Sequence record: PQ850612.1
DNA: 58,508 nucleotides
Reading direction: 5' to 3' (one strand)
From: Escherichia phage KarinMuster_Bas82
Shown here: one piece after another, positions 1 to 58,508 of the stretch
How the letters are laid out: each line of letters begins with the position of its first letter
Numbering within the stretch: the stretch's first letter is position 1
Program-made: the position numbers and the translations under genes
The notes under the pieces: model-generated
The model's database searches: none
Told to the model about the DNA's origin: nothing
The model's input: only the letters and a program-made list of their open reading frames with translations

Positions 1-1764
1 ATGAATAAGTTTACTGGAAATATTCATAATTACCCGCGCTGGCGGGATGCTTACGCAAACGACGAACGTATCTGGCGAAAAGGTCAGCCACGACCAGATT
101 ACAAACAGTGTTACATTGACCGCATTAACCTGTTAAATCGTATGCGCACGGATCGGACAATTGTCCCGGTACTGAAAAAGTATTACGAAACAAACCCGGT
201 AGCATTCATTCTCGACTGGGCGTTTACTTATGACCCGCGTAACGTCGGTACTGAATACCCACCCAACATGCCTTTCTGCCTTTTCGAACGTCAAATCGAC
301 ATGGTTCAGTTTGTTTACGAAGCGCTTGAAGACAAAGAAAAAGGGCTTTGGGAAAAATCGCGAGACTATGGTGCGACCTGGGTAGCCTGTGGTTTGTCCG
401 TGTGGGCGTGGCTGTATCGTCCTGGTTCGTCAGTCGGCTGGGGTTCACGTAAAGAACAGCTTGTCGATAAACTGGGCGACCCGGATAGTATTTTTGAAAA
501 GATTCGCCAGATTATCCGCGCATTACCACCGGAATTACGTCCTGTTGGTCTGCGTGAAAAAGATCATCTGGTTTATATGAAATGTATCAACCCAGAAAAC
601 GGTGCAACAATTACTGGTGAAGCTGGCGATAACATCGGTCGTGGTGGTCGTAAATCTGTCTATTTCTTGGATGAAGCGGCACACGTAGATCGTCCTGAAC
701 TGATTGAAGCGTCGTTGTCAGCTAACACCAACGTCCGTATTGATATCAGTTCGGTTAATGGCGTCGGTAACGTTTTTTATCGCAATCGTAAAGCTGGTCT
801 GGAATGGGAACCGGGCAAGAAATTACCTCGTGGTAAATTGCGTGTTATGGTTCTGGACTGGCGCGATCACCCAGCTAAAGATGACGAATGGTATAAGCGA
901 GAAAAACAATCGTTCGCTGAAAAAGGTTTACAGCATATTTTCGCACAGGAAGTTGACCGCGATTATGCCGCTGCTGTTCAGGGTGTACTGATTAAAGCTG
1001 AATGGGTTCGCGCTGCTTTTGATGCTTTCCGTGACACAGAATGGCGCAAAGCTAATGGACTACTTACACCAACAGGTCAACGTATCGCCGGACAGGATGC
1101 CGCAGACGGTGGTGAAGATGCCAGTGCGCTGGTAATTGCTCACGGTGTATTCCTGACACATCTGCAACTTGACCACAGGGGCGCTGAACTGGCTGCACCA
1201 GGAATGTTGACGATGGCTAATATGCTGGGTGTTGATGAATACTGGTACGAAGTTAACGGTGTTGGTACAGGCGTTAAAGTAGCGGCAAACGACCGAAAAG
1301 ATATTTTACGCTTCCGTGTGCGCCCGTGGTTACCGAATGGAAAAGTTGTGGATCCGGGTGGTGATATTATCGGTGGTACGAAACCTGGCGATAAAGACCG
1401 TAAATCAAACAAAGATTATTTCTCAAATTATAAAGCACAGGCATCGTGGGCGTTACGCCTGCGTTGTCAGCGAATTTATAAATGGTATGTGGAAGGTCAA
1501 CCACAGGATCCGGACGAAATCATTCTGATTGATCCATCACTGGAAAATGCACAACGGTTAGAAGCTGAGTTAAGTCAGCCAACGTATACCAGTAACGGTG
1601 CCGGGAAGATTGTGATCGACAAGAAACCAAACGGAAGTAAGTCACCAAACTTTTTCGATGCTGCGGTTATTGCACTATCACCAAAACGCACTGAATTTGT
1701 CGAAGAACCATTTACTGGTGGTGTGAATCCTGTTGGTACTCCTGAATACGGTGACATTTTTTAA
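1..1764 (+). CDS. terL: terminase large subunit
   Basis: 587-aa ORF; deviant Walker A-like KSRDYGATW, Walker B-like VYFLDEAAH, acidic C-terminal nuclease-like half; ORF starts at window base 1 so true 5' end may lie upstream. Confidence 0.75.
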   Translation: MNKFTGNIHNYPRWRDAYANDERIWRKGQPRPDYKQCYIDRINLLNRMRTDRTIVPVLKKYYETNPVAFILDWAFTYDPRNVGTEYPPNMPFCLFERQIDMVQFVYEALEDKEKGLWEKSRDYGATWVACGLSVWAWLYRPGSSVGWGSRKEQLVDKLGDPDSIFEKIRQIIRALPPELRPVGLREKDHLVYMKCINPENGATITGEAGDNIGRGGRKSVYFLDEAAHVDRPELIEASLSANTNVRIDISSVNGVGNVFYRNRKAGLEWEPGKKLPRGKLRVMVLDWRDHPAKDDEWYKREKQSFAEKGLQHIFAQEVDRDYAAAVQGVLIKAEWVRAAFDAFRDTEWRKANGLLTPTGQRIAGQDAADGGEDASALVIAHGVFLTHLQLDHRGAELAAPGMLTMANMLGVDEYWYEVNGVGTGVKVAANDRKDILRFRVRPWLPNGKVVDPGGDIIGGTKPGDKDRKSNKDYFSNYKAQASWALRLRCQRIYKWYVEGQPQDPDEIILIDPSLENAQRLEAELSQPTYTSNGAGKIVIDKKPNGSKSPNFFDAAVIALSPKRTEFVEEPFTGGVNPVGTPEYGDIF

Positions 1765-1772
1765 AACAGTGT

Positions 1773-1803
1773 GGCGGGATTATTCCCGCCCGTTTTCTTT
1801 TTA
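1773..1803 (+). terminator. rho-independent terminator after terL
   Basis: GGCGGGA-tta-TCCCGCC hairpin followed by T-rich run. Confidence 0.6.
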
Positions 1804-1837
1804 ATTCTTGACAAATTACATTATAAATGTTTGTAAA
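1803..1837 (+). promoter_or_regulatory. promoter-like element, degenerate copy of conserved family
   Basis: AATTCTTGACAAATTAC with -35 TTGACA about 1808-1813; -10 not clear. Confidence 0.4.
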
Positions 1838-1926
1838 TTATATGTTAGATTAATGTAACGCGTTTATACTCCTGTAGGTAACCGATCGGTTACAGTTAAT
1901 TAACATTCTCTCACAGGAGTTTCAAC

Positions 1927-2625
1927 ATGTCTGACATGACTTTAGTTCCCACTGGCGGTTTCGGCGGTGAAGCTGGCGCGGCTGCACTTGGTGGTGGTAT
2001 CGGCGGTCTTATCGGTTCCTGGTTCGGTAACGGCTGGGGTGGTGCCGGTGGTTGGGGTGGTCGTGGTATTGGTGCTGCTGAAGGTGTTGTTGTTCAGAAC
2101 TCTCTGGATACTAACGCTATTCTTCAGGCTATTAATGCGGCGTCACTGGCTAACATTCAGGGTCAGAATGGTACTAACCTGACTGTTGAACGCTCAGCAG
2201 CTTCTACCTATAACGGTCTGACCCAACAAAACACACAAAACCTGCTGGCAAACGTTCAAGGTTTTGCAGGTCTGAACACTCAGATTCAGCAGGGTACGAA
2301 CACCGTGACCAATGCGATCTGTGCGTCTGAAACTGCGGCACTGACTCGTTCTTTCCAGGCACAGTTAGCGGCTGAGAAGTGTTGCTGCGAAACCAACCTG
2401 AACATTGAACGTCAGGCGGAAGCAACTCGTGCACTGATCCGTGATCAGTTCGCACAGTCTCAGGCTGTTCTGATTTGTGACCTGAAATCTCAGATTCAAA
2501 CCCGTGACTTCCAGTTGTCTCAATTGTCACAAACGTCTCAGTTGGCGTGCAAAATTAACCAGGTCGATCAGCTTATTAACTTCAAGCTGCCTACTCCGCA
2601 AACTCCACCGACTGGCTGCTGCTAA
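1927..2625 (+). CDS. glycine-rich / Q,N-rich protein ending in Cys-Cys
   Basis: 232-aa ORF with SD AGGAG upstream; N-terminal GGxGG tract, C-terminal CCCE and terminal GCC. Confidence 0.6.
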   Translation: MSDMTLVPTGGFGGEAGAAALGGGIGGLIGSWFGNGWGGAGGWGGRGIGAAEGVVVQNSLDTNAILQAINAASLANIQGQNGTNLTVERSAASTYNGLTQQNTQNLLANVQGFAGLNTQIQQGTNTVTNAICASETAALTRSFQAQLAAEKCCCETNLNIERQAEATRALIRDQFAQSQAVLICDLKSQIQTRDFQLSQLSQTSQLACKINQVDQLINFKLPTPQTPPTGCC

Positions 2626-2675
2626 TTGGTCAACTAAGCGCCTCTGTACGGGGCGCTTTAACAGGAGATAAGAGT

Positions 2676-3035
2676 ATGCATTACAAACCGTATTACGTTA
2701 TCAAAAAAGACGATGATGACGATGAAGAGGAAGATGTAGAAATTCATCACCATCATCATTATCACCACGGGCATCACCCGGACACGATGGGAGTATTTCA
2801 TCATGATAGCTATGCTGGCGAACATGATTCAGTTATGGCCCATGTTAAAGCACGTATGGATAACCCTCCTTCGACTTGGGCGTCGTACCACGATAAGCCC
2901 GGCGGGATGATGTCCATTGTTGAAATGGAATATCGCGAACTGATGGAAGAAAAAACCGAAGGTTCGACGTCTGGTATTAAAAAAGAGCTAACGGATCTGG
3001 CTGCAGCCTGTATCCAAGCACTTAAAAAGATGTAA
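2676..3035 (+). CDS. histidine-rich acidic protein
   Basis: 119-aa ORF, SD AGGAG; DDDDDEEED tract followed by HHHHHYHHGHH. Confidence 0.6.
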   Translation: MHYKPYYVIKKDDDDDEEEDVEIHHHHHYHHGHHPDTMGVFHHDSYAGEHDSVMAHVKARMDNPPSTWASYHDKPGGMMSIVEMEYRELMEEKTEGSTSGIKKELTDLAAACIQALKKM

Positions 3036-3051
3036 CTAACAGGAAACCGAC

Positions 3052-3555
3052 ATGCAGAATATTAACGCAGGTATGGGTGTCACCCAGTTTAACGGTATGA
3101 AACCGCGAAGCACTATTAACATTGGTGGTGTGGAGTGGTCATTACGTCGGGATGCCACTGACTCAACAACAATGTTTCCTCATCCGAAGGTAAGCTGGCT
3201 TAACGCTGGTTGTGAGCCGATGGGTGATGGTCGTTTTCATTACTGTTGGATTTTGGGTGTGATTCCCCCGACACCGGGGACAATCGAACGACCTGTTAAT
3301 GTGATGTATGTTGGTTTCCATCAATTTAAAATTAATATCGCACCTAATTCAATTAGTCAGGCTGATTTAGACAGGATGCATGTTTATGTCAGCGATACTT
3401 CTCACTTTGCTGGTGAATTTGTCAGTAAGTTTTTAGGTACAGAACCTGAACCTGTGGAAACTCGTGAAAATATCAGCCCGTGGCCCCCGATGAATGATCC
3501 TCGTGAGCAACCAAAAGTAGCAAAAAATAAGGTAAACGAAGATGACGAAGAATGA
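3052..3555 (+). CDS. hypothetical protein
   Basis: 167-aa ORF with SD AGGAAA, same operon. Confidence 0.5.
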   Translation: MQNINAGMGVTQFNGMKPRSTINIGGVEWSLRRDATDSTTMFPHPKVSWLNAGCEPMGDGRFHYCWILGVIPPTPGTIERPVNVMYVGFHQFKINIAPNSISQADLDRMHVYVSDTSHFAGEFVSKFLGTEPEPVETRENISPWPPMNDPREQPKVAKNKVNEDDEE

Positions 3556-3796
3556 AGGGGTAGACAAAGTAGTCGAAAGTCTGGGGTTACGCGCACACGT
3601 AATCGTAGACGAAGGTCACAGTCAAGAAGCGATCATGAAGTCGGCATTTAACGATTTTAAAGCATTGGGTTCAATGAGTGGGGTCATGGCAGTGATGACT
3701 ACCGGGAAATTGAGCCAGCAACAGTTAGACCTGGCGCAACGTATCGCTGTGAAAGTAATTGCCGTTTTAGGTCTTAAAGAGTCAGAAAAAGCGTAA
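3542..3796 (+). CDS. hypothetical protein
   Basis: 84-aa ORF overlapping upstream stop. Confidence 0.45.
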   Translation: MTKNEGVDKVVESLGLRAHVIVDEGHSQEAIMKSAFNDFKALGSMSGVMAVMTTGKLSQQQLDLAQRIAVKVIAVLGLKESEKA

Positions 3797-3982
3797 AAAG
3801 GGGGTTATTATGTGTTGTAGAACATCGTGTTGTCTGGGAAGTCCTGCTACGCAATTTGGTCTTCTTCAGTCACAGATTGCACATACTCAGGCCGTTTTCA
3901 GAGGGTTTACCAGTCCGTTCATAGTACCGTTACAGTTTTCCGCGTTCACAGTTAGGCCTTTTGTGTTTTACTGATCGACTTT

Positions 3983-4008
3983 GCCCCAGAACTGTCCGGG
4001 GCTTTTTT
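3983..4008 (+). terminator. rho-independent terminator
   Basis: GCCCC...GGGGC hairpin then TTTTTT at about 4003-4008. Confidence 0.6.
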
Positions 4009-4283
4009 CAACGTCTGAAAGATGAAAGAACAGCGAGGCTAACAGAACCTAAACCGAATATGACGGCGTATGTTAGCTGATATTGAAGTTTCACAAAACC
4101 GTAATAATCGCTTTGTAATTCCACGATGTCAAAAGCAATTGAAAAACTGGTTACCAGCAACATGATTGAAAGAACACGAATCAGAGCAACTGCTAACCCT
4201 ATCACCCCTTGTTCTTTTTTCTCAGTTGTAATAACGACAACAATCATTAACAGAAGCGAAAAAGCAATATACATGTATTCCAT
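4008..4283 (-). CDS. small membrane protein
   Basis: 91-aa ORF, two hydrophobic segments. Confidence 0.5.
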   Translation of the reverse strand: MEYMYIAFSLLLMIVVVITTEKKEQGVIGLAVALIRVLSIMLLVTSFSIAFDIVELQSDYYGFVKLQYQLTYAVIFGLGSVSLAVLSSFRR

Positions 4284-4443
4284 AATTATTAGTCCCGATA
4301 AACTTCAGCACACCCATAAATTTTACCAGGGTTGTAAACCTGTTCAGCTTGTAACGCACCCTGACACTGTTCGAACGTCATAATGCGTTCTGTCACAGGT
4401 TCAATAGCCACACTATGCAGAACGAGCACCAGTACGTAACCAA

Positions 4444-4773
4444 TTAACATTTTCTTAGAGTCTCCCGCCAGCTCAGCCCGTGTAGGTTTACTTTACATAT
4501 AAGAATAAACGGAATATCAGGATCATACCATGAGCTACCGCTAATGTATGGGTCGTGTTCCCACGCGTAAACTTCACCGTCAGCATTAGTAGTAATAACT
4601 GTATAGTTTTCTGGTATAGTTACTGACAATCCAAAATACATTACAGTTTTATAAAGATTCATTTCAACCAGTGTCATTTTACAATCTGGTGCTTCTTCGT
4701 GGATATCCCACGATTTACCACAGTGTGAACACTGATATTCATCGTTACAGCGAATAGCGTTTACATGATTCAT
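4444..4773 (-). CDS. hypothetical Cys-containing protein
   Basis: start re-assigned to MNHVNAIR with SD AGGAGAATAATC; CSHCGKSW motif. Confidence 0.5.
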   Translation of the reverse strand: MNHVNAIRCNDEYQCSHCGKSWDIHEEAPDCKMTLVEMNLYKTVMYFGLSVTIPENYTVITTNADGEVYAWEHDPYISGSSWYDPDIPFILICKVNLHGLSWRETLRKC

Positions 4774-4775
4774 GA

Positions 4776-4934
4776 TTATTCTCCGTTTATCATACCTTTC
4801 GGATAACATTTCGCCCACACGTGGCGTCCGGCTGTACGAATATCTTTGTTTACTTGTTCACATGCAGATTTACTATTAAATTCAGCGCTGCCGGCCATAT
4901 TACCACTAAGAATGAAAATCAGAACATATACCAT
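4776..4934 (-). CDS. small protein with signal-peptide-like N-terminus
   Basis: 52-codon ORF MVYVLIFILSGNMAGSA...; stop overlaps next start. Confidence 0.3.
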   Translation of the reverse strand: MVYVLIFILSGNMAGSAEFNSKSACEQVNKDIRTAGRHVWAKCYPKGMINGE

Positions 4935-4937
4935 AAA

Positions 4938-5084
4938 TTAAAACCCCTTACTTTTAGCAATTTGTTGTGCACGTTTTTTAGTGTGACCAGCCGAAATTAA
5001 ACGTTTAATTTCGGCTTTACGACGTACAAAGTGATCGGCGCGTGAATTTTCAAACCACGACTGACTAATATTTCTTGGATTCAT
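4938..5084 (-). CDS. small basic protein
   Basis: 48-aa ORF with SD GGAGACAG; ATGA overlap with upstream gene. Confidence 0.4.
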   Translation of the reverse strand: MNPRNISQSWFENSRADHFVRRKAEIKRLISAGHTKKRAQQIAKSKGF

Positions 5085-5392
5085 TTAACTGTCTCCGGTA
5101 CAAACCACATTGACGCAAGATATGCACACCCGGCAATTTTATGTTCGTGTTTAGGTTCGAAACTACCCAGAATCACGCTGATGTGTGCGTGGGCCTGTTT
5201 AAAATCCACACCTTTAACAGCAACCGCGTATTCTTTCAGACCATTGAAAAACCATTTGCTGACCCACTGATTCCACGGGTTAGAATTTTCGAAAAATTCT
5301 TTCGGAATACTACCCATCGCCGGGAGAAATTCAGCAATGTTTTTAGGTCCAAAAGCAATATCCAGTTGTGTAATATTTTCATTCGGTTTCAT
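5081..5392 (-). CDS. hypothetical protein
   Basis: 103-aa ORF, first gene downstream of conserved promoter. Confidence 0.55.
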   Translation of the reverse strand: MKPNENITQLDIAFGPKNIAEFLPAMGSIPKEFFENSNPWNQWVSKWFFNGLKEYAVAVKGVDFKQAHAHISVILGSFEPKHEHKIAGCAYLASMWFVPETVK

Positions 5393-5423
5393 AGTTATTA
5401 CCCTTCGTTCATTTGATGACTAA

Positions 5424-5466
5424 AGCATAATCGCACGTTTGCAATCCGTCAAGAATTATTTTAACA
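5424..5466 (-). promoter_or_regulatory. conserved phage promoter (leftward)
   Basis: minus strand reads TTAAAATAATTCTTGACGGATTGC; -35 TTGACG, 17-bp spacer, -10 TATGCT. Confidence 0.6.
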
Positions 5467-5534
5467 CCGTGCAAAAAAACCATCACTGATATAACATACG
5501 TTAAGAACCGTAAACCGTATGGAGCCTGTAGAAC

Positions 5535-6890
5535 ATGGCTGATCAACAATTCGAACAACTAGCCGTTGCCGGGTACAGTCGAACAGGCAACCAGGTAAAC
5601 GACGATTTCCTTCCTAAACTAAACGGTAAACAAGGCCGTCGTATTCTTCGTCAGATGGCTGAGAACGATGAAACGATCGGTGGTGTACTGTTTGCCATGA
5701 GCAGTGTTTATCGTTCTGTGCAATGGCTTTTCGACCCATCTGACAAAGATGATCCAGAAGCTATCCGTTATTCAGAATGGTTACAGGATGCTATTGAAAA
5801 TAAAATGGGTGATCCGCGTGGTGCACTCCCGGATGATACCTGGTCCGCGTTCGTTCAGACATGGACAGACGTTGATGTATTCGGCTGGGGTTGGTATGAC
5901 ATCTGGGTCAAAGACCTTGATGACGGCACCGTGGGTATTGCCCGTCTGGTTCCTGTAGCACCTGAAACACTTGCTGGATGGGATATAGAAGAACCGACAG
6001 GTTATGTTCGTGGTATTTATCAACGTTCACCTAACCAGGGTACAACGACGTTAATCACTCGTGACCGTTCGCTTCATTTGATTTCAAGTCCGAATAAAGG
6101 TAACCCGGAAGGTTTATCACTGCTGCGCACAGCTTATCGTCCGTGGTACTACAAAAAAGTGAATATGGAAATCGAATCCATACTTGCCGAACGTGGTACA
6201 GGGTTCCCGGTAATTACTGTTAACGCAGATATTAAGAAAGCGGCTAATGACCCCAACGTTCCTGAACAACAACGTCAGGCAGCACAGGCGATGATTGATA
6301 ACTATGAAAACATCGTCGCTAATATCAAACGCAATGAACAATCAGGACTGGTGATTTATTCTAAACCGTATATCACGGGTTACGATAACGAAACAGGTGT
6401 TACCACGTATGGTGGTGAACAACAGGTGAAACTGGAATTCGTTACACCTAACCAGACCAGTTCCGTGGATATTGATCGGACGATTAAACGTCTGGATACC
6501 AGTATTGCTCGCGCGTTACTGGCAGATTTTATGTTTTTCGGAACGGGTGGTAATACCGGGAATAATGCTAACCTGGGTAGTCGTACTGAATTATGGATCC
6601 GCGCAATGCAATCACGTATTGATAGCATTGTAGAATGTGTTAACCGTCAGTTGATACCACAGTTATGGTCGTTAAACGCATTTCCTGATGAATACCGCCC
6701 GTCGATTCGCGCCGGGTCGATCAGTAAAGACAGTATCGAAACGTTGACCACTGCACTTGCACGACTTGCACAAGCTGGCGCACCTGTATTCCCGGATCCA
6801 GACCTTCAGGAATACGTGTATAAAGAGGCGGGTCTACCTATTACGGGGATTGATAAAGCCGGGGACGGATTACCGTCTATTGACGACTGA
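5535..6890 (+). CDS. portal protein (putative)
   Basis: 451-aa ORF, size and position in morphogenesis module; no diagnostic motif. Confidence 0.5.
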   Translation: MADQQFEQLAVAGYSRTGNQVNDDFLPKLNGKQGRRILRQMAENDETIGGVLFAMSSVYRSVQWLFDPSDKDDPEAIRYSEWLQDAIENKMGDPRGALPDDTWSAFVQTWTDVDVFGWGWYDIWVKDLDDGTVGIARLVPVAPETLAGWDIEEPTGYVRGIYQRSPNQGTTTLITRDRSLHLISSPNKGNPEGLSLLRTAYRPWYYKKVNMEIESILAERGTGFPVITVNADIKKAANDPNVPEQQRQAAQAMIDNYENIVANIKRNEQSGLVIYSKPYITGYDNETGVTTYGGEQQVKLEFVTPNQTSSVDIDRTIKRLDTSIARALLADFMFFGTGGNTGNNANLGSRTELWIRAMQSRIDSIVECVNRQLIPQLWSLNAFPDEYRPSIRAGSISKDSIETLTTALARLAQAGAPVFPDPDLQEYVYKEAGLPITGIDKAGDGLPSIDD

Positions 6891-6898
6891 ATGAAAAA

Positions 6899-6925
6899 GG
6901 GACCAGAAACGGTCCCTTAATTTTT
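6899..6925. terminator. bidirectional terminator between convergent genes
   Basis: GGGACC-agaaac-GGTCCC hairpin with T-rich flank. Confidence 0.6.
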
Positions 6926-7256
6926 ACTTAGTTTCAGGCTGCACGATTGACAGTAATTTACTCGCTTCATCAACCGCAGTCTGAATACGAGTCTGTAACG
7001 GATAACTGTTGTTGATCGCACGTTCCAGCGTTTTATCAAGCAATTGTAGTTTAACCTCATCATCGCCAGTGAACGCGTACATATCAGCAACGACTTCCTT
7101 AAACTGTGATGCTTGCTCAACAATAGTCGTGGTTACAATGTATTTCCAGACTTTGTTAAGTAGTTTAAATTTCACTTCGTTGTCAGCAACTGCATCAACC
7201 AGAATTTCAGCAGCAGTCTTGTCATATTTAACAAGCTCAAGAATTTCAAAACGCAT
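6924..7256 (-). CDS. hypothetical protein
   Basis: 110-aa ORF. Confidence 0.45.
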   Translation of the reverse strand: MRFEILELVKYDKTAAEILVDAVADNEVKFKLLNKVWKYIVTTTIVEQASQFKEVVADMYAFTGDDEVKLQLLDKTLERAINNSYPLQTRIQTAVDEASKLLSIVQPETK

Positions 7257-7271
7257 TTAAGTTTTCTCCTG

Positions 7272-7616
7272 TCAATTAACGTACTTCGCGATCAGTTTAT
7301 CACAGTCTTCGCGACAGGTAGCATACTTAAACAGGTCACTGGCTGCTTCTGCCCGGTAGTCAGTATCAATGGTGTAATGTTCATTAACATAGTTATAGGC
7401 TGCAAGGTAGTTACTGAACATCCCCGTGGTTACCACTTTCGGTTGTTCCCTTACGACCTTACCGTTAAACAGATATGCGATTAGCAAAATCAGACCACCG
7501 ATCACAGGACTTGTGAGAAATGCGATAAAGAACCATACACCAGGGTTACGACCTGTTTGTTTGGCAACACCCGCGACAACCAGACAGAAAAGAATCCATA
7601 AAATAATGAATAACAT
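7272..7616 (-). CDS. membrane protein
   Basis: 114-aa ORF, two N-terminal hydrophobic helices; downstream of conserved promoter. Confidence 0.5.
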   Translation of the reverse strand: MLFIILWILFCLVVAGVAKQTGRNPGVWFFIAFLTSPVIGGLILLIAYLFNGKVVREQPKVVTTGMFSNYLAAYNYVNEHYTIDTDYRAEAASDLFKYATCREDCDKLIAKYVN

Positions 7617-7646
7617 GATTATGTCCTCCTTTGTTTTGATGTTTGT

Positions 7647-7690
7647 AGGTTACACGTCCTTGTGTAATCCATCAAGAATTATTTTAAATT
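7647..7690 (-). promoter_or_regulatory. conserved phage promoter (leftward)
   Basis: TTAAAATAATTCTTGATGGATTAC; -10 TAACCT. Confidence 0.55.
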
Positions 7691-7936
7691 ATCATAGACG
7701 GGCGGTAAACCCATTGCGGCCTGTACAGACCGTTTTTCGTATTCCTCCCGAAGTTTCTGAAGCTGTTCAATACCGATGTCACAACCACGCATTATATCAG
7801 CGCACAGATCGTTGTAGGTCGCTTCAGATTGCTTGCTGTGTGGGTAATCAACACAGGACGGATCTGCAATAATGACTTTCGGCAGATACGCGACAGTATC
7901 GCCCATTGCGTTTTTAAATATCGTCATAGTTAGCAC
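7679..7936 (-). CDS. hypothetical protein
   Basis: 85-aa ORF. Confidence 0.4.
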   Translation of the reverse strand: MLTMTIFKNAMGDTVAYLPKVIIADPSCVDYPHSKQSEATYNDLCADIMRGCDIGIEQLQKLREEYEKRSVQAAMGLPPVYDNLK

Positions 7937-8409
7937 CCATGATTAAGTTCCTGACCTGGTTGAACACGAGTACCACAACATTTACAAACATAGCGCCACT
8001 CAAAACCGGGTTGTTCGTTGTAATTACGCCACCCTGCGTTATATAAAGCTGACGCAAGTTTAATATAAGATTCAGAACCTTTAGAATCACCATAATGACT
8101 AATTAAAACATAAACTAGGTTATCAATATCCTTTTCACGTTCTTTCGGAATAGGTCTGAAGTTTTCCGCGTTACCTACAATAAACGATTGTGTACCGTCA
8201 TCAGGCTTTAACCATGTATCATCACCATGATGACCTAATACCGTCACCTTTACCCAATCGTGATCAACGCTTGCTAACCACTCGCATACTGTACCGACAG
8301 GTGGTAAACCTTCACCATCCCATTGTTGTTTTTCATTCACATAGTCAGGACAAATACCATGTTTTTGATCACTGTTATCACGCATGTGTTTTTCACAAAA
8401 ACTTTTCAT
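7930..8409 (-). CDS. hypothetical protein
   Basis: 159-aa ORF. Confidence 0.5.
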   Translation of the reverse strand: MKSFCEKHMRDNSDQKHGICPDYVNEKQQWDGEGLPPVGTVCEWLASVDHDWVKVTVLGHHGDDTWLKPDDGTQSFIVGNAENFRPIPKEREKDIDNLVYVLISHYGDSKGSESYIKLASALYNAGWRNYNEQPGFEWRYVCKCCGTRVQPGQELNHGC

Positions 8410-8735
8410 AAATACGACCCCACAATTGCTGCACAGTTGACGATCGCTAAACGCGTTGCTTTTTCACGGTCTTCTCCGTGGCTAACTGGTTGCTTATAAT
8501 TAACGCCGGTGTCAGGGTTATTAACCGTCACTTCGTTGTCACGAACATCCAGATCCATGTACATGTTAACCATCAGACTGAAAGCATCCTCATTACGTGT
8601 AAGAGGGTTCCACAGGCGACCATTACCTATATCAATACCTTCGTTTATGTAACGTTCGTCGTACGCGACGTAATATTTACCCTGGATTTCAGCAGCCTTT
8701 GCTGCGTTAACTAATAAATCACGATTGTTCATCAC
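8406..8735 (-). CDS. hypothetical protein
   Basis: 109-aa ORF, overlapping stop/start. Confidence 0.5.
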   Translation of the reverse strand: MMNNRDLLVNAAKAAEIQGKYYVAYDERYINEGIDIGNGRLWNPLTRNEDAFSLMVNMYMDLDVRDNEVTVNNPDTGVNYKQPVSHGEDREKATRLAIVNCAAIVGSYL

Positions 8736-9235
8736 ACCCGTCCTGTTGATCCAAACCCGCCATTACGCTGACTATCAACATCTGGTAATTCTTCCACTTC
8801 AACCAGATTAACAGGTTCGACACGTTCAACCATGAGCTGACAAACGCGTTCACCGTCTGCGATAGTCTGTAATTTCTGCCCGTGGTTAGTCAGCGTAACG
8901 TAGTATTCTTCTTTATAATCACGATCACCGATACCCACACAGTTGATCAGTGACAAACCGTGTTTAAGACTCATGCCGGAACGTGGATAAAATTTAATGC
9001 AATATCCGTTATCAACTGACATTTTCAGACCAGTGGGGATCATAGCGCGGTCGCCGGGCCATAATGCGATTGTTCCTGCAACAACCGGACGTTCTACTTT
9101 AGCGCCTGATTCTGTGAATATGGTTACCGATTCTTCCCATAGGCAAGCACGAACGTCTAATCCGGCGCTGTCTGGTGTTGCACGTGTCGGAAGTTCAGCG
9201 TGGGGTGTTAGTTTTTTGATATACAGGTTAGTCAT
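8732..9235 (-). CDS. dut: dUTP diphosphatase
   Basis: 167 aa; dUTPase motifs AGLDVRA, PRSGMSLKHGL, GIGDRDYKEE, RNGGFGSTG. Confidence 0.9.
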   Translation of the reverse strand: MTNLYIKKLTPHAELPTRATPDSAGLDVRACLWEESVTIFTESGAKVERPVVAGTIALWPGDRAMIPTGLKMSVDNGYCIKFYPRSGMSLKHGLSLINCVGIGDRDYKEEYYVTLTNHGQKLQTIADGERVCQLMVERVEPVNLVEVEELPDVDSQRNGGFGSTGRV

Positions 9236-9395
9236 TGTTTAATTCCTTTTGTTTTACTAGTAAAAAATCAATTTCAAGAGAACCTTGTCGATCTAAAATC
9301 TCGGTGTATTTACGGACACGAATTGGTAAAAGTTCACCACTATCAATCAGATCCGAGATTTCTCGCAATTGTTTAGCAACATCTTCATTAGTCAT
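9228..9395 (-). CDS. small hypothetical protein
   Basis: 55-aa ORF with SD GAGGAA; stop overlaps dut start. Confidence 0.4.
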   Translation of the reverse strand: MTNEDVAKQLREISDLIDSGELLPIRVRKYTEILDRQGSLEIDFLLVKQKELNND

Positions 9396-9430
9396 TGTTT
9401 GATTCCTCAGTGTGTTTCGTTCGTGACAAA

Positions 9431-9474
9431 TGTTAGTGTTACTGCTTGCAATGTGTCAAGAATTATTTTAAAAT
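9431..9474. promoter_or_regulatory. divergent promoter pair built on the conserved element
   Basis: leftward -35 TTGACA with -10 CTAACA; rightward -35 TTGCAA (9446-9451), 17-bp spacer, -10 TAAAAT. Confidence 0.55.
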
Positions 9475-9502
9475 TCTGTCAACGTTAACCAATGAGGAAC
9501 GA

Positions 9503-10243
9503 ATGATGTTTGAACATCCGTGGAATATACCTGCATATGATGCTGAAAGTGAAAAACAATCACTTGACTATCGAATGAAAACACAACAATTAGACTGGAG
9601 TGAAGCGCCAGACTGGGCTACATGTGTTGTTCTTAATAAGACAACAAACACTTTTGCATGGTCTGACGGTTCAATGTACGCACCAATTTTAAGAAATCCA
9701 CCACAAATTATGGAGAATGCTGATGACTTTGAAATCTTTGAAAAACGCTCTTGTGGTCCAGCAACACCTGTCAAAACAAAACTGTTAATGACACCGAAAG
9801 CCCGTGGTAACACTTATGAAGAATTCATCGCAACCGGGTGGAACGACGACCAGTTAGTCGAACATGGTTATGCTATTCGTACTAATGATAAACCACCATT
9901 TGAACAACAGTCATTAGCAGACTTACACTTGGCGCATCTATTCACACCTGTTCAACAACCATCAACAGCGTCTGACTTACTGAAACAGGCTGAACAGCTA
10001 CTGACAGAACGTGGTAAGCAGTATGACACGTCTGGTCAGGAACGTTCGTCAGCTAAAATCGTTGCTGCGTTTAACACAATTACCGGGCGTGACTTAACAC
10101 CAGGTGAAGGGTGGTTATTCCTGATGCTGTTAAAAGCGGTTCGTTTTTATTCCAATACTGAAACACCATATCGTGACAGTCTGGAAGACCTGATCAGCTA
10201 CGCTGCATTACACGCAGAGGAATATCTTAACAATGAACGGTGA
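9503..10243 (+). CDS. hypothetical protein carrying TYEEFIATGWNDDQL motif
   Basis: start re-assigned to MMFEHPW with SD GAGGAA; motif shared with the DUF2815-like protein. Confidence 0.55.
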   Translation: MMFEHPWNIPAYDAESEKQSLDYRMKTQQLDWSEAPDWATCVVLNKTTNTFAWSDGSMYAPILRNPPQIMENADDFEIFEKRSCGPATPVKTKLLMTPKARGNTYEEFIATGWNDDQLVEHGYAIRTNDKPPFEQQSLADLHLAHLFTPVQQPSTASDLLKQAEQLLTERGKQYDTSGQERSSAKIVAAFNTITGRDLTPGEGWLFLMLLKAVRFYSNTETPYRDSLEDLISYAALHAEEYLNNER

Positions 10244-10415
10244 ACAAGCATTCGACCTTCTGGTTAAATACGACATTATTGTTATTCACTGTGACCGTGA
10301 ACAAATCGTTTTCACAGATGATCTTTGTTATGAAGAACCTTATGACGGTGATAAACGGTCTGCCACGATTCGGTTAATCGAACGTGTGGCACGTGACAGA
10401 GGGGAACTATTATAA
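10233..10415 (+). CDS. hypothetical protein
   Basis: 60-aa ORF. Confidence 0.35.
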   Translation: MNGEQAFDLLVKYDIIVIHCDREQIVFTDDLCYEEPYDGDKRSATIRLIERVARDRGELL

Positions 10416-10609
10416 TGGTTCAAACTATTTCTGAATTACTACCCACCGTTTATGGCAACGTGACAGAACTTGCCAGGCGAATTGGGTGTAACAAAGCGAC
10501 AGTTTATAAATATATGGATGACACCAACGGTGAATTTCACGCGGTGGTGAATGGTAAGTTGATGGTTAGACCAGGTTTTAAAGGACGTTATACTCGTGAC
10601 AAAAGATGA
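10415..10609 (+). CDS. hypothetical protein
   Basis: 64-aa ORF. Confidence 0.35.
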   Translation: MVQTISELLPTVYGNVTELARRIGCNKATVYKYMDDTNGEFHAVVNGKLMVRPGFKGRYTRDKR

Positions 10610-10725
10610 AAAATTATTACGTGAACTTGAAATAGACTACGAACGAGCACAAAAAGCGTTACAGTTTCTGGAAGAACAGATCCGCGAAGTTAAGAATCGC
10701 ATTCAGGGAACTGAAAAACGTAATC

Positions 10726-10752
10726 TTCCACGCCCGTAACACGTGATATAAT
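10726..10752 (+). promoter_or_regulatory. possible extended -10 promoter
   Basis: TTCCAC ... TGATATAAT immediately upstream of hairpin. Confidence 0.3.
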
Positions 10753-10754
10753 CG

Positions 10755-10782
10755 GCCTCAGTGTGTTAACTGAGGCTTTTTT
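10755..10782 (+). terminator. hairpin plus T6 abutting the next start codon
   Basis: GCCTCAG-loop-CTGAGGC then TTTTTT; 3' arm contains the only SD-like GAGG for the 10783 gene. Confidence 0.5.
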
Positions 10783-11742
10783 ATGGCTACTAAAGACCCA
10801 TACCCGGATATTTCAGACAAGTATGACGCTCGCATTCGCGAAGCACTTGACGTTGTGTGGGAAAACGTGCGTCGTAGTGAGTCGTTAGCCAACCTGGAAT
10901 ATATCATTGAAACTCAGGGTATTGCCGGATTACTCCCCATTCTTGAAACACTACCTGATGAACTTAGTGCACAGTTGCGTCCGGTTATTGAAGACGCGAT
11001 CGCCGAATCAGGTCGTGTAGTCGTTCAGGTTTTACCGAAAGCGGCTGTGACAGGTCCGGTTGTGTTCAGTCTGGTCACCCCACAGGTCAGTACGTACATC
11101 AACAACTATGTCGGACAACTGATCCGTGAAGTCAGTGATGAAACAGTCAAAGCTGTTCAGATTGCTGTTAACCAGGGTGTGGTAACCGGACGAAATCCGC
11201 GTCAGATAGCCCGTGATTTTAGATCATCAATAGGGTTAACCACACGGCAAGAAATGACGGTTCAACGTCTGCGATCAGCACTGGAAAAAGGTGAAGCAGG
11301 TTATGTGAACAGTCTGACCACTGTTACAGACAGTGCGAAGAACGCTGTAAGTGCCGGGAAACTATCACAGGCGAAGATTGACCAGATAATCGAACAGACA
11401 CGCTTGCGTTACGTAAAACAGCGTACAGAGACAATAGCGCGTACTGAATCACTTCGTGCTGTATCAGTTGGTCAGGATCAGGCAATACGTCAGGGACAGA
11501 TTACCGGGGCTATTAGTAATGAATTGCTGAAGCGCTGGTTATATAGAAAGGATGGTCGGACACGTGATGCGCATATTTCCACGGGTGAAATGAACGGTTG
11601 GATACCAATGAACAGACCGTTTTCAACGCCGTTAGGACCACTTATGTTTCCTCGTGATCCTAACGGTAGTGCCGCGAATGTGATTAATTGTCGTTGCAGG
11701 GTACAGTACAGTTTGCCGGAAGATATAGGTTCATTGGGTTAA
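10783..11742 (+). CDS. head morphogenesis protein (Mu F / SPP1 gp7-like)
   Basis: 319 aa; C-terminal RTRDAHISTGE...NCRCRV motif. Confidence 0.7.
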   Translation: MATKDPYPDISDKYDARIREALDVVWENVRRSESLANLEYIIETQGIAGLLPILETLPDELSAQLRPVIEDAIAESGRVVVQVLPKAAVTGPVVFSLVTPQVSTYINNYVGQLIREVSDETVKAVQIAVNQGVVTGRNPRQIARDFRSSIGLTTRQEMTVQRLRSALEKGEAGYVNSLTTVTDSAKNAVSAGKLSQAKIDQIIEQTRLRYVKQRTETIARTESLRAVSVGQDQAIRQGQITGAISNELLKRWLYRKDGRTRDAHISTGEMNGWIPMNRPFSTPLGPLMFPRDPNGSAANVINCRCRVQYSLPEDIGSLG

Positions 11743-11969
11743 TCAGGTTCACGCCAGTCAAGAGGTCGCACATCACATAACAGACGAACATTATCTTCAA
11801 ATTTTATGTTTATCCTGTGATGTGCAGTATCATTTTCATAAACAGAAGGCCATATTTCATAACCCTGAACAGTTCGTGCCACCCACTTGTTAACGCTTGC
11901 CAGATGGATCAACACTTCACAACCAACGGGAGGAAGGTTTTTACCATCCCAAATCTGTTTCATTCCCAT
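11739..11969 (-). CDS. hypothetical protein
   Basis: 76-aa ORF. Confidence 0.4.
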   Translation of the reverse strand: MGMKQIWDGKNLPPVGCEVLIHLASVNKWVARTVQGYEIWPSVYENDTAHHRINIKFEDNVRLLCDVRPLDWREPD

Positions 11970-12136
11970 AGCGGTTACTCCTGTTCTGGTTTAAACACGC
12001 GACTGTTTTAAGTGCCATTGAGCAATGCAGAAGAACGTTGAACCGGGGGCACTAAAACCGTTAAACAAACCGCCATTTTTCAAAAGATTTTTAGCGGCTT
12101 TTCTATGTGCACGCCGTTTTTTACGCTTATCAATGG

Positions 12137-12412
12137 TCATTCCTGTTTCTCCCCGCAGAACGGACAATAAGACATTTTGATGTTGGTTTCCAGGCGTGTG
12201 AAGTTCTTCGCCAGTTCACCGTTTTTCTTTTTAGCACGGTATGCAAGACGATATTTCAACATAACGTGAATTTTACCAGACGTCAGACCGAAACACTGAT
12301 TATCCCAGCCCACTTTATCAAACAGGTTAGTGCTGACTTCCGAACCTATTGGTACTTTTTCCATCAGACGTTTTTGAAGTTCGTCACCAACTTTTTTCAT
12401 GCAATCACACAT
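12137..12412 (-). CDS. hypothetical protein with C-terminal CPFCG
   Basis: 91-aa ORF. Confidence 0.45.
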   Translation of the reverse strand: MCDCMKKVGDELQKRLMEKVPIGSEVSTNLFDKVGWDNQCFGLTSGKIHVMLKYRLAYRAKKKNGELAKNFTRLETNIKMSYCPFCGEKQE

Positions 12413-12573
12413 TATACATACCTCGATAGACGTCTTAATCTAACGATTAATCTTGTGACTTTACTCCAGTCAGATTCAGTAAAGTCGTCCACATCTTTAG
12501 CCCATAACTCATTAACATGTCGTGGGTTATATGGTTCTTTCTTGACAGGCTGTTTCCGTTTCTTTTTACCCAT
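12412..12573 (-). CDS. small basic protein
   Basis: 53-aa ORF MGKKKRKQPVKK... with SD GGGGAATAAC. Confidence 0.35.
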   Translation of the reverse strand: MGKKKRKQPVKKEPYNPRHVNELWAKDVDDFTESDWSKVTRLIVRLRRLSRYV

Positions 12574-12576
12574 AGG

Positions 12577-12957
12577 TTATTCCCCAGGGTGACGGATGTT
12601 TAAATCAGGGAGAATTTGCATCGGGTTAAACGTAACACGATAACGATACTGGTCTGTTGGTGAAGGGTCTGTTTGTTCAATGAAATAAGTTACCTCCGTG
12701 GTTAACCCCATAAAATGTTTCTTAACGTCGTTCGGACCAGTTTTACAGGTGATTTCGATCTCTTTGCTAGTGTTCTCACGGGCACAACGACCTTCGATAG
12801 ACAAAAGATACTCACCGTTACGAACGTTATAGAAAACGATACGACGATTTACTTCAAAGTTAGCTGCAGCGGTTGCAACGTTACGACTGGCAACATCAGC
12901 AGCGTTATCACAGGCTGTCAGGGTTGTTAACATTGCGTATAGAATCAGTTTCTTCAT
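12577..12957 (-). CDS. lipoprotein (candidate superinfection exclusion)
   Basis: 126 aa; signal peptide plus lipobox MKKLILYAMLTTLTAC. Confidence 0.6.
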   Translation of the reverse strand: MKKLILYAMLTTLTACDNAADVASRNVATAAANFEVNRRIVFYNVRNGEYLLSIEGRCARENTSKEIEITCKTGPNDVKKHFMGLTTEVTYFIEQTDPSPTDQYRYRVTFNPMQILPDLNIRHPGE

Positions 12958-12972
12958 TTTAGTGTCTCGGAG

Positions 12973-13356
12973 TTATTTAATGATTAATGTTGGTTGTAAG
13001 TCTTCTTCATACCAAGTCCAACCAATGCATGTACCATCTTCAGCATCAACATATGGTTTCAACCAGTCGATAAATTGTTCAATTTCGCTATCATAGTTTT
13101 TAATATCACTACGACTAAAAACATATTGAGTATCGGTGAAATCAAATTTAGGACAACTATTTATTACTTCCGGGTGATGATAAAAACTGCTACAACTACC
13201 AATAAAATTCCATCTGGGAAGACTGAAAAACTTATGTTGTGGTAGTTTCTCTGGTTCTTTTTCACCACAGAACATGTGTGCAATAATAGCTTTCACATCC
13301 ACAGGTGCATCTACTTTAATCTGACACTTCAACACTAATTCGGTATACATTCCCAT
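12973..13356 (-). CDS. hypothetical protein
   Basis: start re-assigned to MGMYTELV with SD GAGGGTG. Confidence 0.5.
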   Translation of the reverse strand: MGMYTELVLKCQIKVDAPVDVKAIIAHMFCGEKEPEKLPQHKFFSLPRWNFIGSCSSFYHHPEVINSCPKFDFTDTQYVFSRSDIKNYDSEIEQFIDWLKPYVDAEDGTCIGWTWYEEDLQPTLIIK

Positions 13357-13402
13357 TTTCACACCCTCGTTCATAAGCAACCCATCGCTGCTTCCCGTGA
13401 TA

Positions 13403-13446
13403 AAGATACCCTACCGTCTGTAATCCGTCAAGAATTATTTTAAAGA
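13403..13446 (-). promoter_or_regulatory. conserved phage promoter (leftward)
   Basis: TTTAAAATAATTCTTGACGGATTAC; -10 TATCTT. Confidence 0.6.
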
Positions 13447-13557
13447 TACAGCTAATACAGAACGTGTACTAACTGTACATGGTTTTACATAGGTTTCATG
13501 ATTTTGAGTTGCGGCTAATACTGAATCTGTATTAGTAGATCATAGATTCATAGATCG

Positions 13558-13660
13558 CGTCATGTTTATTTTTAACCGACCATTCTCTATCTTATTCTTT
13601 TTATTATCTTTTTATAGATAACATAGAAAACATAGATAAACAGAAGAGTAGTATAAGTAG
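13558..13660. repeat. AT-rich ~100-bp repeat, copy A
   Basis: about 90% identical to 53274-53375; shared core CTCTATCTTATTCTTTTTATTATCTTTTTATAGATAACATAGAAAACATAGATA. Confidence 0.8.
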
Positions 13661-13730
13661 TAAAAGTTGCTGCAAGTAGGAGAGGTTTAAAAGGTATAGG
13701 GAGTCGCATACTTCCCATGAATCTATACAT

Positions 13731-13769
13731 AAAATAATTCTTGACGGATTACACCGACACAACTACCCT
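13731..13769 (+). promoter_or_regulatory. conserved phage promoter (rightward)
   Basis: AAAATAATTCTTGACGGATTAC; -10 TACCCT. Confidence 0.55.
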
Positions 13770-13799
13770 GTGGTTAAGAAAACAAGAAGGGTTGAATGT

Positions 13800-14147
13800 A
13801 TGGATCCGAACATCAGAGTTGCTACAGACGAATTCATTCGTCGCGCCCGTAAAATTCATGGTGATCGTTACGACTACTCATTCAGCATTGTTGAAGATAG
13901 TTCCAGCACCGTGGTTATTATTGACCGTGAAACTAACACAGTGTTTTTCCAGGTTGTCGCTGAACATCTGGACGGTGTTGAACCAGTAACGACTGCTGTT
14001 GAACCAGTAACGACTGCTGTTGAACCGATCAATAATCTTTCTGAGACATTCTGTAACGTTGTAAACAGCGTGTATCACCAGTGCAATTATTCATCTGAAA
14101 TGTTAGAATTTAGTCATGTTGAAACAATACGAGGACAATCCCCGTGA
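13800..14147 (+). CDS. hypothetical protein with T5orf172-repeat-like motif
   Basis: start moved to ATG at 13800 (SD AAGGG); EFIRRARKIHGDRYDYS resembles repeats of the 22440-23354 protein. Confidence 0.45.
   Translation: MDPNIRVATDEFIRRARKIHGDRYDYSFSIVEDSSSTVVIIDRETNTVFFQVVAEHLDGVEPVTTAVEPVTTAVEPINNLSETFCNVVNSVYHQCNYSSEMLEFSHVETIRGQSP
13978..14031 (+). repeat. 21-bp in-frame tandem duplication
   Basis: GTTGAACCAGTAACGACTGCT x2 plus partial third copy. Confidence 0.7.
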
Positions 14148-14554
14148 TTAACGTAAAAGTTAATAAGGTTGACAACTCACTACGTATGGTATTCGGTTGG
14201 GGTAGTATCTGTAAAAAACGTAATCAGGAGACAGGCCAGTTAGAAATTTACACAGACACGGACAACGAGCAATTTCCCGAGGATGTCACTCTGAAAGCAT
14301 GGCTGGACTTTATGAATTCTGACCAGCGCATCATGGACAATATGCACAATGAACAACCTGTTGGGAAAGTTGTGTTTGCGTTCCCGATGACTGAAGACAT
14401 TGCGGCAAGTTTTGGGCTGGTTGATAAACTGGATCAGACAGGCGTCATTGTTGGTACGTTGATAACTGATGACGAAGTTTTGAAAAAGTTTCAGACTGGT
14501 GAATATACGGGATATAGTATCGGTGGAACTGCATATTATGAGGATGTGGAATAA
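14144..14554 (+). CDS. hypothetical head-module protein
   Basis: 136-aa ORF, overlapping stop/start. Confidence 0.5.
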   Translation: MINVKVNKVDNSLRMVFGWGSICKKRNQETGQLEIYTDTDNEQFPEDVTLKAWLDFMNSDQRIMDNMHNEQPVGKVVFAFPMTEDIAASFGLVDKLDQTGVIVGTLITDDEVLKKFQTGEYTGYSIGGTAYYEDVE

Positions 14555-15813
14555 TGCGTACAGATGGTACTAATCATTTACGCCGCGCTAAATCGATGAA
14601 GATCGGTTTTCTGTCCGGCGTGACAAAACCTGCTCACGAGGGAGCAAATGCTCTTGTTCTTAAATCACATTCAGAACCGCCTGCTGTTGTTCTTTTAAAG
14701 TCAACATTTAGTGCAGCACTGGCTGAAAAAGAACTTGAACAGAAAGTTCGTGATTTCCTCTCTAATTCGTGGATGTTGAACGATGCGCTTTATGAAGCAG
14801 CAGAGGATATTGCAAAAGATGATTCTATTACCGATAAACAAGCAGCATTGCGTGACGCGGTAAATGAATATATTATAACGTTGCAACAGGCCGCTGGTAT
14901 TTCGATGAATAAAGCGAAAGGTGGTAAAACTGAAGGCGGTGAAGTTTTCCCGGCATCTGATTATGCATATGTACCAGATCCAGAAAAACCTTCAACCTGG
15001 AAACTTCGTTTAACAGCTACCCCTGGCGGTGAACCTGATGCGCGTATTGTAGGCGCTGCACTTGCTGCATTAGGTCCGGGTTATCGCGGTAACAAAGTTG
15101 AAATCCCTGAAGCCGATTTAGCAGGTGTGAAAAACAAAGTCCGATCCGCGTGGAAAAAATTACACCCGGACCAGGAAGTACCTCAAGTTTTAAAAACGGC
15201 AGAGGAAATCGAAATGTCCGAACTGGAAAAATACAAAGCCCTGGCTGAGATGAACGACGTCCATAAGGCGTATCATAATTCTCTGCCTGAATCTGATCAG
15301 GAAGCATTCCGTAAAATGGATGCGACTGCTCGCGATGCCCTCGTGACGATGGCTAAACAGGCTGATGAATCGTTTACCACGATTGCGGGTCAGGTTGTTC
15401 AGAAGTCTGTAGCTGGTCCAATGTATGACGTTCTGAAATCTCAGGACGAACAACTTCGCAAAGCACAGACTGAAGCGGCACTGGCGAAAGCTGAAAAAAT
15501 CGTGAACACTGATTTCGCACACATTCCGGGTGAAATGGTACAGAAAACCCAGATGGTTATGACTCTTGAGCGTTTACCGGAAGCGGATCGTAATTTCCTG
15601 GTTGAAAAACTCAAACAGGCCGACGAACTCTGGAAAGCACGTAAAGAGCCAGCCGCGCCGAATGGTAGTGGTAAAGGTTCCAGTGCACTGGAAGACATGA
15701 TCAACGAATGGCTGAAAGCAAATCCGGGTAAAACACGCACCCAGGCTATGCAGGCCATTTCTGCAACTAAAAAAGGTCAGGAAGCAATCGAAGCGATGCG
15801 AGGTGACGAATAA
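14554..15813 (+). CDS. putative scaffolding protein
   Basis: 419 aa, charged and predicted helical, upstream of capsid gene. Confidence 0.45.
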   Translation: MRTDGTNHLRRAKSMKIGFLSGVTKPAHEGANALVLKSHSEPPAVVLLKSTFSAALAEKELEQKVRDFLSNSWMLNDALYEAAEDIAKDDSITDKQAALRDAVNEYIITLQQAAGISMNKAKGGKTEGGEVFPASDYAYVPDPEKPSTWKLRLTATPGGEPDARIVGAALAALGPGYRGNKVEIPEADLAGVKNKVRSAWKKLHPDQEVPQVLKTAEEIEMSELEKYKALAEMNDVHKAYHNSLPESDQEAFRKMDATARDALVTMAKQADESFTTIAGQVVQKSVAGPMYDVLKSQDEQLRKAQTEAALAKAEKIVNTDFAHIPGEMVQKTQMVMTLERLPEADRNFLVEKLKQADELWKARKEPAAPNGSGKGSSALEDMINEWLKANPGKTRTQAMQAISATKKGQEAIEAMRGDE

Positions 15814-16223
15814 TGGCTAAGAACAGCAAAATCTACTGGAACTATGAGCGCCCGACCCGTGCCGTTGCATCCGTGGCTATTTCGGCAGGTGTTGGTCTTG
15901 TTCTGGATACCAGTTTAGGTGACACTAACCAGTGTGTACCTAAATATAAACTCCCAACGGCTGGCGGTCGTATCGACGGTGTAGCTGTTGATGATGCCAC
16001 TGCTGGTGTATTCTTCGACCTGGTAAATGAAAAAGAAAAATTCGTACCAGTAAAAGCTGCTGCAACGTTCGCCACAGGTGTTGAGCTTGCTGTTGGTGCT
16101 GACGGACGATTCCAGACCGCTACTACTGATCAACTGGTTGTGGCTATTTCTCAAACTGGTGCCACTGCTGAAAACCAGGTAGTTACCGCATTACTTATTG
16201 CACCGTATTCTAAAGGAGCATAA
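15813..16223 (+). CDS. putative head decoration/structural protein
   Basis: 136 aa immediately upstream of capsid gene. Confidence 0.35.
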   Translation: MAKNSKIYWNYERPTRAVASVAISAGVGLVLDTSLGDTNQCVPKYKLPTAGGRIDGVAVDDATAGVFFDLVNEKEKFVPVKAAATFATGVELAVGADGRFQTATTDQLVVAISQTGATAENQVVTALLIAPYSKGA

Positions 16224-16226
16224 CCG

Positions 16227-17246
16227 ATGAGTTACAAACAGAATTTTCGCGACGTTGGCGCATCAGATACATTCCTGTCTAACTTTTCTGTAAGTTACTG
16301 GCAGGATACATCACTGTTTGTCGGCACTCGTTATTTCCCGGTAGTTCCTGTTAATCAGGCTGCTGGTAAGTTTCTGACTTACCCGAAAGGGTATTTCGGT
16401 CGTCCGGTTAACTCCAAACGTGCCGAAGATGGTGTTGCTAACACTATTGGTTATAAAACCAAAAACCAGGGTTACACTGTTGATGACGATGCGATCCGTA
16501 TCTTCATTTCTGACAAAAAACGTGCAAACGTTCAGAACGGTCAGCAACTGGATATGGAAGCATCAGCAGTAACCACAGATGCGCTACTGATCAACAAAGA
16601 AGTGGATTTTGCTGAAAAATTCCTGACTGCTGGTAAATGGGGTCTTGATTTCCAGGGCAAAGACGCGTCTCCGTCCACGGGCGAATTCCTGAAATGGTCT
16701 AATGCGAATGCCGATCCGATTGGTGATATCCTGTCACGTCGTGTTGCGTTCTCTCTGGCATCCGGTGGTCGTCGCTGGAACAAAGCGCTGATGACGCTGG
16801 ACGTGTATGACGCACTGACCCGTAGCCCGGCTGTTATTGACCGCATTAACGGTGGTTCTACCACTCAGAATCCGGGGATCGTGACTAAACAGGCACTGGC
16901 TGCACTGCTGGAAGTTGACGAACTGGAAATCATGCAGTCCGTGGTCAACATGGCTGCTGATGGCGTTGAAGACAGTAACGGCAATCCGCTGTCAGACTTC
17001 CAGTTTGCTAAAACTGGTGTGCTGATGCTCAACTATGTTGAACCGACTGTTGGCAATATGAAACCTGTTGCGGCTGCGGGCTTCGTGTGGAACGAGTTCA
17101 TCGGTCTGGGCGTTAACAACGGTCCGTCTATCCGCACCTATCCTGGTGTTGAAGGTCGTCGTGGTAATTTCGTTGAAGCGGAATTTGCCATTGATGTTCA
17201 GATGGTTGCACCTGACCTGGGCGTTCTGTTCTACGACGCGGTTTAA
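16227..17246 (+). CDS. major capsid protein (putative)
   Basis: 339-aa ORF in canonical position; weak hairpin plus T-run follows. Confidence 0.6.
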   Translation: MSYKQNFRDVGASDTFLSNFSVSYWQDTSLFVGTRYFPVVPVNQAAGKFLTYPKGYFGRPVNSKRAEDGVANTIGYKTKNQGYTVDDDAIRIFISDKKRANVQNGQQLDMEASAVTTDALLINKEVDFAEKFLTAGKWGLDFQGKDASPSTGEFLKWSNANADPIGDILSRRVAFSLASGGRRWNKALMTLDVYDALTRSPAVIDRINGGSTTQNPGIVTKQALAALLEVDELEIMQSVVNMAADGVEDSNGNPLSDFQFAKTGVLMLNYVEPTVGNMKPVAAAGFVWNEFIGLGVNNGPSIRTYPGVEGRRGNFVEAEFAIDVQMVAPDLGVLFYDAV

Positions 17247-17265
17247 TAACAACTGTGGTATTATT

Positions 17266-17293
17266 AAGGGGTGGCTTATGCTGCCCCTTTTTT
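17266..17293 (+). terminator. weak terminator after capsid gene
   Basis: GGGG...CCCC hairpin then TTTTTT. Confidence 0.4.
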
Positions 17294-17308
17294 CATGAGG
17301 TTAAAATC

Positions 17309-17662
17309 ATGCGTAATTCATATGATCCGTCACTGAAATATGTTTTCACCCGTCCGATGCTGTGGAACGGTAAACAGATGTCCGCTGGCGATAAAGTATC
17401 AACATCAAAAGCTACCCCGGCTGTTTTAAATGCCCTTGTGCGTATGCGCCACATTGAACCAGCTACTGCGACCGTTGAAGAACCAGTGACTGTAGCAACC
17501 GAAGAATCGACATCAACCACATCTGCTGAAATCCGACGTGACGCGCCAAAAACCTATAACGTTTATGTTATGGGTATGCCGATGAATTCAGAATCGTTTA
17601 GTAGTAAAAGTGCCGCTGCTGAATGGTGTGAATCACAAGGCTTGACATATAACTATTCTTGA
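17309..17662 (+). CDS. hypothetical structural protein
   Basis: start at MRNSYDP with SD GAGG. Confidence 0.45.
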   Translation: MRNSYDPSLKYVFTRPMLWNGKQMSAGDKVSTSKATPAVLNALVRMRHIEPATATVEEPVTVATEESTSTTSAEIRRDAPKTYNVYVMGMPMNSESFSSKSAAAEWCESQGLTYNYS

Positions 17663-18077
17663 CCTATTGTTAAGTCAGTGACAGAACTGCATAGCAGACA
17701 CTATCACTTAATCGGTCGAAAGACGCCGGATAAACGTAACCGGCACATAACAGATAAGAGCATTGAGTTGTTTAAAGTGGTGCTGCGACGATTATCATAC
17801 ATCTCAGTGCTCTTATCGTTGTGGTGAATTGCAGTTCTCAGAAACAACCAGAAGATAAGCGCCTGGCACTGCAACCCAAACACTCGCTGATAAGGAGGTG
17901 ATCCTTATCTTGCTGGCGGGAAAGCCGCAAATCGTGGGTAAAGCATGTTGTGAAACATCCTGAACTGCGTGTCGTTTTACATAACTGGTTATTCACGTGT
18001 CACGCATAGGGGTATGTTGGGACGTCAGGTGTGGATGACCAGTTATGTAAAACCCTCATTATCACCCAGAGCCATTT

Positions 18078-18103
18078 GCCGTCTGTTTAAGACGGCTTTT
18101 TTT
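18078..18103 (+). terminator. rho-independent terminator
   Basis: GCCGTCT-gtttaa-AGACGGC then TTTTTTT. Confidence 0.6.
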
Positions 18104-18142
18104 CGTGCTAATATAACGAAAACATTTCTCACAGGTGATCAC

Positions 18143-18553
18143 ATGGCTATTACAGTTGAAGGTATTCGTTATTTGATCAGTGTCCCTGATGTTACTGATG
18201 AACAAATTCAATGGTACATTGACAACGGTTATACAAATCCTCTCAGTATTTGCGTCGCTCTCTGTGATTATATGGCGTCTATTGCCAGCAACGATACTGA
18301 CATTAAAGTAGGTCCGATCTCACTCAGCAGTAGTCAGTCAGCAGACGCCTGGAATAAACTTAAAAAAGATTTTATTTTACGTATTAATACTGGCGCTGAT
18401 TCAGGTGGCGGTTTGTTAGGTGGTTTTATGGGTGTCGGTGGAGCTACATTAACTGGCGCTGGTATGCAACCTGCTATTCAGCGTGGTCAGTTCGACAACC
18501 CACCTGTAACACTTGAAAGCGGTGGTCGTGCATTTAACGAGGGTGAACGGTGA
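18143..18553 (+). CDS. hypothetical structural protein
   Basis: start re-assigned to MAITVEG (SD AGGTGA) downstream of terminator. Confidence 0.5.
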   Translation: MAITVEGIRYLISVPDVTDEQIQWYIDNGYTNPLSICVALCDYMASIASNDTDIKVGPISLSSSQSADAWNKLKKDFILRINTGADSGGGLLGGFMGVGGATLTGAGMQPAIQRGQFDNPPVTLESGGRAFNEGER

Positions 18554-18927
18554 TGACAGACAAACGTCAAAGTGTCCTGAATGGTGTTACTCGTGCACTT
18601 GCTGAAGTAGGTGAAGATTTGACGGTAAAACGTGTGACAACAGTTCCCAATCCGTCTAATCCTACATTACCGGGTACAACCGTTACTGAATCGCATACGT
18701 GCCGTGGTTATATTTACCCATTAGAAAAGTGGGATCCGACTACTATGACCAGAATAACCACAACAATGGTAATTATGGATAGTCAGAGTTTTGAACCACG
18801 ATTCGTTCCCGATCGGGGGGATGTTGTGGTTGATGAACGTGGTAAAGAATATCGCCTTCTTGATCGTCAAAACCCACGATTGTTAGGGGATGATATGGCA
18901 TTTATTCACCCTGTTGGAGCTGCCTGA
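18550..18927 (+). CDS. hypothetical head-tail protein
   Basis: 125-aa ORF. Confidence 0.45.
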   Translation: MMTDKRQSVLNGVTRALAEVGEDLTVKRVTTVPNPSNPTLPGTTVTESHTCRGYIYPLEKWDPTTMTRITTTMVIMDSQSFEPRFVPDRGDVVVDERGKEYRLLDRQNPRLLGDDMAFIHPVGAA

Positions 18928-18928
18928 T

Positions 18929-19360
18929 ATGGCTAAGGCTAACGTTAATGACATAAACCGTATAACAGGTGTCTTTAAAGACATTAAAGCTGACCTGCGA
19001 GATTTTACCGATCGTGAAGTCATCCGGTATGTCCTGACGTTACGTAATATTCTTGTCAGTGAACCACCTGACGGTACACCTGTGGATACAGGCTGGGCAA
19101 GCAACAACTGGTGGTTCGATCAGGGGCAACCCGCTAATAGTCCTGATACACCAACAGGTAATGTTGAAGCCAGTAAAGCACGTATCGAACAGGATACGGT
19201 CACTATCAGCAGTATTAAAGTTAATGGTCAGGAACTGCATATTACTAACAACGTTCCTTACATTGGGGTTCTCAATGGTGGTAGCAGTACACAGACACCT
19301 TCCGGGTTTGTCGAACGTGCTATATTAAAAGCCGGAATAATGGTGAGGTTTAATCAGTGA
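18929..19360 (+). CDS. hypothetical head-tail protein
   Basis: start at MAKANV with SD GGAG. Confidence 0.45.
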   Translation: MAKANVNDINRITGVFKDIKADLRDFTDREVIRYVLTLRNILVSEPPDGTPVDTGWASNNWWFDQGQPANSPDTPTGNVEASKARIEQDTVTISSIKVNGQELHITNNVPYIGVLNGGSSTQTPSGFVERAILKAGIMVRFNQ

Positions 19361-19782
19361 TGACACTCTCAGATGTTTCAGGAATTGTTTATAATCGCGT
19401 TCTGGCGAATCTTCCCGTGGAAATTACGCCTGACAGATTTACAATCGCTTCTGGTCAACTTCCTGACGACACTACAGAAAAACCAGGTCTGATTCTGACA
19501 CACAATCCCGGTCCGTGGACAATAACCACGCTGGGTGGGGAAGGTATTTGTCGTCGTCGTTTAAGAACAGGAAACGTTTTTTTACAGGTACGTACACCTG
19601 CTCAGTATGGCATGGACACTTTGAGTATTGATATTGCGGATCGGCTTGCAAAATTATTTGAAGGTGTCTGGCAGGATCGCCCGTTAATTTACACGAGTGT
19701 TGATATTCGTCATCAGGGTCGTGATAACGCGTGGTTTTTAACGAACGTCGTACTTAGTTACGAATACGAAGAAATATATTAA
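19357..19782 (+). CDS. hypothetical tail-module protein
   Basis: 141-aa ORF. Confidence 0.45.
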   Translation: MMTLSDVSGIVYNRVLANLPVEITPDRFTIASGQLPDDTTEKPGLILTHNPGPWTITTLGGEGICRRRLRTGNVFLQVRTPAQYGMDTLSIDIADRLAKLFEGVWQDRPLIYTSVDIRHQGRDNAWFLTNVVLSYEYEEIY

Positions 19783-19818
19783 ACTACGAATGATTGCAAT
19801 CAAACGAGGCTTAGAACA

Positions 19819-21276
19819 ATGGCTGAATCAATTTTTAAATGTTCGCAAACACCTGCGGCTGATGTAAACGCAACACGACTCAGTGTGGCAAAAGTCTGTG
19901 AACCTGTTTCTGGTACACCCTGGACTGTTCAACAACCGAATGAAATCAGTTCTTACAGTGCTGATATTACAAAGACTCAGCGTACACCGATCAGTACGGA
20001 CCGATCTGCACGTAAAGGCACGGTAACTAACGTAGAAGTTGCACCGGGTTTTCAGACAGACCTGACACTTGATACGTTCCGCTACTGGGGTGATGGGTTC
20101 CTTTACAGTAAATGGGTCGGTGCTGGTGCAATTGATATTGACGTTACCAGTGTTGGCGCTGACGCTTATAACGTTACTACTCTTGATGCGGCATTACCTG
20201 AAGGTGCTCTTGTTTATGCGACAGGTTTTACACTGGCTGCAAACAACGGTTTGAAAACTGTAGGCGCTGATAGTACCACTACTGCCATCAACGTGTCAGG
20301 GCTTACTGCCGAAGCGTCACCGCCTGCTGAAGCTCGTTTATATCTCGTGGGGTATGCTGCAGCGTCTGGTGACATCGCTGTTAACAGTAATGGTCAGTTG
20401 ACGTCTACCACCCTGGATTTTTCCACACTGGGTTTAGTACCGGGACAGTATGTTTATATTGATGGTCTAACACAGTCCGTAACCAGTAAAATGGCCCGTG
20501 TGACTATGGTTGGTGATCATATTCTGACTCTCGCTAACAGTGAATTCACCACTGAAGAAGGTACGGGTAAAACTGTACGTTTATTTGTTTCCAGTTTTGT
20601 TCGAAACGTTCCTGTTGACTCTGCAGAGTTCGTTAAAACTGAATACACAATGGAAGCACGTTACAACACGACACCTGTTATTTATGAATATGCGCGTGCT
20701 GTAGCTGCAAACCAGATGACGATCAACGCACCGTTGACTGAAAAAATGACAATGGATCTGACGTTTGTAGCACAGGATTTATCAGCACCGTCAGAAACCG
20801 CGCTACCGGGTTCCGGGTATGTTGAATTCGTGGCTAACGAAGCGTACAACACCGTAACGAACCTGAACCGTGTACGACTGACCGGGATTGATGATAGTGG
20901 ACTCAGTACGTTCCTGAAAGACGTTACTGTCACCGTGAATAACAACGTGTCAGGTGAAAACGTGCTGGGCGTGATGGGTGCTGCGTTTACCAACATCGGT
21001 AACCTGGAAATCACAATGGAAACTGAAACGGTGATGACGGACGGTGCTGTACTGGCTGCGATCCGTAACAACGCAACAGTCAACTTCGAACTTGCCGGGG
21101 TAAACGGTGATGGTGCAATTGTGGTTAACATCCCCGCTATGACACTGGGTGACGGTTCTAAGAACCTTGCAACGGGCGAAAAAGTGAAAGTCACTGTTAG
21201 CGGTAACGCCCACGAAGAAGAGTCGATCGGTTTTATGATTGGGTTCAGCTTGTTCCCGTACTTGCCTACAGCATGA
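19819..21276 (+). CDS. major tail protein (putative)
   Basis: 485-aa ORF upstream of chaperone and tape measure; strong terminator follows. Confidence 0.5.
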   Translation: MAESIFKCSQTPAADVNATRLSVAKVCEPVSGTPWTVQQPNEISSYSADITKTQRTPISTDRSARKGTVTNVEVAPGFQTDLTLDTFRYWGDGFLYSKWVGAGAIDIDVTSVGADAYNVTTLDAALPEGALVYATGFTLAANNGLKTVGADSTTTAINVSGLTAEASPPAEARLYLVGYAAASGDIAVNSNGQLTSTTLDFSTLGLVPGQYVYIDGLTQSVTSKMARVTMVGDHILTLANSEFTTEEGTGKTVRLFVSSFVRNVPVDSAEFVKTEYTMEARYNTTPVIYEYARAVAANQMTINAPLTEKMTMDLTFVAQDLSAPSETALPGSGYVEFVANEAYNTVTNLNRVRLTGIDDSGLSTFLKDVTVTVNNNVSGENVLGVMGAAFTNIGNLEITMETETVMTDGAVLAAIRNNATVNFELAGVNGDGAIVVNIPAMTLGDGSKNLATGEKVKVTVSGNAHEEESIGFMIGFSLFPYLPTA

Positions 21277-21296
21277 CATGGTAGATGGTAGTGGTT

Positions 21297-21320
21297 GCCC
21301 GGTTAACGCCGGGCTTTTTT
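21297..21320 (+). terminator. rho-independent terminator
   Basis: GCCCGG-ttaacg-CCGGGC then TTTTTT. Confidence 0.7.
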
Positions 21321-21322
21321 GT

Positions 21323-21586
21323 TTATATTTTACCCTCCTGCATCAATCCTTCAGCAACAGTCATTTGGTAACGTGGTGCTTTCCATGCTTGAAGTGCTTT
21401 TTCTGCACCTTTTTGTGTTTTATACGGTTTGATACTTGTTAAAATAGCAGTTGTAATACCTGCACCATAACCACGGTCTGTTTCCTGACAAACTCGAAAC
21501 AAACCATCAATTTGTTTAACTACTAAACGTTTGAACGCAATGTTGCCCGTTTCTTTGTTGATGTAGCGTTGAATTACCCGTTCCAT
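21323..21586 (-). CDS. hypothetical protein (leftward moron)
   Basis: 87-aa ORF with own conserved promoter. Confidence 0.45.
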   Translation of the reverse strand: MERVIQRYINKETGNIAFKRLVVKQIDGLFRVCQETDRGYGAGITTAILTSIKPYKTQKGAEKALQAWKAPRYQMTVAEGLMQEGKI

Positions 21587-21618
21587 TATTTTAACCCTCA
21601 GTTCGTTTCGTTGAGTTA

Positions 21619-21660
21619 AAGATACCTTAACAGGTGTAATTCGTCAAGAATTATTTTAAA
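21619..21660 (-). promoter_or_regulatory. conserved phage promoter (leftward)
   Basis: TTTAAAATAATTCTTGACGAATTAC; -10 TATCTT. Confidence 0.55.
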
Positions 21661-21724
21661 TATCTTGCGTAATTTGTACAGAACTATTACTATCTAATCG
21701 TCTACTACATAAAAGGTAAAAACC

Positions 21725-22147
21725 ATGTCAAAGTTTGACCATCTGAAAAAAGCACTTTCTCCACTGGTGCTGAAGTCTTCTGCTGAACTGATTTTAAATA
21801 AAAATTTCAGTATCACCGTGTTGAACCTGAACACCGCTAACCAGGTATATAACGTAACAGTCGCGGACTATGTAAAACAGAACGGTGTGTTGTCTGAAAA
21901 TTTCTTTGAAAAACTGTGGAATCAGGAATATACACCAGAAGGTGTTAAGTTCGTGGCTAACGTTCTTATGCTGGACTGGAAACTGATTGGTGAAGATGAC
22001 AAACCGGAACCATTCAGTGTTGAAGAAGCTATTGAACTGTTAAGTGATGAACGTTTTGGTCAGGTGATCTACAGTCGTGTTATTCAGTTTGCAATTAATT
22101 CCGCATTTTTCCAGGACGAATGGGAAAAACAGATTGAAAAAAACTGA
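21725..22147 (+). CDS. tail assembly chaperone (short form)
   Basis: 140 aa upstream of tape measure; slippery site at 3' end. Confidence 0.65.
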   Translation: MSKFDHLKKALSPLVLKSSAELILNKNFSITVLNLNTANQVYNVTVADYVKQNGVLSENFFEKLWNQEYTPEGVKFVANVLMLDWKLIGEDDKPEPFSVEEAIELLSDERFGQVIYSRVIQFAINSAFFQDEWEKQIEKN

Positions 22148-22443
22148 TTGACTTCCTCTTGTGGAACGAGCGGACAGACGGGGATGACCTGGACTGGGTT
22201 GCACAAGGGGCGGCTGCACGTGGTATATCTGTTCCGGTTGTTGTACGGAAACGTCCTGAATTGCGACCTGATGCTATCTTTTACTGGAATGCTTTTTTGG
22301 ATTTGATAGGTGCTGATTGGGTTGCTTGTGAGCGTTATGCACGGGTGTATAACGTTGATGTACAATTCCTATGGAAATTATTGGTAGCATTGCGGTCTGC
22401 ACGTGTTGTCGAGATGAAGAAAAATAAACATAAGCCCGGTTAG
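21725..22443 (+). CDS. tail assembly chaperone frameshift-extended form
   Basis: fusion ...EWEKQIEKN-LIDFLLWNERTDGDD... by -1 shift. Confidence 0.55.
22138..22144 (+). other. -1 programmed frameshift site A_AAA_AAC
   Basis: heptamer ends 1 nt before stop; -1 frame open for 94 further codons to 22443 and lacks its own ATG/SD. Confidence 0.6.
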
Positions 22444-22457
22444 TTCCGGGCTTTTTC
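22433..22457. terminator. hairpin terminator between convergent genes
   Basis: AGCCCGG-ttagtt-CCGGGCT then TTTTT. Confidence 0.55.
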
Positions 22458-23354
22458 ATTTATGTAGTCGAGGATTGCAGGAGAGTATTTAAACCACTCT
22501 GTAGCACCGTCAAAGCCTTTGAGACGCGCATTAAGTTCACGGAAGACCTTGTGTACCTCTTGTTCCAGTTTGTAAGCATCAGCGCCGTGTGGAAACGGGT
22601 ATGACACGAGTTTAACCACTGGGTGTGTTGTTTCGCGTTGTAGTTGTCGTAGTCGCCGTTTTAAGTCGTTTGTGATACCGACTTTAAGCAGAGTAGGGCA
22701 CTTTTTATCGTCAGCTAACACGTAGAGTGTACCGGGTTCTGACGGGTTAAAACCTGTTTGTGAACACTGAGGACAACCATGTTTTTTATGCAAATGCATG
22801 GCTGGACGTTGTTCAAACACTCCATGCTCTGGACAGATGATTTTTATTCGAGTGAAATTGTTAATATACGCCACCAACGAATAGTCGTAACGGTCCCCAT
22901 GAACTTCGCGAGCACGAGTAATGAAATCTTCGGCGCCTAAGCGTTTTTGTTCAGACGACTGTTTACGAGCACATTGTGGGCAACCTTTCCCGTGAACATG
23001 ATTGCCCGGTGTCTGTTCAAACACACCATGTATCGGACAGATAATCTTCACAGGTGTGCACCAATTCACATACTCCACCAGCGAATAGTCATACTTGTCC
23101 CCATGAACTTCACGAGCACGAGTGATAAACTCTCCTGTGGTTAAACGTTTTTGTTCAACAGTACATTGGGTACAACCTGCTTTCATTGAAGTGTGATTGT
23201 TCGGAGTCTGTTCAAATACCCCGTGTTCGGGGCAGATAATTTTTACTTTGGTGTTAGCACCTTCATACTCCACCAGCGAATAGTCATACTTGTCACCATG
23301 AACTTCACGGGCACGCGTGATAAACTCTTCTGTGGTTAAACGTTTCCTACTCAT
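22440..23354 (-). CDS. T5orf172/GIY-YIG-like domain protein with three N-terminal repeats
   Basis: 304 aa; three ~60-aa repeats (EFITRAREVHGDKYDYSLVEY...CPxHGVFEQ...C.QC); C-terminal GTLYVLADDKK...LLKVGITNDLKRRLRQL. Confidence 0.6.
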   Translation of the reverse strand: MSRKRLTTEEFITRAREVHGDKYDYSLVEYEGANTKVKIICPEHGVFEQTPNNHTSMKAGCTQCTVEQKRLTTGEFITRAREVHGDKYDYSLVEYVNWCTPVKIICPIHGVFEQTPGNHVHGKGCPQCARKQSSEQKRLGAEDFITRAREVHGDRYDYSLVAYINNFTRIKIICPEHGVFEQRPAMHLHKKHGCPQCSQTGFNPSEPGTLYVLADDKKCPTLLKVGITNDLKRRLRQLQRETTHPVVKLVSYPFPHGADAYKLEQEVHKVFRELNARLKGFDGATEWFKYSPAILDYINEKARN

Positions 23355-23355
23355 C

Positions 23356-23535
23356 TTATTTGTTGCTTTTTAACACAGCCCAGATTAACGCACCTAACCA
23401 ACCGACGAATGTCCAACCCGCAAAGATGTTAAGTAAAATAATTGCTGTTTGTTGTTTATGTTTAACGTTAATCGCGATGAGTGCTGGGATCAGATATACA
23501 GCAGCGATTAAGAAAAGAATGATGAAAGTAGCCAT
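23356..23535 (-). CDS. superinfection immunity (Imm)-like small membrane protein
   Basis: 59 aa MATFIILFLIAAVYLIPALIAINVKHKQQTAIILLNIFAGWTFVGWLGALIWAVLKSNK; not in ORF track (below size cutoff). Confidence 0.55.
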   Translation of the reverse strand: MATFIILFLIAAVYLIPALIAINVKHKQQTAIILLNIFAGWTFVGWLGALIWAVLKSNK

Positions 23536-23565
23536 TTTGTAACCCTCCGTTGTTTTGTTGATTGT

Positions 23566-23607
23566 AGGTTACACGTCCTTGTGTAATCCGTCAAGAATTA
23601 TTTTAAA
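23566..23607 (-). promoter_or_regulatory. conserved phage promoter (leftward)
   Basis: TTTAAAATAATTCTTGACGGATTAC; -10 TAACCT. Confidence 0.55.
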
Positions 23608-23669
23608 CGTTTGTTGCTTTTTAGACCCGTGTTAAACTGTGTATATGCTTCGTGAAAAGGTTAACCACA

Positions 23670-26237
23670 ATGGCACAGTATCCGATTGATATAAAAATAG
23701 ACACTGGTGACGCTGACAGAAATCTTAACAGTCTTAATAACCAGTTAGACCAAACAGCTAATTCTGCAAAATCTGCTGCACAAGCTGCAAACACTTTATC
23801 AAAAAGTGAACAGCAAGCTGCAAAATCTGCACAAGTAATGGCGTCAAATACTGGTAACGCTACATCATCTTTAAAGGCGATGGCATCTGGCGTAAATCTT
23901 GCAACAAACGCCGTTCGTGGTTTTATGGCAATAGGTGCGGTGTCTTCTGCTATTGAGTTAGGAAAAGCGTTTATTGTTGCGGGTGATGCAGCTAATCAAC
24001 TCGAAGCTCGTATTGCAAGATTGACCGGGAGTACATCATCAGCCGAACAAACATTTCAAACACTCGCGGATATTGCCTCTAAAACAGGTGGTGGTCTTGC
24101 TGATACTGAACGTTTATGGGAAACCTTATCATCGTCATTAAAGGATAGCGGCGCAACAAACGATCAGATATTACGATTAACTGAAACACTTCAAAAAATA
24201 GGTCGTGTTGGTGGTTCATCTGCTGAAGAAATGTCTAACGCATTACGTCAGTTTGGTCAGTCAATTTCATCTGGTGTAGTTCGTGCGGAAGAATTTAACA
24301 GCATTATTGAACAGATGCCAGAACTGGCAAGACAAATGGCTGCTGGTTTAGGTATTTCAATGGGTGAGTTACGCCAGAAAATGCTGGATGGTGAACTTAC
24401 AGCGGAACAAGCATTGAATGCTATCATTCGTCAAACGCAAAATGTTGATGAAGAATTTAGCAAATTGCCACGGTCTTTAGATCAAGCTACGAATTCGTTA
24501 TCTGTATCGTTAGCCACGTTTGTTGCAAGCATGAATGACGTGACTGGAGCATCAAATCTTGCTGTAAACGCTATTGATACACTTACAGGTTTCATCAATA
24601 AATTAGGCGATGATTCAACAACAACTGCTGATAAATTGTGGTCAATAGCTGGCGTAATATCTAAGTTACAACCAGGTGCTATTGGGGCATCCCTTGCTGA
24701 TCTGGTCTGGTCAAACGATGATGTAAATAATGCAAAAGCGTACAATGACCAGGTTGATAGATTTGTTAAAGCATCTGCGGCTGGATACGAACAAGCTAAA
24801 AAAAACCGTGATGCTACAAAACCTATTTCTATAAAAGGGACAAATGCATCAGACGCGGAAGCACAAAAACAGATTAAAAACCTGAAAGAACAGATTACCT
24901 ATACCCAGGCGCTTGCTGACGGTAATTATGAACTGGCAGCAAGTCAGAAACTGGGTAACAAAGCAACAAAGGAACAGATTGCAGACTACGCCGCGTTGTT
25001 GAAACAACAGGCAGAATATAAAGAAAATCAAAAAAACCAGAAGAAATTAGCCAGTGCTGAAGCATCTGCGGCTAAACGTGCACAGAAAGAACTGGAACGT
25101 AATCAGGCTGCTAACCAGAAATACCTGAAAACGCTTCAGGATAAAATCAATGCTGGTAATTATGATGTTCAGTTAGCACGCGAACAGGTTCAGATTGCTT
25201 TAACACAGGGGTCGTCTGTTGAACAACTTACAGCAACGTATCAGAAAGAATATCAGGTACGTCAACAGTTAACGCTGGCATCACAACAGGCAGAAGCACA
25301 ATCACGACTGAATAAAGACGCGACTGATGCTGAACGTGCCGCTGTTGATGCACATGTGGCTGCATTGCAACGACAACAGCAGATAGCACAGTTAAGCGCA
25401 GATGTAAAACAAGTTGACATTGATGTGAAAGCACAGTTGAACCCGTATCAATCACAAATTGATCAGGTTAATCAACAGGAAGCAACACGTCTTAGTATTA
25501 TTCAAACTGCCCGTGAACAAGATTTAATTAACGAGCAACAATACCAGGACATGAAAACGCAGATTCAACAGGCCGGGGAACAAGCCCGTACGAATCTTGC
25601 AAACGCTAACTACAGCTTGTTGCTACAATCCAGTGCTGATTTTTTGGGTCAAATGGCTGCCGGTCTGGCACAATCTAAAGGTGAGCAATCAAACGCGTAT
25701 AAAGCAATGTTTGCACTGTCTAAAGCCTTTAGTATCGCACAGGCGAGTATTAACCTGTGGACAGCCGTTAGTCAGGCTATGGCGTTGCCGTTCCCGGCGA
25801 ATATTCCGTTCATTGCACAGGCTTTATCATACGGAACAAGCGTGTTAGGTAACATTCAGTCTGTGGCTGCAACAGGTTTTGCAACGGGTGGTTATGTTAA
25901 AGGCCCGGGTACAGGTCAGAGTGACAGTATAAACGCACGTTTGAGTAATGGTGAATTTGTCAGTACCAAACAGGCTACCAGTCGTTATCGCAGCACTCTG
26001 GAAGCAATGAATCGTGGGACATATACCCCCGGATCTGAAGGTGGTTCGTCACCTAATATTCAGGTTCATAACTACGGTGGTGAACGTGTTCAGGTGAAAC
26101 AAGGATTAACACGGGATGATGTAGTGCTTATCATAGGTGAAGAATTCCCACGACAATCAGCGGCACAATGGAATGACCCGTACAGTCAGACAAATAAAGC
26201 GTTCAGGTCTAACTATGATGCGAACAGGAAAATATAA
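23670..26237 (+). CDS. tail tape measure protein
   Basis: about 855 aa from MAQYPID start (SD GAAAAGG); long Q/A-rich coiled-coil-like sequence. Confidence 0.85.
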   Translation: MAQYPIDIKIDTGDADRNLNSLNNQLDQTANSAKSAAQAANTLSKSEQQAAKSAQVMASNTGNATSSLKAMASGVNLATNAVRGFMAIGAVSSAIELGKAFIVAGDAANQLEARIARLTGSTSSAEQTFQTLADIASKTGGGLADTERLWETLSSSLKDSGATNDQILRLTETLQKIGRVGGSSAEEMSNALRQFGQSISSGVVRAEEFNSIIEQMPELARQMAAGLGISMGELRQKMLDGELTAEQALNAIIRQTQNVDEEFSKLPRSLDQATNSLSVSLATFVASMNDVTGASNLAVNAIDTLTGFINKLGDDSTTTADKLWSIAGVISKLQPGAIGASLADLVWSNDDVNNAKAYNDQVDRFVKASAAGYEQAKKNRDATKPISIKGTNASDAEAQKQIKNLKEQITYTQALADGNYELAASQKLGNKATKEQIADYAALLKQQAEYKENQKNQKKLASAEASAAKRAQKELERNQAANQKYLKTLQDKINAGNYDVQLAREQVQIALTQGSSVEQLTATYQKEYQVRQQLTLASQQAEAQSRLNKDATDAERAAVDAHVAALQRQQQIAQLSADVKQVDIDVKAQLNPYQSQIDQVNQQEATRLSIIQTAREQDLINEQQYQDMKTQIQQAGEQARTNLANANYSLLLQSSADFLGQMAAGLAQSKGEQSNAYKAMFALSKAFSIAQASINLWTAVSQAMALPFPANIPFIAQALSYGTSVLGNIQSVAATGFATGGYVKGPGTGQSDSINARLSNGEFVSTKQATSRYRSTLEAMNRGTYTPGSEGGSSPNIQVHNYGGERVQVKQGLTRDDVVLIIGEEFPRQSAAQWNDPYSQTNKAFRSNYDANRKI

Positions 26238-26740
26238 TGAGCAATACAGATGATTTACCACGACTTGAGTACGGCGCGAAAATGGTGTTACCTGAGCGTG
26301 ATAATTACAGTTATAACCCGCCGTGGGGTGTAACTAAATCTGATATTTCCGGGACGCTATCACGGTTAGGTCGTAGCGCCTTTGGTGGTCCTGCTCAGGT
26401 ATCGTGTACAATTCAGTTATATAGTCCTGCGATGCTTCAGTGGTGGGACGATTTTTATAATCTGGAAATCGCTGAAGGTAGTAAGCGGTTTGTGATGCAA
26501 CTGTTTGTGAACGGTTTGATTCAGGAACACGTTGTTCAGATTGTCAGTAACCCGTCATCCTCTGTTGTAGGATGGAAAGGATCTGTTGATCTACAGTTAC
26601 AGGCTGTTCCGGTAATCGACCGTTGTGCAATGGCGTCACGATTGTTAATCACTAAATGCCAGGGTGATTACGCTGCTTGTTACCTTAAAGAAATTATTGA
26701 TACTGGCCTACTCTTAAATAACGCGTGGACACCAGAATGA
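26237..26740 (+). CDS. minor/distal tail protein (putative)
   Basis: 167 aa directly after tape measure. Confidence 0.45.
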   Translation: MSNTDDLPRLEYGAKMVLPERDNYSYNPPWGVTKSDISGTLSRLGRSAFGGPAQVSCTIQLYSPAMLQWWDDFYNLEIAEGSKRFVMQLFVNGLIQEHVVQIVSNPSSSVVGWKGSVDLQLQAVPVIDRCAMASRLLITKCQGDYAACYLKEIIDTGLLLNNAWTPE

Positions 26741-27243
26741 AAGACGAACTGCGTGAATTATTAACGGTCGCAACAACTGGTAAAGGTGTTGTTGACGGTG
26801 TGAAACTGAACCATAGTTCATGGCCCAATCCGCTATACATCACCAGTGTTTATCCGGGATTTATCGCTGTGCATGAAGACGGTAAGGAATATGAGTATGA
26901 GTACGTTCCGATGTCCGTCAAGAAGGCGAATAAACAAAACGATTTATCACAGGATTATTCATTCACCATTCAGGATCTGAATGAAGTCGTCGGTGTATAT
27001 CTGGACTTAATTCCGCTTGACAGTAATGAAAAACCATCTGTTGAGTTACGAACGTTTGTTTATCGTGAAGATGGTTCCATGTCTGATATTCAGGATGGGC
27101 CATATCTTCTGGAATCTGGTGATATTACTACCGAACCACAGGGTTGTACGTTCACAGCATCACCACCTATTACAAACTTCGCCGGGACAGGTGAATTATA
27201 TACGTTCGAACGTTTTCCTACATTGCTGGCGTATGCAACATGA
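26737..27243 (+). CDS. minor tail protein (putative)
   Basis: ATGA-overlapping start. Confidence 0.45.
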   Translation: MKDELRELLTVATTGKGVVDGVKLNHSSWPNPLYITSVYPGFIAVHEDGKEYEYEYVPMSVKKANKQNDLSQDYSFTIQDLNEVVGVYLDLIPLDSNEKPSVELRTFVYREDGSMSDIQDGPYLLESGDITTEPQGCTFTASPPITNFAGTGELYTFERFPTLLAYAT

Positions 27244-27599
27244 TCGGTGATCGCTACGATATTGATAAATGGAATTGTACACACGAGGTCAGTCAGTGGT
27301 ATCAGGTGCACAATTACCCACACGTATTGAAAACTGTTTCAGGTGATGAATGGGATATTGCGTTTGTCAGATGGATGCGAAAACGTTTTTCACTAATCAC
27401 CGCACCGGAACAAGGCGCACTTGTACTGATGAAGAACAGATATTCAGGCGGTTTTCATGTTGGTGTGTGGGATTGTGGAATGGTTCATCATTGTTATCAG
27501 CCACCTGGTGATTCACCAGGACAGACAATCAGATCACCTTTGAGTATAATCAAGACAGCACATAAAGAAATCACATTCTGGAGAATGAAAAGTGTCTAA
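27240..27599 (+). CDS. tail assembly protein, NlpC/P60-like (putative)
   Basis: 119 aa; candidate Cys/His in WNCTHEVSQW and GGFHVGVW. Confidence 0.4.
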   Translation: MIGDRYDIDKWNCTHEVSQWYQVHNYPHVLKTVSGDEWDIAFVRWMRKRFSLITAPEQGALVLMKNRYSGGFHVGVWDCGMVHHCYQPPGDSPGQTIRSPLSIIKTAHKEITFWRMKSV

Positions 27600-30123
27600 A
27601 GTCATCTATCACACTAATCCTGTTGAACACGCGGATAACGTTGACTTTGGTGAATGGATGCTGAAACGCTGGCCTGTGGGTACAGTTCGTCCGCGTGGGT
27701 TACTGATTTATAAAAACGATGAGAACATCACCCAAAAGTGGGTTACTGACCCCAGCGTATTAACGGATCCTGATGCCGTTTATCATATTTATGAACTACC
27801 AAAAGGTGGGGTGGTTAGTGCAATAACGAAAGTTATCAGTACGATTTTAAACCCTATTTTAAAATTATTCATGCCGAACACCAGTGCGTCGGCTAATCTT
27901 AAGAACTCACGTTCAGCATCGTCTAACAACGCGCTTCAAGGGCGTACTAATGCTTCGCGACCGGGTGAGCGTATTTCTGATATACGCGGTCGTGTACTGG
28001 CATATCCTGACCTTTTAATGGACTACCGAATCTTCATTGACCGAACAGAATACGAAGTTCAGTTTCTGTGTCTGGGTGCTGGTGAATACGAAGTCGAAGA
28101 CGTTCGTGATGGTATTACACCTGCGGTAAATATCAGTGGTGAAAAATTAGACTTTTATAAAAAAGGTAATGCACCAGGGTATGGTTCTCCATATATGAAT
28201 ATCGGTGGTGCAATTGATATTAACACTTTTCCGATCATGGTTGCTAAGTCATCGAACGAAGCAGACGGATCTGAAGTCAAGCCACCAAACTATGCTGATA
28301 TCAGCAAAGCGAGTTTTAAAATTTACAGCACTGGTGAAATTGACACTACGATTTCCAGTGATGATAACATTACGATTGACTGGTCGGAACGTGCACCAAT
28401 CGGTAGTAAAATTCGTTTATCACAATTTTACAGTTTTACACCTAATACTTTACCGTTAAACACGTATGTACGTAATGACCTATCCGGTGAATATGATGTT
28501 ATTTATGCAGGTGAGAATACGTTAATCATTGATACTACTGGTCGTGAAGGTTGGGATGCTCTGTCTGAAAGTGGTCAGGCTGCATATACACAGGCTTATT
28601 TGCGAAACGATGGTTACTGGGAACTTGAAACCACTGAAGGAAGCGGGAGTATTTTATACAAGTTTTCACCGTCTCTTGACAGTACCACGCCGTATATTGT
28701 CGGGCCTTATCTGATTGACAGTGCGGATAAGTTGATGATTAACTTGTATGCGCAGAACGGTGTGTATAAAACTGATGGTGATATTTATCCGTTTACCTGT
28801 GATTTCCAGGTAGTGTTGTCAGATCCTAATGGTGTGAAAGCGAATGTGACACACTCTATGTCTGTTCGTGGTCGTTATACAGAAGCTGTAGGCAGTTCGT
28901 TAATTGTGGACAACCCTTTTGACGGTCCTGTTAACGTGTCTGTAAGACGACTGTCAAATACAGACAAAGATTTCGAAGGGTCTGTTGTTGATAACATTAA
29001 GTGGCGCGATTTATACGCTATCACGAACGTTTCCCCGCGTTCCTACGGTGATGTGACATTGATCCATACTGTGACAAAAGCAACAAACGCTGCACTGAAA
29101 CAAAAAGAACGTAAATTAAACATGATTGCAACCCGTGTGTATAACGGTGTTGCAAGTAGTAATTTTGCAGACGTTGTAATGTCAATGCACACAGATCCTT
29201 TATTTGGTCGTCGTACATTAGACACAATTGATTGTGACGCTTTATATGCTGTTCAGGAACAACTTCTTGAATATTTTGGTGATCAACGAACAATTGAAGT
29301 TGGTTATACATTTGATAACAACAGTACGACTTACGAAGAAGGATTGGACACTGTCTGTAACACCGTAAACGTTAAACCATATCAGATCGGTAGTGTATTG
29401 TATTTCTGGCCTGAATTACCACAGGAGCACTCTGCAATGCAGTTTGGTCACGCGTTTAAGATCCCTGACAGTGATAAGCGGACACGTTCTTTTGCACCAC
29501 CTAAAGAATATACTGGTGTTCAGGTTAAATATTTCGATCATGATGAAAAATCGTATTTGTATGTAACTAAAGGTGAAGAAACAAACCTTAATAAGATAGA
29601 CCTTGTTGCGTGTCAGTCGCGATATCTTGCAAATATCCGTGCTAATCGTGAGATGAATAAGTTACGTTATCAACGTATCACCCACGAGTGTACAGCGCTT
29701 AGTATCGGGTTACAGGCTACCCCAGGTATGCGTGTGGATATGATTGATAATACCCGTATGAAACAACACGAAGGTATCGTAGTCGATGTTGACGGTTTAA
29801 CGCTTATTCTTAGTGATCCTGTTACGTTCACCACGGGTAATACATACAGTATAACGTTAACCCACCGACTGGGAACACTTGAAAATATTCCTGTAACTGC
29901 CGGGGATGATGAATTTTCAGTGGTAATTGCTTATCAACCGTCTGAAGAAATTTACACGGGGTGGTTACGTGACCGTACCGCATATGTTATCCGTGCTGAT
30001 GACGAACGTAGCAAATTAGCGATGCTTGTTCAGAGTATGGAACCGTCAGGAAGAGACAATAACTATCAGGTAGGGTTAACGTGCATCAATTACGATGCAC
30101 GTTATTATCAGGATGATTTATAA
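27592..30123 (+). CDS. tail tip / central fibre protein (putative)
   Basis: 843 aa, GTG start with SD GGAG, last gene of tail operon. Confidence 0.5.
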   Translation: MSKVIYHTNPVEHADNVDFGEWMLKRWPVGTVRPRGLLIYKNDENITQKWVTDPSVLTDPDAVYHIYELPKGGVVSAITKVISTILNPILKLFMPNTSASANLKNSRSASSNNALQGRTNASRPGERISDIRGRVLAYPDLLMDYRIFIDRTEYEVQFLCLGAGEYEVEDVRDGITPAVNISGEKLDFYKKGNAPGYGSPYMNIGGAIDINTFPIMVAKSSNEADGSEVKPPNYADISKASFKIYSTGEIDTTISSDDNITIDWSERAPIGSKIRLSQFYSFTPNTLPLNTYVRNDLSGEYDVIYAGENTLIIDTTGREGWDALSESGQAAYTQAYLRNDGYWELETTEGSGSILYKFSPSLDSTTPYIVGPYLIDSADKLMINLYAQNGVYKTDGDIYPFTCDFQVVLSDPNGVKANVTHSMSVRGRYTEAVGSSLIVDNPFDGPVNVSVRRLSNTDKDFEGSVVDNIKWRDLYAITNVSPRSYGDVTLIHTVTKATNAALKQKERKLNMIATRVYNGVASSNFADVVMSMHTDPLFGRRTLDTIDCDALYAVQEQLLEYFGDQRTIEVGYTFDNNSTTYEEGLDTVCNTVNVKPYQIGSVLYFWPELPQEHSAMQFGHAFKIPDSDKRTRSFAPPKEYTGVQVKYFDHDEKSYLYVTKGEETNLNKIDLVACQSRYLANIRANREMNKLRYQRITHECTALSIGLQATPGMRVDMIDNTRMKQHEGIVVDVDGLTLILSDPVTFTTGNTYSITLTHRLGTLENIPVTAGDDEFSVVIAYQPSEEIYTGWLRDRTAYVIRADDERSKLAMLVQSMEPSGRDNNYQVGLTCINYDARYYQDDL

Positions 30124-30537
30124 CAAGTTATCTCAACCACTGGCTTGGTTTTTGTTGCAACATCTGAGCAGTGGAAAGACAAGCAGACAGGAGAAAAGAA
30201 AGAACAGACTGAATGGCATCGCGTAGTCATCTTCGGGAAACTTGCTGAAGTTGCAGGAGAATACCTTCGCAAAGGTTCTCAGGTTTATATCGAAGGCCAG
30301 CTACGTACTCATAAGTGGACTGACAGCAACGGCGTAGACCGATATACCACTGAGATTGTCATTTCACAAACGGGAGGCGTTATGCAGATGCTTGGTGGTA
30401 AACGTGATGATTCTGGTCAGCAACAACGCCAGCAATCAGGCCAGCAACCGCAACGACAACAGCAGCAACCAAAACAACAAAGCCAACAAGGAGGAAATGA
30501 GCCATCAATGGACTTCGACGACGACATTCCATTTTGA
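30124..30537 (+). pseudogene. ssb: N-terminally truncated SSB homolog
   Basis: frame open from tail-gene stop; about 85% identical by eye to E. coli SSB from ATSE(S/Q)W to the C-terminal MDFDDDIPF; first ~34 residues absent; no ATG or SD. Confidence 0.65.
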
Positions 30538-30558
30538 AGATATCAGAAGAGTAGAGAA

Positions 30559-30585
30559 AAGGCCCCTTTCGGGGCCTTAATTTTA
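30559..30585. terminator. bidirectional terminator
   Basis: AAGGCCCC-tttc-GGGGCCTT with T-rich flanks. Confidence 0.65.
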
Positions 30586-30674
30586 ATCGCAAAGTAATGC
30601 TTTGGTGAAGTTTGGCGCCCACGGCATCCTGTCAGAAATTACTAAATCTCGAATTAGAATCCCACAAACTGAGA

Positions 30675-32618
30675 TCACATCTGAATCCATGTGTTCCCAT
30701 CAAACATAAAGCCAACCTTATCACCGCCAGCTAACACCTTTGGAGTATTCCCTGTTGTAACGATATGACCGGCAGTAGAAGGCGTTATTGTTAGGTTTTG
30801 CCAGGAGGTGGCGTTTTGTATCCATAATGTATATCCTTCAGGTATTACCGAACCATTGACGGCTGTTGTGTTTATGGTAGCTATCTCAGCTGCCCCTGAC
30901 GGAAGCGTTAGCTTCATGAATGATGAGTTTGTCTGGCTGTATCTTACCGAAAGCACTCCAGAAACACCGCTTGCATCCTGTGTTGCATATCCGGGTCGCG
31001 GAGCGCCGCTTCCGTATATCGCAGCGCGAACATTACTGATGCTGTTCTTGTCAAAAGCGTTGTTAAAAGTCACTCCAGCCTGAGTGACCAGGTCATAGTT
31101 CAAAGTTGGTGTGATATTAACAAGATTTGAAACATTGACTAATGGTCCTATCTTTATAGAGTCATTAACGTGGGTTGATTCGCTAGTAATCCGCCCGTTC
31201 ACATTAGATATATTCAGCAAATTAGCCGCCTGTGCGTCAATAATTTGCCCAGTAACTTCGCCAGCTGAAATATTTGATATGTTTGCGGTGTATATTTTAT
31301 CGACTGCATTAGCCACCAGTGCCAATGACGCTATTGACGCTCCAGAGCTTGCCAGATTGTTAATGTTAATTTCATTGATGACGCCAGTATCAGACTGCAC
31401 CACCATGTCGTATTTGCATCCAGACGTTACAATATTCGATACATTAACCTTCTGTAGTTGAGCGTCTTGCGCAAAAACCCACAAGCCAATATTGCAGTTT
31501 TCATTTCCATCAATGGTAATATTGGTAATATTAGAGAAACTGGCATCACCAAATGCACTATCAGATTTAACAATAACACCTGTGTTTGAGTTTCTGGATA
31601 TTATATTATTCGTGATTGAATAACCACTTTTGTGCGCGAGGCTATATGTATTCTGTATGCCTATGCAATCTTCAATAATTGAATATTTATAACCTTCACA
31701 CAGAATAGAGTGAAATGCATCGGTTGGATTTCGTCCCAGCCCAATGCAGTTTCTTATAACGCAATACTGCCCTGATTTTTCAGGAGCTGAGACGGTGAGA
31801 GCATCACCAGCTGTCGATGGGAACCGGAACGAACCATGATCGACTCCAATATTGCTGATTTGTACGTTTTTGCCGCTAAATCTGAGCGTACCGACGATAA
31901 TGCTGCCATCAAGAAGACGTGTTAGCAATGAATCTGCATAGGGCCGCTTATCGCCAATGATGGTCACATTATCGTATGGTATAGCGTCGCCATTCCAAAC
32001 ATATGTTTTGCATGGAATTCTAAGTGGCAGTCCGTTGGCCGAGGCCCACGAAAGAGCATCTAATATGGCATTGGTGTCATCTGTACTTCCATCACCTTTT
32101 GCGCCAAAGTCATCAGGCGTCTTGTACCCCATTTTGAGGATATCAAACTCTGCCTGTACGGTCCTGCCGGATGTTGTACCAACTAGACCTGCGCCTGTGG
32201 TTAGGGCCAAGTCACTTCTCAATGAAGCATCACCAACACTAACCCACGCTCCTAATTTAACCTCCCCTGTGCTATCTGGAGTTGAGCCGGCTGGAACGAT
32301 TTTTGGAAACCCCCCGTCCCATCGGTAATATTCTCCTGTCGACTTATATCGCAACACCTGGTTAGGCAATGTTAATGTCGCGCCATCTTCGAAGCTATCC
32401 ATTGTGATATAGCCAACCTGAGATATAGCCTGATTGTACAGGTTTTCTAAACCATCAAGCGTCTTGTTGGTAACTGATTGATCACGGATCGTATCGGTAA
32501 CATCCAACGCATGATTACCGTTAGCATCACGACTTTTCGCAACGTGTTCAATATGTAAAATCGCTTGTTTGCCTGTTTTCAAATCATCAGCACTGATATA
32601 ATCGTTACAGTTAGCCAT
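30675..32618 (-). CDS. tail fibre / tailspike with pectate-lyase-3-like beta-helix
   Basis: start at MANCNDY (SD GGAG); FGAKGDGSTDDTNAI motif and repetitive beta-helix-like body. Confidence 0.7.
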   Translation of the reverse strand: MANCNDYISADDLKTGKQAILHIEHVAKSRDANGNHALDVTDTIRDQSVTNKTLDGLENLYNQAISQVGYITMDSFEDGATLTLPNQVLRYKSTGEYYRWDGGFPKIVPAGSTPDSTGEVKLGAWVSVGDASLRSDLALTTGAGLVGTTSGRTVQAEFDILKMGYKTPDDFGAKGDGSTDDTNAILDALSWASANGLPLRIPCKTYVWNGDAIPYDNVTIIGDKRPYADSLLTRLLDGSIIVGTLRFSGKNVQISNIGVDHGSFRFPSTAGDALTVSAPEKSGQYCVIRNCIGLGRNPTDAFHSILCEGYKYSIIEDCIGIQNTYSLAHKSGYSITNNIISRNSNTGVIVKSDSAFGDASFSNITNITIDGNENCNIGLWVFAQDAQLQKVNVSNIVTSGCKYDMVVQSDTGVINEININNLASSGASIASLALVANAVDKIYTANISNISAGEVTGQIIDAQAANLLNISNVNGRITSESTHVNDSIKIGPLVNVSNLVNITPTLNYDLVTQAGVTFNNAFDKNSISNVRAAIYGSGAPRPGYATQDASGVSGVLSVRYSQTNSSFMKLTLPSGAAEIATINTTAVNGSVIPEGYTLWIQNATSWQNLTITPSTAGHIVTTGNTPKVLAGGDKVGFMFDGNTWIQM

Positions 32619-32644
32619 CTTTAAGTCTCCAGGAGTGTAGAACA

Positions 32645-32968
32645 ATGTCTGATAACCCAGTGTTGAGGTATTGGCCTATAATAGCATTTGTTGCCACGGG
32701 GTTGGTAGGTTACGGGGTAACTCAAAACCAAATCAATTCTAATGAAAAAGATATTGCAGATGCAAAAACCTATGCGCACGAGGCGCTCAATCTGGCAAAA
32801 CGAGTGGAATCCCGTGTGGATGTCCATGATATCAAAATTGAATATCAGGCAACACAGAACGCTGAAATCCTCACCAGTGTTAAAGAGCTAACACAGTCAA
32901 CAAATGACCTGAAAGTTGTTATTGAAGGTTTGAAAGCGGAACAACGTAAAACCGGGAGTAAGCAATGA
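32645..32968 (+). CDS. membrane protein, TM plus coiled coil (holin/antiholin candidate)
   Basis: 107 aa, single N-terminal TM, first gene of lysis cassette. Confidence 0.4.
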   Translation: MSDNPVLRYWPIIAFVATGLVGYGVTQNQINSNEKDIADAKTYAHEALNLAKRVESRVDVHDIKIEYQATQNAEILTSVKELTQSTNDLKVVIEGLKAEQRKTGSKQ

Positions 32969-33354
32969 GTAACTTTAAATTCAGTCAGAGAAGTGAAAAT
33001 AATCTGAAAGGGGTTAATTCAGATCTTGTGAAAATCGTGCGTCGGGCACTTCAGTTATCACCCGTTGATTTCGGTATCACAGAAGGTTTACGAACTGTTG
33101 AACGACAACGACAACTGGTTGCTGCAGGTAAAAGTCAGACGATGAACAGTCGTCATATTTCGGGTCATGCTGTGGATGTATTCGCATATCCTACACCTGC
33201 CGGGTCGTGGGAATGGAAATACTACGAACAAATTGCCACTGCATTTAAACAGGCTGCAAAAGAACTGGATATTCCTGTTGAATGGGGCGGTGACTGGAAA
33301 ACACTGAAAGATGGTCCACACTTCCAGTTACCACATGCGAAATATCCCGCGTGA
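32965..33354 (+). CDS. endolysin, peptidase M15-like
   Basis: 129 aa; SRHISGHAVDV metal-binding motif. Confidence 0.75.
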   Translation: MSNFKFSQRSENNLKGVNSDLVKIVRRALQLSPVDFGITEGLRTVERQRQLVAAGKSQTMNSRHISGHAVDVFAYPTPAGSWEWKYYEQIATAFKQAAKELDIPVEWGGDWKTLKDGPHFQLPHAKYPA

Positions 33355-33364
33355 GATAACAATC

Positions 33365-33595
33365 ATGGACAAATTCAGCATATTACGTAACACAACCGGG
33401 GGGATCTCTTTAAGCCGCGCACAAGCGGCTTTAGGCTTCCTCGTGGTAACAGGGATTCTGATTTATCAGGCCGTGGACCGCACACTTGATGATACAGTGC
33501 TATTAACCTATTTCGGTTTCTGTATAGGTCAGTATGTTGGTGCTAAAAAAATCGCTGTAGATAAACAACGAGGTACACCAAATGACAACCCGTAG
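33365..33595 (+). CDS. holin-like two-TM protein
   Basis: start at MDKFSIL; two hydrophobic segments and charged C-terminus. Confidence 0.45.
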   Translation: MDKFSILRNTTGGISLSRAQAALGFLVVTGILIYQAVDRTLDDTVLLTYFGFCIGQYVGAKKIAVDKQRGTPNDNP

Positions 33596-33980
33596 TGTGT
33601 TAATCACCGTTGTTGCGACCGTTCTTGTGTTAAGCGTAGGTGCGTATACGTGTTACCACGCGGGATATAAAGTACGGGTAAATGAAGAACGTCAGGAACG
33701 TTTAGACGATGCACAACGGGAACAACAACGGTTAAAGGCACAACAGGAACTGGCAGATGATGTACTTCGTGGTTTAGCTGGCTGGTCACAGAATACTAAA
33801 ATCGTGGAAATACGACATGAAAAGACTAATACTGTTTTTCGTAATGAGTGTCTTACTTCTGAATATCAACGCCTGTACAACGAACGAGTTACCGAAGCAG
33901 AAGCCCGTTTATCAGGCCGCATTAGTTCAGAAGTGTCAGACCGAAAACCTTCCACGGCTGAACGGTCTGACAGGAAATGA
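33582..33980 (+). CDS. i-spanin (Rz-like)
   Basis: 132 aa; N-terminal TM then coiled-coil. Confidence 0.55.
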   Translation: MTTRSVLITVVATVLVLSVGAYTCYHAGYKVRVNEERQERLDDAQREQQRLKAQQELADDVLRGLAGWSQNTKIVEIRHEKTNTVFRNECLTSEYQRLYNERVTEAEARLSGRISSEVSDRKPSTAERSDRK

Positions 33981-34065
33981 TTCAACAGATGTTAATGACC
34001 AGTGGTTAGATATTTATTTCAAATGTGCAACTATTCACAATGCATTAGTAGACAGTCTTCAGTAA
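33817..34065 (+). CDS. o-spanin (Rz1-like lipoprotein), embedded
   Basis: 82 aa in alternate frame; lipobox LLLNINAC. Confidence 0.55.
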   Translation: MKRLILFFVMSVLLLNINACTTNELPKQKPVYQAALVQKCQTENLPRLNGLTGNDSTDVNDQWLDIYFKCATIHNALVDSLQ

Positions 34066-34278
34066 ATCTTCAACCGATACTTCAATCCACGATGCGGGAA
34101 CCGGATATTCAGTCCGGTACATGAACAAGGATGTTCCTATCAACCCGTGTGGATCTGTTTTAATCCCTCGCATGTTCAACAATGGAAAAAACTGTTCGCG
34201 TGTTTGTGGCAACCGTGCAAAGCGCCCTGTGGGACGTTTCGCCGGGTCCATAGGGTTAAATTCAACGATTGTGGACAT
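34045..34278 (-). CDS. hypothetical protein
   Basis: 77-aa ORF, last gene of leftward operon. Confidence 0.35.
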   Translation of the reverse strand: MSTIVEFNPMDPAKRPTGRFARLPQTREQFFPLLNMRGIKTDPHGLIGTSLFMYRTEYPVPASWIEVSVEDLLKTVY

Positions 34279-34783
34279 AACAATAACTCCTGTACGCTTG
34301 TCGTTTTATTTTCTGATAGTCAGAAACTTTTACAGATCTCGTTTTACATTCACCGATACGATATGGGTCGAAAACAAACATCACCTGTGAACGGTCATTC
34401 CCTCCTGCTGGTAACTTGGTATCAGGATCTACAAACGCTATACGACCTTTAAATACCCATAGTTCTGAACAATGTGTCAGTGCTTTGTGAAACCAGTCTG
34501 CAGACGTCATAGCGTTCACGAGTAATAACGAACCAGTTCCCTGATGAACAGTGGTTATTATTTTATTAACCCAGGGGGACGGATCGCTATACGGTGGGTT
34601 GCACCAGACGAACCCACCACCATTACTTTGAACAATTGAATGCCAGTCTTTATTCAGACTATCAGTGATAAATAACGAACATTTAGCGTTAGAACCATCG
34701 GTACACACATCAAGAACAAGTGGGAATTCACGAGAAACGTTATCAATAAAATCCCACGGTGTTTCCCAGTTGTCTTTAGCCAT
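34262..34783 (-). CDS. dam: DNA N6-adenine methyltransferase
   Basis: start at MAKDNWETPW; motif FVWCNPPYS. Confidence 0.7.
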   Translation of the reverse strand: MAKDNWETPWDFIDNVSREFPLVLDVCTDGSNAKCSLFITDSLNKDWHSIVQSNGGGFVWCNPPYSDPSPWVNKIITTVHQGTGSLLLVNAMTSADWFHKALTHCSELWVFKGRIAFVDPDTKLPAGGNDRSQVMFVFDPYRIGECKTRSVKVSDYQKIKRQAYRSYCYVHNR

Positions 34784-35129
34784 GTTCCGGTACGCTCTCC
34801 ACGCTGTAATAAACGGGGATACCCAGACGTTCAGCTTCTGCAATTTCTGCAATAGTCCCGGACGAACGACGATAATCAGGAAGCACCAGAACAGCATCAC
34901 AGCGGCGCATAATTTCTAACGTGCCTGATAGATAGTATTCAGGCTGTATGTTGCGTAAACCGCCGTCAAAGTCCCACAATTCGGTGTTCTTGTGAGGGAT
35001 AACCGGGAACCACCCCGGACGTTGTAAAGTAAGTCGTTTACCTGCCTGTTCAGCGCGTGACACGTTACGGGATGTTTTAAGCGCACAATCAGCACGATAA
35101 GGCCCGGCAATGTAACAGAGTTTAATCAT
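34776..35129 (-). CDS. nucleoside 2-deoxyribosyltransferase-like (DUF4406-like) protein
   Basis: start MIKLCYIAGPY with SD AGGAAA; family assignment from memory. Confidence 0.45.
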   Translation of the reverse strand: MIKLCYIAGPYRADCALKTSRNVSRAEQAGKRLTLQRPGWFPVIPHKNTELWDFDGGLRNIQPEYYLSGTLEIMRRCDAVLVLPDYRRSSGTIAEIAEAERLGIPVYYSVESVPEHG

Positions 35130-35445
35130 GGTTGTTTTCCTGCATCTGTAAGAACACAATCATTGCGGCACGGAGTGGGTTAGCGTCTTGAATCATATGA
35201 TATGGGGTACTATCACTGCCAACTTTTCTATGCGCTGCCTTCCATAATCCATTTTCTGGCGCTGGGATAATGCCAATTCTGTTCTCTACGATAATCGGCT
35301 CTGCGTCAGTCGGATTAGTGGTATATTTGAAACCACCCCGTGACCAACAACCTCGGATATCTTTATCGTCAGCATGAACACCGTAAATAACTTTCAAAAC
35401 AAGGCGATCAATATCTCTATCGTTCATCTTACTGTAATCAGTCAT
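35122..35445 (-). CDS. hypothetical protein
   Basis: 107 aa, SD GAGG. Confidence 0.5.
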   Translation of the reverse strand: MTDYSKMNDRDIDRLVLKVIYGVHADDKDIRGCWSRGGFKYTTNPTDAEPIIVENRIGIIPAPENGLWKAAHRKVGSDSTPYHMIQDANPLRAAMIVFLQMQENNHD

Positions 35446-35974
35446 GACGATTCATTCCCTCTAACATGTCCCAGATAAGCGCAACACGGCGCGGATCCGT
35501 GCTGATAGTGTGTAAAGTTTCACATCCGTAATGCCATCCCCAACGAACGGATAATTCAGACAGCAGATAACCACGGGAGTTAGCCAGTTCAGCCAGTTCA
35601 CCAGGTTTGAACGTCGTTGTATTAGGTTCTGTAAGAACACGAGTACCACAGATAGCGTCACTGATGCGCCATGGTTTCATCAGATCATCAACCTTGTACC
35701 AGTTACTGATACTGATTTCAGACGTTCCCCAGCGTGCAGCCAGTTTCAGACGTTCCTGACGGGCCGGGAACATTGGCATCTGTGGTAAACGTAGTTGGAT
35801 TTGTTCTGCAGGTTCGAACATGTCATCGTCTGTTAAACGAAATTCACCACGGTCATCAATATAAAAACCACGGGAACGACCGTCGCGGGTGAACCCGTCA
35901 ACACGGTTATAAATTTTACCGGGAGTAAAGACACCAATCGGTGAACCAGTTACGAATTTGTGTGAAGTATGCAT
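35438..35974 (-). CDS. hypothetical protein
   Basis: 178 aa, SD GAGG. Confidence 0.5.
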   Translation of the reverse strand: MHTSHKFVTGSPIGVFTPGKIYNRVDGFTRDGRSRGFYIDDRGEFRLTDDDMFEPAEQIQLRLPQMPMFPARQERLKLAARWGTSEISISNWYKVDDLMKPWRISDAICGTRVLTEPNTTTFKPGELAELANSRGYLLSELSVRWGWHYGCETLHTISTDPRRVALIWDMLEGMNRHD

Positions 35975-36013
35975 TGTTATCGCCTCAATAAGTTTTAAAT
36001 AATTCTATACGGT

Positions 36014-37870
36014 TTACCGAAGTGGTGCAACGAGTTTTTCAGCTTCTTTGATGTAAAAATCATAATTGAGCGTTGCCCGGTTAAAACGTTTCATGTCGTT
36101 GCACTCAGTGGTCAACCAACCTTTACACACTGACATGCGGCGTTCAGGCGCATCAGGGTTCAGTTTCAGTGATTTTGCCAGCGGTGGCATGACTTTTGTC
36201 AACGGTGCACCATCTGTACTGACGTAATAACGGGTAATGTTTTGAACCTGTTTATCACCCCATAGTAATTTGCTGTTACGCGGTACTTTCGTCACCAACA
36301 TAAAATCGTGAATGTCTTCGTGTGATGTTATAAAATCACGAATGTCTTTATTGTGTACCAGTGCTGCTTCAGCCGCTTTTGCGACAACCTGCATGCTGTG
36401 GTTTTGATGCCAACCCAGATCAACGCTGTGACAATAAGCGCCTTTACGTTTAACTTTCTTACCGCCTTCATAAACAGCGATGTAATTATTTACATCGCGG
36501 ATAAACATCACGTCATAAATCGCTTCTTCAAGCTGGAGTTTAGTTAATTTTTCCCACGCGTGACGAACCTGTTCTACTTGTCCGGTAAATACTCGTGGTA
36601 CGTAAACTGTAAGACCATCTGTGTTAGCCTGGATCATGGATAAACCAGGGATTTTCAGAAGTTCTTCAGCCAACATGCACAAAAGTAACTGTCCGTTAAT
36701 CGTAATAGCCATTGTATAAGCAGGATCGTAGAATGGGCTGTATACGTTATTACTGTCACCATACACACCGTTTAACGCCAGTTTTAACATTGCGTTTTCT
36801 GGTGTACCTTTCGGGTAACTGGAACGCATGTCATAAACATTTTTATAAATGGTGCAAAATTGTTTACCCAGATGTGCCGGATAAAGTTCATTACTGATCG
36901 CAAGGTTCGGGTAAAAACTGGCAACGTCCAGATCGATGATCACATAATTTTCAGTGGATCTTATAGTTTGAGATTCAATAGACCCGTGGATACCACCCGT
37001 ACCAAAATCAAACGAGAACCCGTTAATGTCTGCACTTAAATCTGTAAATACACCTTTTGTTTCAGTGATGACCTGCTGACGTAACCAGTTAAGAACACGA
37101 TTAAATTCAGGCTGTTCAAAACGGACATAAGGGAAAATCACGCTGTTTAATGCGATTGATAGTCTGTGCGTCTGTCGTGGTTTTCTACTACCCGGTTCGA
37201 AACATTGAATACCTGATTTTTCAAGTTCCATGATGAAATAGTCTTTACCGATTTTCGTGTCATTATGGTTCATGAAATTACGACCGTATTTAGCAGAAAG
37301 TTCACGACGAAAATCGATCAGCTTTTTACTGTGTTTATAAAACATCAAAGTCGCTTTTAAATCGTGTATCAGATATTGACGAAGCGTATCAATTTGAGAA
37401 TCGGTTAAGTAAGTCCCTGGCGTAAATGGGAGGTCTTCAATGTTTTCCATTCTCATATTGAATTCAAGTGTTTTCAGACTTGTTCGTTTTGCCTGATTGT
37501 CGAAATGATGAATTTTATACAAATCAAGCTGGGGGACTATCCAGTCTTTTTCCCACACCATATGAGCAAAACGATTTTCATCACCGGCGTTAATTATCGA
37601 ATCGCCTTTTTTGTAAATGTCTGCGTTGGTGATATACATGATGTTGTTCAAAATAGAATGCTGAACAGGATAGTCGTAACCCAGATTGTTATAACCAACT
37701 TCTTCAGCACGATGTTCACGCAAATATTCCGTGAAGAAGTAAAAAGCCTGACGATCATCGCGACGATGTGAAATCTCAAAAATATAAGGCGTTTCAGTTA
37801 ACGCGTGAATAGCACCGAACAGGAAAACATTAGGATAGTTTTCAATATCATGAACGTAAGCATCTAACAT
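36014..37870 (-). CDS. DNA polymerase, compact family-B-like
   Basis: 618 aa; Exo I-like VHDIEN, motif A-like DLDVASFYPNL, motif B-like KLALNGVYG, motif C-like ANTDG. Confidence 0.65.
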   Translation of the reverse strand: MLDAYVHDIENYPNVFLFGAIHALTETPYIFEISHRRDDRQAFYFFTEYLREHRAEEVGYNNLGYDYPVQHSILNNIMYITNADIYKKGDSIINAGDENRFAHMVWEKDWIVPQLDLYKIHHFDNQAKRTSLKTLEFNMRMENIEDLPFTPGTYLTDSQIDTLRQYLIHDLKATLMFYKHSKKLIDFRRELSAKYGRNFMNHNDTKIGKDYFIMELEKSGIQCFEPGSRKPRQTHRLSIALNSVIFPYVRFEQPEFNRVLNWLRQQVITETKGVFTDLSADINGFSFDFGTGGIHGSIESQTIRSTENYVIIDLDVASFYPNLAISNELYPAHLGKQFCTIYKNVYDMRSSYPKGTPENAMLKLALNGVYGDSNNVYSPFYDPAYTMAITINGQLLLCMLAEELLKIPGLSMIQANTDGLTVYVPRVFTGQVEQVRHAWEKLTKLQLEEAIYDVMFIRDVNNYIAVYEGGKKVKRKGAYCHSVDLGWHQNHSMQVVAKAAEAALVHNKDIRDFITSHEDIHDFMLVTKVPRNSKLLWGDKQVQNITRYYVSTDGAPLTKVMPPLAKSLKLNPDAPERRMSVCKGWLTTECNDMKRFNRATLNYDFYIKEAEKLVAPLR

Positions 37871-37950
37871 AATAAAATCCTGATAAGTAAATGGGGCACT
37901 ATGGCCCCATGTCTGTTTAAAGCGGTATGTTGTCCCAGTTCCAGTAACTA

Positions 37951-38997
37951 TCAGTAACCGTTACCGTTGAGAAAATTCGGGGCCGGAGTAGTCATTACCA
38001 TATAACCGTTAGCGATCAGTTGTTCATCGTTCCAACCTTGCGAGATAAACTGTTCATAAGTAGCACCACCTGCTTTTTCAGTCATTACCTTCACAGGTGC
38101 TGCCGCTGGTGTAGGCGCTGCTACAGGTGCTGCCGCTGGTGTAGGCGCTGCTACAGGTGCTGCCGCTGGTGTAGGCGCTGCTACAGGTGCTGCCGCTGGT
38201 GTAGGCGCTGCTACAGGTGCTGCCGCTGGTGTAGGCGCTGCTACAGGTGCTGCCGCTGGTGTAGGCGCTGCTACAGGTGCTGCCGCTGGTGTAGGCGCTG
38301 CTACAGGTGCTGCCGCTGGTGTAGGCGCTGCTACAGGTGCTGCCGCTGGTGTAGGCGCTGCTACAGGTGCTGCCGCTGGTGTTACGCCGATCGGACGTGC
38401 ACCTTCAGGCATTGCAGGAGCCGCACCGAACACAGAGGCAGGAGCCGGACCGGAAATGATTTCTTCACCTGCATAAAGCAATTGTGCCATTTCCATGTTG
38501 ATATATACGCCAGCCTGATTACCTGTACGACCGTTTGCAACAGATGATCCGCTGATACGGTAGTAATAACCTTTTTTCGCCAGATTTTTATCAATAACTG
38601 GCTGGTACGCTGCGTTATAAACCGGACACGCGTCAATAGCCACGTTGCGTGAGAAACCAATTACCCAGTGACCAGCATAACCAGTTTTACTCGCATGTTT
38701 CGGATCATCACCGTTAATAATTTTCCATGCGAAAGTAGGTTGTTGTGGTTCGCCGTTCACATAGTGTGAGTTCGCCGCTCGCATAATCGCCTGGAATACC
38801 GCACCCAGTTCACCTTGTTCTTCCCACCAGTTCGCCGCTGTTTTAGGAAACGCCAGACCAACCCACCAGTTGTGTTTTTCAGGTGCTAACGGTTTATTTT
38901 CGTGGTCATGAGTGTTGATATCGAAAAAAGAACCGCCAACCAGACGACCAACCGGAGTTACAAAAGATTCTTTCTGTGCCATGTTATTAACCTTCAT
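37951..38997 (-). CDS. DUF2815-like protein with (PAAAPVAAPT)n linker
   Basis: 348 aa; alternative start MAQKESF at 38982; nine perfect decapeptide repeats; C-terminal TYEQFISQGWNDEQL. Confidence 0.55.
   Translation of the reverse strand: MKVNNMAQKESFVTPVGRLVGGSFFDINTHDHENKPLAPEKHNWWVGLAFPKTAANWWEEQGELGAVFQAIMRAANSHYVNGEPQQPTFAWKIINGDDPKHASKTGYAGHWVIGFSRNVAIDACPVYNAAYQPVIDKNLAKKGYYYRISGSSVANGRTGNQAGVYINMEMAQLLYAGEEIISGPAPASVFGAAPAMPEGARPIGVTPAAAPVAAPTPAAAPVAAPTPAAAPVAAPTPAAAPVAAPTPAAAPVAAPTPAAAPVAAPTPAAAPVAAPTPAAAPVAAPTPAAAPVAAPTPAAAPVKVMTEKAGGATYEQFISQGWNDEQLIANGYMVMTTPAPNFLNGNGY
38089..38382 (-). repeat. 30-bp perfect tandem repeat, 9 full copies plus partial ends
   Basis: identical 30-mers TGCCGCTGGTGTAGGCGCTGCTACAGGTGC, in-frame. 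Confidence 0.9.
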
Positions 38998-40143
38998 TTA
39001 AAGTGGACGTGCGCCAGTCGGCATCGTCACGGGTTTATTAAAAACAGATTCTGCCAGTGTGCTGTGACCTTTACGCGGGTCACTGTCAGGTACTAAAACT
39101 GGCTGACCTTCTGGTTTTGTCGTACACATGTCAACAAGTGCCGGAGGCAGTGATTTTTCCAGTGTTGACAACGGTTTTAATTTACGTTCGTACAATGTTT
39201 CAGGGTTTACACCAAACATGGGTGCAGCACCGATCAGTTTTCCTTCGTCCGTAAGCTGACGTCGGGTTTGCTTTGTTGCAAGTTTAAAACCCGGTAAAGC
39301 CTTACCCATGCGAACAAAATGTAACCCCTGAGTATGTAACGCTGTTTTTGCTTCAGAAGAACGTGTATACAATTCTTCAAGAAGTGCCAGACGACGCGCT
39401 ACTTCTTCTGGCGTAAGTGATGGTGGTGCATCAAGAACAGTAGCCAATTCTAAAACCCTCTCATACATCGCCGGACACATACCACGCGCCGGACAGTAAT
39501 GACAATGACTACCAACATTTAACGGTGCGTCTGGTTTATGTGCTTCGTTAAACCCGTGTTTAAATCGTTCAGCCCATTCCATCAATGTTGCCCGGTTAAA
39601 CTCCCATCGTCTTACAGGTCCGAGTGGGTGATAAGCCCGTGGCTGAACAATTGTGAACACAACACGCTTAACGGTGTCGATGCAACGTTGGTCCAGTGCG
39701 TAATAGACCCCCTGTGAGTTATCAACTGCTTCAACTGCGACATGACCGTATTTATAATCCCATACGTAAAGCGTATCAGTATTAAAGTCATACCAGCAAT
39801 AATCACAGGTTCCATACTGACCGGGTAACAACCAGTCAATGTAAATGCGAACTTCTGAAAACAGCGGATCGAGTTTCGCACCAACTGAAAGAACATCTGT
39901 TATAAAGTCATCCGCGTAAACATGCATGTCTTCAGTAACCTGAACACCGTTAGGAGCAAGACACGGCATTAATGGCGGTTTGCCTTTAATCTTCTGTTCT
40001 AACACCCAGTGTCCGGCTGTACCTTCTTCAGCACTGGGTGATGATGGTTCTACATAATCAATCCGCTGTGACAGTTGAACGCTACCCGGACAAGCTAACC
40101 AACGTTTTGATCCACTGGCACTAAAGGTAGCGTGACTGGTCAT
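38998..40143 (-). CDS. PD-(D/E)XK exonuclease, Cas4/DUF2800-like
   Basis: 381 aa; N-terminal SGSKRWLACPGS and C-terminal Cys cluster CHYCPARGMCPA. Confidence 0.6.
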   Translation of the reverse strand: MTSHATFSASGSKRWLACPGSVQLSQRIDYVEPSSPSAEEGTAGHWVLEQKIKGKPPLMPCLAPNGVQVTEDMHVYADDFITDVLSVGAKLDPLFSEVRIYIDWLLPGQYGTCDYCWYDFNTDTLYVWDYKYGHVAVEAVDNSQGVYYALDQRCIDTVKRVVFTIVQPRAYHPLGPVRRWEFNRATLMEWAERFKHGFNEAHKPDAPLNVGSHCHYCPARGMCPAMYERVLELATVLDAPPSLTPEEVARRLALLEELYTRSSEAKTALHTQGLHFVRMGKALPGFKLATKQTRRQLTDEGKLIGAAPMFGVNPETLYERKLKPLSTLEKSLPPALVDMCTTKPEGQPVLVPDSDPRKGHSTLAESVFNKPVTMPTGARPL

Positions 40144-40913
40144 CAGAATGCCCCACCCATTTGTTTAACAGATTCAGCCTGACCAACAATGTTTTCAGCA
40201 TCAGCCGGGGCCGCGTTAATGCGTTCAATCAGTTCGATGATAGATTTCAGTTTTACTGGGTCGTCAATCTGCATCACGTTCTGAGTTTCATACAGTCCCA
40301 TGATTCGCTGACTTAATGGCGCAGCACGGTCACCCGTAATTTGTCCAAACATCTGCATCAGTGCTGACTGAAGAACCTGTGTGTTATAAACTTTAGCCGG
40401 ATCCGTGGTTACAGGTTGCTCGACAGGCGCGACTGGTGCAGCCGGTGCTGCTGGTACAACTGGAGCTACCGGAGCGGCAGGAACCGCTGGAGCAGGATCA
40501 ACAGGTGCTACATAACCCGGTGCAAGTTCTGCAGGTCCGGTATAACGCCCTGCTTCAACTGCTTCAGCAATAAGTTCACGTTTAACACCGTCAACAAACG
40601 CTTCATCCAGTTTTTTCTTTTGACGCCACAGACCATCACCTTTGTTCAGGGATTTACTGTCAGTGTGGATACGTGGATCGTGGCGCAAACCCCATTTGTC
40701 GAACTCTTCAGTGCTGGTTTCGTTATCGTCAACATCTTCAGTTGGTGCAGATACAACAGGCAGTGATTCAGCAACGACAGTCACGGTTTCTTTAGTGATA
40801 CCATCACCCTGAGCAGTCATGAGTGGTGCAGCACCAGTCGCAATCGCTGCTGCCAGATTGTTGATCGCAGTTTCCAGACCCGGAGCAGTTACAAGTAATT
40901 TAACTTCGAACAT
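40143..40913 (-). CDS. hypothetical protein with Pro/Ala/Val-rich linker
   Basis: 256 aa, SD GAGGAA, first gene after tandem promoters. Confidence 0.5.
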   Translation of the reverse strand: MFEVKLLVTAPGLETAINNLAAAIATGAAPLMTAQGDGITKETVTVVAESLPVVSAPTEDVDDNETSTEEFDKWGLRHDPRIHTDSKSLNKGDGLWRQKKKLDEAFVDGVKRELIAEAVEAGRYTGPAELAPGYVAPVDPAPAVPAAPVAPVVPAAPAAPVAPVEQPVTTDPAKVYNTQVLQSALMQMFGQITGDRAAPLSQRIMGLYETQNVMQIDDPVKLKSIIELIERINAAPADAENIVGQAESVKQMGGAF

Positions 40914-40944
40914 TACGTTTTCCTCTTGTTGTTTGGTTGTCGCT

Positions 40945-40987
40945 AACTTTAAAAGGTATTGTGTAATCTGTCAAGAATTATTTTACA
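40945..40987 (-). promoter_or_regulatory. conserved phage promoter (leftward)
   Basis: AAAATAATTCTTGACAGATTAC; -10 TAAAGT. Confidence 0.55.
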
Positions 40988-41007
40988 CTCGCCTTTCGTT
41001 GATGCAG

Positions 41008-41051
41008 ATGTTAGAGGAATAAGTTGCAATACGTCAAGAACTATTTTAAAC
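41008..41051. promoter_or_regulatory. divergent promoter pair built on a variant element
   Basis: leftward TTGACG with -10 CTAACA; rightward TTGCAA (41023-41028), 17-bp spacer, TAAACT. Confidence 0.5.
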
Positions 41052-41083
41052 TTTTTTCACGATTCGATATTACAGGGTAGAAA

Positions 41084-42745
41084 ATGAAAGCTCGTTATTA
41101 TCAGACTGAAGCTGTCAATAACGTATGTCAGGCGTGGTCAAGCGGTGCTGACGACGTGATTCTTGTGCTTCCCACGGGGGCAGGAAAAACGTTCTGTATG
41201 TCTGAACTGGTAAAAACAAGAGACGGTGTAAAAGTCATCCAGGCACACCGTAAAGAACTGGTTAGTCAAATCGCAATGGCTGTTGCTCGCCAGGGATTAC
41301 CACACAGATTTATAGCGCAAAAAGATACTGTTAAGTTTGCAACTAATCAGCAGATGAAAACGCTTGGTTACAGTACCTATTCCCCCGGTGCTGACATCGT
41401 TATTACCAGTTCACAAACGTTAAGAACAAAACAGTACGAACGATGGTACAACGACGTGTCTCTTGTATTCAGCGACGAAGCGCATCACCTGGTGCGTGGC
41501 ACACAGTGGGGAGACTGCCGGGAAAAATTCCCTAACGCTAAAGGTCTGGGTGTTACAGCTACACCGATCCGTGCTGACGGTAAAGGCTTAGGTCGTCATG
41601 CGTCAGGTTACGCAGATCAGATGATCATTGGTCCGTCAATGCGTGAGTTAATCAGTCAACAACATCTGGCTGATTATCGTCTGATTATGGCTGAAACAGA
41701 CCTGGAATTAACTGCAGAAATGATTTCCCATACCACGGGTGATTACAAACCTTCTGCGTTAAAAAAAGCGATGGAAGATTCAAACATTGTTGGTGATACC
41801 GTTAGCACGTGGAAAACGTATGCAGATGGTTTACTCACTGTTGTGTTTACGTGTGATGTGGATTCTGCTGAAGCACTGGCACAAGAATTTCGCGATGCGG
41901 GTATTCCAGCAGAGGCGATCAGCTCACGAAACAGCAATCAGGAACGAGCGGATATCCTGGAACGTTTTGAACGACGTAAAACACTCGTGCTGTGTAACAA
42001 CGATTTATTCGGTGAAGGATACGACTGTCCTGCAATGGAATGTGCTGTAATGGACCGTCCAACAGAATCTTACTCTTTGTTTGTACAACAGATGGGTCGT
42101 CCGTTGCGTTTCAAACCGGGTAAAAAAGCACTGATTATTGATAAAGTCGGTAATGTTCGTCGATTTCTGGCCCGTGGTTTTCCACTTCCCGATCAGCATT
42201 ACAACTGGTCTTTAGACGACCGTGACCGTCGTTCATCAAACAGCAGTGGGAACAGTAACACAACATGTACAAACAAGGGTGATCCTGATAACGGTATTCC
42301 ACCGTGTCTGAAGCCTTATCCGTCTGGTCTTCCGTGCTGTCCGTATTGTGGTCATGTTCCTGAAAAAGTCGAACGCTCAGGCCCGGATCGTGTAGAAGGT
42401 AATTTACGTGAATTGACACCTGAAGAACTGGAAGAATTACGCCGGGCAGTTGTGATAATCGACCGTGATCCTGTTGCGGTAAAAGAACAAATGTTGAACG
42501 CTGGTGCACCCCCTGTTGCCGCTTACAGTGCAATGAAAAACATTCAGGCAATGAACGATGCACAGCGTAAGTTACGCGGCATGATTACCACATGGGCCGG
42601 TATTCAGCGTGACAAAGGTATACCCGTTGATGACGCTTACAAGATGTTTTACAGGGTGTTTGGTGTTGATGTGCTCAGTGCTCAGGGATTACGCACTCAT
42701 GAAGCTAATGAACTCGCTGCAAGGGTTGCAAGTTCATTAATCTGA
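41084..42745 (+). CDS. SF2 DEAD/DEAH-type helicase
   Basis: 553 aa; Walker A LPTGAGKT, Walker B FSDEAHH. Confidence 0.8.
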   Translation: MKARYYQTEAVNNVCQAWSSGADDVILVLPTGAGKTFCMSELVKTRDGVKVIQAHRKELVSQIAMAVARQGLPHRFIAQKDTVKFATNQQMKTLGYSTYSPGADIVITSSQTLRTKQYERWYNDVSLVFSDEAHHLVRGTQWGDCREKFPNAKGLGVTATPIRADGKGLGRHASGYADQMIIGPSMRELISQQHLADYRLIMAETDLELTAEMISHTTGDYKPSALKKAMEDSNIVGDTVSTWKTYADGLLTVVFTCDVDSAEALAQEFRDAGIPAEAISSRNSNQERADILERFERRKTLVLCNNDLFGEGYDCPAMECAVMDRPTESYSLFVQQMGRPLRFKPGKKALIIDKVGNVRRFLARGFPLPDQHYNWSLDDRDRRSSNSSGNSNTTCTNKGDPDNGIPPCLKPYPSGLPCCPYCGHVPEKVERSGPDRVEGNLRELTPEELEELRRAVVIIDRDPVAVKEQMLNAGAPPVAAYSAMKNIQAMNDAQRKLRGMITTWAGIQRDKGIPVDDAYKMFYRVFGVDVLSAQGLRTHEANELAARVASSLI

Positions 42746-42786
42746 TGGTAATCTGCATAGAAATATTTTAAACGTAAGGAACTGTA

Positions 42787-43293
42787 ATGCGTGATTTGAT
42801 GGTTGACATTGAAACGTGTGGTACTAAACCGGGTTGTGCAGTGCTGTCAATTGGCGCTGTTTACTTTGACCGTCAGGGTAATATTGGTGAAACGTTTTAC
42901 GCATCAATGGGTTTTAATGCACTTGCTTATGGTCACACAGACCCTGACACTATGAAGTGGTGGTCGCAGCAGTCAGAACAAGCACAAAAAGATGCTTTTG
43001 GTGGTACTGCTGATCCTGTTCAGGTTGCTAAAGATTTTGCCAAATTCATCTGGCACGATGCTAAACCGTGGGGCAATGGTTCCACATTCGATATCACTAT
43101 TCTGGAAGCATGGTTTAATGCGATTGGTGTTCGTTGCCCGTGGAAGTTCTGGAACGTCCGTGATGTTCGTACCGCTGTTGATTTGCTGGGTATTAACCCG
43201 AAAGAATTTACCCGTGACGGTACTTACCACAATGCGTTAGACGACTGTTTACACCAGATTAAATATCTTACTAACGGGACTAAAACATTATGA
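42787..43293 (+). CDS. DnaQ-like 3'-5' exonuclease
   Basis: 168 aa; VDIETCG and YHNALDD motifs. Confidence 0.7.
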   Translation: MRDLMVDIETCGTKPGCAVLSIGAVYFDRQGNIGETFYASMGFNALAYGHTDPDTMKWWSQQSEQAQKDAFGGTADPVQVAKDFAKFIWHDAKPWGNGSTFDITILEAWFNAIGVRCPWKFWNVRDVRTAVDLLGINPKEFTRDGTYHNALDDCLHQIKYLTNGTKTL

Positions 43294-43781
43294 CAACGCT
43301 TGAACAATGGGCGATTCGTCACGGTGTTAGTCAGATGGCGTTGTACGAGTTATACGCGCTTTATCAGCCTGACGGAACACCACACGAAGACGGTGTAAGT
43401 GAAAGCGCCACCAGTAAAGAGTGTGAACTGATTGCGGCACGTGCAGGGCAACGTATCTGGCGTAATAACTCAGGTGCTCTGAAAAACGAAAAAGGAATGA
43501 TGGTTCGTTATGGTCTTGGCAATACCAGTGCGAAAATTAACGCTGTTATGAAGTCAAGCGACTACATCGGCATTAAAACCAAAATCGTTACACCGGATAT
43601 GATCGGTTCGAAAGTGGGTGTCTTTATTGCTGCCGAAATGAAACGCCCTGACTGGCACATGATCCCCAGTGATAAACGTGCACAAGCACAGGCCACTTTC
43701 GGTGCGATTGTTGAAAACGCAGGTGGTGAATTTCGTTTCATCACTCATCCTTCACAATTTGAAAAATGGATTAAACAATGA
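43290..43781 (+). CDS. VRR-NUC-like nuclease (putative)
   Basis: 163 aa; SDYIGI ... FIAAEMK resembles PD-(D/E)XK core. Confidence 0.45.
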   Translation: MTTLEQWAIRHGVSQMALYELYALYQPDGTPHEDGVSESATSKECELIAARAGQRIWRNNSGALKNEKGMMVRYGLGNTSAKINAVMKSSDYIGIKTKIVTPDMIGSKVGVFIAAEMKRPDWHMIPSDKRAQAQATFGAIVENAGGEFRFITHPSQFEKWIKQ

Positions 43782-43951
43782 ATACTGAACGCATTGAACG
43801 TCTACAAAAACTGATTGATAACCACGGTATTGAAGCTGTTGCTAAACGTCTGAACGTTACTGAAATTCATGTTAAACGTAATCTGCTTACCGGGCGATCT
43901 GCTATCAACCTGGTCAAACTGATGGCTGCTGAACGTCAGTTCGGAGCGTAA
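43778..43951 (+). CDS. small hypothetical protein
   Basis: 57-aa ORF with overlapping start; below ORF-track cutoff. Confidence 0.4.
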   Translation: MNTERIERLQKLIDNHGIEAVAKRLNVTEIHVKRNLLTGRSAINLVKLMAAERQFGA

Positions 43952-43954
43952 ATT

Positions 43955-46309
43955 ATGAAAGGGTTACTGAACCGTAAACAGTGGGTCATGTGGCGACTTG
44001 AGACAGTTGCCGATCGTCCAAAACCAACGAAAGTACCATACAGTCCAGTACACGGTTACAAAGCCAGTACCACTAACCCTAACGACTGGTCTGACTATCA
44101 CACCGCGTTAGGTATGGCGCAAATGTACGGTATGTCTGGTGTTGGTTTTGTATTCACAGAAAACGATCCGTACTTCTTTATTGATGTCGATAACTGTCTG
44201 GTAGATCAGGCAACAGCCACATGGTCACCACTGGCGCATGAATTCGTAAACCGTTTTCCAAATGCGTACACCGAAGTAAGCCAGTCAGGAACAGGTTTGC
44301 ACATCATCTGTGCTTATACCAGCATACCGGAAGGTTTTAACAGTCTGAACGACCAGAAAACCGGGCTGGAAATGTACTGGCGTGATCGTTTCGTCGCGAT
44401 GACGCTCACGGGTAATGGTGATGTTGATATTGATTATACCCAGGGCATTCATGATTCTATTGCCCGGTATGGTCGTATCCGTTCAGACCGTTCCGCACGC
44501 TGGACAACAGCACCCTGTGATGACTGGTCAGGACCGACAGACGACGATGAACTGATTAAAATGGCGTTAAATTCGTCCAGTGCTGCTTCAGTATTTGGCA
44601 ATAAAGCGTCATTTGCGGATCTGTGGAATGCAAACGTTGAACGCCTGTCTGTGTCATATCCTAGTGACCAGGGGAAAGACTACAACGCATCAGCAGCAGA
44701 TGCTGCCCTGTGTTCACACCTTGCGTTCTGGACCGGGAAAGATTGCGAACGTATTGAACGATTGTTTAACCGTTCCGGGCTGGTTCGTGGTAAATGGACA
44801 GATCGTCAGGACTACCGTGAAAACACAATTCTGGGCGCTGTGGAACGTTGTGATACGGTTTATCGTAGTCAACCGACGCTGACACCAGAACTGATGAAAG
44901 CAGTCACACCAGCGCCTACCGTCGTTCCTAATGGTGGAACACCTGCGTATATGAGTGTGAAACCCGGTGAAGGTGCATATGGTTCAAACCACACGGTTAA
45001 CGCATCCACGTTCGTTAATAACTATTATCCGAACAACACATTGATTTTCGTCCAGCAACAGCCGTACCGGTTCAACGGTCGCGTGTGGGAACGTGTGAGT
45101 GAAGATGAACTGAAACATCAGATATCTATGGCAATGCTCGCCAGCGAACCAAAAGCTGACGTAATTAACGGTACGTACAAGGTTTTGTCGTATTTATTCA
45201 CACGCGCTGATCGTGAGCTTGGAACATGGCCAGGTGTTGATGTGTCACACTACATTGTATGTCAGAACGGGATACTGGATGTACACACGGGTAAATGTGA
45301 TGCACATAACCCGGATTTCTTTACGACCAGTATTTTACCGTATAGCTACGATCCGTTTGCCCGTGCGCCAGCATTTGAACAGTTTTTAAATACAACTCTG
45401 GAAGGTGATCAGGAACGTATTGCACTGTTGCAGGAATGGCTGGGTTACATGCTTGTCAACTCATATGACTATCAGAAAGCGATGCTGTTGATTGGTGCAC
45501 CACGTTCCGGTAAAGGTACGATTGGTCGCATCATTCAGGCACTGGTAGGTGATGAAGCGTATGCAGGGGTCACACTGGAGGGTTTAGCTAGTGATGCGGT
45601 ACTTGAAACTGTGTTGGATAAATCTGTGCTGTTTATTGGTGATGCTCACAGTGTGTCCGGGCCTGATCGCAACCGAATTCTGGACCGTTTCAAATCTATT
45701 ACAGGTTGTGATGCGATTCCGGTTAATCGTAAATATAAAGGTGCATGGAACGGTCGTTTACCGGGACGTATGACACTGGCTGCTAACAACATTCCGGCAT
45801 TTGCTGATGATTCAGGTGCAATGGCTAACCGTTTGCTGATCCTGCCATTCAACATTTCGTTCCTGGGTCGTGAAGATACCACTCTGGAAGCACGACTGAT
45901 GAAAGAACTACCGGGGATCTGTAACTGGGCGATTGAAGGTTTACAACGGTTACGTGCTAACGGACGGTTTACTGAACCAAAAGCAAGTCTGGAAGAACGT
46001 CAGGAAATTATGGATCAACAATCACCACTTAGAAGTTTTATCAGAGATTGTTGCGAATTGGTATCTGATGGTGAGGTGCACACTGAAGAACTCTATGGTC
46101 GTTATCGTCTCTGGAAAACACAGGAAGGTGGTCCAGCAATGACTAAAACTGCATTTAGTCGGGCATTTAAATCCACCCTTCGTGGTAAAGTGAAAAAAGA
46201 CGTCGTTAATATAAATAACGTTCGACTAAACGGTTTCAGGGGTATTCGTCTTCTCCCTTTTCAGTCAACAGCTAATGTAGTGCCTTTCCCACCTGCGAGT
46301 AACGGTTAG
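43955..46309 (+). CDS. DNA primase (prim-pol N-domain plus P4-type ATPase domain)
   Basis: 784 aa; FFIDVDNC and Walker A GAPRSGKGT. Confidence 0.75.
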   Translation: MKGLLNRKQWVMWRLETVADRPKPTKVPYSPVHGYKASTTNPNDWSDYHTALGMAQMYGMSGVGFVFTENDPYFFIDVDNCLVDQATATWSPLAHEFVNRFPNAYTEVSQSGTGLHIICAYTSIPEGFNSLNDQKTGLEMYWRDRFVAMTLTGNGDVDIDYTQGIHDSIARYGRIRSDRSARWTTAPCDDWSGPTDDDELIKMALNSSSAASVFGNKASFADLWNANVERLSVSYPSDQGKDYNASAADAALCSHLAFWTGKDCERIERLFNRSGLVRGKWTDRQDYRENTILGAVERCDTVYRSQPTLTPELMKAVTPAPTVVPNGGTPAYMSVKPGEGAYGSNHTVNASTFVNNYYPNNTLIFVQQQPYRFNGRVWERVSEDELKHQISMAMLASEPKADVINGTYKVLSYLFTRADRELGTWPGVDVSHYIVCQNGILDVHTGKCDAHNPDFFTTSILPYSYDPFARAPAFEQFLNTTLEGDQERIALLQEWLGYMLVNSYDYQKAMLLIGAPRSGKGTIGRIIQALVGDEAYAGVTLEGLASDAVLETVLDKSVLFIGDAHSVSGPDRNRILDRFKSITGCDAIPVNRKYKGAWNGRLPGRMTLAANNIPAFADDSGAMANRLLILPFNISFLGREDTTLEARLMKELPGICNWAIEGLQRLRANGRFTEPKASLEERQEIMDQQSPLRSFIRDCCELVSDGEVHTEELYGRYRLWKTQEGGPAMTKTAFSRAFKSTLRGKVKKDVVNINNVRLNGFRGIRLLPFQSTANVVPFPPASNG

Positions 46310-46328
46310 TCATTGCACAAGGATGTGT

Positions 46329-46368
46329 AAAATAATTCTTGACGAATTACAGAGGTGTGCGCTATAGT
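46329..46368 (+). promoter_or_regulatory. conserved phage promoter (rightward)
   Basis: AAAATAATTCTTGACGAATTAC; 18-bp spacer; -10 TATAGT. Confidence 0.6.
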
Positions 46369-46399
46369 CTGTACATCAAGTGAACAAGGAGTGATTGTT

Positions 46400-46612
46400 A
46401 TGAAACCACACTACCGATTAATGAGACTTTCACAGTGTCCTAATGGAACACGGTTTTATTTTTATCGTCTGAAGCAACTATTACCTTTCACGTTAATTGC
46501 TAACAGCTTCAAGAAATACGAAAGTATTTATCACGAGGGTCACGATTTTAATATTACCGCGAGAAAATACAGAACGTCTATTCATAAACTTGTGTGGGCT
46601 AAGGTGAACTAA
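46400..46612 (+). CDS. hypothetical protein
   Basis: start at MKPHYRL with SD AAGGAG. Confidence 0.45.
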   Translation: MKPHYRLMRLSQCPNGTRFYFYRLKQLLPFTLIANSFKKYESIYHEGHDFNITARKYRTSIHKLVWAKVN

Positions 46613-46614
46613 TA

Positions 46615-46854
46615 ATGGGTGGTCGTGGATCATGTCGTCGAACTCGTTCATTACGCTGCAGTAAGTGTTATGAGCGAAACCTACGTGATTATTTATTAGG
46701 GTTTGGTACACGCAACTGGGAAAACGTTGAAGTTACTGGTGAAAATGGAAACACTTACACCTGCCGTTGTGAATCCTGTGGTCACACTTATCAAACAACA
46801 TCAGCGGCTGCACGTCGCGAATGGAAATGGAAGAAAAACCATGTTGACAACTAG
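46615..46854 (+). CDS. small Cys-pair protein
   Basis: 79 aa; CSKC ... CRCESC. Confidence 0.45.
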   Translation: MGGRGSCRRTRSLRCSKCYERNLRDYLLGFGTRNWENVEVTGENGNTYTCRCESCGHTYQTTSAAARREWKWKKNHVDN

Positions 46855-47098
46855 TATTTTCATACTTGTATTTTGGATAATCATCGTTATACGTATAATT
46901 ATTTGTGCTGTCATACAAAGAAAAATGATTGATTTTTATTATTCTGATAAAAGTGGTTGGGACACACATCAACAGAGTATGTTTGATGCTTACCCACAAT
47001 TAGATACTTTCAAAATGATTTTTAAATTCTGGGTATGGCCTATGTCAAAATTCTATCCTGAATACAGGAAAGGTAAAAACCATGAAAAACATATTTGA
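46841..47098 (+). CDS. membrane protein
   Basis: start at MLTTSIF; hydrophobic N-terminus. Confidence 0.4.
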   Translation: MLTTSIFILVFWIIIVIRIIICAVIQRKMIDFYYSDKSGWDTHQQSMFDAYPQLDTFKMIFKFWVWPMSKFYPEYRKGKNHEKHI

Positions 47099-47279
47099 CC
47101 GTTTAATTACTGTTATCGTATTTCTTGTATCCGTAACGCTCGCGTCTTGTATTGTCGGACTAATGACCCGTGGTAATCATGCGGAAACACCGTGGTGGTT
47201 TCTGGCAGGTATTGGATTATTAGCGGCTGCGGCATCAATTGGTGCTTGCATGTGGGGAGTGAAAAACGATCATGACTGA
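47082..47279 (+). CDS. small membrane protein
   Basis: 65 aa, two hydrophobic segments. Confidence 0.45.
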   Translation: MKNIFDRLITVIVFLVSVTLASCIVGLMTRGNHAETPWWFLAGIGLLAAAASIGACMWGVKNDHD

Positions 47280-47487
47280 ATTCGGTGCTGTAATCAAAAA
47301 AGAAGACCGTTATGCACATATTGATACCCGGATTACCTGGGTTGATATCAGTGAAGCTACTCTGTTCAGTTCAACTTACATGGCTGGTGTTGCACTTAAA
47401 TCACTTCGCGATCAGGGTTTCAATTGCAGAAAAGTAACAATTGCTCCTGTTAAAATCACGCGGATCGTAGAGGAAACAGAAGGATGA
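47272..47487 (+). CDS. hypothetical protein
   Basis: 71-aa ORF. Confidence 0.4.
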   Translation: MTEFGAVIKKEDRYAHIDTRITWVDISEATLFSSTYMAGVALKSLRDQGFNCRKVTIAPVKITRIVEETEG

Positions 47488-47511
47488 ATATTGCTGGTAG
47501 GAGTATTGATT

Positions 47512-47709
47512 ATGCAAGTAGGTAATTGTTATTTATATCCTAAAACAGATCTGTTTGAAAAATGTTGGGTGGTAATAACCTATTCAAATCCGTGTCAGGG
47601 AGTTATCATGTGGGATGATGGTAAATGTCAGACTTCAATGATAAATGATCAGGACATGCGAGGCTGTCAATTAGTTGGATGTAATATGAAGATGAGATCA
47701 ACACAATGA
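47512..47709 (+). CDS. hypothetical protein
   Basis: start at MQVGNCY with SD AGGAG. Confidence 0.4.
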   Translation: MQVGNCYLYPKTDLFEKCWVVITYSNPCQGVIMWDDGKCQTSMINDQDMRGCQLVGCNMKMRSTQ

Positions 47710-48101
47710 TAATCGTCGTCACAGGTGGTCGTGACTTCAACGACAGAGTAGCAGTATTTTCCGCGTTAGGACTACTTCACAAACAATTCCCCATTACCGA
47801 ACTAATTGAAGGTGGTGCGTCAGGTGTTGATAACCTGTGTAAGCAATGGGCGCAGTTACACAGTATTCCTGTGCGTAGTTGCCCGGCAGCGTGGGACGAT
47901 CTGACTGTACCTGGTGCGGTTGTAAAACAGGGCAAGCACGGGCCTTATAACGCTGTTGCAGGTCATCAACGTAATCAGGCGATGTTAGAGGGTGAGCCAC
48001 GCCCTACATATGGTGTTGTGTTCCCCGGTGGGCGTGGTACTGCTGATATGCATCGTCGCATGTTGAAAGCTGGTTTAACTGTGTGGGTTCCATATCCTTA
48101 A
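47706..48101 (+). CDS. SLOG-type Rossmann protein (DprA/Smf- or DUF2493-like)
   Basis: 131 aa; VVTGGRDF and EGGASGVD motifs. Confidence 0.45.
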   Translation: MIIVVTGGRDFNDRVAVFSALGLLHKQFPITELIEGGASGVDNLCKQWAQLHSIPVRSCPAAWDDLTVPGAVVKQGKHGPYNAVAGHQRNQAMLEGEPRPTYGVVFPGGRGTADMHRRMLKAGLTVWVPYP

Positions 48102-48137
48102 AATAATTCTTGACAGATTACCAACCATCCCCGATAA
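48101..48137 (+). promoter_or_regulatory. conserved phage promoter (rightward)
   Basis: AAAATAATTCTTGACAGATTAC; 17-bp spacer; -10 GATAAT. Confidence 0.65.
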
Positions 48138-48172
48138 TTAGCCTCAGTTAACACACATGAGGCTAAACACAA

Positions 48173-48403
48173 ATGGCTAATAAAATTCATAAAGTCGATG
48201 ACACTTTTGTCATTTCAGATGATGGCGGTTGGTTGCCTGGCTGTTATGACAGTTTTGAAACAGCAGAAAAAGCACATGCTGTTAAACATTTGGAAAACTG
48301 GAATTTCCTTCAACGTCTTCAGAATGAAGCAAACACCCGTAATGGTGGCGTAGAAGGTGTGATCACTCTTAATGATATTGAAAACAAATCTGCACGGAGC
48401 TAA
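48173..48403 (+). CDS. hypothetical protein
   Basis: 76-aa ORF behind promoter and 5' hairpin. Confidence 0.5.
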   Translation: MANKIHKVDDTFVISDDGGWLPGCYDSFETAEKAHAVKHLENWNFLQRLQNEANTRNGGVEGVITLNDIENKSARS

Positions 48404-48408
48404 CAACC

Positions 48409-49176
48409 ATGGCTAACATTAATTCCCTTCGCAAGCTGTCTGATACCGATAAAACCAATGTAAAACGTGGTAATGCGTATCGTATTGATCCGCATATCAT
48501 CAAGATTCGTCCAGGGCATAACCCACGCGGTGTGTTTACCGACAACTACTGGGAAACTGAAGCAGCACTGGCACACATTGAAAACTTTCGTCAGGCTTAT
48601 ACCAACGGTGATTTCGTTCCACCGATCGTGGTACAGGTTGTTGACGGTGTTCCGTATGTTCAGGATGGTGAGCATCGTTTACGTGGTGTATTGGCAGCTA
48701 TTGAAGCCGGGACGCCGATTCTGACAGTAGATGTTGTTGAATCGTCCGGTGACGAACTACAACAGACCCTGACACTGTTAAAAGGTAATGAAGGTAAACC
48801 GTGGTCCCCTGTTGAACGTGCTGTTATTTACGGTCGTTTCCGTTCATATGGCATGAGTGTTGAGCAGATTGCTACACAAGTCGGTAAAACCGTTCAGCAC
48901 GTTTACGAACAACTGAATATTCTTGATATGCCGCTGGAACTTAAACGTCGTATTCAGAACGGTGAAATCAGCGCATCAGCAGCCATACGCCAGTTCAAAG
49001 CAGGTGATAAAGAACCAGTAGTCACGCGTCGTCCGCCTGCTAAACTGGTACGATCTGCAGTGGAAGCAATTCGTGGTGAATGGTCTGTAACCCGTTCGGA
49101 AGGTGGTAAAGTCCTGGTTGAACTTACCGCTGAACAGTTCGAAGCGTTAAAAGCACTGAAGGAGCACCAGTTATGA
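48409..49176 (+). CDS. ParB-like nuclease-domain protein
   Basis: 255 aa; VVQVVDGVPYVQDGEHRLRGV. Confidence 0.55.
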   Translation: MANINSLRKLSDTDKTNVKRGNAYRIDPHIIKIRPGHNPRGVFTDNYWETEAALAHIENFRQAYTNGDFVPPIVVQVVDGVPYVQDGEHRLRGVLAAIEAGTPILTVDVVESSGDELQQTLTLLKGNEGKPWSPVERAVIYGRFRSYGMSVEQIATQVGKTVQHVYEQLNILDMPLELKRRIQNGEISASAAIRQFKAGDKEPVVTRRPPAKLVRSAVEAIRGEWSVTRSEGGKVLVELTAEQFEALKALKEHQL

Positions 49177-49343
49177 AAACTATATCAGACAACTTAACAT
49201 CAATTTACGGTACATTGACCTGTCGTTCTAAATTAAAACCGTTGACAAAAGAAGAAGAATATCAGTGTAAATTCAATAATAGTTTCCCCAGCGTTAATGA
49301 AAATCGTTGGATTGCCAAACTAACCGGGAGTAAAAAGAAATGA
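49173..49343 (+). CDS. small hypothetical protein
   Basis: 56-aa ORF with ATGA overlaps on both sides. Confidence 0.3.
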   Translation: MKTISDNLTSIYGTLTCRSKLKPLTKEEEYQCKFNNSFPSVNENRWIAKLTGSKKK

Positions 49344-49564
49344 CTATCCGACTGATGAATCCAACCGTTGCCCGTAATATTAAACCGGGCGACAAGATTG
49401 AAGTATTTAATGAATGGTACTGGGTACGCTATATCAATTACCACGGGGCAACACTTACCCTTCGCTTACAACCGGAAGATGAACCGCTATCACCATTTTG
49501 CGAAAACGACCGCGTTGTGGTGACAGTACCAGAAGATTTAACGATTGATGTCGAGGTGCGTTAA
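49340..49564 (+). CDS. hypothetical protein
   Basis: 74-aa ORF. Confidence 0.45.
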   Translation: MTIRLMNPTVARNIKPGDKIEVFNEWYWVRYINYHGATLTLRLQPEDEPLSPFCENDRVVVTVPEDLTIDVEVR

Positions 49565-49954
49565 ATGACTGTATATGAAATGGAAGGTTTTCTTCGTGGT
49601 AAATGTATTCCGGGCGACCTGAAAGTTAACGAAACAAACGCTGAATATCTGGTGCGTAAGTTCGGTGAACTTGAAAATAAATGTGCGGCGCTGGTTGCGG
49701 AGAATGCGGCATTTAAGGACATAAACGCATGGTGTAAAACAGATGCGTTCAAAAACATGTATCGTGAGTTCAAAACAGCAGAAGCAGTTGGCTGTTGCGA
49801 CATTGACTGCATGCATGACGCAATGATGGTCGCAATTATGCACGCGCCTAAAGCACCAGCAACCGACGCTTTCCTGGCTGAAGTACGGGCCAGCGAACTT
49901 GATAGTTTAGCTGGTGTGGCTGAAACAATGTTGGTCAAATTCTCCAATCAGTAG
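49565..49954 (+). CDS. hypothetical protein
   Basis: 129-aa ORF. Confidence 0.5.
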   Translation: MTVYEMEGFLRGKCIPGDLKVNETNAEYLVRKFGELENKCAALVAENAAFKDINAWCKTDAFKNMYREFKTAEAVGCCDIDCMHDAMMVAIMHAPKAPATDAFLAEVRASELDSLAGVAETMLVKFSNQ

Positions 49955-49970
49955 TGCTCATCTGATATGC

Positions 49971-50309
49971 ATGATGTTGTGGGATGGAAGATGGTTCTCC
50001 AGCAGGCCAATAATCGCGCCGTCAAACTTCGTAAAAGGTGTGTTCGTGTATGAGTATCCGACTAACAGGTTCCCTCGTAACGGTTTGAAGTGGTCCGCAC
50101 GAGATCTGGCGTTATTAAAAATTAATGCGGGGAAGATCAGTGCGGACGAAATAGCGTACTACCTTCGCCGGGACGTTGAAGCGGTGCACATTAAAGCGTC
50201 ACGTCTCGGTATATCACTGGTAACCAATAAATGTAAACGTGGTCATGCGCGAGTTTACCAAAAAGGTAGATGGCGCTGTCCTGAGTGTAGAAAATTAAAA
50301 GGGTATTAA
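49971..50309 (+). CDS. hypothetical protein (start uncertain)
   Basis: in-frame ATG at 49971 without SD; alternative GTG about 50046 preceded by AAGGTG. Confidence 0.35.
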   Translation: MMLWDGRWFSSRPIIAPSNFVKGVFVYEYPTNRFPRNGLKWSARDLALLKINAGKISADEIAYYLRRDVEAVHIKASRLGISLVTNKCKRGHARVYQKGRWRCPECRKLKGY

Positions 50310-50311
50310 AT

Positions 50312-50557
50312 ATGAGCACTAAACTTCAACTTGGTTTTTCACCACTATCAAAAACTATCATGCTGGCAAAAATGCGCGATATTGAAGGTGGGCGTATGCG
50401 CGTTGGTAATGATCCCGGTCGTGATGTAACCAATGAAGCAGCACAGTTAGTATGGCAACTGGTTATTGCTGAAGGTGGTGAGATCGCGTGGGAACTGGAT
50501 GATGGTTCTCGCATGGTGTTGAAGGCAGAAAAACAAACAGAGGTACAACCATCATGA
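50312..50557 (+). CDS. hypothetical protein
   Basis: 81-aa ORF. Confidence 0.45.
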   Translation: MSTKLQLGFSPLSKTIMLAKMRDIEGGRMRVGNDPGRDVTNEAAQLVWQLVIAEGGEIAWELDDGSRMVLKAEKQTEVQPS

Positions 50558-51123
50558 CACCTGAACAATTCGCAACAGCAGCACACGGTGATCAACTTCG
50601 TAAGTACACCAACGACCCATATGTTAACCACTGCCGGAACGTTGCTGAACTGGTTAAACGCTATGGTGGTACGCCGGATATGGTTACCGCTGCCTGGCTG
50701 CATGATGTCGTTGAAGATACGCCAGTGACAGTGGGTGATGTGTGTTCGCAGTTCGGTGAAACTGTGGCACGTTATGTTGATCAGCTTACTGATGTGAGTC
50801 GTCCACACCACGGCAACCGTGTTAAGCGTAAAGCACGGGACATCGACCATTTATCACGGGCTGAACCTGTGGTGAAAACTATAAAACTGTGTGATCTGCT
50901 GGATAACACATCTTCAATTGTCCGACACGATCCGAAGTTTGCTGTAACGTACCTGGCCGAAAAACAACTCATGCTTGCTCACCTGTCAGATGCAAGTAAT
51001 CAGGAGTTATATGCGCTTGTTGAGCGTGAATTGTTTAAAGCCAAATACAAACTAACGAACGTCCAGTTGACAGCGTTTGACAAACACTACGACGCACTGG
51101 TTAAAGCGATGGGGGATCTGTGA
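50554..51123 (+). CDS. HD-domain hydrolase, SpoT/RelA hydrolase-like (small alarmone hydrolase candidate)
   Basis: 189 aa; AAHGDQLRKYTNDPYVNHCRNVA and AAWLHDVVEDT. Confidence 0.7.
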   Translation: MTPEQFATAAHGDQLRKYTNDPYVNHCRNVAELVKRYGGTPDMVTAAWLHDVVEDTPVTVGDVCSQFGETVARYVDQLTDVSRPHHGNRVKRKARDIDHLSRAEPVVKTIKLCDLLDNTSSIVRHDPKFAVTYLAEKQLMLAHLSDASNQELYALVERELFKAKYKLTNVQLTAFDKHYDALVKAMGDL

Positions 51124-51125
51124 TT

Positions 51126-51296
51126 ATGAAAGAAATAGAACAACTGGTTAAACGTTTACGTGCTGCTGGTCATCAACTTACTGTTGAAAATAACTGGATA
51201 GTGGTTAATCCACCATGTTCTTTATCTGATACGCTTTTAATTCAGAAATTGAATAAAGGTGAAAAACTGGCTAAGTATATTAAGGAAAACCCGTAA
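51126..51296 (+). CDS. small hypothetical protein
   Basis: 56-aa ORF with overlapping start. Confidence 0.35.
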   Translation: MKEIEQLVKRLRAAGHQLTVENNWIVVNPPCSLSDTLLIQKLNKGEKLAKYIKENP

Positions 51297-51436
51297 TGAA
51301 ACTAAAACTTCCAGGATACTGGTTTTCCGTAAGCTGGAACAGTTACAGTAAGTGGGGTTATTTCAAACTGTGGTATGACGGGCCGTACCGCGCATTCTGG
51401 ATCGGTCGTCTTTGTTTCGAATGGTGGTGGCGATGA
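51296..51436 (+). CDS. small Trp-rich protein
   Basis: 46-aa ORF. Confidence 0.3.
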   Translation: MKLKLPGYWFSVSWNSYSKWGYFKLWYDGPYRAFWIGRLCFEWWWR

Positions 51437-51654
51437 TTGCAGATAACTTACTGTGTAAACTACGTGCGGACCTGATTAATAAAAAGTTTTGTCGTGATAT
51501 AAACAAACCACTTGTATTTGTAAAAGTGCTCAACGTCTATAGAGCAGGTCGTGGTTTTAAGGTTATGTTCAGATACGGTGATGACGGTCCTGTCGTATAT
51601 TGTGGTTACACCAATTTTTTGAAACGTTACCCGGAGGAACTAACACATGAATAA
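51433..51654 (+). CDS. hypothetical protein
   Basis: start at MIADNLL (track ORF begins 51412). Confidence 0.4.
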   Translation: MIADNLLCKLRADLINKKFCRDINKPLVFVKVLNVYRAGRGFKVMFRYGDDGPVVYCGYTNFLKRYPEELTHE

Positions 51655-51856
51655 AGCATCGCCTGTAGAAATACGTAAGTGTCTTGAAATGGCAAACAGT
51701 CTTGCACATGCCGGGATTAGATTTGTCCCTGTACCAGTAACCAGTGATGATGAATTTAATTCGCTGGTTACTCATTCGTACGGGATGCTAAACAAAATAG
51801 CAGACGATTGTGATACAACTAACCGCCAGTTCGAAAGTCTGGCTAAACATGAATAG
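51647..51856 (+). CDS. hypothetical protein
   Basis: 69-aa ORF. Confidence 0.4.
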   Translation: MNKASPVEIRKCLEMANSLAHAGIRFVPVPVTSDDEFNSLVTHSYGMLNKIADDCDTTNRQFESLAKHE

Positions 51857-51906
51857 TTAATCGTCAGTGCGCTCTATGTGGCGCACGTTTTCTATGAGGT
51901 GTACCG

Positions 51907-52245
51907 ATGAGTTTGTTTCAATGTGAAAACTGTGGATGTGTTGAAAATACCGCTCTGTCTTCTCAGGGGTTTAACGGTTTCTTTGAAAAGATGTACGACT
52001 GGTTATATGCACCGGGAAGGAAAGGTAAACGATTATGTTCAACGTGTGGACCTGTTAAATACAAAGATGGAAAAGATACCGAATACGGTAAATGGCATAA
52101 CGTTTTTCCACGGCGGTATTTACCATTGGGTAAGTTTAAAACGAATCGTCAGGGTAATCTGGAAAATGTTGAAACGGGTGAAACAGATTATCAACCTTAC
52201 ATACTTAAACAGGATGGCGACTGGAAAAACGAACCCTTCTGTTAA
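51907..52245 (+). CDS. zinc-ribbon-like protein
   Basis: 112 aa; CENCGC ... CSTCG. Confidence 0.5.
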   Translation: MSLFQCENCGCVENTALSSQGFNGFFEKMYDWLYAPGRKGKRLCSTCGPVKYKDGKDTEYGKWHNVFPRRYLPLGKFKTNRQGNLENVETGETDYQPYILKQDGDWKNEPFC

Positions 52246-52251
52246 CAAAAA

Positions 52252-52278
52252 GCGGGGTAATCATCCCCGCTATCTTTA
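52252..52278. terminator. bidirectional terminator
   Basis: GCGGGG-taatcat-CCCCGC with T-rich flanks. Confidence 0.6.
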
Positions 52279-53031
52279 TTGACCCATCATATCTTTATAC
52301 ATCATCAAAACAACATCATCCGGCATATTGTCTACATCACAATGTGGGTTGTGTGATAACGCATACAGTCTGATTTTCTCCTTCAAATCGCTGACATCGA
52401 CTACAGGTGCTTCCACTCGTGCTACAGGTGCTTCCACTCGTGCTACAGGTGGTTCCACTCGTGCTACAGGTGGTTCACAAACCATCACGTTAAACGGTGT
52501 ACCGGTGCCTTCGTATTTTTCAAGCAAATCGACCATTACGTTTACACATTCCGGGATCCATCCCCGGCGCAAACCATTCTGAATCCAACTGTCAGTAATT
52601 GTGTGTTCGTTTAAATTCCTGCGTAGCACATATCTTGCACATTCAAAATTACCGCACATCGCCTCAAACCGTGTCCACACGTCGTGACCGTGAACAGCTT
52701 CCAGGATCTGTGAATCAACGTATCTGACACGTTGCCAGTAGTTATTAGCAAAACGCCTGTGCGGTAATTTCTGACGGAGTTCGGTAACCGGTATTGTGTG
52801 TTTAAGAACAATGTTTTCGTCAGAATATTGTACTGGCAAGGGTGACAGTGTGAAGTCAGTAATCTCTTCAAGAATAATACTGATCGTTTCATATTTAGGA
52901 TGAAACCTACCGCTTAACCATTGGTTGTAACGACCAACAGTTACCTTAACACCTCGACGATTAAGGTATTCAACAGCATTTTGTACCCCGCCTTTTAAAT
53001 CTATCAATTCGTCTAAAAGGTTCTTTTTCAT
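52276..53031 (-). CDS. hypothetical protein with (E)PPVARV repeats
   Basis: start at MKKNLLDEL with SD AAGGGTG; four 21-bp in-frame repeats. Confidence 0.5.
   Translation of the reverse strand: MKKNLLDELIDLKGGVQNAVEYLNRRGVKVTVGRYNQWLSGRFHPKYETISIILEEITDFTLSPLPVQYSDENIVLKHTIPVTELRQKLPHRRFANNYWQRVRYVDSQILEAVHGHDVWTRFEAMCGNFECARYVLRRNLNEHTITDSWIQNGLRRGWIPECVNVMVDLLEKYEGTGTPFNVMVCEPPVARVEPPVARVEAPVARVEAPVVDVSDLKEKIRLYALSHNPHCDVDNMPDDVVLMMYKDMMGQ
52401..52500 (-). repeat. 21-bp tandem repeat x4 plus partial
   Basis: CTACAGGTGCTTCCACTCGTG x2 then CTACAGGTGGTTCCACTCGTG x2. Confidence 0.8.
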
Positions 53032-53069
53032 TATCACACCCTTCTTGTTTGACCACGGGTAAATCATAA

Positions 53070-53260
53070 CGCGCGTTAGCAGCTAGTGCAAGACGTGCTT
53101 TATATGTTAGTGTATTTACACCTAACGCACGTTGTGCTTTAGCAGCTAGTGCAAGATGCACGTTGTGTATTAGCTGTTAGTGCACGTTGTGTATCTATGT
53201 TGGTACAGCTAATGCACGTTGTGAATTATGTAGTGCATATAGTGCATTAAAGTTATACTT
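53070..53260. repeat. iteron-like array
   Basis: GCACGTTGTG x4 at 24-32 bp spacing, TTAGCAGCTAGTGCAAGA x2, TATTAGCTGT recurring. Confidence 0.75.
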
Positions 53261-53273
53261 AACATAGATTTCG

Positions 53274-53375
53274 TCATGTTTATTTTTTAACCAACCTCTC
53301 TCTATCTTATTCTTTTTATTATCTTTTTATAGATAACATAGAAAACATAGATACAAAGAAGAAGTAGTATAGAAA
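53274..53375. repeat. AT-rich ~100-bp repeat, copy B
   Basis: near-identical to 13558-13660. Confidence 0.8.
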
Positions 53376-53642
53376 GATAGAGATAGTGCATATAGTGTAT
53401 TAGCTGTAAATAGAGCTAAAATAAAAGTCTGGGAGATACCTATTGTAATCTATGTTTTTATGCAAGTCTTTGAATTGATTGTGATTATGGGCTACGTATT
53501 TATGTATGTAGTCGAAAATTAGTGCATGTTGTGCACTAACTGTAAAATTAATACTAACATTGTATTAGCTGTAAAACAGGGCGTGTGGACAACCCGTGGG
53601 TATCTGTGGGAAACTAATTTAAAATTTATGGGAGACAAATTT

Positions 53643-54278
53643 ATGAAAATTTCAGACCGGGCTAAAAGAGCTGCTCTGGAGTTGTCGCCGGAACAGCTTA
53701 AGTTCGCCAACCTGTGGTTAGATCGTGTCAATAATGGCTTCAGCAATACGCGATGCGTTTTAGAAGCTTATCCGGGTCACACGTCTGATGCAGCGGCTGC
53801 AACGACCGCACACCGCCTCCTGTCGAATACGAAGGTGTTGAACTATCTGGACGCGATGGGAAGTCATGCGCTTGAGTCTGTCGGGGAATCGTTAACGAGT
53901 CGTGTTGAGTGGTGGAAACGAGCGGCAAGCACGGCTGAAGAATTACTGGAACCGTATTGTCAGCGTGTCATCGTCCCTGGTGAAGACGATACAGAAGCGA
54001 AACACCTGTGGGTGAACAGTACCGACGATATCCCCAGTCATCTGCAACAGTACGTAGTTTGCTACAAACGTTACATGCTGGGTGGATACATTCTGGTGAC
54101 ACGTGAACTGTTCGACCCGAAAACTCGTGCAAAAGCGTCTGAACAACTGGATAAGATCACCGGGAACAGTATCGACCGTGTGGAATTGTCTGGCGTGGTT
54201 GGAAACGTGGTTCAGAGTGTTCCTGAAGGTGCAACCATCGACGACATCGCGCAACTTTATCAGAAGGCACTCAAATAG
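53643..54278 (+). CDS. terS: terminase small subunit
   Basis: start at MKISDRAK (SD GGAGA); LSPEQLKFANLWLDRVNNGFSNTRCVLEAY...AHRLLSNTKVLNYLDAM matches terminase small-subunit N-domain pattern. Confidence 0.65.
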   Translation: MKISDRAKRAALELSPEQLKFANLWLDRVNNGFSNTRCVLEAYPGHTSDAAAATTAHRLLSNTKVLNYLDAMGSHALESVGESLTSRVEWWKRAASTAEELLEPYCQRVIVPGEDDTEAKHLWVNSTDDIPSHLQQYVVCYKRYMLGGYILVTRELFDPKTRAKASEQLDKITGNSIDRVELSGVVGNVVQSVPEGATIDDIAQLYQKALK

Positions 54279-54369
54279 GCGGTTGTTCCGGCTTAAATAA
54301 CACCGGAAACCGTTTGCGTTTTCGATAAACAGGGTTGAGTGGTGCGATGGTACAGGGTAGGGTGTTAAA

Positions 54370-54390
54370 GCCCCTTACGGGGCGTTTTAG
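54370..54390 (+). terminator. possible terminator after terS
   Basis: GCCCC-ttac-GGGGC then GTTTT. Confidence 0.35.
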
Positions 54391-54683
54391 AGCTTATCAC
54401 GTAAAATCGCTATTTCGCTCATTGCTGAAAACATGTTTGATTTCATACGATCAGATTTTTCGATACGACATTTATCGTTGATTATAGAAATGGCGATATT
54501 GAAAGCCTCAATTTTCGCTTCTTTTATCGCTTGTTTACGGGGTTTTTGTTTTACCTTCGGTATTTCACGAAGGCATTTTGGAATATAATTCATTACTGGA
54601 CATATAAGAACCTTCAACCAAACATTTTTGCTTCGATTGGTTTTACACGATAAGCGAAAATCACACCGACCTGAAAAGCACAT
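54387..54683 (-). CDS. hypothetical protein
   Basis: 98-aa ORF; start may be internal Met. Confidence 0.35.
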   Translation of the reverse strand: MCFSGRCDFRLSCKTNRSKNVWLKVLICPVMNYIPKCLREIPKVKQKPRKQAIKEAKIEAFNIAISIINDKCRIEKSDRMKSNMFSAMSEIAILRDKL

Positions 54684-54777
54684 TCACCATATTCAGCTAC
54701 GATATATTTTTCACACTCTTCTTTAGTTTCGAAGTTTTTCATTTTTCGGTTCCTCACAATTCGTTGTCTATGTGAGT

Positions 54778-54824
54778 AATTTACACATCCTTGTGCAATC
54801 CGTCAAGAATTATTTTAAATAAAA
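54778..54824 (-). promoter_or_regulatory. conserved phage promoter (leftward)
   Basis: TTTAAAATAATTCTTGACGGATTGC; -10 TAAATT. Confidence 0.55.
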
Positions 54825-54843
54825 CCCCGGTTAGTTCCGGGGT
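54824..54843 (-). terminator. terminator hairpin
   Basis: CCCCGG-aactaa-CCGGGG then TTTTATTT on minus strand; same loop as the 22433 hairpin. Confidence 0.5.
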
Positions 54844-54851
54844 AATGTTCA

Positions 54852-55187
54852 TTATTCGCCCAACGCTTCTTTCAACAACCGATACGTTTCAGGACATTTA
54901 CCGGATCCGCGTTCACGTTCATAAGCTGCGCTAATAACATCCCAGTTTTCAATCACGCCTTTAAACGCCGGACACTTTTCAGCAATCAATGGAAAACTGT
55001 TTCTGATTTCCGGTACAGCTTCAATCAGGAACCAGCAACGGCGAAAATCAGCAACATCCCGTGGCGCACGAAATCCCCATTCACCATCCATTTCGTTACC
55101 TGTGTGAATGCAGACCATCGTTTTAGAACTCAGACCAGTTTCACCAGAGCATAACCACTGAATAATACGTTCCTGTTCTGTTTTCAT
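54852..55187 (-). CDS. hypothetical protein
   Basis: 111-aa ORF overlapping rdgC stop. Confidence 0.5.
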
Positions 55188-56101
55188 CGTTTAGCCTCCC
55201 CACCCAAAGCAGTGATAAGTTGTTTAATCAGCATTGAAAGTTCACCTGTCATCAGTACAAAATCAGCGTCGAATCGTGCCAGAACATCTTCACGATTCAT
55301 GTCGTCATTCTGTAACACCAGTTCGTCACAGAATTTCACACGGTTTAACGCCGTGCTGTCAGTTAGCGTAAACGTTACCCGCTGCTGCCAGTCCATCGCC
55401 AGCTTTGTAACGAATTTCCCGGCTTCAATATGTGTGGCTATTTCATCACTGGTTAAATCCTGTTTTTTAACGCGTGCAACACCGCCATCAGTCAGGTTCG
55501 CTTTCAGTTCCGCAGAATCACCCATCGCGAAATAATCGCCAGGGACTTTACCGAGTTTTACCCACTCCGTTGTTGTCAGTTCAACAGGGTTTTCCATCGT
55601 CAGCGGGACGACTGGCAAACTACCCAGGGATTTACGCAACAGTGCTAATGCATCTTCAGCCCGTTTAGCACTGGGCGCATCAACCACAATCAACCCGTTA
55701 GTGATGTCGATCCACAACTGTGTACGACTGTTTTTAACGAATGCGCGTGGTAACAGGCTGTGCAATACTTCATCTTTCAACGCGTCTTTCTCAGTCTTTT
55801 TCAGGCGACGACCCTGTTCCGTTTCCAGTTTAGTGATACGTGCGTTCAGATGCTGTTTAATGACCGGACCCGGAATAATCTTTTCCTGTTTCTGGATGGT
55901 CAGCAGATATTGCCCATTAGCCTGGTGAACCAGCGTATGATGTTGTTCAGTTGCCGGAATCCATCCAGTACGCGCCATATCCTGTGAACCACATGGATTG
56001 AATTGAAACGCATACAGGCTGTCTTCCAGTGTTGGTAACTGGGCCATTAATTGCATCGGGTTAGTCAGACGATAAATGATTGCGTTTTTAAAGAAGTTCA
56101 T
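55184..56101 (-). CDS. rdgC: recombination-associated protein RdgC homolog
   Basis: 305 aa; [36 protein letters not shown] and [16 protein letters not shown] closely resemble enterobacterial RdgC (from memory). Confidence 0.75.
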
Positions 56102-56331
56102 AATTCAATGTCCTGTTTTATTCGTGAATGAAGTAATCAACCGTTTTGGTTTACTTTTCATATAATTAACCAAAGCATTTCATTTCCTGTTCCTTCTTTT
56201 CTTCGCCTCGCGTCGGGCTTTTGCAATACCTGTTTTACGATGTGGTTGTTTACGATCAGTAATAATTCCTTGTGTTGGAACACCCCACAACGTGTTAGTG
56301 GAACTTAACAATTTAATCGCGTAATCAAGAA

Positions 56332-56598
56332 TCATACGTTCACCACTTTTAAATCAGGTGTCAGGCTACGATGGTCATGATGACCGTTCATGGTAAATGA
56401 GAAAGTGTAATCGCACTGCTCACCATCGAACGTGAAGGGGATTTGAAACCCTGTATCGTCAGTGATGCGAACTTTAACCGGGTATTCAGCTTGCGGATCG
56501 ACCGCTACAACAGTGCCGAATGGCTGAGATTTGCGACGTGCGAGAATTTCTAACAATCGTGGACTGGTGATTTCTACGTGTTGACCAGTTTTAAACAT
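56332..56598 (-). CDS. hypothetical protein
   Basis: start at MFKTGQHV with SD GGAG. Confidence 0.5.
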   Translation of the reverse strand: MFKTGQHVEITSPRLLEILARRKSQPFGTVVAVDPQAEYPVKVRITDDTGFQIPFTFDGEQCDYTFSFTMNGHHDHRSLTPDLKVVNV

Positions 56599-56630
56599 GG
56601 TGATAACTCCAGTTGTTTTACACAAACTGA

Positions 56631-56674
56631 AGTCTATCTGATAATGTGTAAGCCGTCAAGAATTATTTTAAACC
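56631..56674 (-). promoter_or_regulatory. conserved phage promoter (leftward)
   Basis: TTTAAAATAATTCTTGACGGCTTAC; -10 TAGACT. Confidence 0.55.
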
Positions 56675-56849
56675 GTCCATCACTGTCTGCAGCGTAACAA
56701 ATACCGTGACTGTAGATTGTCGCAGTTCGTGTAATGCGTTGATAGTCTGAGCATTGGTTACGAACACGCAGGTCATACCCGGATTGTACGATCAGCCAGG
56801 TTGCAATGATGGCGAGTAATTTTAAAACGTATCTGAACATGTTCCACAC
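56634..56849 (-). CDS. small membrane-anchored protein
   Basis: 71 aa; hydrophobic N-terminus; overlaps promoter element. Confidence 0.35.
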   Translation of the reverse strand: MWNMFRYVLKLLAIIATWLIVQSGYDLRVRNQCSDYQRITRTATIYSHGICYAADSDGRFKIILDGLHIIR

Positions 56850-56911
56850 TCCTGTTTGATAGTTTCAGGGTAGTGTGGAACTGGCGAAGATGGTATAGGA
56901 TTTACGATAAT

Positions 56912-57334
56912 TTAACAGGGGTTTCGACTGGCATAAAACTTTGTACCGACTGGCATACGTTCCATGTTGAGTTTTCCGCGCAGGTGTTTGTATGTTTCAC
57001 CGGGAGAACGTAGTTCTGCTTCACACGGTCTTTCAACAATTTCACCCACGGGATCACCTAACGCGCCTTTCCATCCTTCCCACATTGCGCACATGGTGAT
57101 AAACCAGACACTACCTAAACTGGCTTTCTTGTTCTCCCAGAACCAGTCGATGAACTCTATCGACATTCCATGTTGTTTTGCAATTTCGTAACGGTCATCC
57201 ACTTTTTTAACCCTCCACCCATATTTAGCACGATTCATAGCGGTCCGTTCATCATTCGTGGTGAACAGTACGCGCCCGGATTTATGACAAATGTTCCACA
57301 TTATAACTACCGCCTGAATAGTGATGTTTACCAC
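56912..57334 (-). CDS. hypothetical protein
   Basis: 140-aa ORF; start uncertain. Confidence 0.4.
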   Translation of the reverse strand: MVNITIQAVVIMWNICHKSGRVLFTTNDERTAMNRAKYGWRVKKVDDRYEIAKQHGMSIEFIDWFWENKKASLGSVWFITMCAMWEGWKGALGDPVGEIVERPCEAELRSPGETYKHLRGKLNMERMPVGTKFYASRNPC

Positions 57335-57342
57335 ACAACGAT

Positions 57343-58193
57343 CTACTTACACGTTTCACACTTGGCCCCTTCAGCCTTGTCTATTCCACACTGCAAATAT
57401 TCATTTTCTTTTTGTTCTAATGTTTTTCCACGACACAAACCAACAGTGGTACTTTCTGGTGTCATTTTATATTTCTGATAGTTTGCTTCCAGTTGTCGAA
57501 CACGGTGATAGTGTGCCGGATACATTGTGCGTAACATGTGGATTTCACCACCTGTCAAATGAGGGCAACATATACAACTTGATTTACCAGGATAATACAA
57601 ACCAACTTCTTCAACTGCGTCAGACTCTTTTTCACCAATATCCCAGTCAAATAATGGGAATACCTGACACCATTTATCTTCTGGTTGCCACTTGGCAGCC
57701 CGGTTTGGTTCATCAGCGTTAATACCAACAATACGTAAAATCGTACCCGTGTGACTGGACAATGGACGACCTTTACCGTTGACACCCCATGCTTTCCAGG
57801 CTTTGGGGTGGTTGTTGAAATATTTATCAGCAGTTTCTTTTTTAAAACGTAAGCTACATGATTTAGAACCGAAAGCAGCAGCCGGGAGATCGTTAGCTGC
57901 TTCTGCCGTACCAATTACGCTTAATGGAAAACCGTATTTATCTTTCTTATTGAGTATTACAACTTTCGACCAGTTGCGGTCAGCGCACCATTTTTTAAAT
58001 GTTCTATGAACTTATAGGTGTGAGGAAATTCTGAACCCGTATCACAGAAAACGATTTCGTCAGGTTCAAATCCGCGTTTATACAGTTCTGCAATTAACAT
58101 TGCTGTGTCATCACCCATACCGCCCATAACTACACGAAAACTGGTGCTTATCCACGCGAGTTCGATAGGTGGGCGATTGTTGAAAAGTATCAT
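57343..58193 (-). CDS. PAPS reductase-like protein split by a -1 frame change
   Basis: N-terminal frame 58193-57957: VVMGGMGDDTAM and FCDTGSEFPHTYKF; body in -1 frame, open from about 58008 with no start codon until TTG at 57762; frames overlap at A6 run 57996-57991. Confidence 0.55.
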
Positions 58194-58403
58194 TAGAAGT
58201 AGCTCCCAGTAGACTTTACATCATCAACATTCTGTAAACCGTTAGTGACTGTTGCAACTATACGATGAAGTTTATGGTTCATTTACCGACTGATTTTAGA
58301 TCCAACATATATACCTGCGAACATGGTTAAAGCACCCATGATAAAGCCTATTACAAACGTATATTCTTCCACGATTCACTACTCCTGTTCATTTGATAAC
58401 CAG

Positions 58404-58447
58404 ATTCTAGTTGTTCATCTGTAATCTGTCAAGAATTATTTTAAACC
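58404..58447 (-). promoter_or_regulatory. conserved phage promoter (leftward)
   Basis: TTTAAAATAATTCTTGACAGATTAC; -10 TAGAAT. Confidence 0.6.
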
Positions 58448-58508
58448 TCTGTTACCACACGTCACCCGTGGTAAACTGTACAGAACAGTTACAAACGGGT
58501 CGATAACC

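What the first reader, a model, noticed from the sequence alone, without database searches (positions are those of the whole stretch)
38089..38382. Nine perfect 30-bp tandem repeats encoding a (PAAAPVAAPT)n linker
The repeats are identical at the nucleotide level, which implies recent expansion by slippage or selection for length variation. They form a flexible Pro/Ala linker between the N-terminal DUF2815-like domain and a short conserved C-terminal peptide. Two other leftward genes carry unrelated in-frame repeats (21-bp repeats at 52401-52500; an APAVPAAPVAPV tract in the 40143-40913 gene), and the 30-bp and 21-bp units share the 13-mer TGCTACAGGTGCT.
Basis: seen in the sequence. Interest (0 to 1): 0.5.

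Follow-up and report, generated by a model that had tools for sequence, protein, structure and literature searches.

The report
Variable Pro/Ala tether in phage SSB
A perfect 30-bp tandem repeat in a 9NA-like phage encodes a floppy proline/alanine tether of rapidly changing length, joining the phage's single-stranded-DNA-binding protein to a small, so far undescribed C-terminal domain; the repeat is an ordinary kind of feature, the domain is the more interesting part.

Summary
Tandem Repeats Finder gives 38093-38382, period 30, 9.7 copies, 100% identity, in frame on the minus strand, encoding (TPAAAPVAAP)n. The gene (37951-38982) is the T7 gp2.5 / Enc34-type SSB of a Sashavirus, inside the known DUF2800 exonuclease - gp2.5 - DNA polymerase module.

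The array is a hypervariable in-frame VNTR. Twelve related phages keep a constant 199-200 aa OB core and a constant 47 aa C-terminus, but their linkers run from 21 to 97 aa. Sasha, Sergei and Solent have no differences in 741 nt of flanks yet carry 5.7, 3.7 and 2.7 copies.

AlphaFold predicts a disordered linker and a confident beta-alpha-alpha-beta mini-domain after it, not a "short peptide". That mini-domain has no Pfam, NCBIfam or PDB match. It occurs in 187 protein clusters on several unrelated N-terminal domains, and a second time in this window (9788-9874).

The best reading is a length-tolerant tether carrying a partner-binding module in place of the usual acidic SSB tail. The exact copy number here is unverified, because several public assemblies break at this array. 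The repeat is already annotated in GenBank for Sasha and Sergei.

The parts
38093..38382 (-). 30-bp tandem array, 9.7 perfect copies (VNTR), in frame
   Evidence: TRF; unit-by-unit listing
37951..38982 (-). gp2.5/Enc34-type SSB gene (343 aa, start MAQKES as annotated in relatives, stop at 37951-37953)
38386..38982 (-). N-terminal OB-fold ssDNA-binding core (aa 1-199)
   Evidence: PF10991 27.8 bits; AlphaFold pLDDT above 90; Foldseek hits to 4JG2, 4KLK, 1JE5, 5ODJ at E 7e-9 to 1e-7
38095..38385 (-). Pro/Ala linker (aa 200-296, 97 aa, uncharged), predicted disordered
   Evidence: pLDDT 40-51 for residues 201-290; 21-97 aa in orthologues
37990..38094 (-). C-terminal beta-alpha-alpha-beta mini-domain (aa 297-331, VKVMTEKAGGATYEQFISQGWNDEQLIANGYMVMT)
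   Evidence: pLDDT 90-96; 187 representative proteins at E<=1e-3; no Pfam, NCBIfam or PDB match
37954..37989 (-). C-terminal tail TPAPNFLNGNGY, containing the motif PAPNFL and a terminal Tyr; low confidence in the model
   Evidence: P.P.[FI][LATV] found in the tails of 75 of 117 family members
37891..37910 (-). terminator-like hairpin downstream of the SSB gene
   Evidence: terminator annotated at the same place in Sasha, Sergei and AVIO78A
38998..40143 (-). DUF2800 PD-(D/E)XK exonuclease, upstream partner in the duf2800-gp2.5-polA module
   Evidence: Pfam 5.3e-58; module described in PMC8093625
36014..37870 (-). DNA polymerase, downstream member of the module
   Evidence: phrog_1252 1.8e-214
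9788..9874 (+). second copy of the mini-domain, inside the DUF6378 protein encoded at 9446-10243
   Evidence: hmmsearch of the six-frame translation, E 4e-17; DUF6378 28.8 bits; 9NA orthologue found by Foldseek
52401..52476 (-). second in-frame VNTR (21 bp x 3.6) in gene 52276-53067
   Evidence: 13.6 copies in Sasha

Best explanation
The array encodes the intrinsically disordered, uncharged Pro/Ala tether of the phage's T7-type single-stranded-DNA-binding/annealing protein. The tether joins the OB-fold core to a small folded C-terminal module. That module, together with the terminal PAPNFL...Y tail, takes the place of the acidic tail that T7 gp2.5 and Enc34 ORF6 use to contact replisome partners (inferred). 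Because the tether is encoded by perfect 30-bp repeats, replication slippage or single-strand annealing between units adds and removes whole 10-aa units without breaking the frame (inferred). The result is a VNTR that changes faster than point substitutions accumulate (shown). Function appears to tolerate a nearly five-fold range of tether length, as in bacterial SSBs. Length variation is therefore most likely near-neutral drift within a permitted window rather than a switch (inferred).
For: Shown: the perfect array. Shown: the N (199-200 aa) and C (47 aa) parts are constant while the linker is 21-97 aa in 12 phages. Further complete alleles of 261-333 aa occur in public assemblies, mostly in 10-aa steps. 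Shown: Sasha, Sergei and Solent have 0 differences in 741 flank nt but 5.7, 3.7 and 2.7 copies. Shown: AVIO78A has the same total of 9.7 copies, with a G->A variant in 6 units in the pattern A A T T T A T T T, consistent with block duplication. Shown: 9NA, sequenced by Sanger with 660-nt reads, has 7 perfect copies of a different 30-bp unit. Shown: SSB identity by Pfam, PHROG and fold and by the duf2800-gp2.5-polA context. Shown: disorder of the linker and a confident mini-domain. Family-wide, 95 of 120 homologues have OB core + Pro/Ala-rich low-complexity linker + the same module (a rough regex parse of 66 of them gives 8-271 aa and a median P+A fraction of 0.53). Many linkers show different internal repeats of 5, 7, 9, 10, 12 or 17 aa, so tandem duplication builds these linkers repeatedly. 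Analogy from the literature: bacterial SSB linkers span 16-126 aa with few charged residues, and partner affinity is largely insensitive to linker length (PMC7145534). T7-type SSBs use the C-terminal tail for partner contacts (PMC5686142; PMC13402713).
Against: No experiment shows what the mini-domain binds, or that it binds anything. The mechanism of expansion is inferred from the structure of the array, not observed. The copy number in this window (a 290-nt array) cannot be verified from the sequence alone, and this locus breaks short-read assemblies. The 30-nt unit is identical in Klebsiella phage phi_KPN_H2, although only 58% of codons for shared residues match in the N-terminal domain (62% in the C-terminal 47 aa; naive p about 0.004). 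That could point to lateral exchange or to a nucleotide-level constraint that a purely neutral tether model does not predict.
Confidence: 0.7

Rival explanations
1. The copy number in this window, or the perfect identity of the units, is an assembly artefact: a short-read assembler collapsed or expanded an unresolvable repeat.
For: The 290-nt array is longer than typical short reads. IMG/VR contig 3300045988_029198 (58,013 bp) starts and ends inside the array. SP069 and FSL SP-062 are split exactly at it (H16-H21), and the VLCpiS10a and KP13-27 records end at it. Many NCBI entries are 'DUF2815 family protein, partial' on 55-58 kb contigs.
Against: The array as such is certainly real. Sanger-sequenced 9NA has 7 perfect units. 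AVIO78A reaches the same 9.7 copies with internal variant units that anchor an assembly. The short arrays of 81-171 nt in Sasha, Sergei and Solent could be spanned by single reads if those were about 250 nt (read lengths were not checked), and they still differ.
Confidence: 0.15
2. Length variation is adaptive: a contingency-type locus in which tether length is under diversifying or fluctuating selection, for example to match host or replisome geometry or to evade a host defence.
For: A second in-frame VNTR in the same genomes also varies widely, 3.6 copies here against 13.6 in Sasha. Very fast turnover. The unit is conserved at the nucleotide level across diverged phages.
Against: There is no correlation with host genus: E. 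coli phages have 21, 23, 41, 85, 97 and 97 aa, and Salmonella phages 27, 37 and 57 aa. All changes are in frame, so there is no on/off switching. Retron-Eco8 senses the OB fold of T7 gp2.5, and deleting the C-tail does not alter activation (PMC13402713). In E. coli SSB, partner affinity is insensitive to linker length.
Confidence: 0.15
3. The repeats act at the DNA level as iterons of a replication origin, a packaging signal, or Chi-like RecBCD modulators embedded in a coding region, as the lambda ori iterons are embedded in gene O.
For: Direct repeats lie inside the replication module. The 30-nt unit is identical in a phage whose flanks are about 80% identical. Each unit contains GCTGGTGT, which is 7 of 8 bases of Chi.
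Against: Copy number ranges from 1.7 to 9.7 among close relatives. The 9NA unit differs in sequence but keeps the Pro/Ala coding. Across the wider family the linker is Pro/Ala-rich whatever its DNA sequence. The unit is 67% GC with no AT-rich flank. There is no GC-skew turning point at 38 kb. True Chi sites are not enriched, 2 found against 1.1 expected, and the 9NA unit has no Chi-like octamer.
Confidence: 0.04

Closest known systems
T7 gp2.5 and Enterobacter phage Enc34 ORF6 (T7-type SSBs, Pfam PF10991/DUF2815)
   Same: Same OB-fold variant by sequence and predicted structure. Same gene neighbourhood, DUF2800 exonuclease - SSB - DNA polymerase. The protein ends in an aromatic residue, as gp2.5 does (own knowledge: gp2.5 ends in Phe).
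   Different: Those proteins carry a short, strongly acidic, unstructured C-terminal tail: 16 of the last 29 residues in Enc34 ORF6 are acidic. Here the tail is a 97-aa uncharged Pro/Ala repeat followed by a folded ~35-aa mini-domain, and the last 47 aa have a net charge of only about -2.
E. coli-type bacterial SSB: OB domain - intrinsically disordered linker - acidic tip
   Same: Tripartite logic of DNA-binding core, low-complexity uncharged Pro-rich tether and C-terminal interaction element. Linker length varies widely between species (16-126 aa) with little effect on partner affinity (PMC7145534).
   Different: A different OB family, monomer/dimer type rather than homotetramer (own knowledge). 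The linker is Ala/Pro/Val/Thr-rich rather than Gly/Gln/Pro-rich. The tip is a folded domain rather than DDDIPF, although a few homologues do end in DDIPF after a related-looking helical segment that the module HMM did not detect (P0100, P0111). Length here varies within one viral genus, through a perfect DNA repeat.
Ala/Pro-rich inter-domain linkers of 2-oxo-acid dehydrogenase E2 chains (own knowledge, not tested here)
   Same: The composition (Ala, Pro, Val, Thr) and the presumed role as an extended, flexible swinging-arm tether between folded domains.
   Different: Those linkers are about 20-30 aa, are not encoded by perfect tandem DNA repeats, and are not length-polymorphic among strains to this degree.
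In-frame VNTRs in bacterial and phage coding regions
   Same: The unit is a multiple of 3, the units are homogenised, and copy number is polymorphic among near-identical genomes. The Sasha and Sergei GenBank records already annotate this as a 'direct tandem repeat region'.
   Different: It sits in a core replication protein rather than a surface or host-interaction protein, and it gives no frameshift-based switching.

Membership tests
T7-type SSB (Pfam PF10991 Enc34_ssDNA-bd / DUF2815; gp2.5-like) | Sequence match to the family profile above the curated cutoff | tested here: met
   The N-terminal 199 aa score 27.8 bits against a gathering score of 26, E 2.4e-6. The full-length protein gave no hit; I attribute that to the low-complexity repeat, but did not test this. 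phrog_7011 matches at 2.8e-80.
T7-type SSB (Pfam PF10991 Enc34_ssDNA-bd / DUF2815; gp2.5-like) | OB-fold variant resembling the solved gp2.5 and Enc34 ORF6 structures | tested here: met
   The AlphaFold model has pLDDT above 90 over residues 1-190. Foldseek finds 4JG2 at 7e-9, 4KLK at 3e-8, 1JE5 at 9e-8 and 5ODJ at 1e-7, with target TM-scores of 0.6-0.74.
T7-type SSB (Pfam PF10991 Enc34_ssDNA-bd / DUF2815; gp2.5-like) | Long acidic unstructured C-terminal tail | tested here: not met
   The linker has no charged residues. The last 47 aa contain 2 Lys and 4 Asp/Glu, and AlphaFold predicts a folded beta-alpha-alpha-beta unit there. The definition of the tail comes from PMC5686142.
T7-type SSB (Pfam PF10991 Enc34_ssDNA-bd / DUF2815; gp2.5-like) | duf2800 - gp2.5 - polA gene module | tested here: met
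   DUF2800 at 38998-40143 (5.3e-58), the SSB at 37951-38982 and the polymerase at 36014-37870 are all leftward. The module is described in PMC8093625.
T7-type SSB (Pfam PF10991 Enc34_ssDNA-bd / DUF2815; gp2.5-like) | ssDNA binding and strand annealing activity | not testable with these tools
   Requires biochemistry.
In-frame VNTR | Homogeneous tandem units whose length is a multiple of 3 | tested here: met
   30 bp, 9.7 copies, 100% identity.
In-frame VNTR | Copy-number polymorphism among close relatives | tested here: met
   1.7 to 9.7 copies in phages 97-98% identical over this region. Zero flank differences with 2.7, 3.7 and 5.7 copies.
Phase-variable contingency locus | Repeat changes switch expression on and off by frameshift or promoter spacing | tested here: not met
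   All observed alleles keep the reading frame and both flanking domains.
Iteron-type replication origin | Stable set of repeats next to an AT-rich unwinding region, conserved as DNA | tested here: not met
   Copy number is unstable. The unit is 67% GC. 9NA has a different unit. No skew inflection. Binding by an initiator protein is not testable here.
HeH/SAP-like or any other solved small-domain fold, for the C-terminal mini-domain | Structural match to a solved representative | tested here: not met

The most novel reading that the evidence does not exclude
The ~33-aa 'MT.KA.GATYEQFI..GWTDEQLI..GYM' beta-alpha-alpha-beta unit is an undescribed, mobile phage domain. It may serve as a common docking tag, either by binding one hub protein or by self-association. 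In that reading it gathers the SSB, exonuclease-type, DUF669-type and nucleotide-metabolism (DUF6378) proteins at the replication/recombination site, and Pro/Ala VNTR tethers set its reach. This window carries the tag on two proteins, the SSB and the DUF6378 protein next to the dUTPase gene.
Probability: 0.3. Interest if true: 0.65.

Novelty: new variant of a known kind. Interest (0 to 1): 0.4.

Why it matters
The repeat itself is a textbook in-frame VNTR, and GenBank already flags it in two relatives. It matters for practical reasons. It breaks or misleads short-read assemblies of this phage group. It also offers a natural series of SSB tether lengths, from 21 to 97 aa, in otherwise near-identical phages, which could be used to test how tether length affects a viral replisome. 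The larger point is that a whole branch of T7-type SSBs has replaced the canonical acidic tail with a Pro/Ala tether plus a small folded domain that is absent from Pfam, NCBIfam and the PDB. That domain recurs on other phage DNA-metabolism proteins. Identifying its partner would show how these phages organise replication and recombination.

Tried and rejected
(1) Chi-like function. Each unit has GCTGGTGT, 7 of 8 bases of Chi, but true Chi sites are not enriched (2 found against 1.1 expected) and the 9NA unit lacks the octamer.

(2) Origin or iterons. Rejected on unstable copy number, GC richness and the absence of a skew signal.

(3) Defence evasion through the tail. Retron-Eco8 recognises the OB fold and not the C-tail.

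(5) The AFDB50 fold library was not available.

(7) Literature. The 9NA genome note and the Sergei paper do not mention the repeat. Searches on DUF6378 and on DUF2815+DUF2800 gave no description of the mini-domain.

(8) Common origin of the 30-bp and 21-bp units via the shared 13-mer. It occurs in only one unit of the 21-bp array, and the probability from codon usage is about 0.008. This is too weak to claim.

(9) The neighbour protein (40143-40913) shares a ~50-aa 'W..D.RIH...W.KKK' segment with one module-bearing protein (P0169, pairwise E 2e-6) but not detectably with another (P0263). I treat it only as a hint.

Full report
OBSERVATION. The sequence at 38093-38382 is a perfect tandem array: period 30, 9.7 copies, 100% identity, no indels, TRF score 580. 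It lies in frame in a leftward gene. I place that gene at 37951-38982 (343 aa, start MAQKES...), following the annotated starts and ribosome-binding sites of close relatives. Read on the coding strand, it is a 21-nt partial unit plus nine identical units, GTAGCAGCGCCTACACCAGCGGCAGCACCT, giving VTPAAAP(VAAPTPAAAP)9. Otherwise the description is correct.

WHAT THE GENE IS. The window is a Sashavirus, a 9NA-like siphovirus. The region is 97-98% identical to Salmonella phages Sasha, Sergei and Solent and to Escherichia phages AVIO78A, PDP46 and PJ16. It is 81-83% identical over the same 1.6-kb query to Klebsiella phages phi_KPN_H2 and Carvaje; for 9NA megablast aligned only part of the polymerase gene (80% over 18% of the query), and the SSB N-domain is 78% identical.

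The full-length protein gives no Pfam hit, which I attribute to the repeat. The first 199 aa alone pass the curated cutoff of PF10991 (Enc34_ssDNA-bd, formerly DUF2815) with 27.8 bits against 26. They also match phrog_7011, 'Gp2.5-like ssDNA binding and annealing protein', at 2.8e-80.

An AlphaFold model built on 70 homologues has pLDDT above 90 for residues 1-190. Its best matches among solved structures are exactly the four known T7-type SSBs: 4JG2, 4KLK, T7 gp2.5 (1JE5) and Enc34 ORF6 (5ODJ/K/L), at E 7e-9 to 2e-6.

The neighbours are a DUF2800 PD-(D/E)XK exonuclease (38998-40143) and a DNA polymerase (36014-37870). This is the duf2800-gp2.5-polA module described in PMC8093625. A terminator-like hairpin follows the SSB gene at 37891-37910.

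THE ARRAY IS A FAST VNTR. In twelve sequenced relatives the N-terminal part (199-200 aa) and the C-terminal part (47 aa) have constant length, but the linker varies:
- 97 aa: the window and AVIO78A
- 85 aa: PDP46
- 69 aa: 9NA
- 65 aa: Carvaje
- 59 aa: phi_KPN_H2
- 57 aa: Sasha
- 41 aa: PJ16
- 37 aa: Sergei
- 27 aa: Solent
- 23 aa: BDX09P1
- 21 aa: 536P12

Further complete alleles in public assemblies are 261-333 aa long, mostly in 10-aa steps. Among the cluster members listed, the 263-aa form (about 1.7 copies) is seen on the most contigs. The window's exact protein is not in a 15-billion-protein collection.

Sasha, Sergei and Solent have no differences at all in the 741 nt of SSB coding sequence flanking the array, yet carry 5.7, 3.7 and 2.7 copies. 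Copy number therefore changes much faster than point substitutions accumulate. AVIO78A has the same total as the window, but six units carry a G->A change (Ala->Thr) in the order A A T T T A T T T, which suggests duplication of a multi-unit block. 9NA has seven perfect copies of a different 30-bp unit (VATPAPVAAP). It was Sanger-sequenced with 660-nt reads, so long perfect arrays at this position are genuine.

CAVEAT ON COPY NUMBER. This locus defeats short-read assembly. An IMG/VR contig of 58,013 bp begins and ends inside the array. SP069 and FSL SP-062 are split at it (H16-H21). The VLCpiS10a and KP13-27 records end at it. Many NCBI entries are 'partial' SSBs on genome-length contigs. The window's figure of 9.7 copies across a 290-nt array cannot be checked from the sequence.

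WHAT THE REPEAT ENCODES. The linker has no charged residues and is predicted disordered, with pLDDT 40-51 for residues 201-290. Behind it lies more than a short peptide. Residues 297-331 form a confidently predicted beta-alpha-alpha-beta unit, with pLDDT 90-96 both in the full-length model and when modelled alone. It is followed by a low-confidence tail, TPAPNFLNGNGY.

Published T7-type SSBs instead have a strongly acidic unstructured tail that contacts polymerase and helicase (PMC5686142; PMC13402713). The 47 C-terminal residues here have a net charge of only about -2.

FAMILY VIEW. Among 120 homologues, 95 have the same layout: OB core, a Pro/Ala-rich low-complexity linker and the same module, usually at the very C-terminus. 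A rough regex parse of 66 of them puts the linker at about 8-271 aa with a median P+A fraction of 0.53. Many linkers contain their own repeats of other lengths, for example QQQAPVT x5, ATPAA x5-6, a 17-aa unit x4 and APAPPAPAF x4. Tandem duplication is therefore the usual way these tethers are built, and the window shows an unusually fresh example. A short motif, P.P.[FI][LATV] (PAPNFL here), occurs in the tails of 75 of 117 members.

THE MINI-DOMAIN IS PROMISCUOUS AND UNDESCRIBED.
- An exhaustive phmmer search with the 47 aa found 187 representative proteins at E<=1e-3, often with 2-5 copies per protein.
- Only 50 of the 149 newly listed hits carry the same OB core.
- A Pfam scan of 119 of them gives Enc34_ssDNA-bd (34), DUF669 (9), DUF2800 (1), DUF6378 (1) and others.
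- Some of these proteins end in E. coli-SSB-like DDLPF or GDIPF tips.
- The module has no hit in Pfam or NCBIfam.
- The window itself holds a second copy at 9788-9874, inside a DUF6378 protein (9446-10243) next to the dUTPase gene. It was found by a six-frame HMM search at E 4e-17, with nothing else below E=1. The 9NA orthologue was found independently by Foldseek.

MECHANISM.
- Shown: the array, its in-frame hypervariability, the SSB identity of the protein, the predicted disorder of the linker, and the conserved folded module.
- Inferred: units are gained and lost by slippage or by annealing between direct repeats. The phage's own annealing protein and exonuclease may promote this.
- Inferred: the Pro/Ala segment acts as a flexible spacer, and the module (with or without the PAPNFL...Y tail) replaces the acidic tail as the partner-binding element.
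- Inferred: length is only loosely constrained. Bacterial SSB linkers offer a precedent: they span 16-126 aa, and partner affinity is largely independent of linker length (PMC7145534).

RIVALS.
- An assembly artefact affecting the exact copy number remains possible (about 0.15).
- Adaptive tuning of length is not excluded (about 0.15). However, length does not track host genus, and the one known SSB-sensing defence reads the OB fold and not the tail.
- A DNA-level role as origin iterons, a pac signal or Chi-like sites is unlikely (about 0.04). Copy number is unstable, 9NA has a different unit, the unit is 67% GC, the skew profile is flat here, and Chi is not enriched.
- One observation does not fit the simple neutral picture. 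phi_KPN_H2 carries four units identical in all 30 nt to the window's, although only 58% of codons for shared residues match in the N-terminal domain and 62% in the C-terminal 47 aa. Lateral exchange of the linker is the simplest guess, but I did not test it.

The 21-bp array (52401-52476, gene 52276-53067) is also a VNTR: 3.6 copies here against 13.6 copies at 99% identity in Sasha, with gene length 770-1001 nt among relatives. The P/A/V tract of the 40143-40913 gene varies only slightly, 744-771 nt. The 13-mer is shared with a single unit of the 21-bp array. Given A-P-V-A in both arrays, identical codons have a probability of about 0.008. That is suggestive at most.

VERDICT. The repeat is an ordinary kind of feature, and the Sasha and Sergei GenBank records already mark it as a 'direct tandem repeat region'. 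The added value lies in three results: the evidence for very fast copy-number turnover, the assembly warning, and the recognition that the tether carries an uncharacterised, widely distributed phage mini-domain in place of the canonical acidic SSB tail.

Noticed in passing
window 9446-10243 (+), module at 9788-9874: A second copy of the SSB's C-terminal mini-domain (LLMTPKARGNTYEEFIATGWNDDQLVEHGYAI) sits in the middle of a DUF6378 protein next to the dUTPase gene (8732-9235). The 9NA orthologue has it too.
   Followed up: partly
window 52401-52476 (gene 52276-53067, -); L018 226-511: The 21-bp in-frame repeat (EPPVARV/EAPVARV) is a second VNTR: 3.6 copies here and 13.6 copies at 99% identity in Sasha. 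Gene length is 770-1001 nt among relatives, and the repeat is annotated as a tandem repeat region in Sasha and Sergei.
   Followed up: yes
window 38095-38385 vs L009 (Klebsiella phage phi_KPN_H2): The 30-nt unit is identical in phi_KPN_H2 (4 units) and differs by 1 nt in Carvaje. Yet the N-domain is only 80.6% identical at the nucleotide level and only 58% of codons for shared residues match there (62% in the C-terminal 47 aa; naive p about 0.004). Lateral exchange or nucleotide-level constraint is possible; unexplained.
   Followed up: partly
window 13545-13665 and 53265-53375: A dispersed AT-rich element of about 100 bp, nearly identical at the two loci (…CGTCATGTTTATTTTTAACC…TATCTTTTTATAGATAACATAGAAAACATAGATA…), contains 9-bp ATAGAWAAC-type tandem units. 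The exact 9-mer occurs 4 times in the window against 0.6 expected. It may be a repeated regulatory region.
   Followed up: partly
window 40143-40913 (-): The gene upstream of the exonuclease has a P/A/V tract and a segment, EFDKWGLRHDPRIHTDSKSLNKGDGLWRQKKK, that resembles a module-bearing protein from another phage (P0169, pairwise E 2e-6). No similarity was detected to a second such protein (P0263).
   Followed up: partly
window 37954-37989 (-) and homologues P0001-P0120: A short motif, P.P.[FI][LATV] (PAPNFL, PNPAFL, PAPGFL, PAPDFL), recurs in the tails of 75 of 117 family members, before or after the mini-domain. It could be a second linear interaction motif.
   Followed up: partly
window 13976-14026: Another perfect tandem repeat: 21 bp x 2.4 copies, 100% identity.
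   Followed up: no
GenBank KC139649/KC139650 (SP069), KC139632/KC139634 (FSL SP-062), ON602746, OP617744; IMG/VR 3300045988_029198: Public assemblies of related phages are split at the SSB array or have their ends in it. Their SSB genes are therefore truncated or annotated as partial.
   Followed up: yes
window 38020-38547 (+): A 175-aa antisense ORF (CCRWCRRCYR repeats) runs through the array. It looks like a mechanical by-product of the repeat rather than a gene.
   Followed up: no

What the first reader, a model, noticed from the sequence alone, without database searches (positions are those of the whole stretch)
42750..42786. Degenerate copy of the conserved promoter element between helicase and exonuclease genes
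GTAATCTGCATAGAAATATTTTAAAC resembles the conserved GTAATCTGTCAAGAATTATTTTAAAC but has lost the -35 hexamer; a second weak relic lies near 35990-36010. These look like decayed promoters, or the retained A/T tract may serve the rightward gene.
Basis: seen in the sequence. Interest (0 to 1): 0.25.

Follow-up and report, generated by a model that had tools for sequence, protein, structure and literature searches.

The report
Conserved, disabled promoter copy in phage
A backwards copy of this phage family's standard promoter lies between the helicase and exonuclease genes; it can no longer act as that promoter, yet every relative examined keeps it almost unchanged, most likely because its other strand is the leader of the next gene, an ordinary case of regulatory DNA being re-used.

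Summary
The string is at 42748-42773 (2 bases left of the stated start) and matches the 26-bp repeat at 22/26 positions. About 1e-4 such matches are expected by chance. The window is a 9NA-like siphophage (Sashavirus/Nonanavirus) with 15 intact copies. Read on the opposite strand, each intact copy is an A/T tract, then TTGAC(G/A), then GATTAC, then a TAnnnT -10, followed by a ribosome site and a start codon.

The copy in question reads TATGCA where the -35 should be, has no -10, and points antisense into the helicase gene. The second relic is at 35992-36017.

It is not decaying. In 12 genomes from several genera, 24 of 28 columns are invariant, against 26% of third codon positions (p = 7e-10). 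No relative has an intact copy at this site. Two phages that lost the exonuclease gene kept the relic and its ribosome site, now in front of the next gene.

Best reading (0.45): a disabled promoter copy kept as the sense-strand leader and translation-initiation region. It may also hold an internal extended -10 promoter, TTGCAA-N17-TGgTAATCT. Rival readings: a regulator binding site, a shifted antisense promoter, a recombination junction, or neutral decay. Mapping RNA 5' ends would decide.

The parts
42748..42773 (-). Relic 1: a -35-less copy of the 26-bp promoter element. In promoter orientation (- strand) it reads GTTTAAAATATTTCTATGCAGATTAC and would point antisense into the helicase gene.
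   Evidence: 22/26 match to the consensus, with about 1e-4 expected by chance. No -10 at the family's spacing.
42754..42759 (-). Remnant of the -35 hexamer: TATGCA here, TAAACA in the 9NA clade, TTGAC(G/A) in intact copies.
   Evidence: Two of the four variable columns within 42746-42773 fall here.
42746..42754 (+). TGGTAATCT, invariant in all relatives. It is a candidate extended -10 (TGnTAnnnT) of a sense-strand internal promoter. Its reverse complement also gives TACCAT, a possible -10 for a shifted antisense promoter.
   Evidence: Not enriched in the genome as a motif.
42726..42731 (+). TTGCAA inside the end of the helicase gene: candidate -35, 17 bases upstream of TAATCT.
   Evidence: My own approximate sigma70 matrix scores the pair 8.25, the 99.93rd percentile of all positions. 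TTGC and the 17-base spacing are kept in all clades.
42760..42786 (+). Sense-strand leader of the exonuclease gene: A/U-rich tract GAAATATTTTAAA, ribosome site TAAGGA (42775-42780), and a 6-7 base spacer before the ATG.
   Evidence: Tract and ribosome site are invariant and the spacer is variable. The RNA is unstructured. The leader is kept in front of the next gene in phages that lack the exonuclease gene.
41084..42745 (+). SF2 helicase gene. Its stop codon TGA (42743-42745) is followed in frame by TAA and TAG inside the relic.
   Evidence: sequence.
42787..43293 (+). DEDDh 3'-5' exonuclease gene, absent from phages PJ16 and BDX09P1.
35992..36017 (+). Relic 2. In promoter orientation (+ strand) it reads GTTTTAAATAATTCTATACGGTTTAC and would point antisense into the DNA polymerase gene. 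Its - strand is the leader of ORF 35438-35974. The polymerase stop codon TAA lies inside it.
   Evidence: 21/26 match. Identical in 9NA. 37/39 columns of the gap are invariant in 8 genomes.
40963..40988 (-). Nearest intact copy: leftward promoter TTGACA-N17-TAAAGT for ORF 40143-40913.
   Evidence: A computed promoter annotation covers this stretch on that strand in phage AVIO78A.
41026..41051 (-). Intact copy: leftward TTGACG-N18-TAACAT. Its + strand also reads TTGCAA-N17-TAAACT, the only good candidate promoter for the helicase operon.
46325..46350 (+). Intact copy firing rightward, directly after the primase gene. It marks the end of the helicase-primase operon.
1794..1819 (+). Intact copy with a divergent A/T tract, firing rightward.
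5441..5466 (-). Intact copy firing leftward.
7664..7689 (-). Intact copy firing leftward.
9448..9473 (-). Intact copy firing leftward. Its + strand reads TTGCAA-N17-TAAAAT.
   Evidence: + strand read.
13420..13445 (-). Intact copy firing leftward.
13727..13752 (+). Intact copy firing rightward into the head-gene block.
21636..21661 (-). Intact copy firing leftward.
23583..23608 (-). Intact copy firing leftward.
48096..48121 (+). Intact copy firing rightward.
54795..54820 (-). Intact copy firing leftward, directly after a terminator hairpin (54825-54842).
56648..56673 (-). Intact copy firing leftward.
58421..58446 (-).

Best explanation
Relic 1 is an ancient copy of the clade's standard sigma70-type promoter (A/T tract, TTGAC, GATTAC, then a -10) that sits backwards in the 41-base gap between the helicase and exonuclease genes. 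It has been switched off: the critical TTG of the -35 is gone and there is no -10. It has since been kept under purifying selection because its other strand is part of the rightward mRNA. There it supplies the unstructured, A/U-rich untranslated leader directly upstream of the ribosome site TAAGGA, forming the translation-initiation region of the first gene after the helicase. It may also supply an internal extended -10 promoter.

Shown here: membership of the repeat family, loss of the -35 and -10, conservation at the same site in relatives, lack of RNA structure, and retention of the leader when the exonuclease gene is deleted.

Inferred, not shown: that the constraint acts through translation or expression of the downstream gene, and that the copy arose when a leftward small-gene cassette was gained or lost.
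For: 1. Family membership: 22/26 match, chance expectation about 1e-4.
2. Dead as the family's promoter: -35 reads TATGCA, there is no TAnnnT at 16-18 bases, and the strict scan finds nothing on either strand, though it does find the two intact copies nearby.
3. Purifying selection: 24/28 columns are invariant in 12 genomes, against 61/238 third codon positions (Fisher p = 7e-10). This equals the rate at first and second codon positions. The adjacent spacer between ribosome site and ATG varies at 7/7 positions. The same holds for relic 2: 37/39 invariant against 33%, p = 4e-14.
4. No ORF covers either relic.
5. Geometry is the same at both relics: stop codon, relic on the sense strand, ribosome site, then ATG 13 or 17 bases after the relic. 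These are two of the three sizeable gaps in otherwise overlapping operons; the third is 37871-37950.
6. The sense RNA is no more structured than shuffles (z = +0.4 and +1.3), as expected for an open initiation region.
7. Conserved leaders are common in this clade. Identity of the 40 bases upstream of genes, window versus 9NA, has a median of 0.78 against 0.64 at third codon positions. It is 0.79 for the exonuclease and 0.93 for the gene after relic 2.
8. Phages PJ16 and BDX09P1 lack the exonuclease ORF through a clean ATG-to-ATG deletion, yet keep relic, ribosome site and spacer, now in front of the next gene.
9. Where 9NA carries a leftward cassette plus a -35-less copy before the major tail gene, this window has only a fragment, AGAAATATATTAAAC. 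This fits an origin by cassette gain or loss.
Against: 1. A generic A/U-rich enhancer should tolerate A/U swaps, but the sequence is conserved base by base. GGTAATCTG, which is not A/U-rich, is invariant too.
2. The relic still matches the family consensus at nearly every position outside the -35. This would be explained more simply by a reader shared with the intact promoters.
3. No expression data exist for any 9NA-like phage in the papers I could search.
4. The alignment covers only three or four deep clades, so the number of independent comparisons is small.
5. Conservation shows there is a function. It does not show which strand or which molecule (DNA or RNA) carries it.
Confidence: 0.45

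Rival explanations
1. Internal sense-strand promoter. The relic has been turned round, so that its GTAATC block, preceded by TG, serves as an extended -10 (TGgTAATCT). Its -35 would be TTGCAA, 17 bases upstream inside the end of the helicase gene. Transcripts would start near 42761 and boost the exonuclease-to-primase genes. At relic 2 the equivalent is TTGCAC-N17-TAGAAT. This reading is compatible with the leader explanation.
For: My approximate sigma70 matrix scores these sites 8.25 and 9.05, the 99.93rd and 99.96th percentiles of all positions. Intact copies score 5.4-14.2. TTGC and the 17-base spacing hold in all clades, as TTGCAA, TTGCAG, TTGCCA or TTGCGC. The bases ATGG just left of the family block are invariant at relic 1, although the bases before GTAAT differ among the intact copies of this window. 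At the orthologous intact promoter 40963 the GTAATCT part itself differs between clades (GCAATGT in the 9NA clade). The two variable bases in the -35 remnant would fall in the discriminator, which is normally free to vary. Promoters on the written strand clearly overlap intact copies at divergent junctions: TTGCAA-N17-TAAAAT at 9448, TAAACT at 41026, and TATGAT in 9NA.
Against: The strict consensus scan does not call either site. The two relics would use different parts of the element as their -10, so the model does not explain why the whole element is conserved at both. Several antisense candidates nearby also score above the 99.7th percentile, so A/T-rich gaps inflate such scores. One near-identical contig (L027) has TGGAAT at relic 2, which would destroy that -10. 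TGGTAAWCT is not significantly enriched.
Confidence: 0.2
2. Binding site for a protein that recognises the common promoter element. This would be a phage-encoded or host regulator whose contacts lie in the flanks (GTAATC and AGAAnTATTTTAAA) rather than in the -35. At intact copies it would switch promoters on or off. At the -35-less copies it would bind without any promoter being present, for example as a roadblock, a decoy, or an activator of the neighbouring rightward gene. This resembles protein p4 at the divergent early and late promoters of phage phi29 (recalled from the literature, not tested here).
For: The 15 intact copies share far more sequence than RNA polymerase needs, including ATT(A/G)C in the spacer. 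The relics keep those family-conserved flanks and have changed mainly in the TTG read by sigma. All -35-less forms share the same first change, TTGAC to TA.... The same consensus is kept in 9NA.
Against: No candidate regulator was identified or tested. The flanks are short and each relic has a change in one of them (GAAATA; GTAAAC, TTTAAAA). The GTAATC part varies between orthologous intact promoters, so it is not uniformly constrained. The extra similarity among intact copies could simply reflect recent spread of promoter cassettes.
Confidence: 0.15
3. Still a leftward (antisense) promoter, shifted by 9 bases. It would use TTTAAA in the A/T tract as -35 and TACCAT (the complement of the invariant ATGGTA) as -10, making an antisense RNA against the 3' end of the helicase message.
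For: TTTAAA-N16-TACCAT scores 6.51, the 99.71st percentile, and is built entirely from invariant bases.
Against: The score is below all but one of the intact copies. The strict scan does not call it. The corresponding site at relic 2 (TACCGA) lacks the essential final T. Selection appears to have removed, not kept, the strong -35.
Confidence: 0.05
4. Neutral, decaying relic with no function.
For: It has lost both promoter hexamers, and the two bases in the -35 remnant do vary between clades.
Against: 24/28 columns are invariant across 12 genomes of several genera, against 26% at third codon positions, and the neighbouring spacer is saturated with changes. Relic 2 is 26/26 identical to 9NA. The conserved block is only about 28 bases long, with variable flanks, so it is not a recent recombination tract.
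Confidence: 0.03
5. Conserved junction used for recombination between phages. On this view the sequence is kept because module exchange at gene boundaries repeatedly restores it, not because it acts in gene expression.
For: The junction is a site of gene-content change: the exonuclease gene is present or absent immediately next to it. The genomes are described as mosaic (PMC4153490).
Against: The exonuclease deletion has its end points at the two ATGs, not in the relic. A block of 28 bases is below the usual length needed for efficient homologous recombination (general knowledge, not tested here). Codon third positions differ within a few bases on both sides of the block.
Confidence: 0.05

Closest known systems
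Strong sigma70 promoters with an A/T-rich UP element, such as E. coli rrnB P1 and the early promoters of phages T5 and T7 (from general knowledge)
   Same: The intact copies have an A/T tract immediately upstream of a near-consensus -35, a spacer of 17-18 bases, a TAnnnT -10 and a short leader with a ribosome site. The relic is a sequence relative of these copies.
   Different: The relic has neither the -35 TTG nor a -10 and faces the wrong way for any gene. It cannot be filed as a promoter of this kind.
A/U-rich translational enhancers upstream of ribosome sites, which bind ribosomal protein S1 (for example the phage T7 gene 10 leader; from general knowledge)
   Same: On the sense strand there is an unstructured A/U-rich tract (AUAGAAAUAUUUUAAAC) directly 5' of the ribosome site of a gene that is not translationally coupled to the gene before it.
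   Different: Conservation is base by base and extends to GGUAAUCUG, which is more than a composition-based enhancer needs. No effect on translation has been measured.
Internal extended -10 promoters (TGnTAnnnT) within operons
   Same: TGgTAATCT with TTGCAA 17 bases upstream, conserved in spacing across clades.
   Different: The hexamer matches only 3/6, the strict scan does not call it, and there are no transcript data.
Regulator sites at divergent early and late promoters, as for protein p4 at A2b/A2c/A3 of phage phi29 (from general knowledge)
   Same: Compact A/T-rich elements sit where leftward early genes meet rightward genes. Some elements carry promoters on both strands. The -35-less versions lie next to rightward genes.
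   Different: No p4-like protein or binding has been shown. The genes beside relics 1 and 2 are replication genes, not late genes.

Membership tests
26-bp promoter repeat of 9NA-like phages (consensus in promoter orientation: GTTTAAAATAATTCTTGACGGATTAC) | Sequence match to the 26-mer well beyond chance | tested here: met
   22/26 match. Expected matches at <=4 mismatches: about 1e-4 per window.
26-bp promoter repeat of 9NA-like phages (consensus in promoter orientation: GTTTAAAATAATTCTTGACGGATTAC) | -35 hexamer TTGAC(G/A) (TTGATG in the copy at 7664) | tested here: not met
   TATGCA here and TAAACA in the 9NA clade.
26-bp promoter repeat of 9NA-like phages (consensus in promoter orientation: GTTTAAAATAATTCTTGACGGATTAC) | A TAnnnT -10, 17-18 bases after the -35 | tested here: not met
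   TGAACT at 17 bases. No site called by the strict scan.
26-bp promoter repeat of 9NA-like phages (consensus in promoter orientation: GTTTAAAATAATTCTTGACGGATTAC) | Points into a gene on the same strand, with ribosome site and start codon about 40-65 bases after the element | tested here: not met
   It points antisense into the helicase ORF 41084-42745.
Sigma70 promoter on the sense (+) strand | -35-like and -10-like hexamers at 16-18 bases | tested here: inconclusive
   TTGCAA-N17-TGgTAATCT scores in the 99.93rd percentile with my matrix but fails the strict scan.
Sigma70 promoter on the sense (+) strand | A primary transcript 5' end 6-8 bases after the -10 | not testable with these tools
   No transcript data for any 9NA-like phage were found.
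A/U-rich leader / translation-initiation region | A/U-rich tract within about 20 bases 5' of a ribosome site, on the mRNA strand, in a non-overlapping gene junction | tested here: met
   GAAATATTTTAAAC is followed 1 base later by TAAGGA, with the ATG 6 bases after that. The gap is 41 bases.
A/U-rich leader / translation-initiation region | Little secondary structure around the start | tested here: met
   z = +0.40 at relic 1 and +1.33 at relic 2 against shuffles.
A/U-rich leader / translation-initiation region | Measured effect on translation of the downstream gene | not testable with these tools
   Needs reporter fusions.
Structured RNA element | Stable or covarying fold, or a match to an Rfam family | tested here: not met
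   No fold better than shuffles on either strand. No Rfam match in the whole window.
Operator for a DNA-binding regulator | Specific protein binding to the element | not testable with these tools
   Only indirect support: the family-conserved flanks are retained.

The most novel reading that the evidence does not exclude
The -35-less copies are not just leaders. They would be conserved binding sites for a regulator that reads the flanks shared by all 15 promoters. The same protein would then control the leftward small-gene promoters and, at promoter-less sites, act on neighbouring rightward genes. Those sites are the two relics here, a third in 9NA before the major tail gene, and perhaps the GTAAACTGTACAGAAC look-alikes before the terminase and tail-chaperone genes. 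This would be a phi29 p4-like switch in an unstudied phage group.
Probability: 0.15. Interest if true: 0.55.

Novelty: new member of a known kind. Interest (0 to 1): 0.3.

Why it matters
For annotation, the site should not be called a promoter, and it should not be dismissed as junk either. It is a conserved regulatory piece of the helicase-primase operon in a phage group whose gene expression has not been studied (PMC4153490).

More generally it is a clear natural example of a promoter copy that was disarmed at the bases sigma reads and then kept for another job on the other strand.

The repeat family gives a ready map for experiments: 15 near-identical promoters, some apparently two-way, plus a few conserved promoter-less copies. 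These phages are used in Salmonella, E. coli and Klebsiella biocontrol work. If a common regulator exists, these sites are where to look for it.

Tried and rejected
- Chance resemblance: rejected, since about 1e-4 matches are expected.
- Hidden small ORF explaining the conservation: none on either strand.
- Structured RNA: no fold better than shuffles on either strand and no Rfam match.
- Canonical promoter on either strand at relic 1: none by the strict scan. At relic 2 there is only a chance-level + strand hit.
- An intact copy at this site in some relative: searched isolates, IMG/VR by protein and by DNA pattern and metagenomes. Every 9NA-like sequence has the -35-less form.
- More distant phages with helicase-exonuclease synteny (Proteus Isfahan, Morganella Henu15) have no element there. 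Cronobacter JC01 has a different neighbourhood. The ancestral state therefore cannot be read.
- Recent recombination tract: rejected, because the conserved block is only about 28 bases long with variable codon third positions on both sides.
- TGGTAAWCT as a recurring promoter motif: 4 copies against 1.3 expected, not significant.
- Literature: no held paper contains the motif strings. The 9NA genome note and the AVIO78A and BASEL papers say nothing about these repeats. The main comparative paper on 9NA-like phages (Zeng et al. 2019, PMC6819911) is not held, so I cannot say whether the repeat family was described there.
- It was replaced by an exact calculation and simple shuffles.

Full report
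**What the window is.** The region 40800-44000 is 97% identical to Salmonella phages Sergei, Solent and Sasha and to E. coli phage AVIO78A. It is about 77% identical to Salmonella phage 9NA and several Klebsiella phages. The window is therefore a 9NA-like siphophage (Sashavirus/Nonanavirus).

**The observation.** The quoted string lies at 42748-42773, two bases left of the stated start.
- The consensus is a real repeat: 11 copies at <=3 mismatches against 0 expected, and 14 exact copies of the core AAGAATTATTTTA.
- A wider scan finds 15 copies with an intact hexamer plus two degenerate ones: this one, and one at 35992-36017 written on the - strand.
- About 1e-4 matches are expected by chance at <=4 mismatches and about 1.3e-3 at <=5. 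No match at <=5 mismatches appeared in 200 shuffles.
- Both relics are therefore true members of the family.

**What the repeat is.** Read on the opposite strand, every intact copy is GTTTAAAATAATTC-TTGAC(G/A)-GATTAC(A). This is followed after 17-18 bases by TAnnnT. In 14 of the 15 copies a ribosome site and ATG follow within the 70 bases shown.
- The strict consensus scan calls the two copies near the helicase gene on that strand.
- My own approximate sigma70 matrix puts 14 of the 15 copies above the 99.8th percentile.
- AVIO78A carries computed promoter annotations over the stretches holding three of them, on that strand.
- Each copy points into ORFs on its own strand.
- So the repeat is an A/T tract plus a -35 plus a conserved start of the spacer. 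There is no experimental evidence for any copy.

**Why relic 1 cannot be that promoter.** In promoter orientation it reads GTTTAAAATATTTC-TATGCA-GATTAC. The TTG is gone, the hexamer at 17 bases is TGAACT, and transcription would run antisense into the helicase gene. The strict scan finds nothing there on either strand.

**It is not decaying.** I aligned the junction from isolates (AVIO78A, FSL SP-062, 9NA, Carvaje, phi_KPN_H2, Kpn BU9) and from IMG/VR contigs. I also checked metagenome contigs and a direct pattern scan.
- Every 9NA-like sequence has the element at the same place and always without the -35: GCATAG in the Sasha clade, and GTTTAG in 9NA, the Klebsiella phages and contig L016.
- In a 12-genome alignment the bases TGGTAATCTG, TAGAA, TATTTTAAA and TAAGG are invariant. 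The 7-base spacer before the ATG varies at every position, and the flanking genes show the usual third-position changes.
- In numbers, 24/28 columns are invariant, against 61/238 third positions (p = 7e-10) and 370/475 first and second positions.
- Relic 2 is 26/26 identical in 9NA. In 8 genomes 37/39 columns of its gap are invariant, against 33% of third positions (p = 4e-14).
- No ORF covers either relic.
- The conserved block is too short, and its flanks too variable, to be a recent recombination tract.
- More distant phages with the same gene order (Proteus Isfahan, Morganella Henu15) have no such element. The relic is therefore specific to the 9NA-like clade, and its intact ancestor, if there was one, is not preserved.

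**Shared anatomy of the two relics.** Both lie in a stop-to-start gap of a replication operon: helicase to exonuclease, and polymerase to ORF 35438-35974.
- The written strand of each is the mRNA strand, and the ATG comes 13 and 17 bases after the element.
- These are two of the three sizeable gaps in operons whose other junctions overlap or are only a few bases apart. The third, 37871-37950, holds a hairpin.
- All -35-less forms share the same first change, TTGAC to TA..., which reads TAGAA on the mRNA strand.
- 9NA has a third such copy before its major tail gene, next to a leftward cassette that this window lacks. At the equivalent place the window has only AGAAATATATTAAAC. This fits an origin of the relics in the gain and loss of leftward small-gene cassettes, each of which carries one of these promoters.

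**What the constraint might be.**
- RNA structure is excluded: the folds are no better than shuffles on either strand, and there is no Rfam match.
- The sense RNA is open and A/U-rich right up to the ribosome site, which is what a translation-initiation region looks like.
- Conserved leaders are common in this clade. Identity of the 40 bases upstream of genes, window versus 9NA, ranges from 0.49 to 0.95 (median 0.78), against a median of 0.64 at third positions. The two relic-bearing leaders score 0.79 and 0.93.
- The strongest single piece of evidence comes from phages PJ16 and BDX09P1. They have lost the exonuclease ORF through a clean ATG-to-ATG deletion, yet keep relic, ribosome site and spacer unchanged, now serving the next gene.
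- I therefore favour a sense-strand expression signal (confidence 0.45).

**A compatible refinement: an internal promoter.** TTGCAA (42726-42731), 17 bases, then TGgTAATCT scores in the 99.93rd percentile. TTGCAC-N17-TAGAAT at relic 2 scores in the 99.96th. The spacing is kept in all clades.
- The invariance of ATGG, just outside the family block, fits an extended -10. So does the contrast with the orthologous intact promoter at 40963, whose GTAATCT part differs between clades.
- Against it: the strict scan does not call these sites, the two relics would use different registers, nearby antisense candidates also score high, and contig L027 has TGGAAT at relic 2.

**Other rivals.**
- A regulator that reads the family's flanks would explain why the relic still looks so much like the consensus, but nothing here tests it.
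- A shifted antisense promoter (TTTAAA-N16-TACCAT) is possible but weak.
- A recombination-junction role is unlikely: the exonuclease deletion has its end points at the two ATGs, not in the relic.
- Neutral decay is contradicted by the conservation.

**Comparison with what is known, and novelty.** The intact copies behave like strong sigma70 promoters with UP-like tracts. The relic fails three of the four features that define the family, so it is a relative by descent and not a working member. As a leader it resembles A/U-rich enhancers, but it is conserved more tightly than those require.
- I could not find any description of the repeat or of these sites. The main comparative paper on the clade is not held.
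- I rate it a new member of a known kind: a disabled promoter copy re-used as an intercistronic leader.

Noticed in passing
window 9446-9479, 41024-41057, 5439-5472; 9NA record KJ802832 43176-43209 (L010): At divergent gene junctions the element also carries a promoter on the other (written) strand. Where GTAAT is GCAAT preceded by TT, it reads TTGCAA-N17-TAAAAT (9448 copy), TAAACT (41026 copy, the only good candidate for the helicase operon) or TAACAC (5441 copy). In 9NA it reads TTGCAA-N17-TATGAT. The repeat seems to be a compact two-way promoter at some sites.
   Followed up: partly
window 58471-58495 and 21669-21693; L010 4032-4056 and 24451-24475: Further -35-less look-alikes: GTAAACTGTACAGAACAGTTACAAA (13 bases before the terminase ATG at window position 1) and GTAATTTGTACAGAACTATTAC (before the tail-chaperone gene). 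Each lies 24 or 7 bases beyond an intact copy. They are partly palindromic (CTGTACAG; GTAAACTG...CAGTTAC) and their GTAA...TGTACAGAAC core is conserved in 9NA. The terminase copy matches relic 2 at 20/27. Their relation to the family is not statistically secure (9 mismatches to the consensus).
   Followed up: partly
L010 (9NA) 22595-22619; window 19765-19784: 9NA has a third TAGAAT-type relic (GCAACGTGTATAGAATTATTTCATA) between the leftward gene gp46 and the major tail gene. The window lacks gp46 and has only AGAAATATATTAAAC, overlapping the stop codon of ORF 19357-19782. The leader GATTGCAATCAAACGAGGCTTA before the major tail gene is identical in both phages.
   Followed up: partly
L123 (PJ16, OQ955832) 3229-3272; L124 (BDX09P1, OZ035775) about 2247-2290: Two Sashavirus genomes lack the exonuclease gene through a clean deletion from its ATG to the ATG of the next gene. 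The exonuclease is therefore dispensable in this group. PJ16 also has a much longer helicase ORF (2679 bases), annotated as a type I restriction-modification protein.
   Followed up: partly
window-wide: The 8-mer TAAAC(C/T)GT occurs 20 times on both strands, against 5.2 expected (sd 2.3). Most copies are inside genes, but it also occurs just before the portal, tape-measure, terminase and 35438-35974 genes. Cause unknown.
   Followed up: no
window 42743-42760 and 36002-36016: The upstream ORF's stop codon is followed in frame by further stops inside the relic: TGA-TGG-TAA-TCT-GCA-TAG after the helicase, and TAA-ACC-GTA-TAG after the polymerase. The element is in the same reading register at both sites. 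This may be coincidence (a 1 in 3 chance).
   Followed up: no
L027 (IMGVR_UViG_3300045988_029198), position equivalent to window 36006: One contig that is 99% identical in the neighbouring gene has TGGAAT instead of TAGAAT in relic 2. It is the only change inside relic 2 among the 8 genomes. It could be real variation or an assembly error.
   Followed up: no
window 37891-37910 (- strand): The 80-base gap before the DNA polymerase gene holds a G+C-rich hairpin (ATGGGGCCATAGTGCCCCAT), annotated as a terminator in AVIO78A. It holds no copy of the repeat and no obvious promoter, so it is unclear how the polymerase gene is transcribed beyond this hairpin.
   Followed up: no
window 54795-54845: A terminator hairpin (CCCCGG ttagtt CCGGGG, 54825-54842) with its T-run runs directly into the A/T tract of an intact leftward promoter. 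This is a back-to-back terminator-promoter unit.
   Followed up: no
L001 (AVIO78A, MZ726797) 3245-8470: In the AVIO78A record the product names are shifted by one gene. The helicase homologue is labelled exonuclease, the exonuclease homologue hypothetical, a 57-aa ORF DNA primase, and the primase homologue hypothetical.
   Followed up: no
whole window: The window starts exactly at the terminase ATG, and its end joins its start sensibly (promoter, look-alike element, then ATG). It is probably a complete, circularly permuted genome. Its size matches the roughly 58.5 kb reported for the E. coli Nonanavirus KarinMuster (Bas82) in PMC11990801. I did not test that identity.
   Followed up: no

Follow-up and report, generated by a model that had tools for sequence, protein, structure and literature searches.

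Predicted alarmone hydrolase, SLOG and ParB-like genes in a probable accessory arm of Escherichia phage KarinMuster_Bas82

Do an HD-domain hydrolase, a SLOG Rossmannoid protein and a ParB-like protein encoded within 6 kb of one another form a joint system, or do they merely share an address? The question arises from the window analysed here, the whole 58,508-nt record PQ850612.1 of Escherichia phage KarinMuster_Bas82, in which an earlier note had described positions 46329–52245 (+ strand) as an operon combining the three. Judged by its sequence, the source phage is a Nonanavirus/Sashavirus (9NA-like) virulent siphovirus of E. coli/Salmonella, with 95–98% DNA identity to PDP46, 536P12, AVIO78A and Sasha over shared parts. 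Phages of the 9NA type are virulent, carrying no genes for lysogeny (PMC4153490). Upstream lies a rightward replication cluster with an SF2 helicase (41084–42745), an exonuclease and an NrS-1/D5-type primase (43955–46309). We count 20 plus-strand genes at 46400–52245, in agreement with the roughly 20 small rightward genes claimed before; most overlap or stand no more than 5 nt apart, and 18 of them match a PHROG or Pfam family. We read 46329–52245 as a variable accessory-gene arm that continues the replication cluster and carries independently exchangeable cassettes in two promoter units rather than one machine, and give this reading a probability of about 0.6.

The two rightward promoters proposed earlier are indeed the two best sigma-70 matches in 45500–54000. 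P1 (46328–46368, + strand; box TAAAATAATTCTTGACGAATTAC) combines TTGACG (46339–46344), an 18-nt spacer and TATAGT (46363–46368), with a sigma-70 match of 10/12 over 46339–46368. P2 (48099–48138, + strand; box TAAAATAATTCTTGACAGATTAC) combines TTGACA (48110–48115), a 17-nt spacer and GATAAT (48133–48138), with a match of 11/12 over 48110–48138. A generic sigma-70 scan of 45500–54000 was not above chance (10 sites versus 19.1 expected). Other evidence supports P1 and P2. They sit in the two larger non-coding gaps (46310–46399 and 48102–48172) at the head of the two units, and they have in common a 23-nt box, TAAAATAATTCTTGACRRATTAC, whose 20-nt core is present in 17 genomic copies where 0.02 would be expected. 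True members of the box family show a TAnnnT hexamer 17–18 nt on, followed by a ribosome-binding site and ATG; about 15 such near-identical promoters, P1 and P2 included, are found genome-wide. The P1 box after the primase gene is kept in all ten relatives compared. The P2 box ahead of the ParB unit is present in nine of the ten and also in the distant relative L022; an exact search returned a single box in AVIO78A/L004, though its record annotates a promoter at the P2 position.

A third gap (51857–51906, 50 nt) holds only a hairpin, at 51867–51886 on the plus strand, which is terminator-like by consensus match only and might act as a partial stop before the last gene. At 52251–52271, a bidirectional intrinsic terminator, a hairpin with a 7-bp G+C-rich stem, separates the converging plus-strand unit from a minus-strand gene (52276–53067), and the Sasha and AVIO78A records annotate terminators at the matching place. 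Host sigma-70 RNA polymerase would transcribe the region as two units, with P1 driving g1 to g7, the SLOG gene last, and P2 driving g8, the ParB gene and on through g20 until transcription stops at this terminator. The "early" timing of the region is plausible, its only grounds being promoter sequence and position after the primase gene; it is weakened by a box of the P1/P2 family ahead of the head-gene operon at 13733, which includes the major head protein.

In the P1 unit (all genes on the plus strand), g1 (46400–46612, 70 aa, phrog_9291, no assigned function) is kept in nearly all relatives, while g2 (46615–46854, 79 aa, Cys-rich and zinc-ribbon-like) and g3 (46841–47098, 85 aa, hydrophobic N-terminus, phrog_25285) are variable. 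They are followed by g4 (47082–47279, 65 aa, two-transmembrane, annotated 'lipoprotein', phrog_22517), g5 (47272–47487, 71 aa, phrog_26050, no assigned function) and the orphan g6 (47491–47709, 72 aa, starting at TTG 47491 or ATG 47512). Among the relatives, g6 is common to 536P12 only, and most carry a Dcm-type cytosine methyltransferase in its slot. The variable slots stop exactly at a promoter box, with the gene before the box terminating inside it; at P2, it is the SLOG gene whose stop codon lies there.

The P2 unit, likewise on the plus strand, begins with g8 (48173–48403, 76 aa, no family), shared only with PDP46 and SP069 among the relatives. Beyond the ParB gene come g10 (49173–49343, 56 aa, DUF2737), g11 (49340–49564, 74 aa, phrog_8705) and g12 (49565–49954, 129 aa, phrog_614), a segment that is also found in lambdoid/Stx prophages. 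The start of g13 (49914–50309, at most 131 aa) is uncertain; it has a C-terminal Cys-rich motif and a weak D5-like regulator PHROG match, and relatives match only its C-terminal 60–74%. g14 (50312–50557, 81 aa, DUF7446) is found in none of the ten relatives. Past the HD gene lie g16 (51120–51296, 58 aa, phrog_5649), g17 (51296–51436, 46 aa, phrog_34921), g18 (51412–51654, about 80 aa with an uncertain start, phrog_36357), g19 (51647–51856, 69 aa, DUF1382) and g20 (51907–52245, 112 aa, Cys-rich, phrog_11861).

Comparison of presence and absence across the ten relatives reveals that HD, SLOG and ParB each come and go independently. 9NA lacks SLOG and SP069 has a truncated copy, only a 13% remnant of ParB is left in 536P12, and HD is not present in Sasha, 9NA or the Klebsiella relatives. 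The slots alongside are filled by Dcm, HNH or NADAR genes or are empty. The operon claimed for the three genes therefore stands as co-location, but not as a single unit, given the two promoters and this independent variation. SAH, SLOG and ParB-like annotations are already present in close relatives. Since all three proteins belong to known phage families and are independently gained and lost, we regard them as an ordinary, useful list of candidates rather than a new system.

The HD gene (g15, 50554–51123, + strand) encodes a 189-aa HD_4 small alarmone hydrolase (SAH) of the Mesh1/SpoT-hydrolase type. Its (p)ppGpp-hydrolase signature, noticed earlier from the letters, is confirmed as H11-x4-R16 (four intervening residues, where five had been written), P22-Y23-x2-H26 and LHDVVEDT at residues 49–56. 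It matches Pfam HD_4 (PF13328, E=3.9e-15) and, in the PDB, Lmo0812 (4e-15), MESH1 (1.5e-13) and Rel/SpoT hydrolase domains; Pseudomonas-type SAHs match far worse (E ~1e-5, versus ~1e-13 to 1e-15 for Mesh1/Lmo0812). In this PDB comparison, every Mesh1/SpoT catalytic or metal residue is aligned, and g15 holds the complete Mesh1 set, in its own numbering R16, H26, H50, D51, E54, D55, D114 and N118; in 28 family members all of these are invariant save D55, which is conserved in at least 90%. Like PbcSpo of Salmonella phage PVP-SE1 and PaSpo of phage SSU5, it is an enterobacterial phage product made up of one HD_4 domain of about 170–190 aa. Phage records with a homologue number 345, and the subfamily is spread broadly among virulent and jumbo phages of many hosts.

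From its sequence, g15 is predicted to be an active SAH-type enzyme, a 3'-pyrophosphohydrolase that depends on Mn2+, which would clear (p)ppGpp/(pp)pApp and possibly also the 3'-pyrophosphate that toxSAS toxins place on tRNA. Neither RelA/stringent signalling nor toxSAS (CapRel/FaRel-type) defences could then shut down the infected cell; stand-alone phage SAHs neutralise each of the five toxSAS classes they were tested against (PMC7229694). It is possible, if somewhat less than an even prospect, that the enzyme instead serves general host takeover and not anti-defence, stripping RelA/SpoT-made (p)ppGpp so that transcription, translation and DNA replication keep running in starving infected cells. 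The catalytic set identical to those of SpoT and Mesh1, the presence of the subfamily in phages whose many hosts do not necessarily have toxSAS, and the link between alarmone accumulation and phage infection (discussed in PMC7229694) all fit such a role. However, the gene is dispensable in close relatives with similar hosts (Sasha, 9NA), a patchiness typical of counter-defence genes, and so far phage SAHs have been assayed against toxSAS alone (PMC7229694). Both roles could apply at once.

The SLOG gene (g7, 47706–48101, + strand) encodes a 131-aa YAcAr/DUF2493 Rossmannoid protein. Profile HMMs bear out the SLOG and ParB names given in the earlier note, in this case with a full-length match to YAcAr SLOG (PF10686, E=1.7e-18) above the Pfam cut-off, and the GGASGVD motif lies at residues 36–42. 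As in other YAcAr proteins (YspA/cpYpsA-related, PF10686/DUF2493), glycine-rich loops follow strands 1 and 2 and a PGGxGT loop is present; GGR, GxxxGxD, AGxxRN and PGGxGT(ADM) are invariant in the g7 family. It shares the stand-alone form of 115–135 aa with the YAcAr proteins of hundreds of phages, and has a β-hairpin insert of about 18 residues (64–82) seen in only part of the family. The AF2 model (pLDDT 96.4) finds its best folds among LOG, ShosA and DprA. Unlike LOG, g7 lacks the catalytic Glu (PGGxGTxxE), having Met instead, and the SAM and winged-helix domains that partner this fold in DprA are absent from it. We know of no YAcAr family member with a demonstrated function.

Genomic context was taken from annotated phage records and eight homologue contigs. 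The family counts 733 phage records, often beside a polymerase or helicase annotation or labelled 'DprA-like', and the YAcAr gene lies within a replication module in six of the eight unrelated contigs (a small sample, with L013 and L018 mutually related), directly upstream of an SF2 helicase in three. g7 is a YAcAr SLOG protein whose nucleotide-binding loops are all intact; it would be a replication/recombination accessory beside helicase and primase, acting either as a DprA-like ssDNA binder or as a sensor of nucleotides or ADP-ribose derivatives. We consider it unlikely that the main job of g7 is to act enzymatically on, or as a sponge for, immune signals derived from ADP-ribose (Thoeris-type cADPR isomers and others) rather than to assist replication. 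Viral SLOG domains of the YpsA clade frequently occur as fusions with Macro/NADAR and are predicted to process ADP-ribose signals (PMC9503650, PMC7824862), and the abutting of NADAR and SLOG genes in two relatives, AVIO78A and L022, fits these predictions (PMC9503650); type-II LOG tops the Foldseek list, and the LOG-like PGGxGT with invariant R89 and near-invariant D114 could serve N-glycosidic chemistry. Yet Met replaces the LOG catalytic Glu, DprA/ShosA is indicated both by the motifs GxD and RN and by the highest TM-scores (0.66–0.69), the commonest neighbours are helicases, primases and methyltransferases, and in ICP1 the DUF2493 domain is fused to HelB, an SF1B helicase (bioRxiv 10.1101/671271).

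Could HD, SLOG (with NADAR where present) and ParB nevertheless form a single nucleotide-centred counter-defence system, in which host immune nucleotides (alarmones, ADP-ribose-derived signals) are sensed, destroyed and coupled to a DNA-bound regulator? We find this improbable. In L022, the HD_4, YAcAr and NADAR genes overlap and are followed by a P2-type box, Nmad5 and ParB, and in AVIO78A the NADAR gene overlaps the SLOG stop codon. These overlaps argue that the genes are functionally coupled, at least in part, and that the SLOG role centres on ADP-ribose. Further points for the joint system are the published predictions above and the presence of all three genes within one 6-kb arm in six related phages; the case for linkage from the L022 layout is weak. 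Against it, each gene is independently lost in viable relatives, and in this phage HD is 2.5 kb and seven genes from SLOG, in the other promoter unit. No HD_4 or ParB gene turned up in any of the eight unrelated YAcAr neighbourhoods, SLOG and ParB were both absent around two unrelated SAH genes, and the search against PADLOC and known anti-defence families gave no match.

The ParB-like gene (g9, 48409–49176, + strand) encodes a 255-aa orphan protein with a ParB/Srx-type N-terminal domain (GxNxR, DGEHRLR, N127), a ParB HTH and a short C-terminal domain. It matches HTH_ParB (PF17762, E=1.3e-6), phrog_1033 'ParB-like partition protein' (E=1.2e-59) and, in sequence and fold, ParB/Noc/KorB, with no PF02195 match at E≤0.01. 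In this architecture (with DGxHRxR as the shared motif), in lacking a ParA and in lying on a mobile element beside replication and modification genes, g9 resembles KorB (RK2), Noc, BisD, HerB/YfjB (F plasmid leading region) and 5mYOX-associated phage ParBs, all of the non-canonical or orphan ParB-CTPase fold. It differs from this set in its length of only 255 aa, in the first GERRxR Arg, which is His, and in the loss of the Glu of the ENLQR hydrolysis motif. It may therefore bind or turn over NTPs differently from canonical ParB, or not at all; in contrast to the 5mYOX ParBs, g9 retains the HTH. Orphan proteins with the ParB fold occur widely among phages and bind a range of NTPs (PMC12704722). 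One phage ParB serves to activate a DNA T-dioxygenase (PMC13229309), and HerB, a ParB-like plasmid protein, reprograms transcription in the host (PMC13370423). g9 is predicted to be an HTH-containing, NTP-binding switch of the orphan ParB-fold kind, which would load on DNA as a clamp-like regulator or a DNA-modifying-enzyme cofactor (KorB/HerB/5mYOX-ParB style) and not serve partition.

A plasmid-like partition/centromere system for a carrier or pseudolysogenic state is hardly credible despite the ParB-like architecture and the repeat-rich non-coding DNA 4 kb downstream (53068–53525), as no ParA-type Walker box occurs in any genome ORF of at least 80 aa, the genome has no repeated palindrome, the g9 N-terminus lacks the (L/F/I)G(K/R)G(L/F/I) ParA-binding motif (PMC12704722), its TIGR00180 score is 37.3 against a cut-off of 58.45, 536P12 has lost ParB, phages of the 9NA type are virulent, and the repeats, lying just upstream of the small-terminase gene, fit a pac or regulatory site better than a centromere.

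Two distant g9 homologues adjoin thymidylate synthase, dCTP deaminase, exonuclease/primase or Nmad5. By gene neighbourhood, the SLOG and ParB contexts point mainly to replication, nucleotide metabolism and DNA modification, not second-messenger signalling. The suggestion that these genes are host-takeover or anti-defence candidates is reasonable for HD (PMC7229694), but less so for the other two.

The promoter boxes invite one further comparison. In T4-type phages, conserved early-promoter cassettes (PeSLs) flank variable genes. Here, similarly, near-identical promoters that extend well past the -35/-10 hexamers bracket small variable gene cassettes, although the stem-loop partner of PeSLs was not identified in this 9NA-like phage, and a recombination role of the boxes is only an idea.

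The 58.5-kb window comprises all or nearly all of the genome of a virulent siphovirus of the 9NA-like group (Nonanavirus/Sashavirus). [quoted passage not shown] The region at 46329-52245 lies directly 3' of the rightward replication genes, which encode an SF2 helicase (41084-42745), an exonuclease of the Rv2179c type and a primase of the NrS-1/D5 type (43955-46309). Together with the surrounding 22 kb, it is 95-98% identical over the shared parts to Escherichia phages PDP46, AVIO78A and PJ16, and likewise to Sashavirus 536P12, BDX09P1 and the Salmonella phages Sasha, Sergei and Solent, while identity to 9NA and SP069 is 83-87%. Because the region is mosaic, no record of the phage collection covers it in full. 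The earlier note had counted about 20 small genes, and 20 plus-strand genes (g1-g20) indeed fill 46400-52245 with few-base gaps or overlaps. Three larger non-coding gaps interrupt them, two of which carry the -35/-10 sites of the promoters P1 and P2. A terminator-like hairpin (51867-51886) sits in the gap at 51857-51906, ahead of the last gene, and a 7-bp G+C-rich terminator hairpin (52251-52271, both strands) separates the region from the converging gene at 52276-53067; the Sasha and AVIO78A records annotate a terminator at the position equivalent to the latter. Neither Rfam nor tRNA scans over the full window returned a match, and a PADLOC search with ten of the proteins was likewise negative.

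Comparison of the 20 region proteins with ten relatives in a tblastn matrix reveals that the SLOG protein (g7), the ParB-like protein (g9) and the HD protein (g15) do not travel together. The SLOG gene is found in all ten relatives but 9NA and is truncated in SP069; the ParB gene is found in all but 536P12; and the HD gene is confined to PDP46, 536P12, AVIO78A, PJ16, BDX09P1 (75%) and SP069. The three genes are thus not co-inherited as parts of one system, each having been lost independently, and what had been proposed as an operon combining them is a mosaic neighbourhood. Other positions vary in the same matrix. Gene g14 is unique to the window, and g6, a 72-aa orphan ORF (47491-47709) common only to the window and 536P12, takes the place of a Dcm-type methyltransferase (4157-4837 in the sequence L001; 3688-4389 in L002). 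The slot after SLOG holds an HNH gene in Sasha, a NADAR gene in AVIO78A and nothing in the window. Genes g12-g14 (49576-50535) share 85-92% DNA identity with lambdoid and Stx2-converting prophages and with P22-like phages. The match indicates that this group of virulent phages has recently exchanged DNA with temperate ones. Independent gene histories and the prophage-shared g12-g14 form the pattern of an accessory region, and we read the region as probably an accessory arm built from exchangeable cassettes. We note that the PDP46 protein labelled “cytosine specific methyltransferase” has no Pfam match at E<=0.01.

The two strong rightward promoters of the earlier note stand up well. P1 (TTGACG-18-TATAGT, 46339-46368) and P2 (TTGACA-17-GATAAT, 48110-48138) are the two best sigma-70-type matches in the 8.5 kb scanned. 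The total number of sites in the generic sigma-70 scan is not above chance, and the promoter claim therefore rests instead on a conserved 23-nt box common to P1 and P2. Its 20-nt core, AATAATTCTTGACRRATTAC, occurs in 17 copies in the window at <=3 mismatches (0.02 expected), and the exact decamer AATTCTTGAC lies within 13 copies of the box (0.26 expected). About 15 copies have a TAnnnT hexamer 17-18 nt beyond the TTGAC(R), with an RBS and start codon 25-45 nt past this hexamer. The promoter family so defined shares a 20-28-nt box, (T)TAAAATAATTCTTGACRRATTAC, that reaches far past the -35 hexamer. Its members lie at 1800+, 5441-, 7664-, 9448-, 13420-, 13733+, 21636-, 23583-, 40963-, 41026-, 46331+, 48102+, 54795-, 56648- and 58421-, with weaker copies at 21669- and 35998+. 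The best -10 hexamers of the family are those of P1 (TATAGT), P2 (GATAAT) and 58421- (TAGAAT), so that “strong” is a fair description.

The box is kept at two orthologous places in the relatives, after the primase and ahead of the ParB unit. An exact search recovers both copies in 9 of the 10 relatives, including the Klebsiella phages, in which ParB identity falls to 68%; in AVIO78A it gives the first box only, and that record annotates a promoter ahead of the ParB gene. Both copies are also kept in L022, a more distant metagenomic relative. This conservation argues that P1 and P2 are real promoter features. The assignment of the region as early is less direct. Boxes of the family serve the leftward replication operon (40963-), an operon containing the major head protein (13733+), many small reverse-strand cassettes and both units of the region. 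Since the family spans the genome, the head-gene operon included, the promoter sequence alone does not mark a unit as early. The region has sigma-70-type promoters with near-consensus -10 hexamers, but the same box also precedes head genes, and early timing of its transcription is plausible.

The box, or its immediate edge, is also where the preceding genes have their stop codons and variable cassettes end, and it might for this reason double as a recombination joint or regulator site. The idea that it is a ParB/KorB-type operator was rejected except as a remote one, given that the box is not palindromic, persists in 536P12, which has lost ParB, and is absent from L021, a sequence that carries a related ParB.

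The HD protein g15 (189 aa, 50554-51123, plus strand) matches Pfam HD_4 (PF13328) with 56.4 bits against a curated cut-off of 27.2 (E=3.9e-15), and residues 6-122 give a local match to TIGR00691. Its PDB matches are Lmo0812, human and fly MESH1 and Rel/SpoT hydrolase domains (E=4e-15 to 1e-8). Mesh1 R24, H35, H61, D62, E65, D66, D122 and N126 align to g15 R16, H26, H50, D51, E54, D55, D114 and N118; these eight Mesh1/Rel residues are known as Mn2+ ligands or catalytic residues. Across 28 homologues (44-88% identity), seven of the eight are invariant in the g15 family and D55 is at least 90% conserved. The (p)ppGpp-hydrolase signature reported in the earlier note is thus borne out, and all the sequence motifs that it quoted are present. 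HD_4 and HD are the only domain matches of this single-domain protein; a Pfam search found no synthetase domain, and the label “(p)ppGpp synthetase” that the PDP46 record gives to its homologue is wrong. The subfamily counts 345 phage records; a metagenome protein set yields 1892 matches, most of which are 165-190 aa long and stand alone.

From its sequence, we conclude that g15 is most probably an active small alarmone hydrolase (SAH), with a substrate range and biological target that we infer. Stand-alone SAHs of the Salmonella phages PVP-SE1 and SSU5 neutralise every one of the five toxSAS toxin classes tested, and the authors proposed that such enzymes let phages evade abortive infection based on alarmones (PMC7229694). 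Routine work on CapRel uses the SSU5 enzyme to tame it (PMC9712102). A role of g15 in counter-defence or host takeover, of a kind already demonstrated in other phages, is credible.

The SLOG protein g7 (47706-48101, plus strand) is a full-length PF10686 (YAcAr/DUF2493) member, with 66.6 bits against a curated cut-off of 28.2, and the SLOG assignment is thereby confirmed by HMM. There are 803 homologues, and every one among the matches listed carries PF10686. In a 40-homologue alignment the motifs GGR (7-9), GxxxGxD (36-42), AGxxRN (85-90) and PGGxGT (107-112) are invariant, with a near-invariant ADM (113-115) after PGGxGT. The AF2 model (pLDDT 96.4) finds its nearest solved folds by Foldseek in type-II LOG, ShosA, the MoCo carrier protein and DprA (prob 1.0, TM 0.6-0.69), and predicts a SLOG-type Rossmannoid fold with glycine-rich nucleotide loops. 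NCBIfam and PDB sequence searches with g7 gave no match. The GxD and RN motifs resemble those of DprA. The catalytic Glu of LOG is a Met in g7.

Gene context is the most informative evidence on g7. In eight diverse homologues on long contigs, the gene belongs to a replication module in six; it lies directly upstream of an SF2 helicase in three contigs (two of them related to each other), near a D5/DUF5906 primase in four and near a DNA methyltransferase in three. Neighbours of the family in phage records are annotated as polymerase or helicase, and the actinophage copies are labelled “DprA-like”. The ICP1 protein HelB joins an SF1B helicase to a DUF2493 domain (bioRxiv 10.1101/671271). A purely DNA-centred role is opposed by bona fide, Pfam-supported NADAR genes that overlap the SLOG stop codon in AVIO78A (L004 4545-4967, Pfam E=1.4e-22) and in the distant relative L022 (3849-4265); these fit published computational work that predicts an activity of viral YpsA-clade SLOG domains towards ADP-ribose derivatives (PMC9503650, PMC7824862). 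The NADAR gene also scores, below the cut-off, against the NCBIfam model “NADAR family anti-phage protein”. The AVIO78A record labels its NADAR gene “ParB-like protein”.

In the ParB-like protein g9 (48409-49176, plus strand), Pfam reports the ParB HTH only, with PF02195 unreported at E<=0.01, and TIGR00180 scores 37.3 bits, below its cut-off of 58.45. Residues 69-192 align to Spo0J (phmmer, E=3e-7), and the top 29 Foldseek matches of the AF2 model (pLDDT 82) are all Noc, ParB, KorB or Spo0J. The protein is thus predicted to combine a ParB/Srx N-terminal fold with a ParB HTH, within the ParB-CTPase-fold superfamily. Its close family is narrow (29 proteins). Conservation extends to GxNxR, DGEHRLR (family DG(E)HRxR) and N127, an Asn that corresponds to the N of ENLQR; in GERRxR, His stands in place of the first Arg, and the Glu for hydrolysis is missing.

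A canonical partition ParB (ParABS) was considered and dropped. Besides the missed profile thresholds, no ParA-type Walker box (KGGxGK[ST]) occurs in any ORF of at least 80 aa in the genome, the g9 sequence contains no ParA-binding motif (L/F/I)G(K/R)G(L/F/I), and no perfect 12-16-bp palindrome is present more than once in the genome as a parS-like repeat would be; partition is therefore unlikely. Distant homologues lie beside thymidylate synthase, dCTP deaminase and methyltransferase genes in L021, beside thymidylate synthase, exonuclease and primase genes in the N4-like phage EcP1, and beside Nmad5 in L022, and a Dcm-type methyltransferase is found two genes upstream of ParB in most 9NA-like relatives. 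Mobile elements frequently encode orphan ParB-fold proteins, whose ligands are CTP, ATP or GTP (PMC12704722). One phage ParB serves as the activator of a DNA thymine dioxygenase (PMC13229309), the ParB-like HerB of the F-plasmid leading region reprograms host transcription (PMC13370423), and KorB is a CTP-dependent clamp and repressor (PMC11790492). By analogy with this literature, we read g9 as a putative DNA-bound switch of the broad orphan ParB/HerB/KorB kind. In all relatives this gene comes first in the P2 unit; in 536P12 it is reduced to 13% of its length, and g9 is therefore dispensable. At about 4850-5046 of 536P12 (L003), nearly all of ParB is deleted while the P2 box and downstream genes are kept, making it a natural ParB-minus variant.

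The earlier note's proposal of a hydrolase and a nucleotide-binding Rossmann protein as candidate factors of host takeover or anti-defence is credible for the SAH. The SLOG and ParB proteins belong to widespread phage families whose contexts point mainly to DNA replication and modification. One counter-example, a minority case for functional linkage, is L022 (Logan SRR33471211 contig, 16 kb), where overlapping HD_4, YAcAr and NADAR genes are followed by a P2-type box, Nmad5 and a ParB-like gene (2937-5828); its HD_4 protein is 44% identical to g15. We consider it rather improbable that the arm 3' of the primase in 9NA-like phages is a dedicated counter-defence and DNA-modification hot-spot. 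In such a hot-spot, recombination at the conserved 23-nt promoter boxes would bring together and reshuffle a recurrent set (SAH, YAcAr SLOG, NADAR, Nmad5 or Dcm, ParB-like clamp). SLOG and NADAR would then handle signals or adducts derived from ADP-ribose, and ParB would guide DNA modification or transcription or set its timing.

The exchangeable-cassette arm leaves current concepts unchanged, and close relatives already carry these annotations; its value lies in its use as a tractable test bed and not in a discovery. All three proteins represent, in compact and clean form, phage families with partly known roles: g15 is directly testable against toxSAS/CapRel immunity in E. coli, the YAcAr SLOG family of g7 occurs in more than 700 sequenced phages with roles that are so far computational predictions, and g9, encoded by a virulent phage, is an orphan ParB-fold protein of small size. 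Natural single-gene variants (536P12 without ParB, 9NA without SLOG, Sasha without SAH) and an E. coli host therefore make this phage group a convenient genetic system.

Several repeats were observed elsewhere in the genome. The non-coding segment 53068-53525 is repeat-dense, with four to five copies of TGCACGTTGTG, three of TAGTGCATATAGTG and inverted copies, and a small-terminase-like gene (53526-54278, phrog_51) lies directly downstream. Because the repeats adjoin this gene, a pac or regulatory site is likelier than a centromere, which we set aside, and the segment may be such a pac site or a regulatory array. An AT-rich element of 79 nt is present in two copies of 94% identity (13569-13647 and 53284-53362). 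Each copy lies in an intergenic control region together with 9-nt ATAGAAAAC-type repeats and the motif GTATTAGCTGT, of which the genome has 7 copies (about 1 expected); these regions might serve as origin, pac or regulator-binding sites. A perfect 30-nt tandem repeat (9.7 copies, 100% identity) spans 38093-38382 inside the minus-strand gene 37951-38997. A 21-nt repeat related to it (3.6 copies, 52401-52476) is the source of PPVARVE repeats encoded by the gene 52276-53067, and a longer repeat is annotated at the equivalent place in Sasha.

Follow-up and report, generated by a model that had tools for sequence, protein, structure and literature searches.

The window analysed here is the whole 58,508-nt stretch of DNA from Escherichia phage KarinMuster_Bas82 (PQ850612.1). 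The two terminase genes lie at its opposite ends. The large subunit gene terL (1–1764, plus strand; PHROG 2, E 5e-17) is annotated as such in all relatives. The small subunit gene terS (53643–54278, plus strand) encodes 211 aa, or 250 aa if the alternative upstream start at 53526 is used. No Pfam or NCBIfam match was obtained for TerS; the protein was classified by its match to a TerS-family profile (PHROG 51, E 8e-11) and by its place as the first of the packaging genes, and orthologs of equal length are annotated as terS in PJ16, AVIO78A, Sergei and Carvaje. Read across the junction of the window ends, 4,230 bp separate the terS stop from the terL start, and all plausible genes in between are located on the minus strand, in agreement with the first-pass annotation, which had described terS and terL as split by a leftward block of about 4.2 kb.

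Promoters and terminators of the block

Three leftward transcription units follow one another in tandem across the gap, and each of them begins with a copy of a sigma-70-type promoter of about 26 nt. The predicted promoters P1 (54778–54819; A/T-rich upstream tract, TTGACG, 17-bp spacer, TAAATT), P2 (56631–56672; TTGACG, 17-bp spacer, TAGACT) and P3 (58404–58445; TTGACA, 17-bp spacer, TAGAAT) are all encoded on the minus strand. P2 is situated within the 3' end of a 68-aa ORF and is the closest promoter upstream of the RdgC gene. Exact copies of TTTAAAATAATTCTTGAC were found three times (54802–54819, 56655–56672 and 58428–58445), each with a 17-bp spacer and a TAnnnT -10 element. P1 to P3 score 9 to 11 of 12 positions against the sigma-70 consensus (11 of 12 for P3), and their hexamers, spacing, repetition and conservation (the motif is kept in PDP46, PJ16 and the metagenomic contig L007) point to promoters of the sigma-70 type. 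The three conserved promoters noted in the first-pass annotation were thus recovered, yet they are only three of 14 copies of the motif genome-wide, compared to approximately 0.19 expected by chance (whole window, up to three mismatches). The consensus of this family consists of an A/T-rich upstream tract, TTGAC(A/G), GATTACA, the 17-bp spacer and TAnnnT. Since one copy (13728, plus strand) heads the scaffold and capsid genes, the family is not obviously early-specific. The block would be transcribed by the host sigma-70 RNA polymerase with no need for phage factors. A genome-wide search for CGTGGTAAACTGTACAG, a putative late-promoter motif ahead of terL, revealed no significant repetition. 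No LexA boxes were found in the terS-terL block, and the sole CTGT-N8-ACAG in the whole window (42513) corresponds to chance level. Rfam yielded nothing at the gathering threshold anywhere in the window.

An intrinsic terminator of the RdgC transcription unit (54824–54843, minus strand) comprises a 7-bp GC stem followed by UUUUAUUU (z -3.4); the records of AVIO78A and Sergei also list it as a terminator. A short GC hairpin, GCCCC-GTAA-GGGGC (54370–54383, assigned to neither strand), was read from the sequence where terS and the last leftward gene converge. It is a candidate bidirectional terminator with a weak fold (-11.4 kcal/mol, z -1.1) and the better T run on the plus strand. Hence, the RdgC unit is predicted to be closed by a strong intrinsic terminator, while terS is faced by a weak hairpin.

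Small open reading frames

Several small ORFs are encoded in the block, all on the minus strand. Next to terS are ORFs of 72 aa (54387–54605, PHROG 5305) and 42 aa (54614–54742, PHROG 8009). The RdgC stop overlaps (ATGA) with the start of an all-helical 111-aa protein (54852–55187) that has homologs in phage 434, mEp213 and Stx phages. Upstream of the RdgC gene follow a basic 51-aa ORF from the ORF list (56180–56335), an 88-aa ORF without family match (56332–56598), the 68-aa ORF (56634–56840, PHROG 38795), which has an N-terminal hydrophobic segment and is a candidate membrane protein, and a 140-aa ORF (56912–57334; 96 aa from an alternative start at 57202), which matches PHROG 25300 and 30984. 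Close to terL, the sequence contains a 29-aa ORF with one hydrophobic helix (58283–58372), a candidate membrane peptide, and a further possible ORF of 29 aa (58193–58282). Apart from a weak DUF5490 match of the 140-aa ORF, the small ORFs had no matches in PADLOC, NCBIfam or Pfam. The "several small membrane proteins" described earlier are therefore represented by two convincingly hydrophobic ORFs, those of 29 aa (58283–58372) and 68 aa, so that "several" was generous.

The RdgC homolog

The middle unit encodes a full-length RdgC homolog of 305 aa (55184–56101, minus strand). Pfam PF04381 is matched over positions 2 to 298 of 298 with 365.9 bits (E 2e-109; curated cut-off 25), which bears out the earlier identification of the gene. 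The cut-offs of NF001462 (403 vs. 330) and NF001464 (310 vs. 227) were also passed, while the score for the E. coli-type equivalog NF001460 (450 bits) is below the cut-off of 501. The protein aligns over its full length to E. coli RdgC (PDB 2OWL, E 6e-120) and matches the phage RdgC homologs of PHROG 724 (E 1e-120). The first-pass annotation had called it highly similar to the host protein, which is to be corrected to an amino acid identity of 62.8% and a DNA identity to chromosomal rdgC of about 68%. All ten residues that were assigned to ring dimer formation or DNA loading by mutagenesis of E. coli RdgC (Briggs et al. 2010, PMC2965237) are kept, namely R118, F120, Q212, E218, H222 and K227 of the ring dimer and R97, K98 (as R), K100 and K101 of the basic fingertip. 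These positions are invariant or nearly so in 28 phage homologs and E. coli. With dN/dS values of 0.12 to 0.20 against four relatives, the gene is under purifying selection, and we conclude from these sequence comparisons that selection keeps its RdgC product intact.

Relatives with 76 to 93% identity form at least 120 distinct clusters at 90% identity, none of them on a contig longer than 61 kb. Among complete E. coli genomes, 5,425 of 5,426 contain rdgC, and none has a copy with more than 80% DNA identity to the phage gene. By these comparisons, the gene belongs to an old, deep phage-borne clade. A recent capture of host rdgC was considered and rejected on the DNA identity of about 68%, the at least 120 phage-type clusters and the lack of any E. 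coli copy above 80%. In the wider set of 50,697 phage records, 484 contain RdgC homologs, including HrdC of P1 and P7. An RdgC gene is found at the matching position in Sergei (gp07), Solent, SP-062/069, AVIO78A, PJ16 and PDP46, and is already annotated in several 9NA-like relatives. It is absent from 9NA, was not detected at the DNA level in Sasha, where the match stops before the gene, and is cut down to 110 aa in Carvaje. RdgC is thus dispensable within the 9NA-like group. In the literature searched, no study of a phage RdgC and no phage copy with demonstrated function were found.

The PAPS reductase-like gene

The remaining larger gene of the block (57343–58193, minus strand) would encode a PAPS reductase-like PP-loop ATPase of 283 aa if repaired. 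Its family is indicated by PHROG 424 (E 1e-30), by a PADLOC SspD match (E 7e-9) and by PF01507, the latter with a marginal score (22.6 bits vs. a cut-off of 22.5). The gene is split, as had been noted before: a single A is missing from an A6 run (57991–57996, minus strand) where the intact relative has A7, leaving 78 aa and a separate C-terminal part. The intact metagenomic protein (P0121) is 99% identical and has A7 in frame. The copy described here would have been inactivated recently by the change from A7 to A6, in a cassette that is otherwise strongly conserved; the A6 may also be a sequencing error at the homopolymer. The cassette adjoins terL in this genome, whereas it adjoins terS in Carvaje and contig L007. 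It moves within the block and was hit independently in three relatives.

Genome topology and relationship to 9NA-like phages

The end-to-start junction (58508|1) was aligned without gaps in PDP46, AVIO78A, PJ16 and contig L007, and with just 1 to 8 gaps in Sergei, 9NA and Carvaje. The contiguity of the ends assumed in the first-pass annotation is hence confirmed by six relatives and one metagenomic contig, and because the junction is contiguous in these relatives, the window is a circular permutation. In PDP46, PJ16 and AVIO78A, the shared segments are 91 to 97% identical to the window at the nucleotide level. The virion genes are found in canonical order with small genes interspersed, and many small genes scattered among the virion genes have likewise been described for 9NA (PMC4153490). 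Judged from nucleotide identity and synteny with described members, the window is the circularly permuted genome of a 9NA-like siphophage (Nonanavirus/Sashavirus). For the window, the packaging-related evidence is the contiguity of the ends; pac-headful packaging itself is known from 9NA, where it was shown experimentally together with the circular permutation of the DNA (PMC4153490).

The members of this group (9NA, Sasha, Sergei, Solent, FSL SP-062/069 and the E. coli phages AVIO78A, PJ16 and PDP46) resemble the window in layout, junction sequence and promoter motif, while the exact cassette content of the block differs. The order terS, leftward block, terL is also found in 9NA, Sergei, PDP46, PJ16, AVIO78A and Carvaje, with a gap of 4.2 kb here compared to 3.1 kb in 9NA and 5.4 kb in Sergei, and the gene content of the block is mosaic between relatives. 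From these comparisons, the block between terS and terL is a conserved accessory block carried by all 9NA-like virulent siphophages. Promoter-headed leftward cassettes are also located between terL, the portal gene, the head morphogenesis gene and the major head gene. Since the portal gene is flanked by such cassettes on both sides, towards terL and towards the head genes, the space between terS and terL is the largest case of a genome-wide style and no special device. The layout is the ordinary group-wide organization of 9NA-like phages and no peculiarity of this genome; it is already deposited or published in the GenBank records of the relatives and the 9NA announcement (PMC4153490).

Discussion

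The arrangement has counterparts in known systems. Short units of promoter, one or more genes and terminator between conserved genes, with mosaic content, are typical of lambdoid morons and early-left regions. Lambdoid phages also share gene families with the block, namely the 111-aa protein and, in some early-left regions, RdgC homologs (PMC12315714). In contrast to the morons, the units described here are in tandem, use one highly conserved phage-wide promoter and are located inside the packaging and virion gene series of a virulent phage. HrdC of P1 and P7 is likewise a phage-carried accessory DNA metabolism protein of the RdgC family (55.8% identity for P7 HrdC), although P1 is a temperate plasmid-prophage and the phage studied here a virulent siphophage. 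With E. coli RdgC, a ring-shaped, dimeric DNA-binding inhibitor of RecA function, the phage protein shares the fingertip, the gate (R118/F120) and the horseshoe residues (Q212/E218/H222/K227), while it differs in being phage-encoded, under a predicted phage promoter and part of a separate phage clade.

Two features of the block could have more trivial or more elaborate explanations. The separation of terS and terL might be an artefact of cutting or assembly, with the genes truly adjacent or the ends not joined. Apart from the exact coincidence of the window start with the terL ATG, nothing speaks for this, and we regard it as practically impossible: the junction is continuous in seven independent records including the Sanger-sequenced 9NA, the leftward block lies between terS and terL in every one of them, and 9NA DNA is circularly permuted and packaged by the pac-headful mechanism (PMC4153490). 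Accordingly, the block is taken as a true part of the genome. For the split PAPS reductase-like gene, a full-length product might arise by programmed -1 ribosomal frameshifting or transcriptional slippage at A_AAA_AAT. The contraction to A6 does yield a correctly phased X_XXY_YYZ heptamer, past purifying selection was very strong (dN/dS 0.04 at dS 1.4 vs. Carvaje), and the Carvaje gene is also frameshifted, in a T run. However, this lesion lies elsewhere and would require a shift the other way, PJ16 retains just the last 73 codons of the gene, and other phages have intact single ORFs as a rule. Given in addition the natural, 99% identical closest relative with A7 in frame, the lack of a downstream stimulatory structure (z 0.02) and the possible homopolymer sequencing error, the site was rejected as a programmed frameshift signal and recoding is considered very improbable. 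Inactivation of the gene is the preferred reading.

With regard to RdgC, the first-pass annotation had suggested a modulation of RecA-dependent processes, which is plausible in view of the conserved key residues and the purifying selection. E. coli RdgC lowers RecA strand exchange, ATPase activity and LexA cleavage, as the results of Drees 2006 are summarised in PMC11077077. The phage protein would form a ring-shaped dimer that acts as a non-specific clamp on double-stranded DNA and would then hinder RecA filaments, on DNA of the phage or the host, in strand exchange, ATPase activity and LexA cleavage. Recombination and repair of replicating phage DNA would thereby be left to proteins that the phage itself encodes, a PD-(D/E)XK exonuclease (DUF2800) and an SSB/annealing protein of the Gp2.5 type, and the SOS response might be damped. 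The host already carries its own rdgC, and the phage gene is missing, undetected or truncated in 9NA, Sasha and Carvaje, respectively, which both speak against this reading. A CRISPRi screen scored hrdC, the P1 homolog, as non-essential (PMC10695390), so any benefit of RdgC is conditional. A specific role as RecA antagonist is put forward tentatively, as somewhat less than an even chance. An improbable rival reading is that RecA is not a target of the phage protein. Casjens and co-workers put forward such an explanation for RdgC homologs encoded in the early-left regions of lambdoid phages (PMC12315714); RexA and RdgC have a common fold and non-specific DNA binding (PMC11077077), and the co-transcribed 111-aa gene likewise has homologs in lambdoid phages. 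Against it, the protein is a genuine RdgC (63% identity to E. coli RdgC, with gate, finger and horseshoe residues intact) rather than a divergent, RexA-like form, no RexB-like partner gene was recognized, as the block proteins tested matched no defence-system model or named family beyond RdgC and the PAPS reductase-like protein, and the phage is virulent (PMC4153490), so that there is no lysogen in need of protection.

A more far-reaching and rather doubtful proposal is that the phage-borne RdgC clade (at least 120 clusters in 9NA-like and related 60-kb phages, with hundreds of remoter phage homologs) is a dedicated counter-measure against RecA-dependent host processes. Its targets would be the SOS induction of resident prophages, abortive defence triggered by RecA or RecFOR, or interference of RecA with the annealing-based recombination of the phage. 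Overall, a conserved accessory block of three promoter-headed units, with an intact RdgC under selection and a putative role towards RecA, and with an inactivated PAPS reductase-like gene, is the probable description of this locus.

As a discovery, the arrangement carries little weight, since published relatives already show this layout and contain an annotated RdgC gene. The analysis also reveals that promoter-headed leftward cassettes interrupt the series of virion genes at several places, the terS-terL gap being one of them. The practical value of the locus lies in the frequency of phage RdgC homologs (484 of 50,697 records) and in a group that infects both laboratory E. coli and Salmonella, in which RecA antagonism would be easy to test by deletion and complementation. 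[quoted passage not shown]

Separation of the terminase genes

The small terminase gene, terS, is located at 53643-54278 (+) and the large subunit gene, terL, at 1-1764 (+), according to matches to PHROG 51 ('terminase small subunit', E 8e-11) and PHROG 2 ('terminase large subunit'), respectively. Searches of the terS ORF against Pfam and NCBIfam gave zero matches; orthologs of the same length are annotated as terS in four relatives. All plausible genes from 54387 to 58372 are encoded on the minus strand, which confirms that the two genes are set apart by a leftward block, as described in the first-pass annotation.

Megablast searches with 53400-58508 yielded matches at 93-95% identity in the Escherichia phages PDP46, PJ16 and AVIO78A, and further matches in the Salmonella phages Sergei, Solent, Sasha, SP-062/069 and 9NA and in Klebsiella phage Carvaje. 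The matching phages are 9NA-like siphophages of the genera Nonanavirus and Sashavirus. For the genome topology, the window end was joined to its start and the junction was aligned to relatives. Across 58508|1, alignments to PDP46, AVIO78A, PJ16 and the metagenomic contig L007 are gap-free, and those to Sergei, 9NA and Carvaje contain 1-8 gaps. Since the junction is spanned in these relatives and 9NA, for which a pac fragment is present, was assembled as a circle (PMC4153490), the window ends are contiguous, and 4,230 bp separate the terS stop (54278) from the terL start (base 1).

The gap in 9NA measures 3.1 kb and contains nine leftward genes (gp2-gp10) between terS (gp1) and terL (gp11). In Sergei it is 5.4 kb long and the leftward genes number sixteen, one of which (gp07) encodes RdgC. 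PDP46, PJ16, AVIO78A, Carvaje and L007 show the same order as the window. Other promoter-headed leftward cassettes interrupt the rightward virion gene series of KarinMuster_Bas82. They are found between terL and portal (4008-5558, -), between portal and a head-morphogenesis gene (6924-9235, -, including a dUTPase at 8732-9235), before the scaffold and capsid genes (12577-13762, -) and among the tail genes (21323-21586, -, and 22440-23354, -, the latter with an HNH-type endonuclease). Because relatives share the layout and similar cassettes recur across the window, the terS-terL separation characterises the lineage rather than this genome alone; it is already known from published, annotated relatives.

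The approximately 570 bp of non-coding sequence upstream of terS (53070-53640, +) are dense with iteron-like repeats of two families, TAGTGCAyGTTGTG and TGTATTAGCTGTAAA, which flank an AT-rich tract (about 53280-53400). This region is 94-97% conserved within the Sashavirus group, and its counterpart contains the point at which several GenBank records were opened into linear form. It may serve as a pac/TerS-binding region or as an origin of replication. Divergent from it is a 263-aa ORF (52276-53067, -; PHROG 25538) with an internal tandem peptide repeat, (E/A)PPVARV. A short distance before terL, the extended -10-like TGGTAAACT, 31 nt from the start codon, is overlapped by an inverted repeat, TTACCAC-N9-GTGGTAA (58452-58477, +). 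The packaging genes might be controlled from here, by a rightward promoter or an operator; a genome-wide search revealed no significant repetition of a related motif elsewhere in the window.

Organisation of the leftward block

The three conserved promoters reported for the block were recovered as exact copies of TTTAAAATAATTCTTGAC at 54802, 56655 and 58428 (putative promoters P1, P2 and P3, all -), each running on into nGATTACA and having a 17-bp spacer and a TAnnnT -10 hexamer (TAAATT, TAGACT and TAGAAT). The motif (about 26 nt, TTTAAAATAATTCTTGACnGATTACA) has 14 good copies in the window, compared to about 0.19 expected by chance. Eleven are leftward (5448, 7671, 9455, 13427, 21643, 23590, 40970, 41033 and the three block copies) and three rightward (13728, 46326 and 48097). 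Their upstream A/T tract and spacer start are conserved far beyond the need of a generic UP element, which hints at a putative regulator binding site or at linkers for cassette exchange by recombination.

The 111-aa gene is followed at 54824-54843 (-) by an intrinsic terminator that scores as strong (z -3.4). The last leftward gene and terS converge, and the sequence between them contains a weak GC hairpin (54370-54383). Based on the positions of promoters, terminator and hairpin, the block consists of three tandem units. The P3 unit comprises two tiny ORFs, the PAPS-reductase-like gene, a 140-aa and a 68-aa ORF; the P2 unit an 88-aa and a 51-aa ORF, RdgC, the 111-aa ORF and the terminator; and the P1 unit a 42-aa and a 72-aa ORF and the hairpin. 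The several small membrane proteins assigned to the block were reduced to two candidates, as only the 29-aa and 68-aa ORFs contain a hydrophobic helix.

The PAPS-reductase-like gene

This gene (57343-58193, -) was correctly described as frame-split: one additional A in the run at 57991-57996 restores an ORF of 283 aa, and the 99% identical metagenomic protein P0121 is intact, its DNA reading CATTTAAAAAAATGG (A7) against A6 in the window. Intact homologs of 280-284 aa are common in other phages. The copies of the window and Carvaje differ by two single-base indels, one per phage. As dN/dS relative to Carvaje is 0.04 (at dS 1.4) and alike upstream and downstream of the lesion, the A6 lesion is either recent or a homopolymer sequencing error. 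Programmed frameshifting is unlikely, since no stimulatory RNA structure was found downstream of the A6 run.

Despite the dN/dS of 0.04, three isolated phages carry three different lesions, namely A7 to A6 in the window, one T too many in a T run of Carvaje (L003, 1027-1879) and a deletion in PJ16 (4486-4704) that leaves the last 73 codons; the cassette is intact in the uncultured relative (L007, 7001-7852). A possible reason for these independent lesions is loss of the gene while the phages were grown on laboratory hosts. The cassette adjoins terL in the window but terS in Carvaje and L007, an example of how the block is shuffled as a mosaic. Its product is similar to SspD, a PP-loop ATPase of phosphorothioation systems (PADLOC E 7e-9); in the window it stands alone.

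Integrity and origin of RdgC

The RdgC homolog noted in the block (55184-56101, -; 305 aa) matches the Pfam RdgC profile over its whole length (E 2e-109), also matches the RdgC proteins of E. coli (2OWL, E 6e-120) and Pseudomonas (2OWY), and aligns to the E. coli protein with 62.8% identity over 301 residues. Residues holding the ring together and loading it onto circular DNA were identified by Briggs et al. 2010 (PMC2965237): the gate (R118, F120), the horseshoe (Q212, E218, H222, K227) and the basic fingertip (R97, K98, K100, K101). All are kept in the phage protein, with K98 replaced by R, and they are invariant or nearly so among 28 phage RdgC homologs. Pairwise dN/dS values relative to PDP46, PJ16, AVIO78A and Sergei are 0.12-0.20.

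The best 120 database clusters (76-93% identity) are all on phage-sized contigs of 61 kb or less, several being complete contigs of 53-61 kb. Of 5,426 complete E. coli genomes, 5,425 have a chromosomal rdgC; it shares only about 68% DNA identity with the phage gene, and no closer copy was present in these genomes. The protein scores above the NCBIfam NF001462 threshold and below that of NF001460, the equivalog for the E. coli type. By contigs, chromosomal identity and NCBIfam scores, the gene is not a recent capture from the host; judged by sequence, RdgC belongs to an old phage lineage and is predicted to be functional. Homologs (PHROG 724) occur in 484 of 50,697 phage records, including HrdC of P1/P7, ICP1 and many Vibrio, Pseudomonas and Klebsiella phages.

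RdgC is dispensable within the 9NA-like group. It is absent from 9NA. In Sasha, where similarity to the window stops short of the gene, DNA comparison did not detect it; a 110-aa remnant in Carvaje (L003, 2680-3012) shows that it can decay. P1 hrdC was non-essential in a CRISPRi screen.

The start of the 111-aa gene (54852-55187, -) overlaps the RdgC stop (ATGA), an adjacency kept in PDP46, AVIO78A, SP-062 and L007. Homologs without RdgC are encoded in phage 434, mEp213, Stx phages and P22-like phages. The AlphaFold model of the protein is confident and all-helical (pLDDT 94).

Proposed role of RdgC

The observations of the first-pass annotation were thus confirmed almost in full; its interpretation, modulation of RecA-dependent processes by a host-like RdgC, is partly supported. 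No experimental study of any phage RdgC was found in the literature searched. A RexA-like role, proposed for lambdoid RdgC homologs (PMC12315714), is the main rival; it is less likely here because the protein has the form of a canonical RdgC, the block proteins tested yielded no RexB-like partner and the phage is virulent.

[quoted passage not shown] The phage encodes its own recombination genes beside the polymerase, a PD-(D/E)XK (DUF2800) exonuclease and a Gp2.5-like ssDNA-binding/annealing protein. The best-supported reading, which we infer tentatively and consider somewhat short of probable, is that the phage copy would raise the RdgC dose during infection, which might keep RecA, and its loading by RecFOR, off replicating phage DNA and damp the SOS response.
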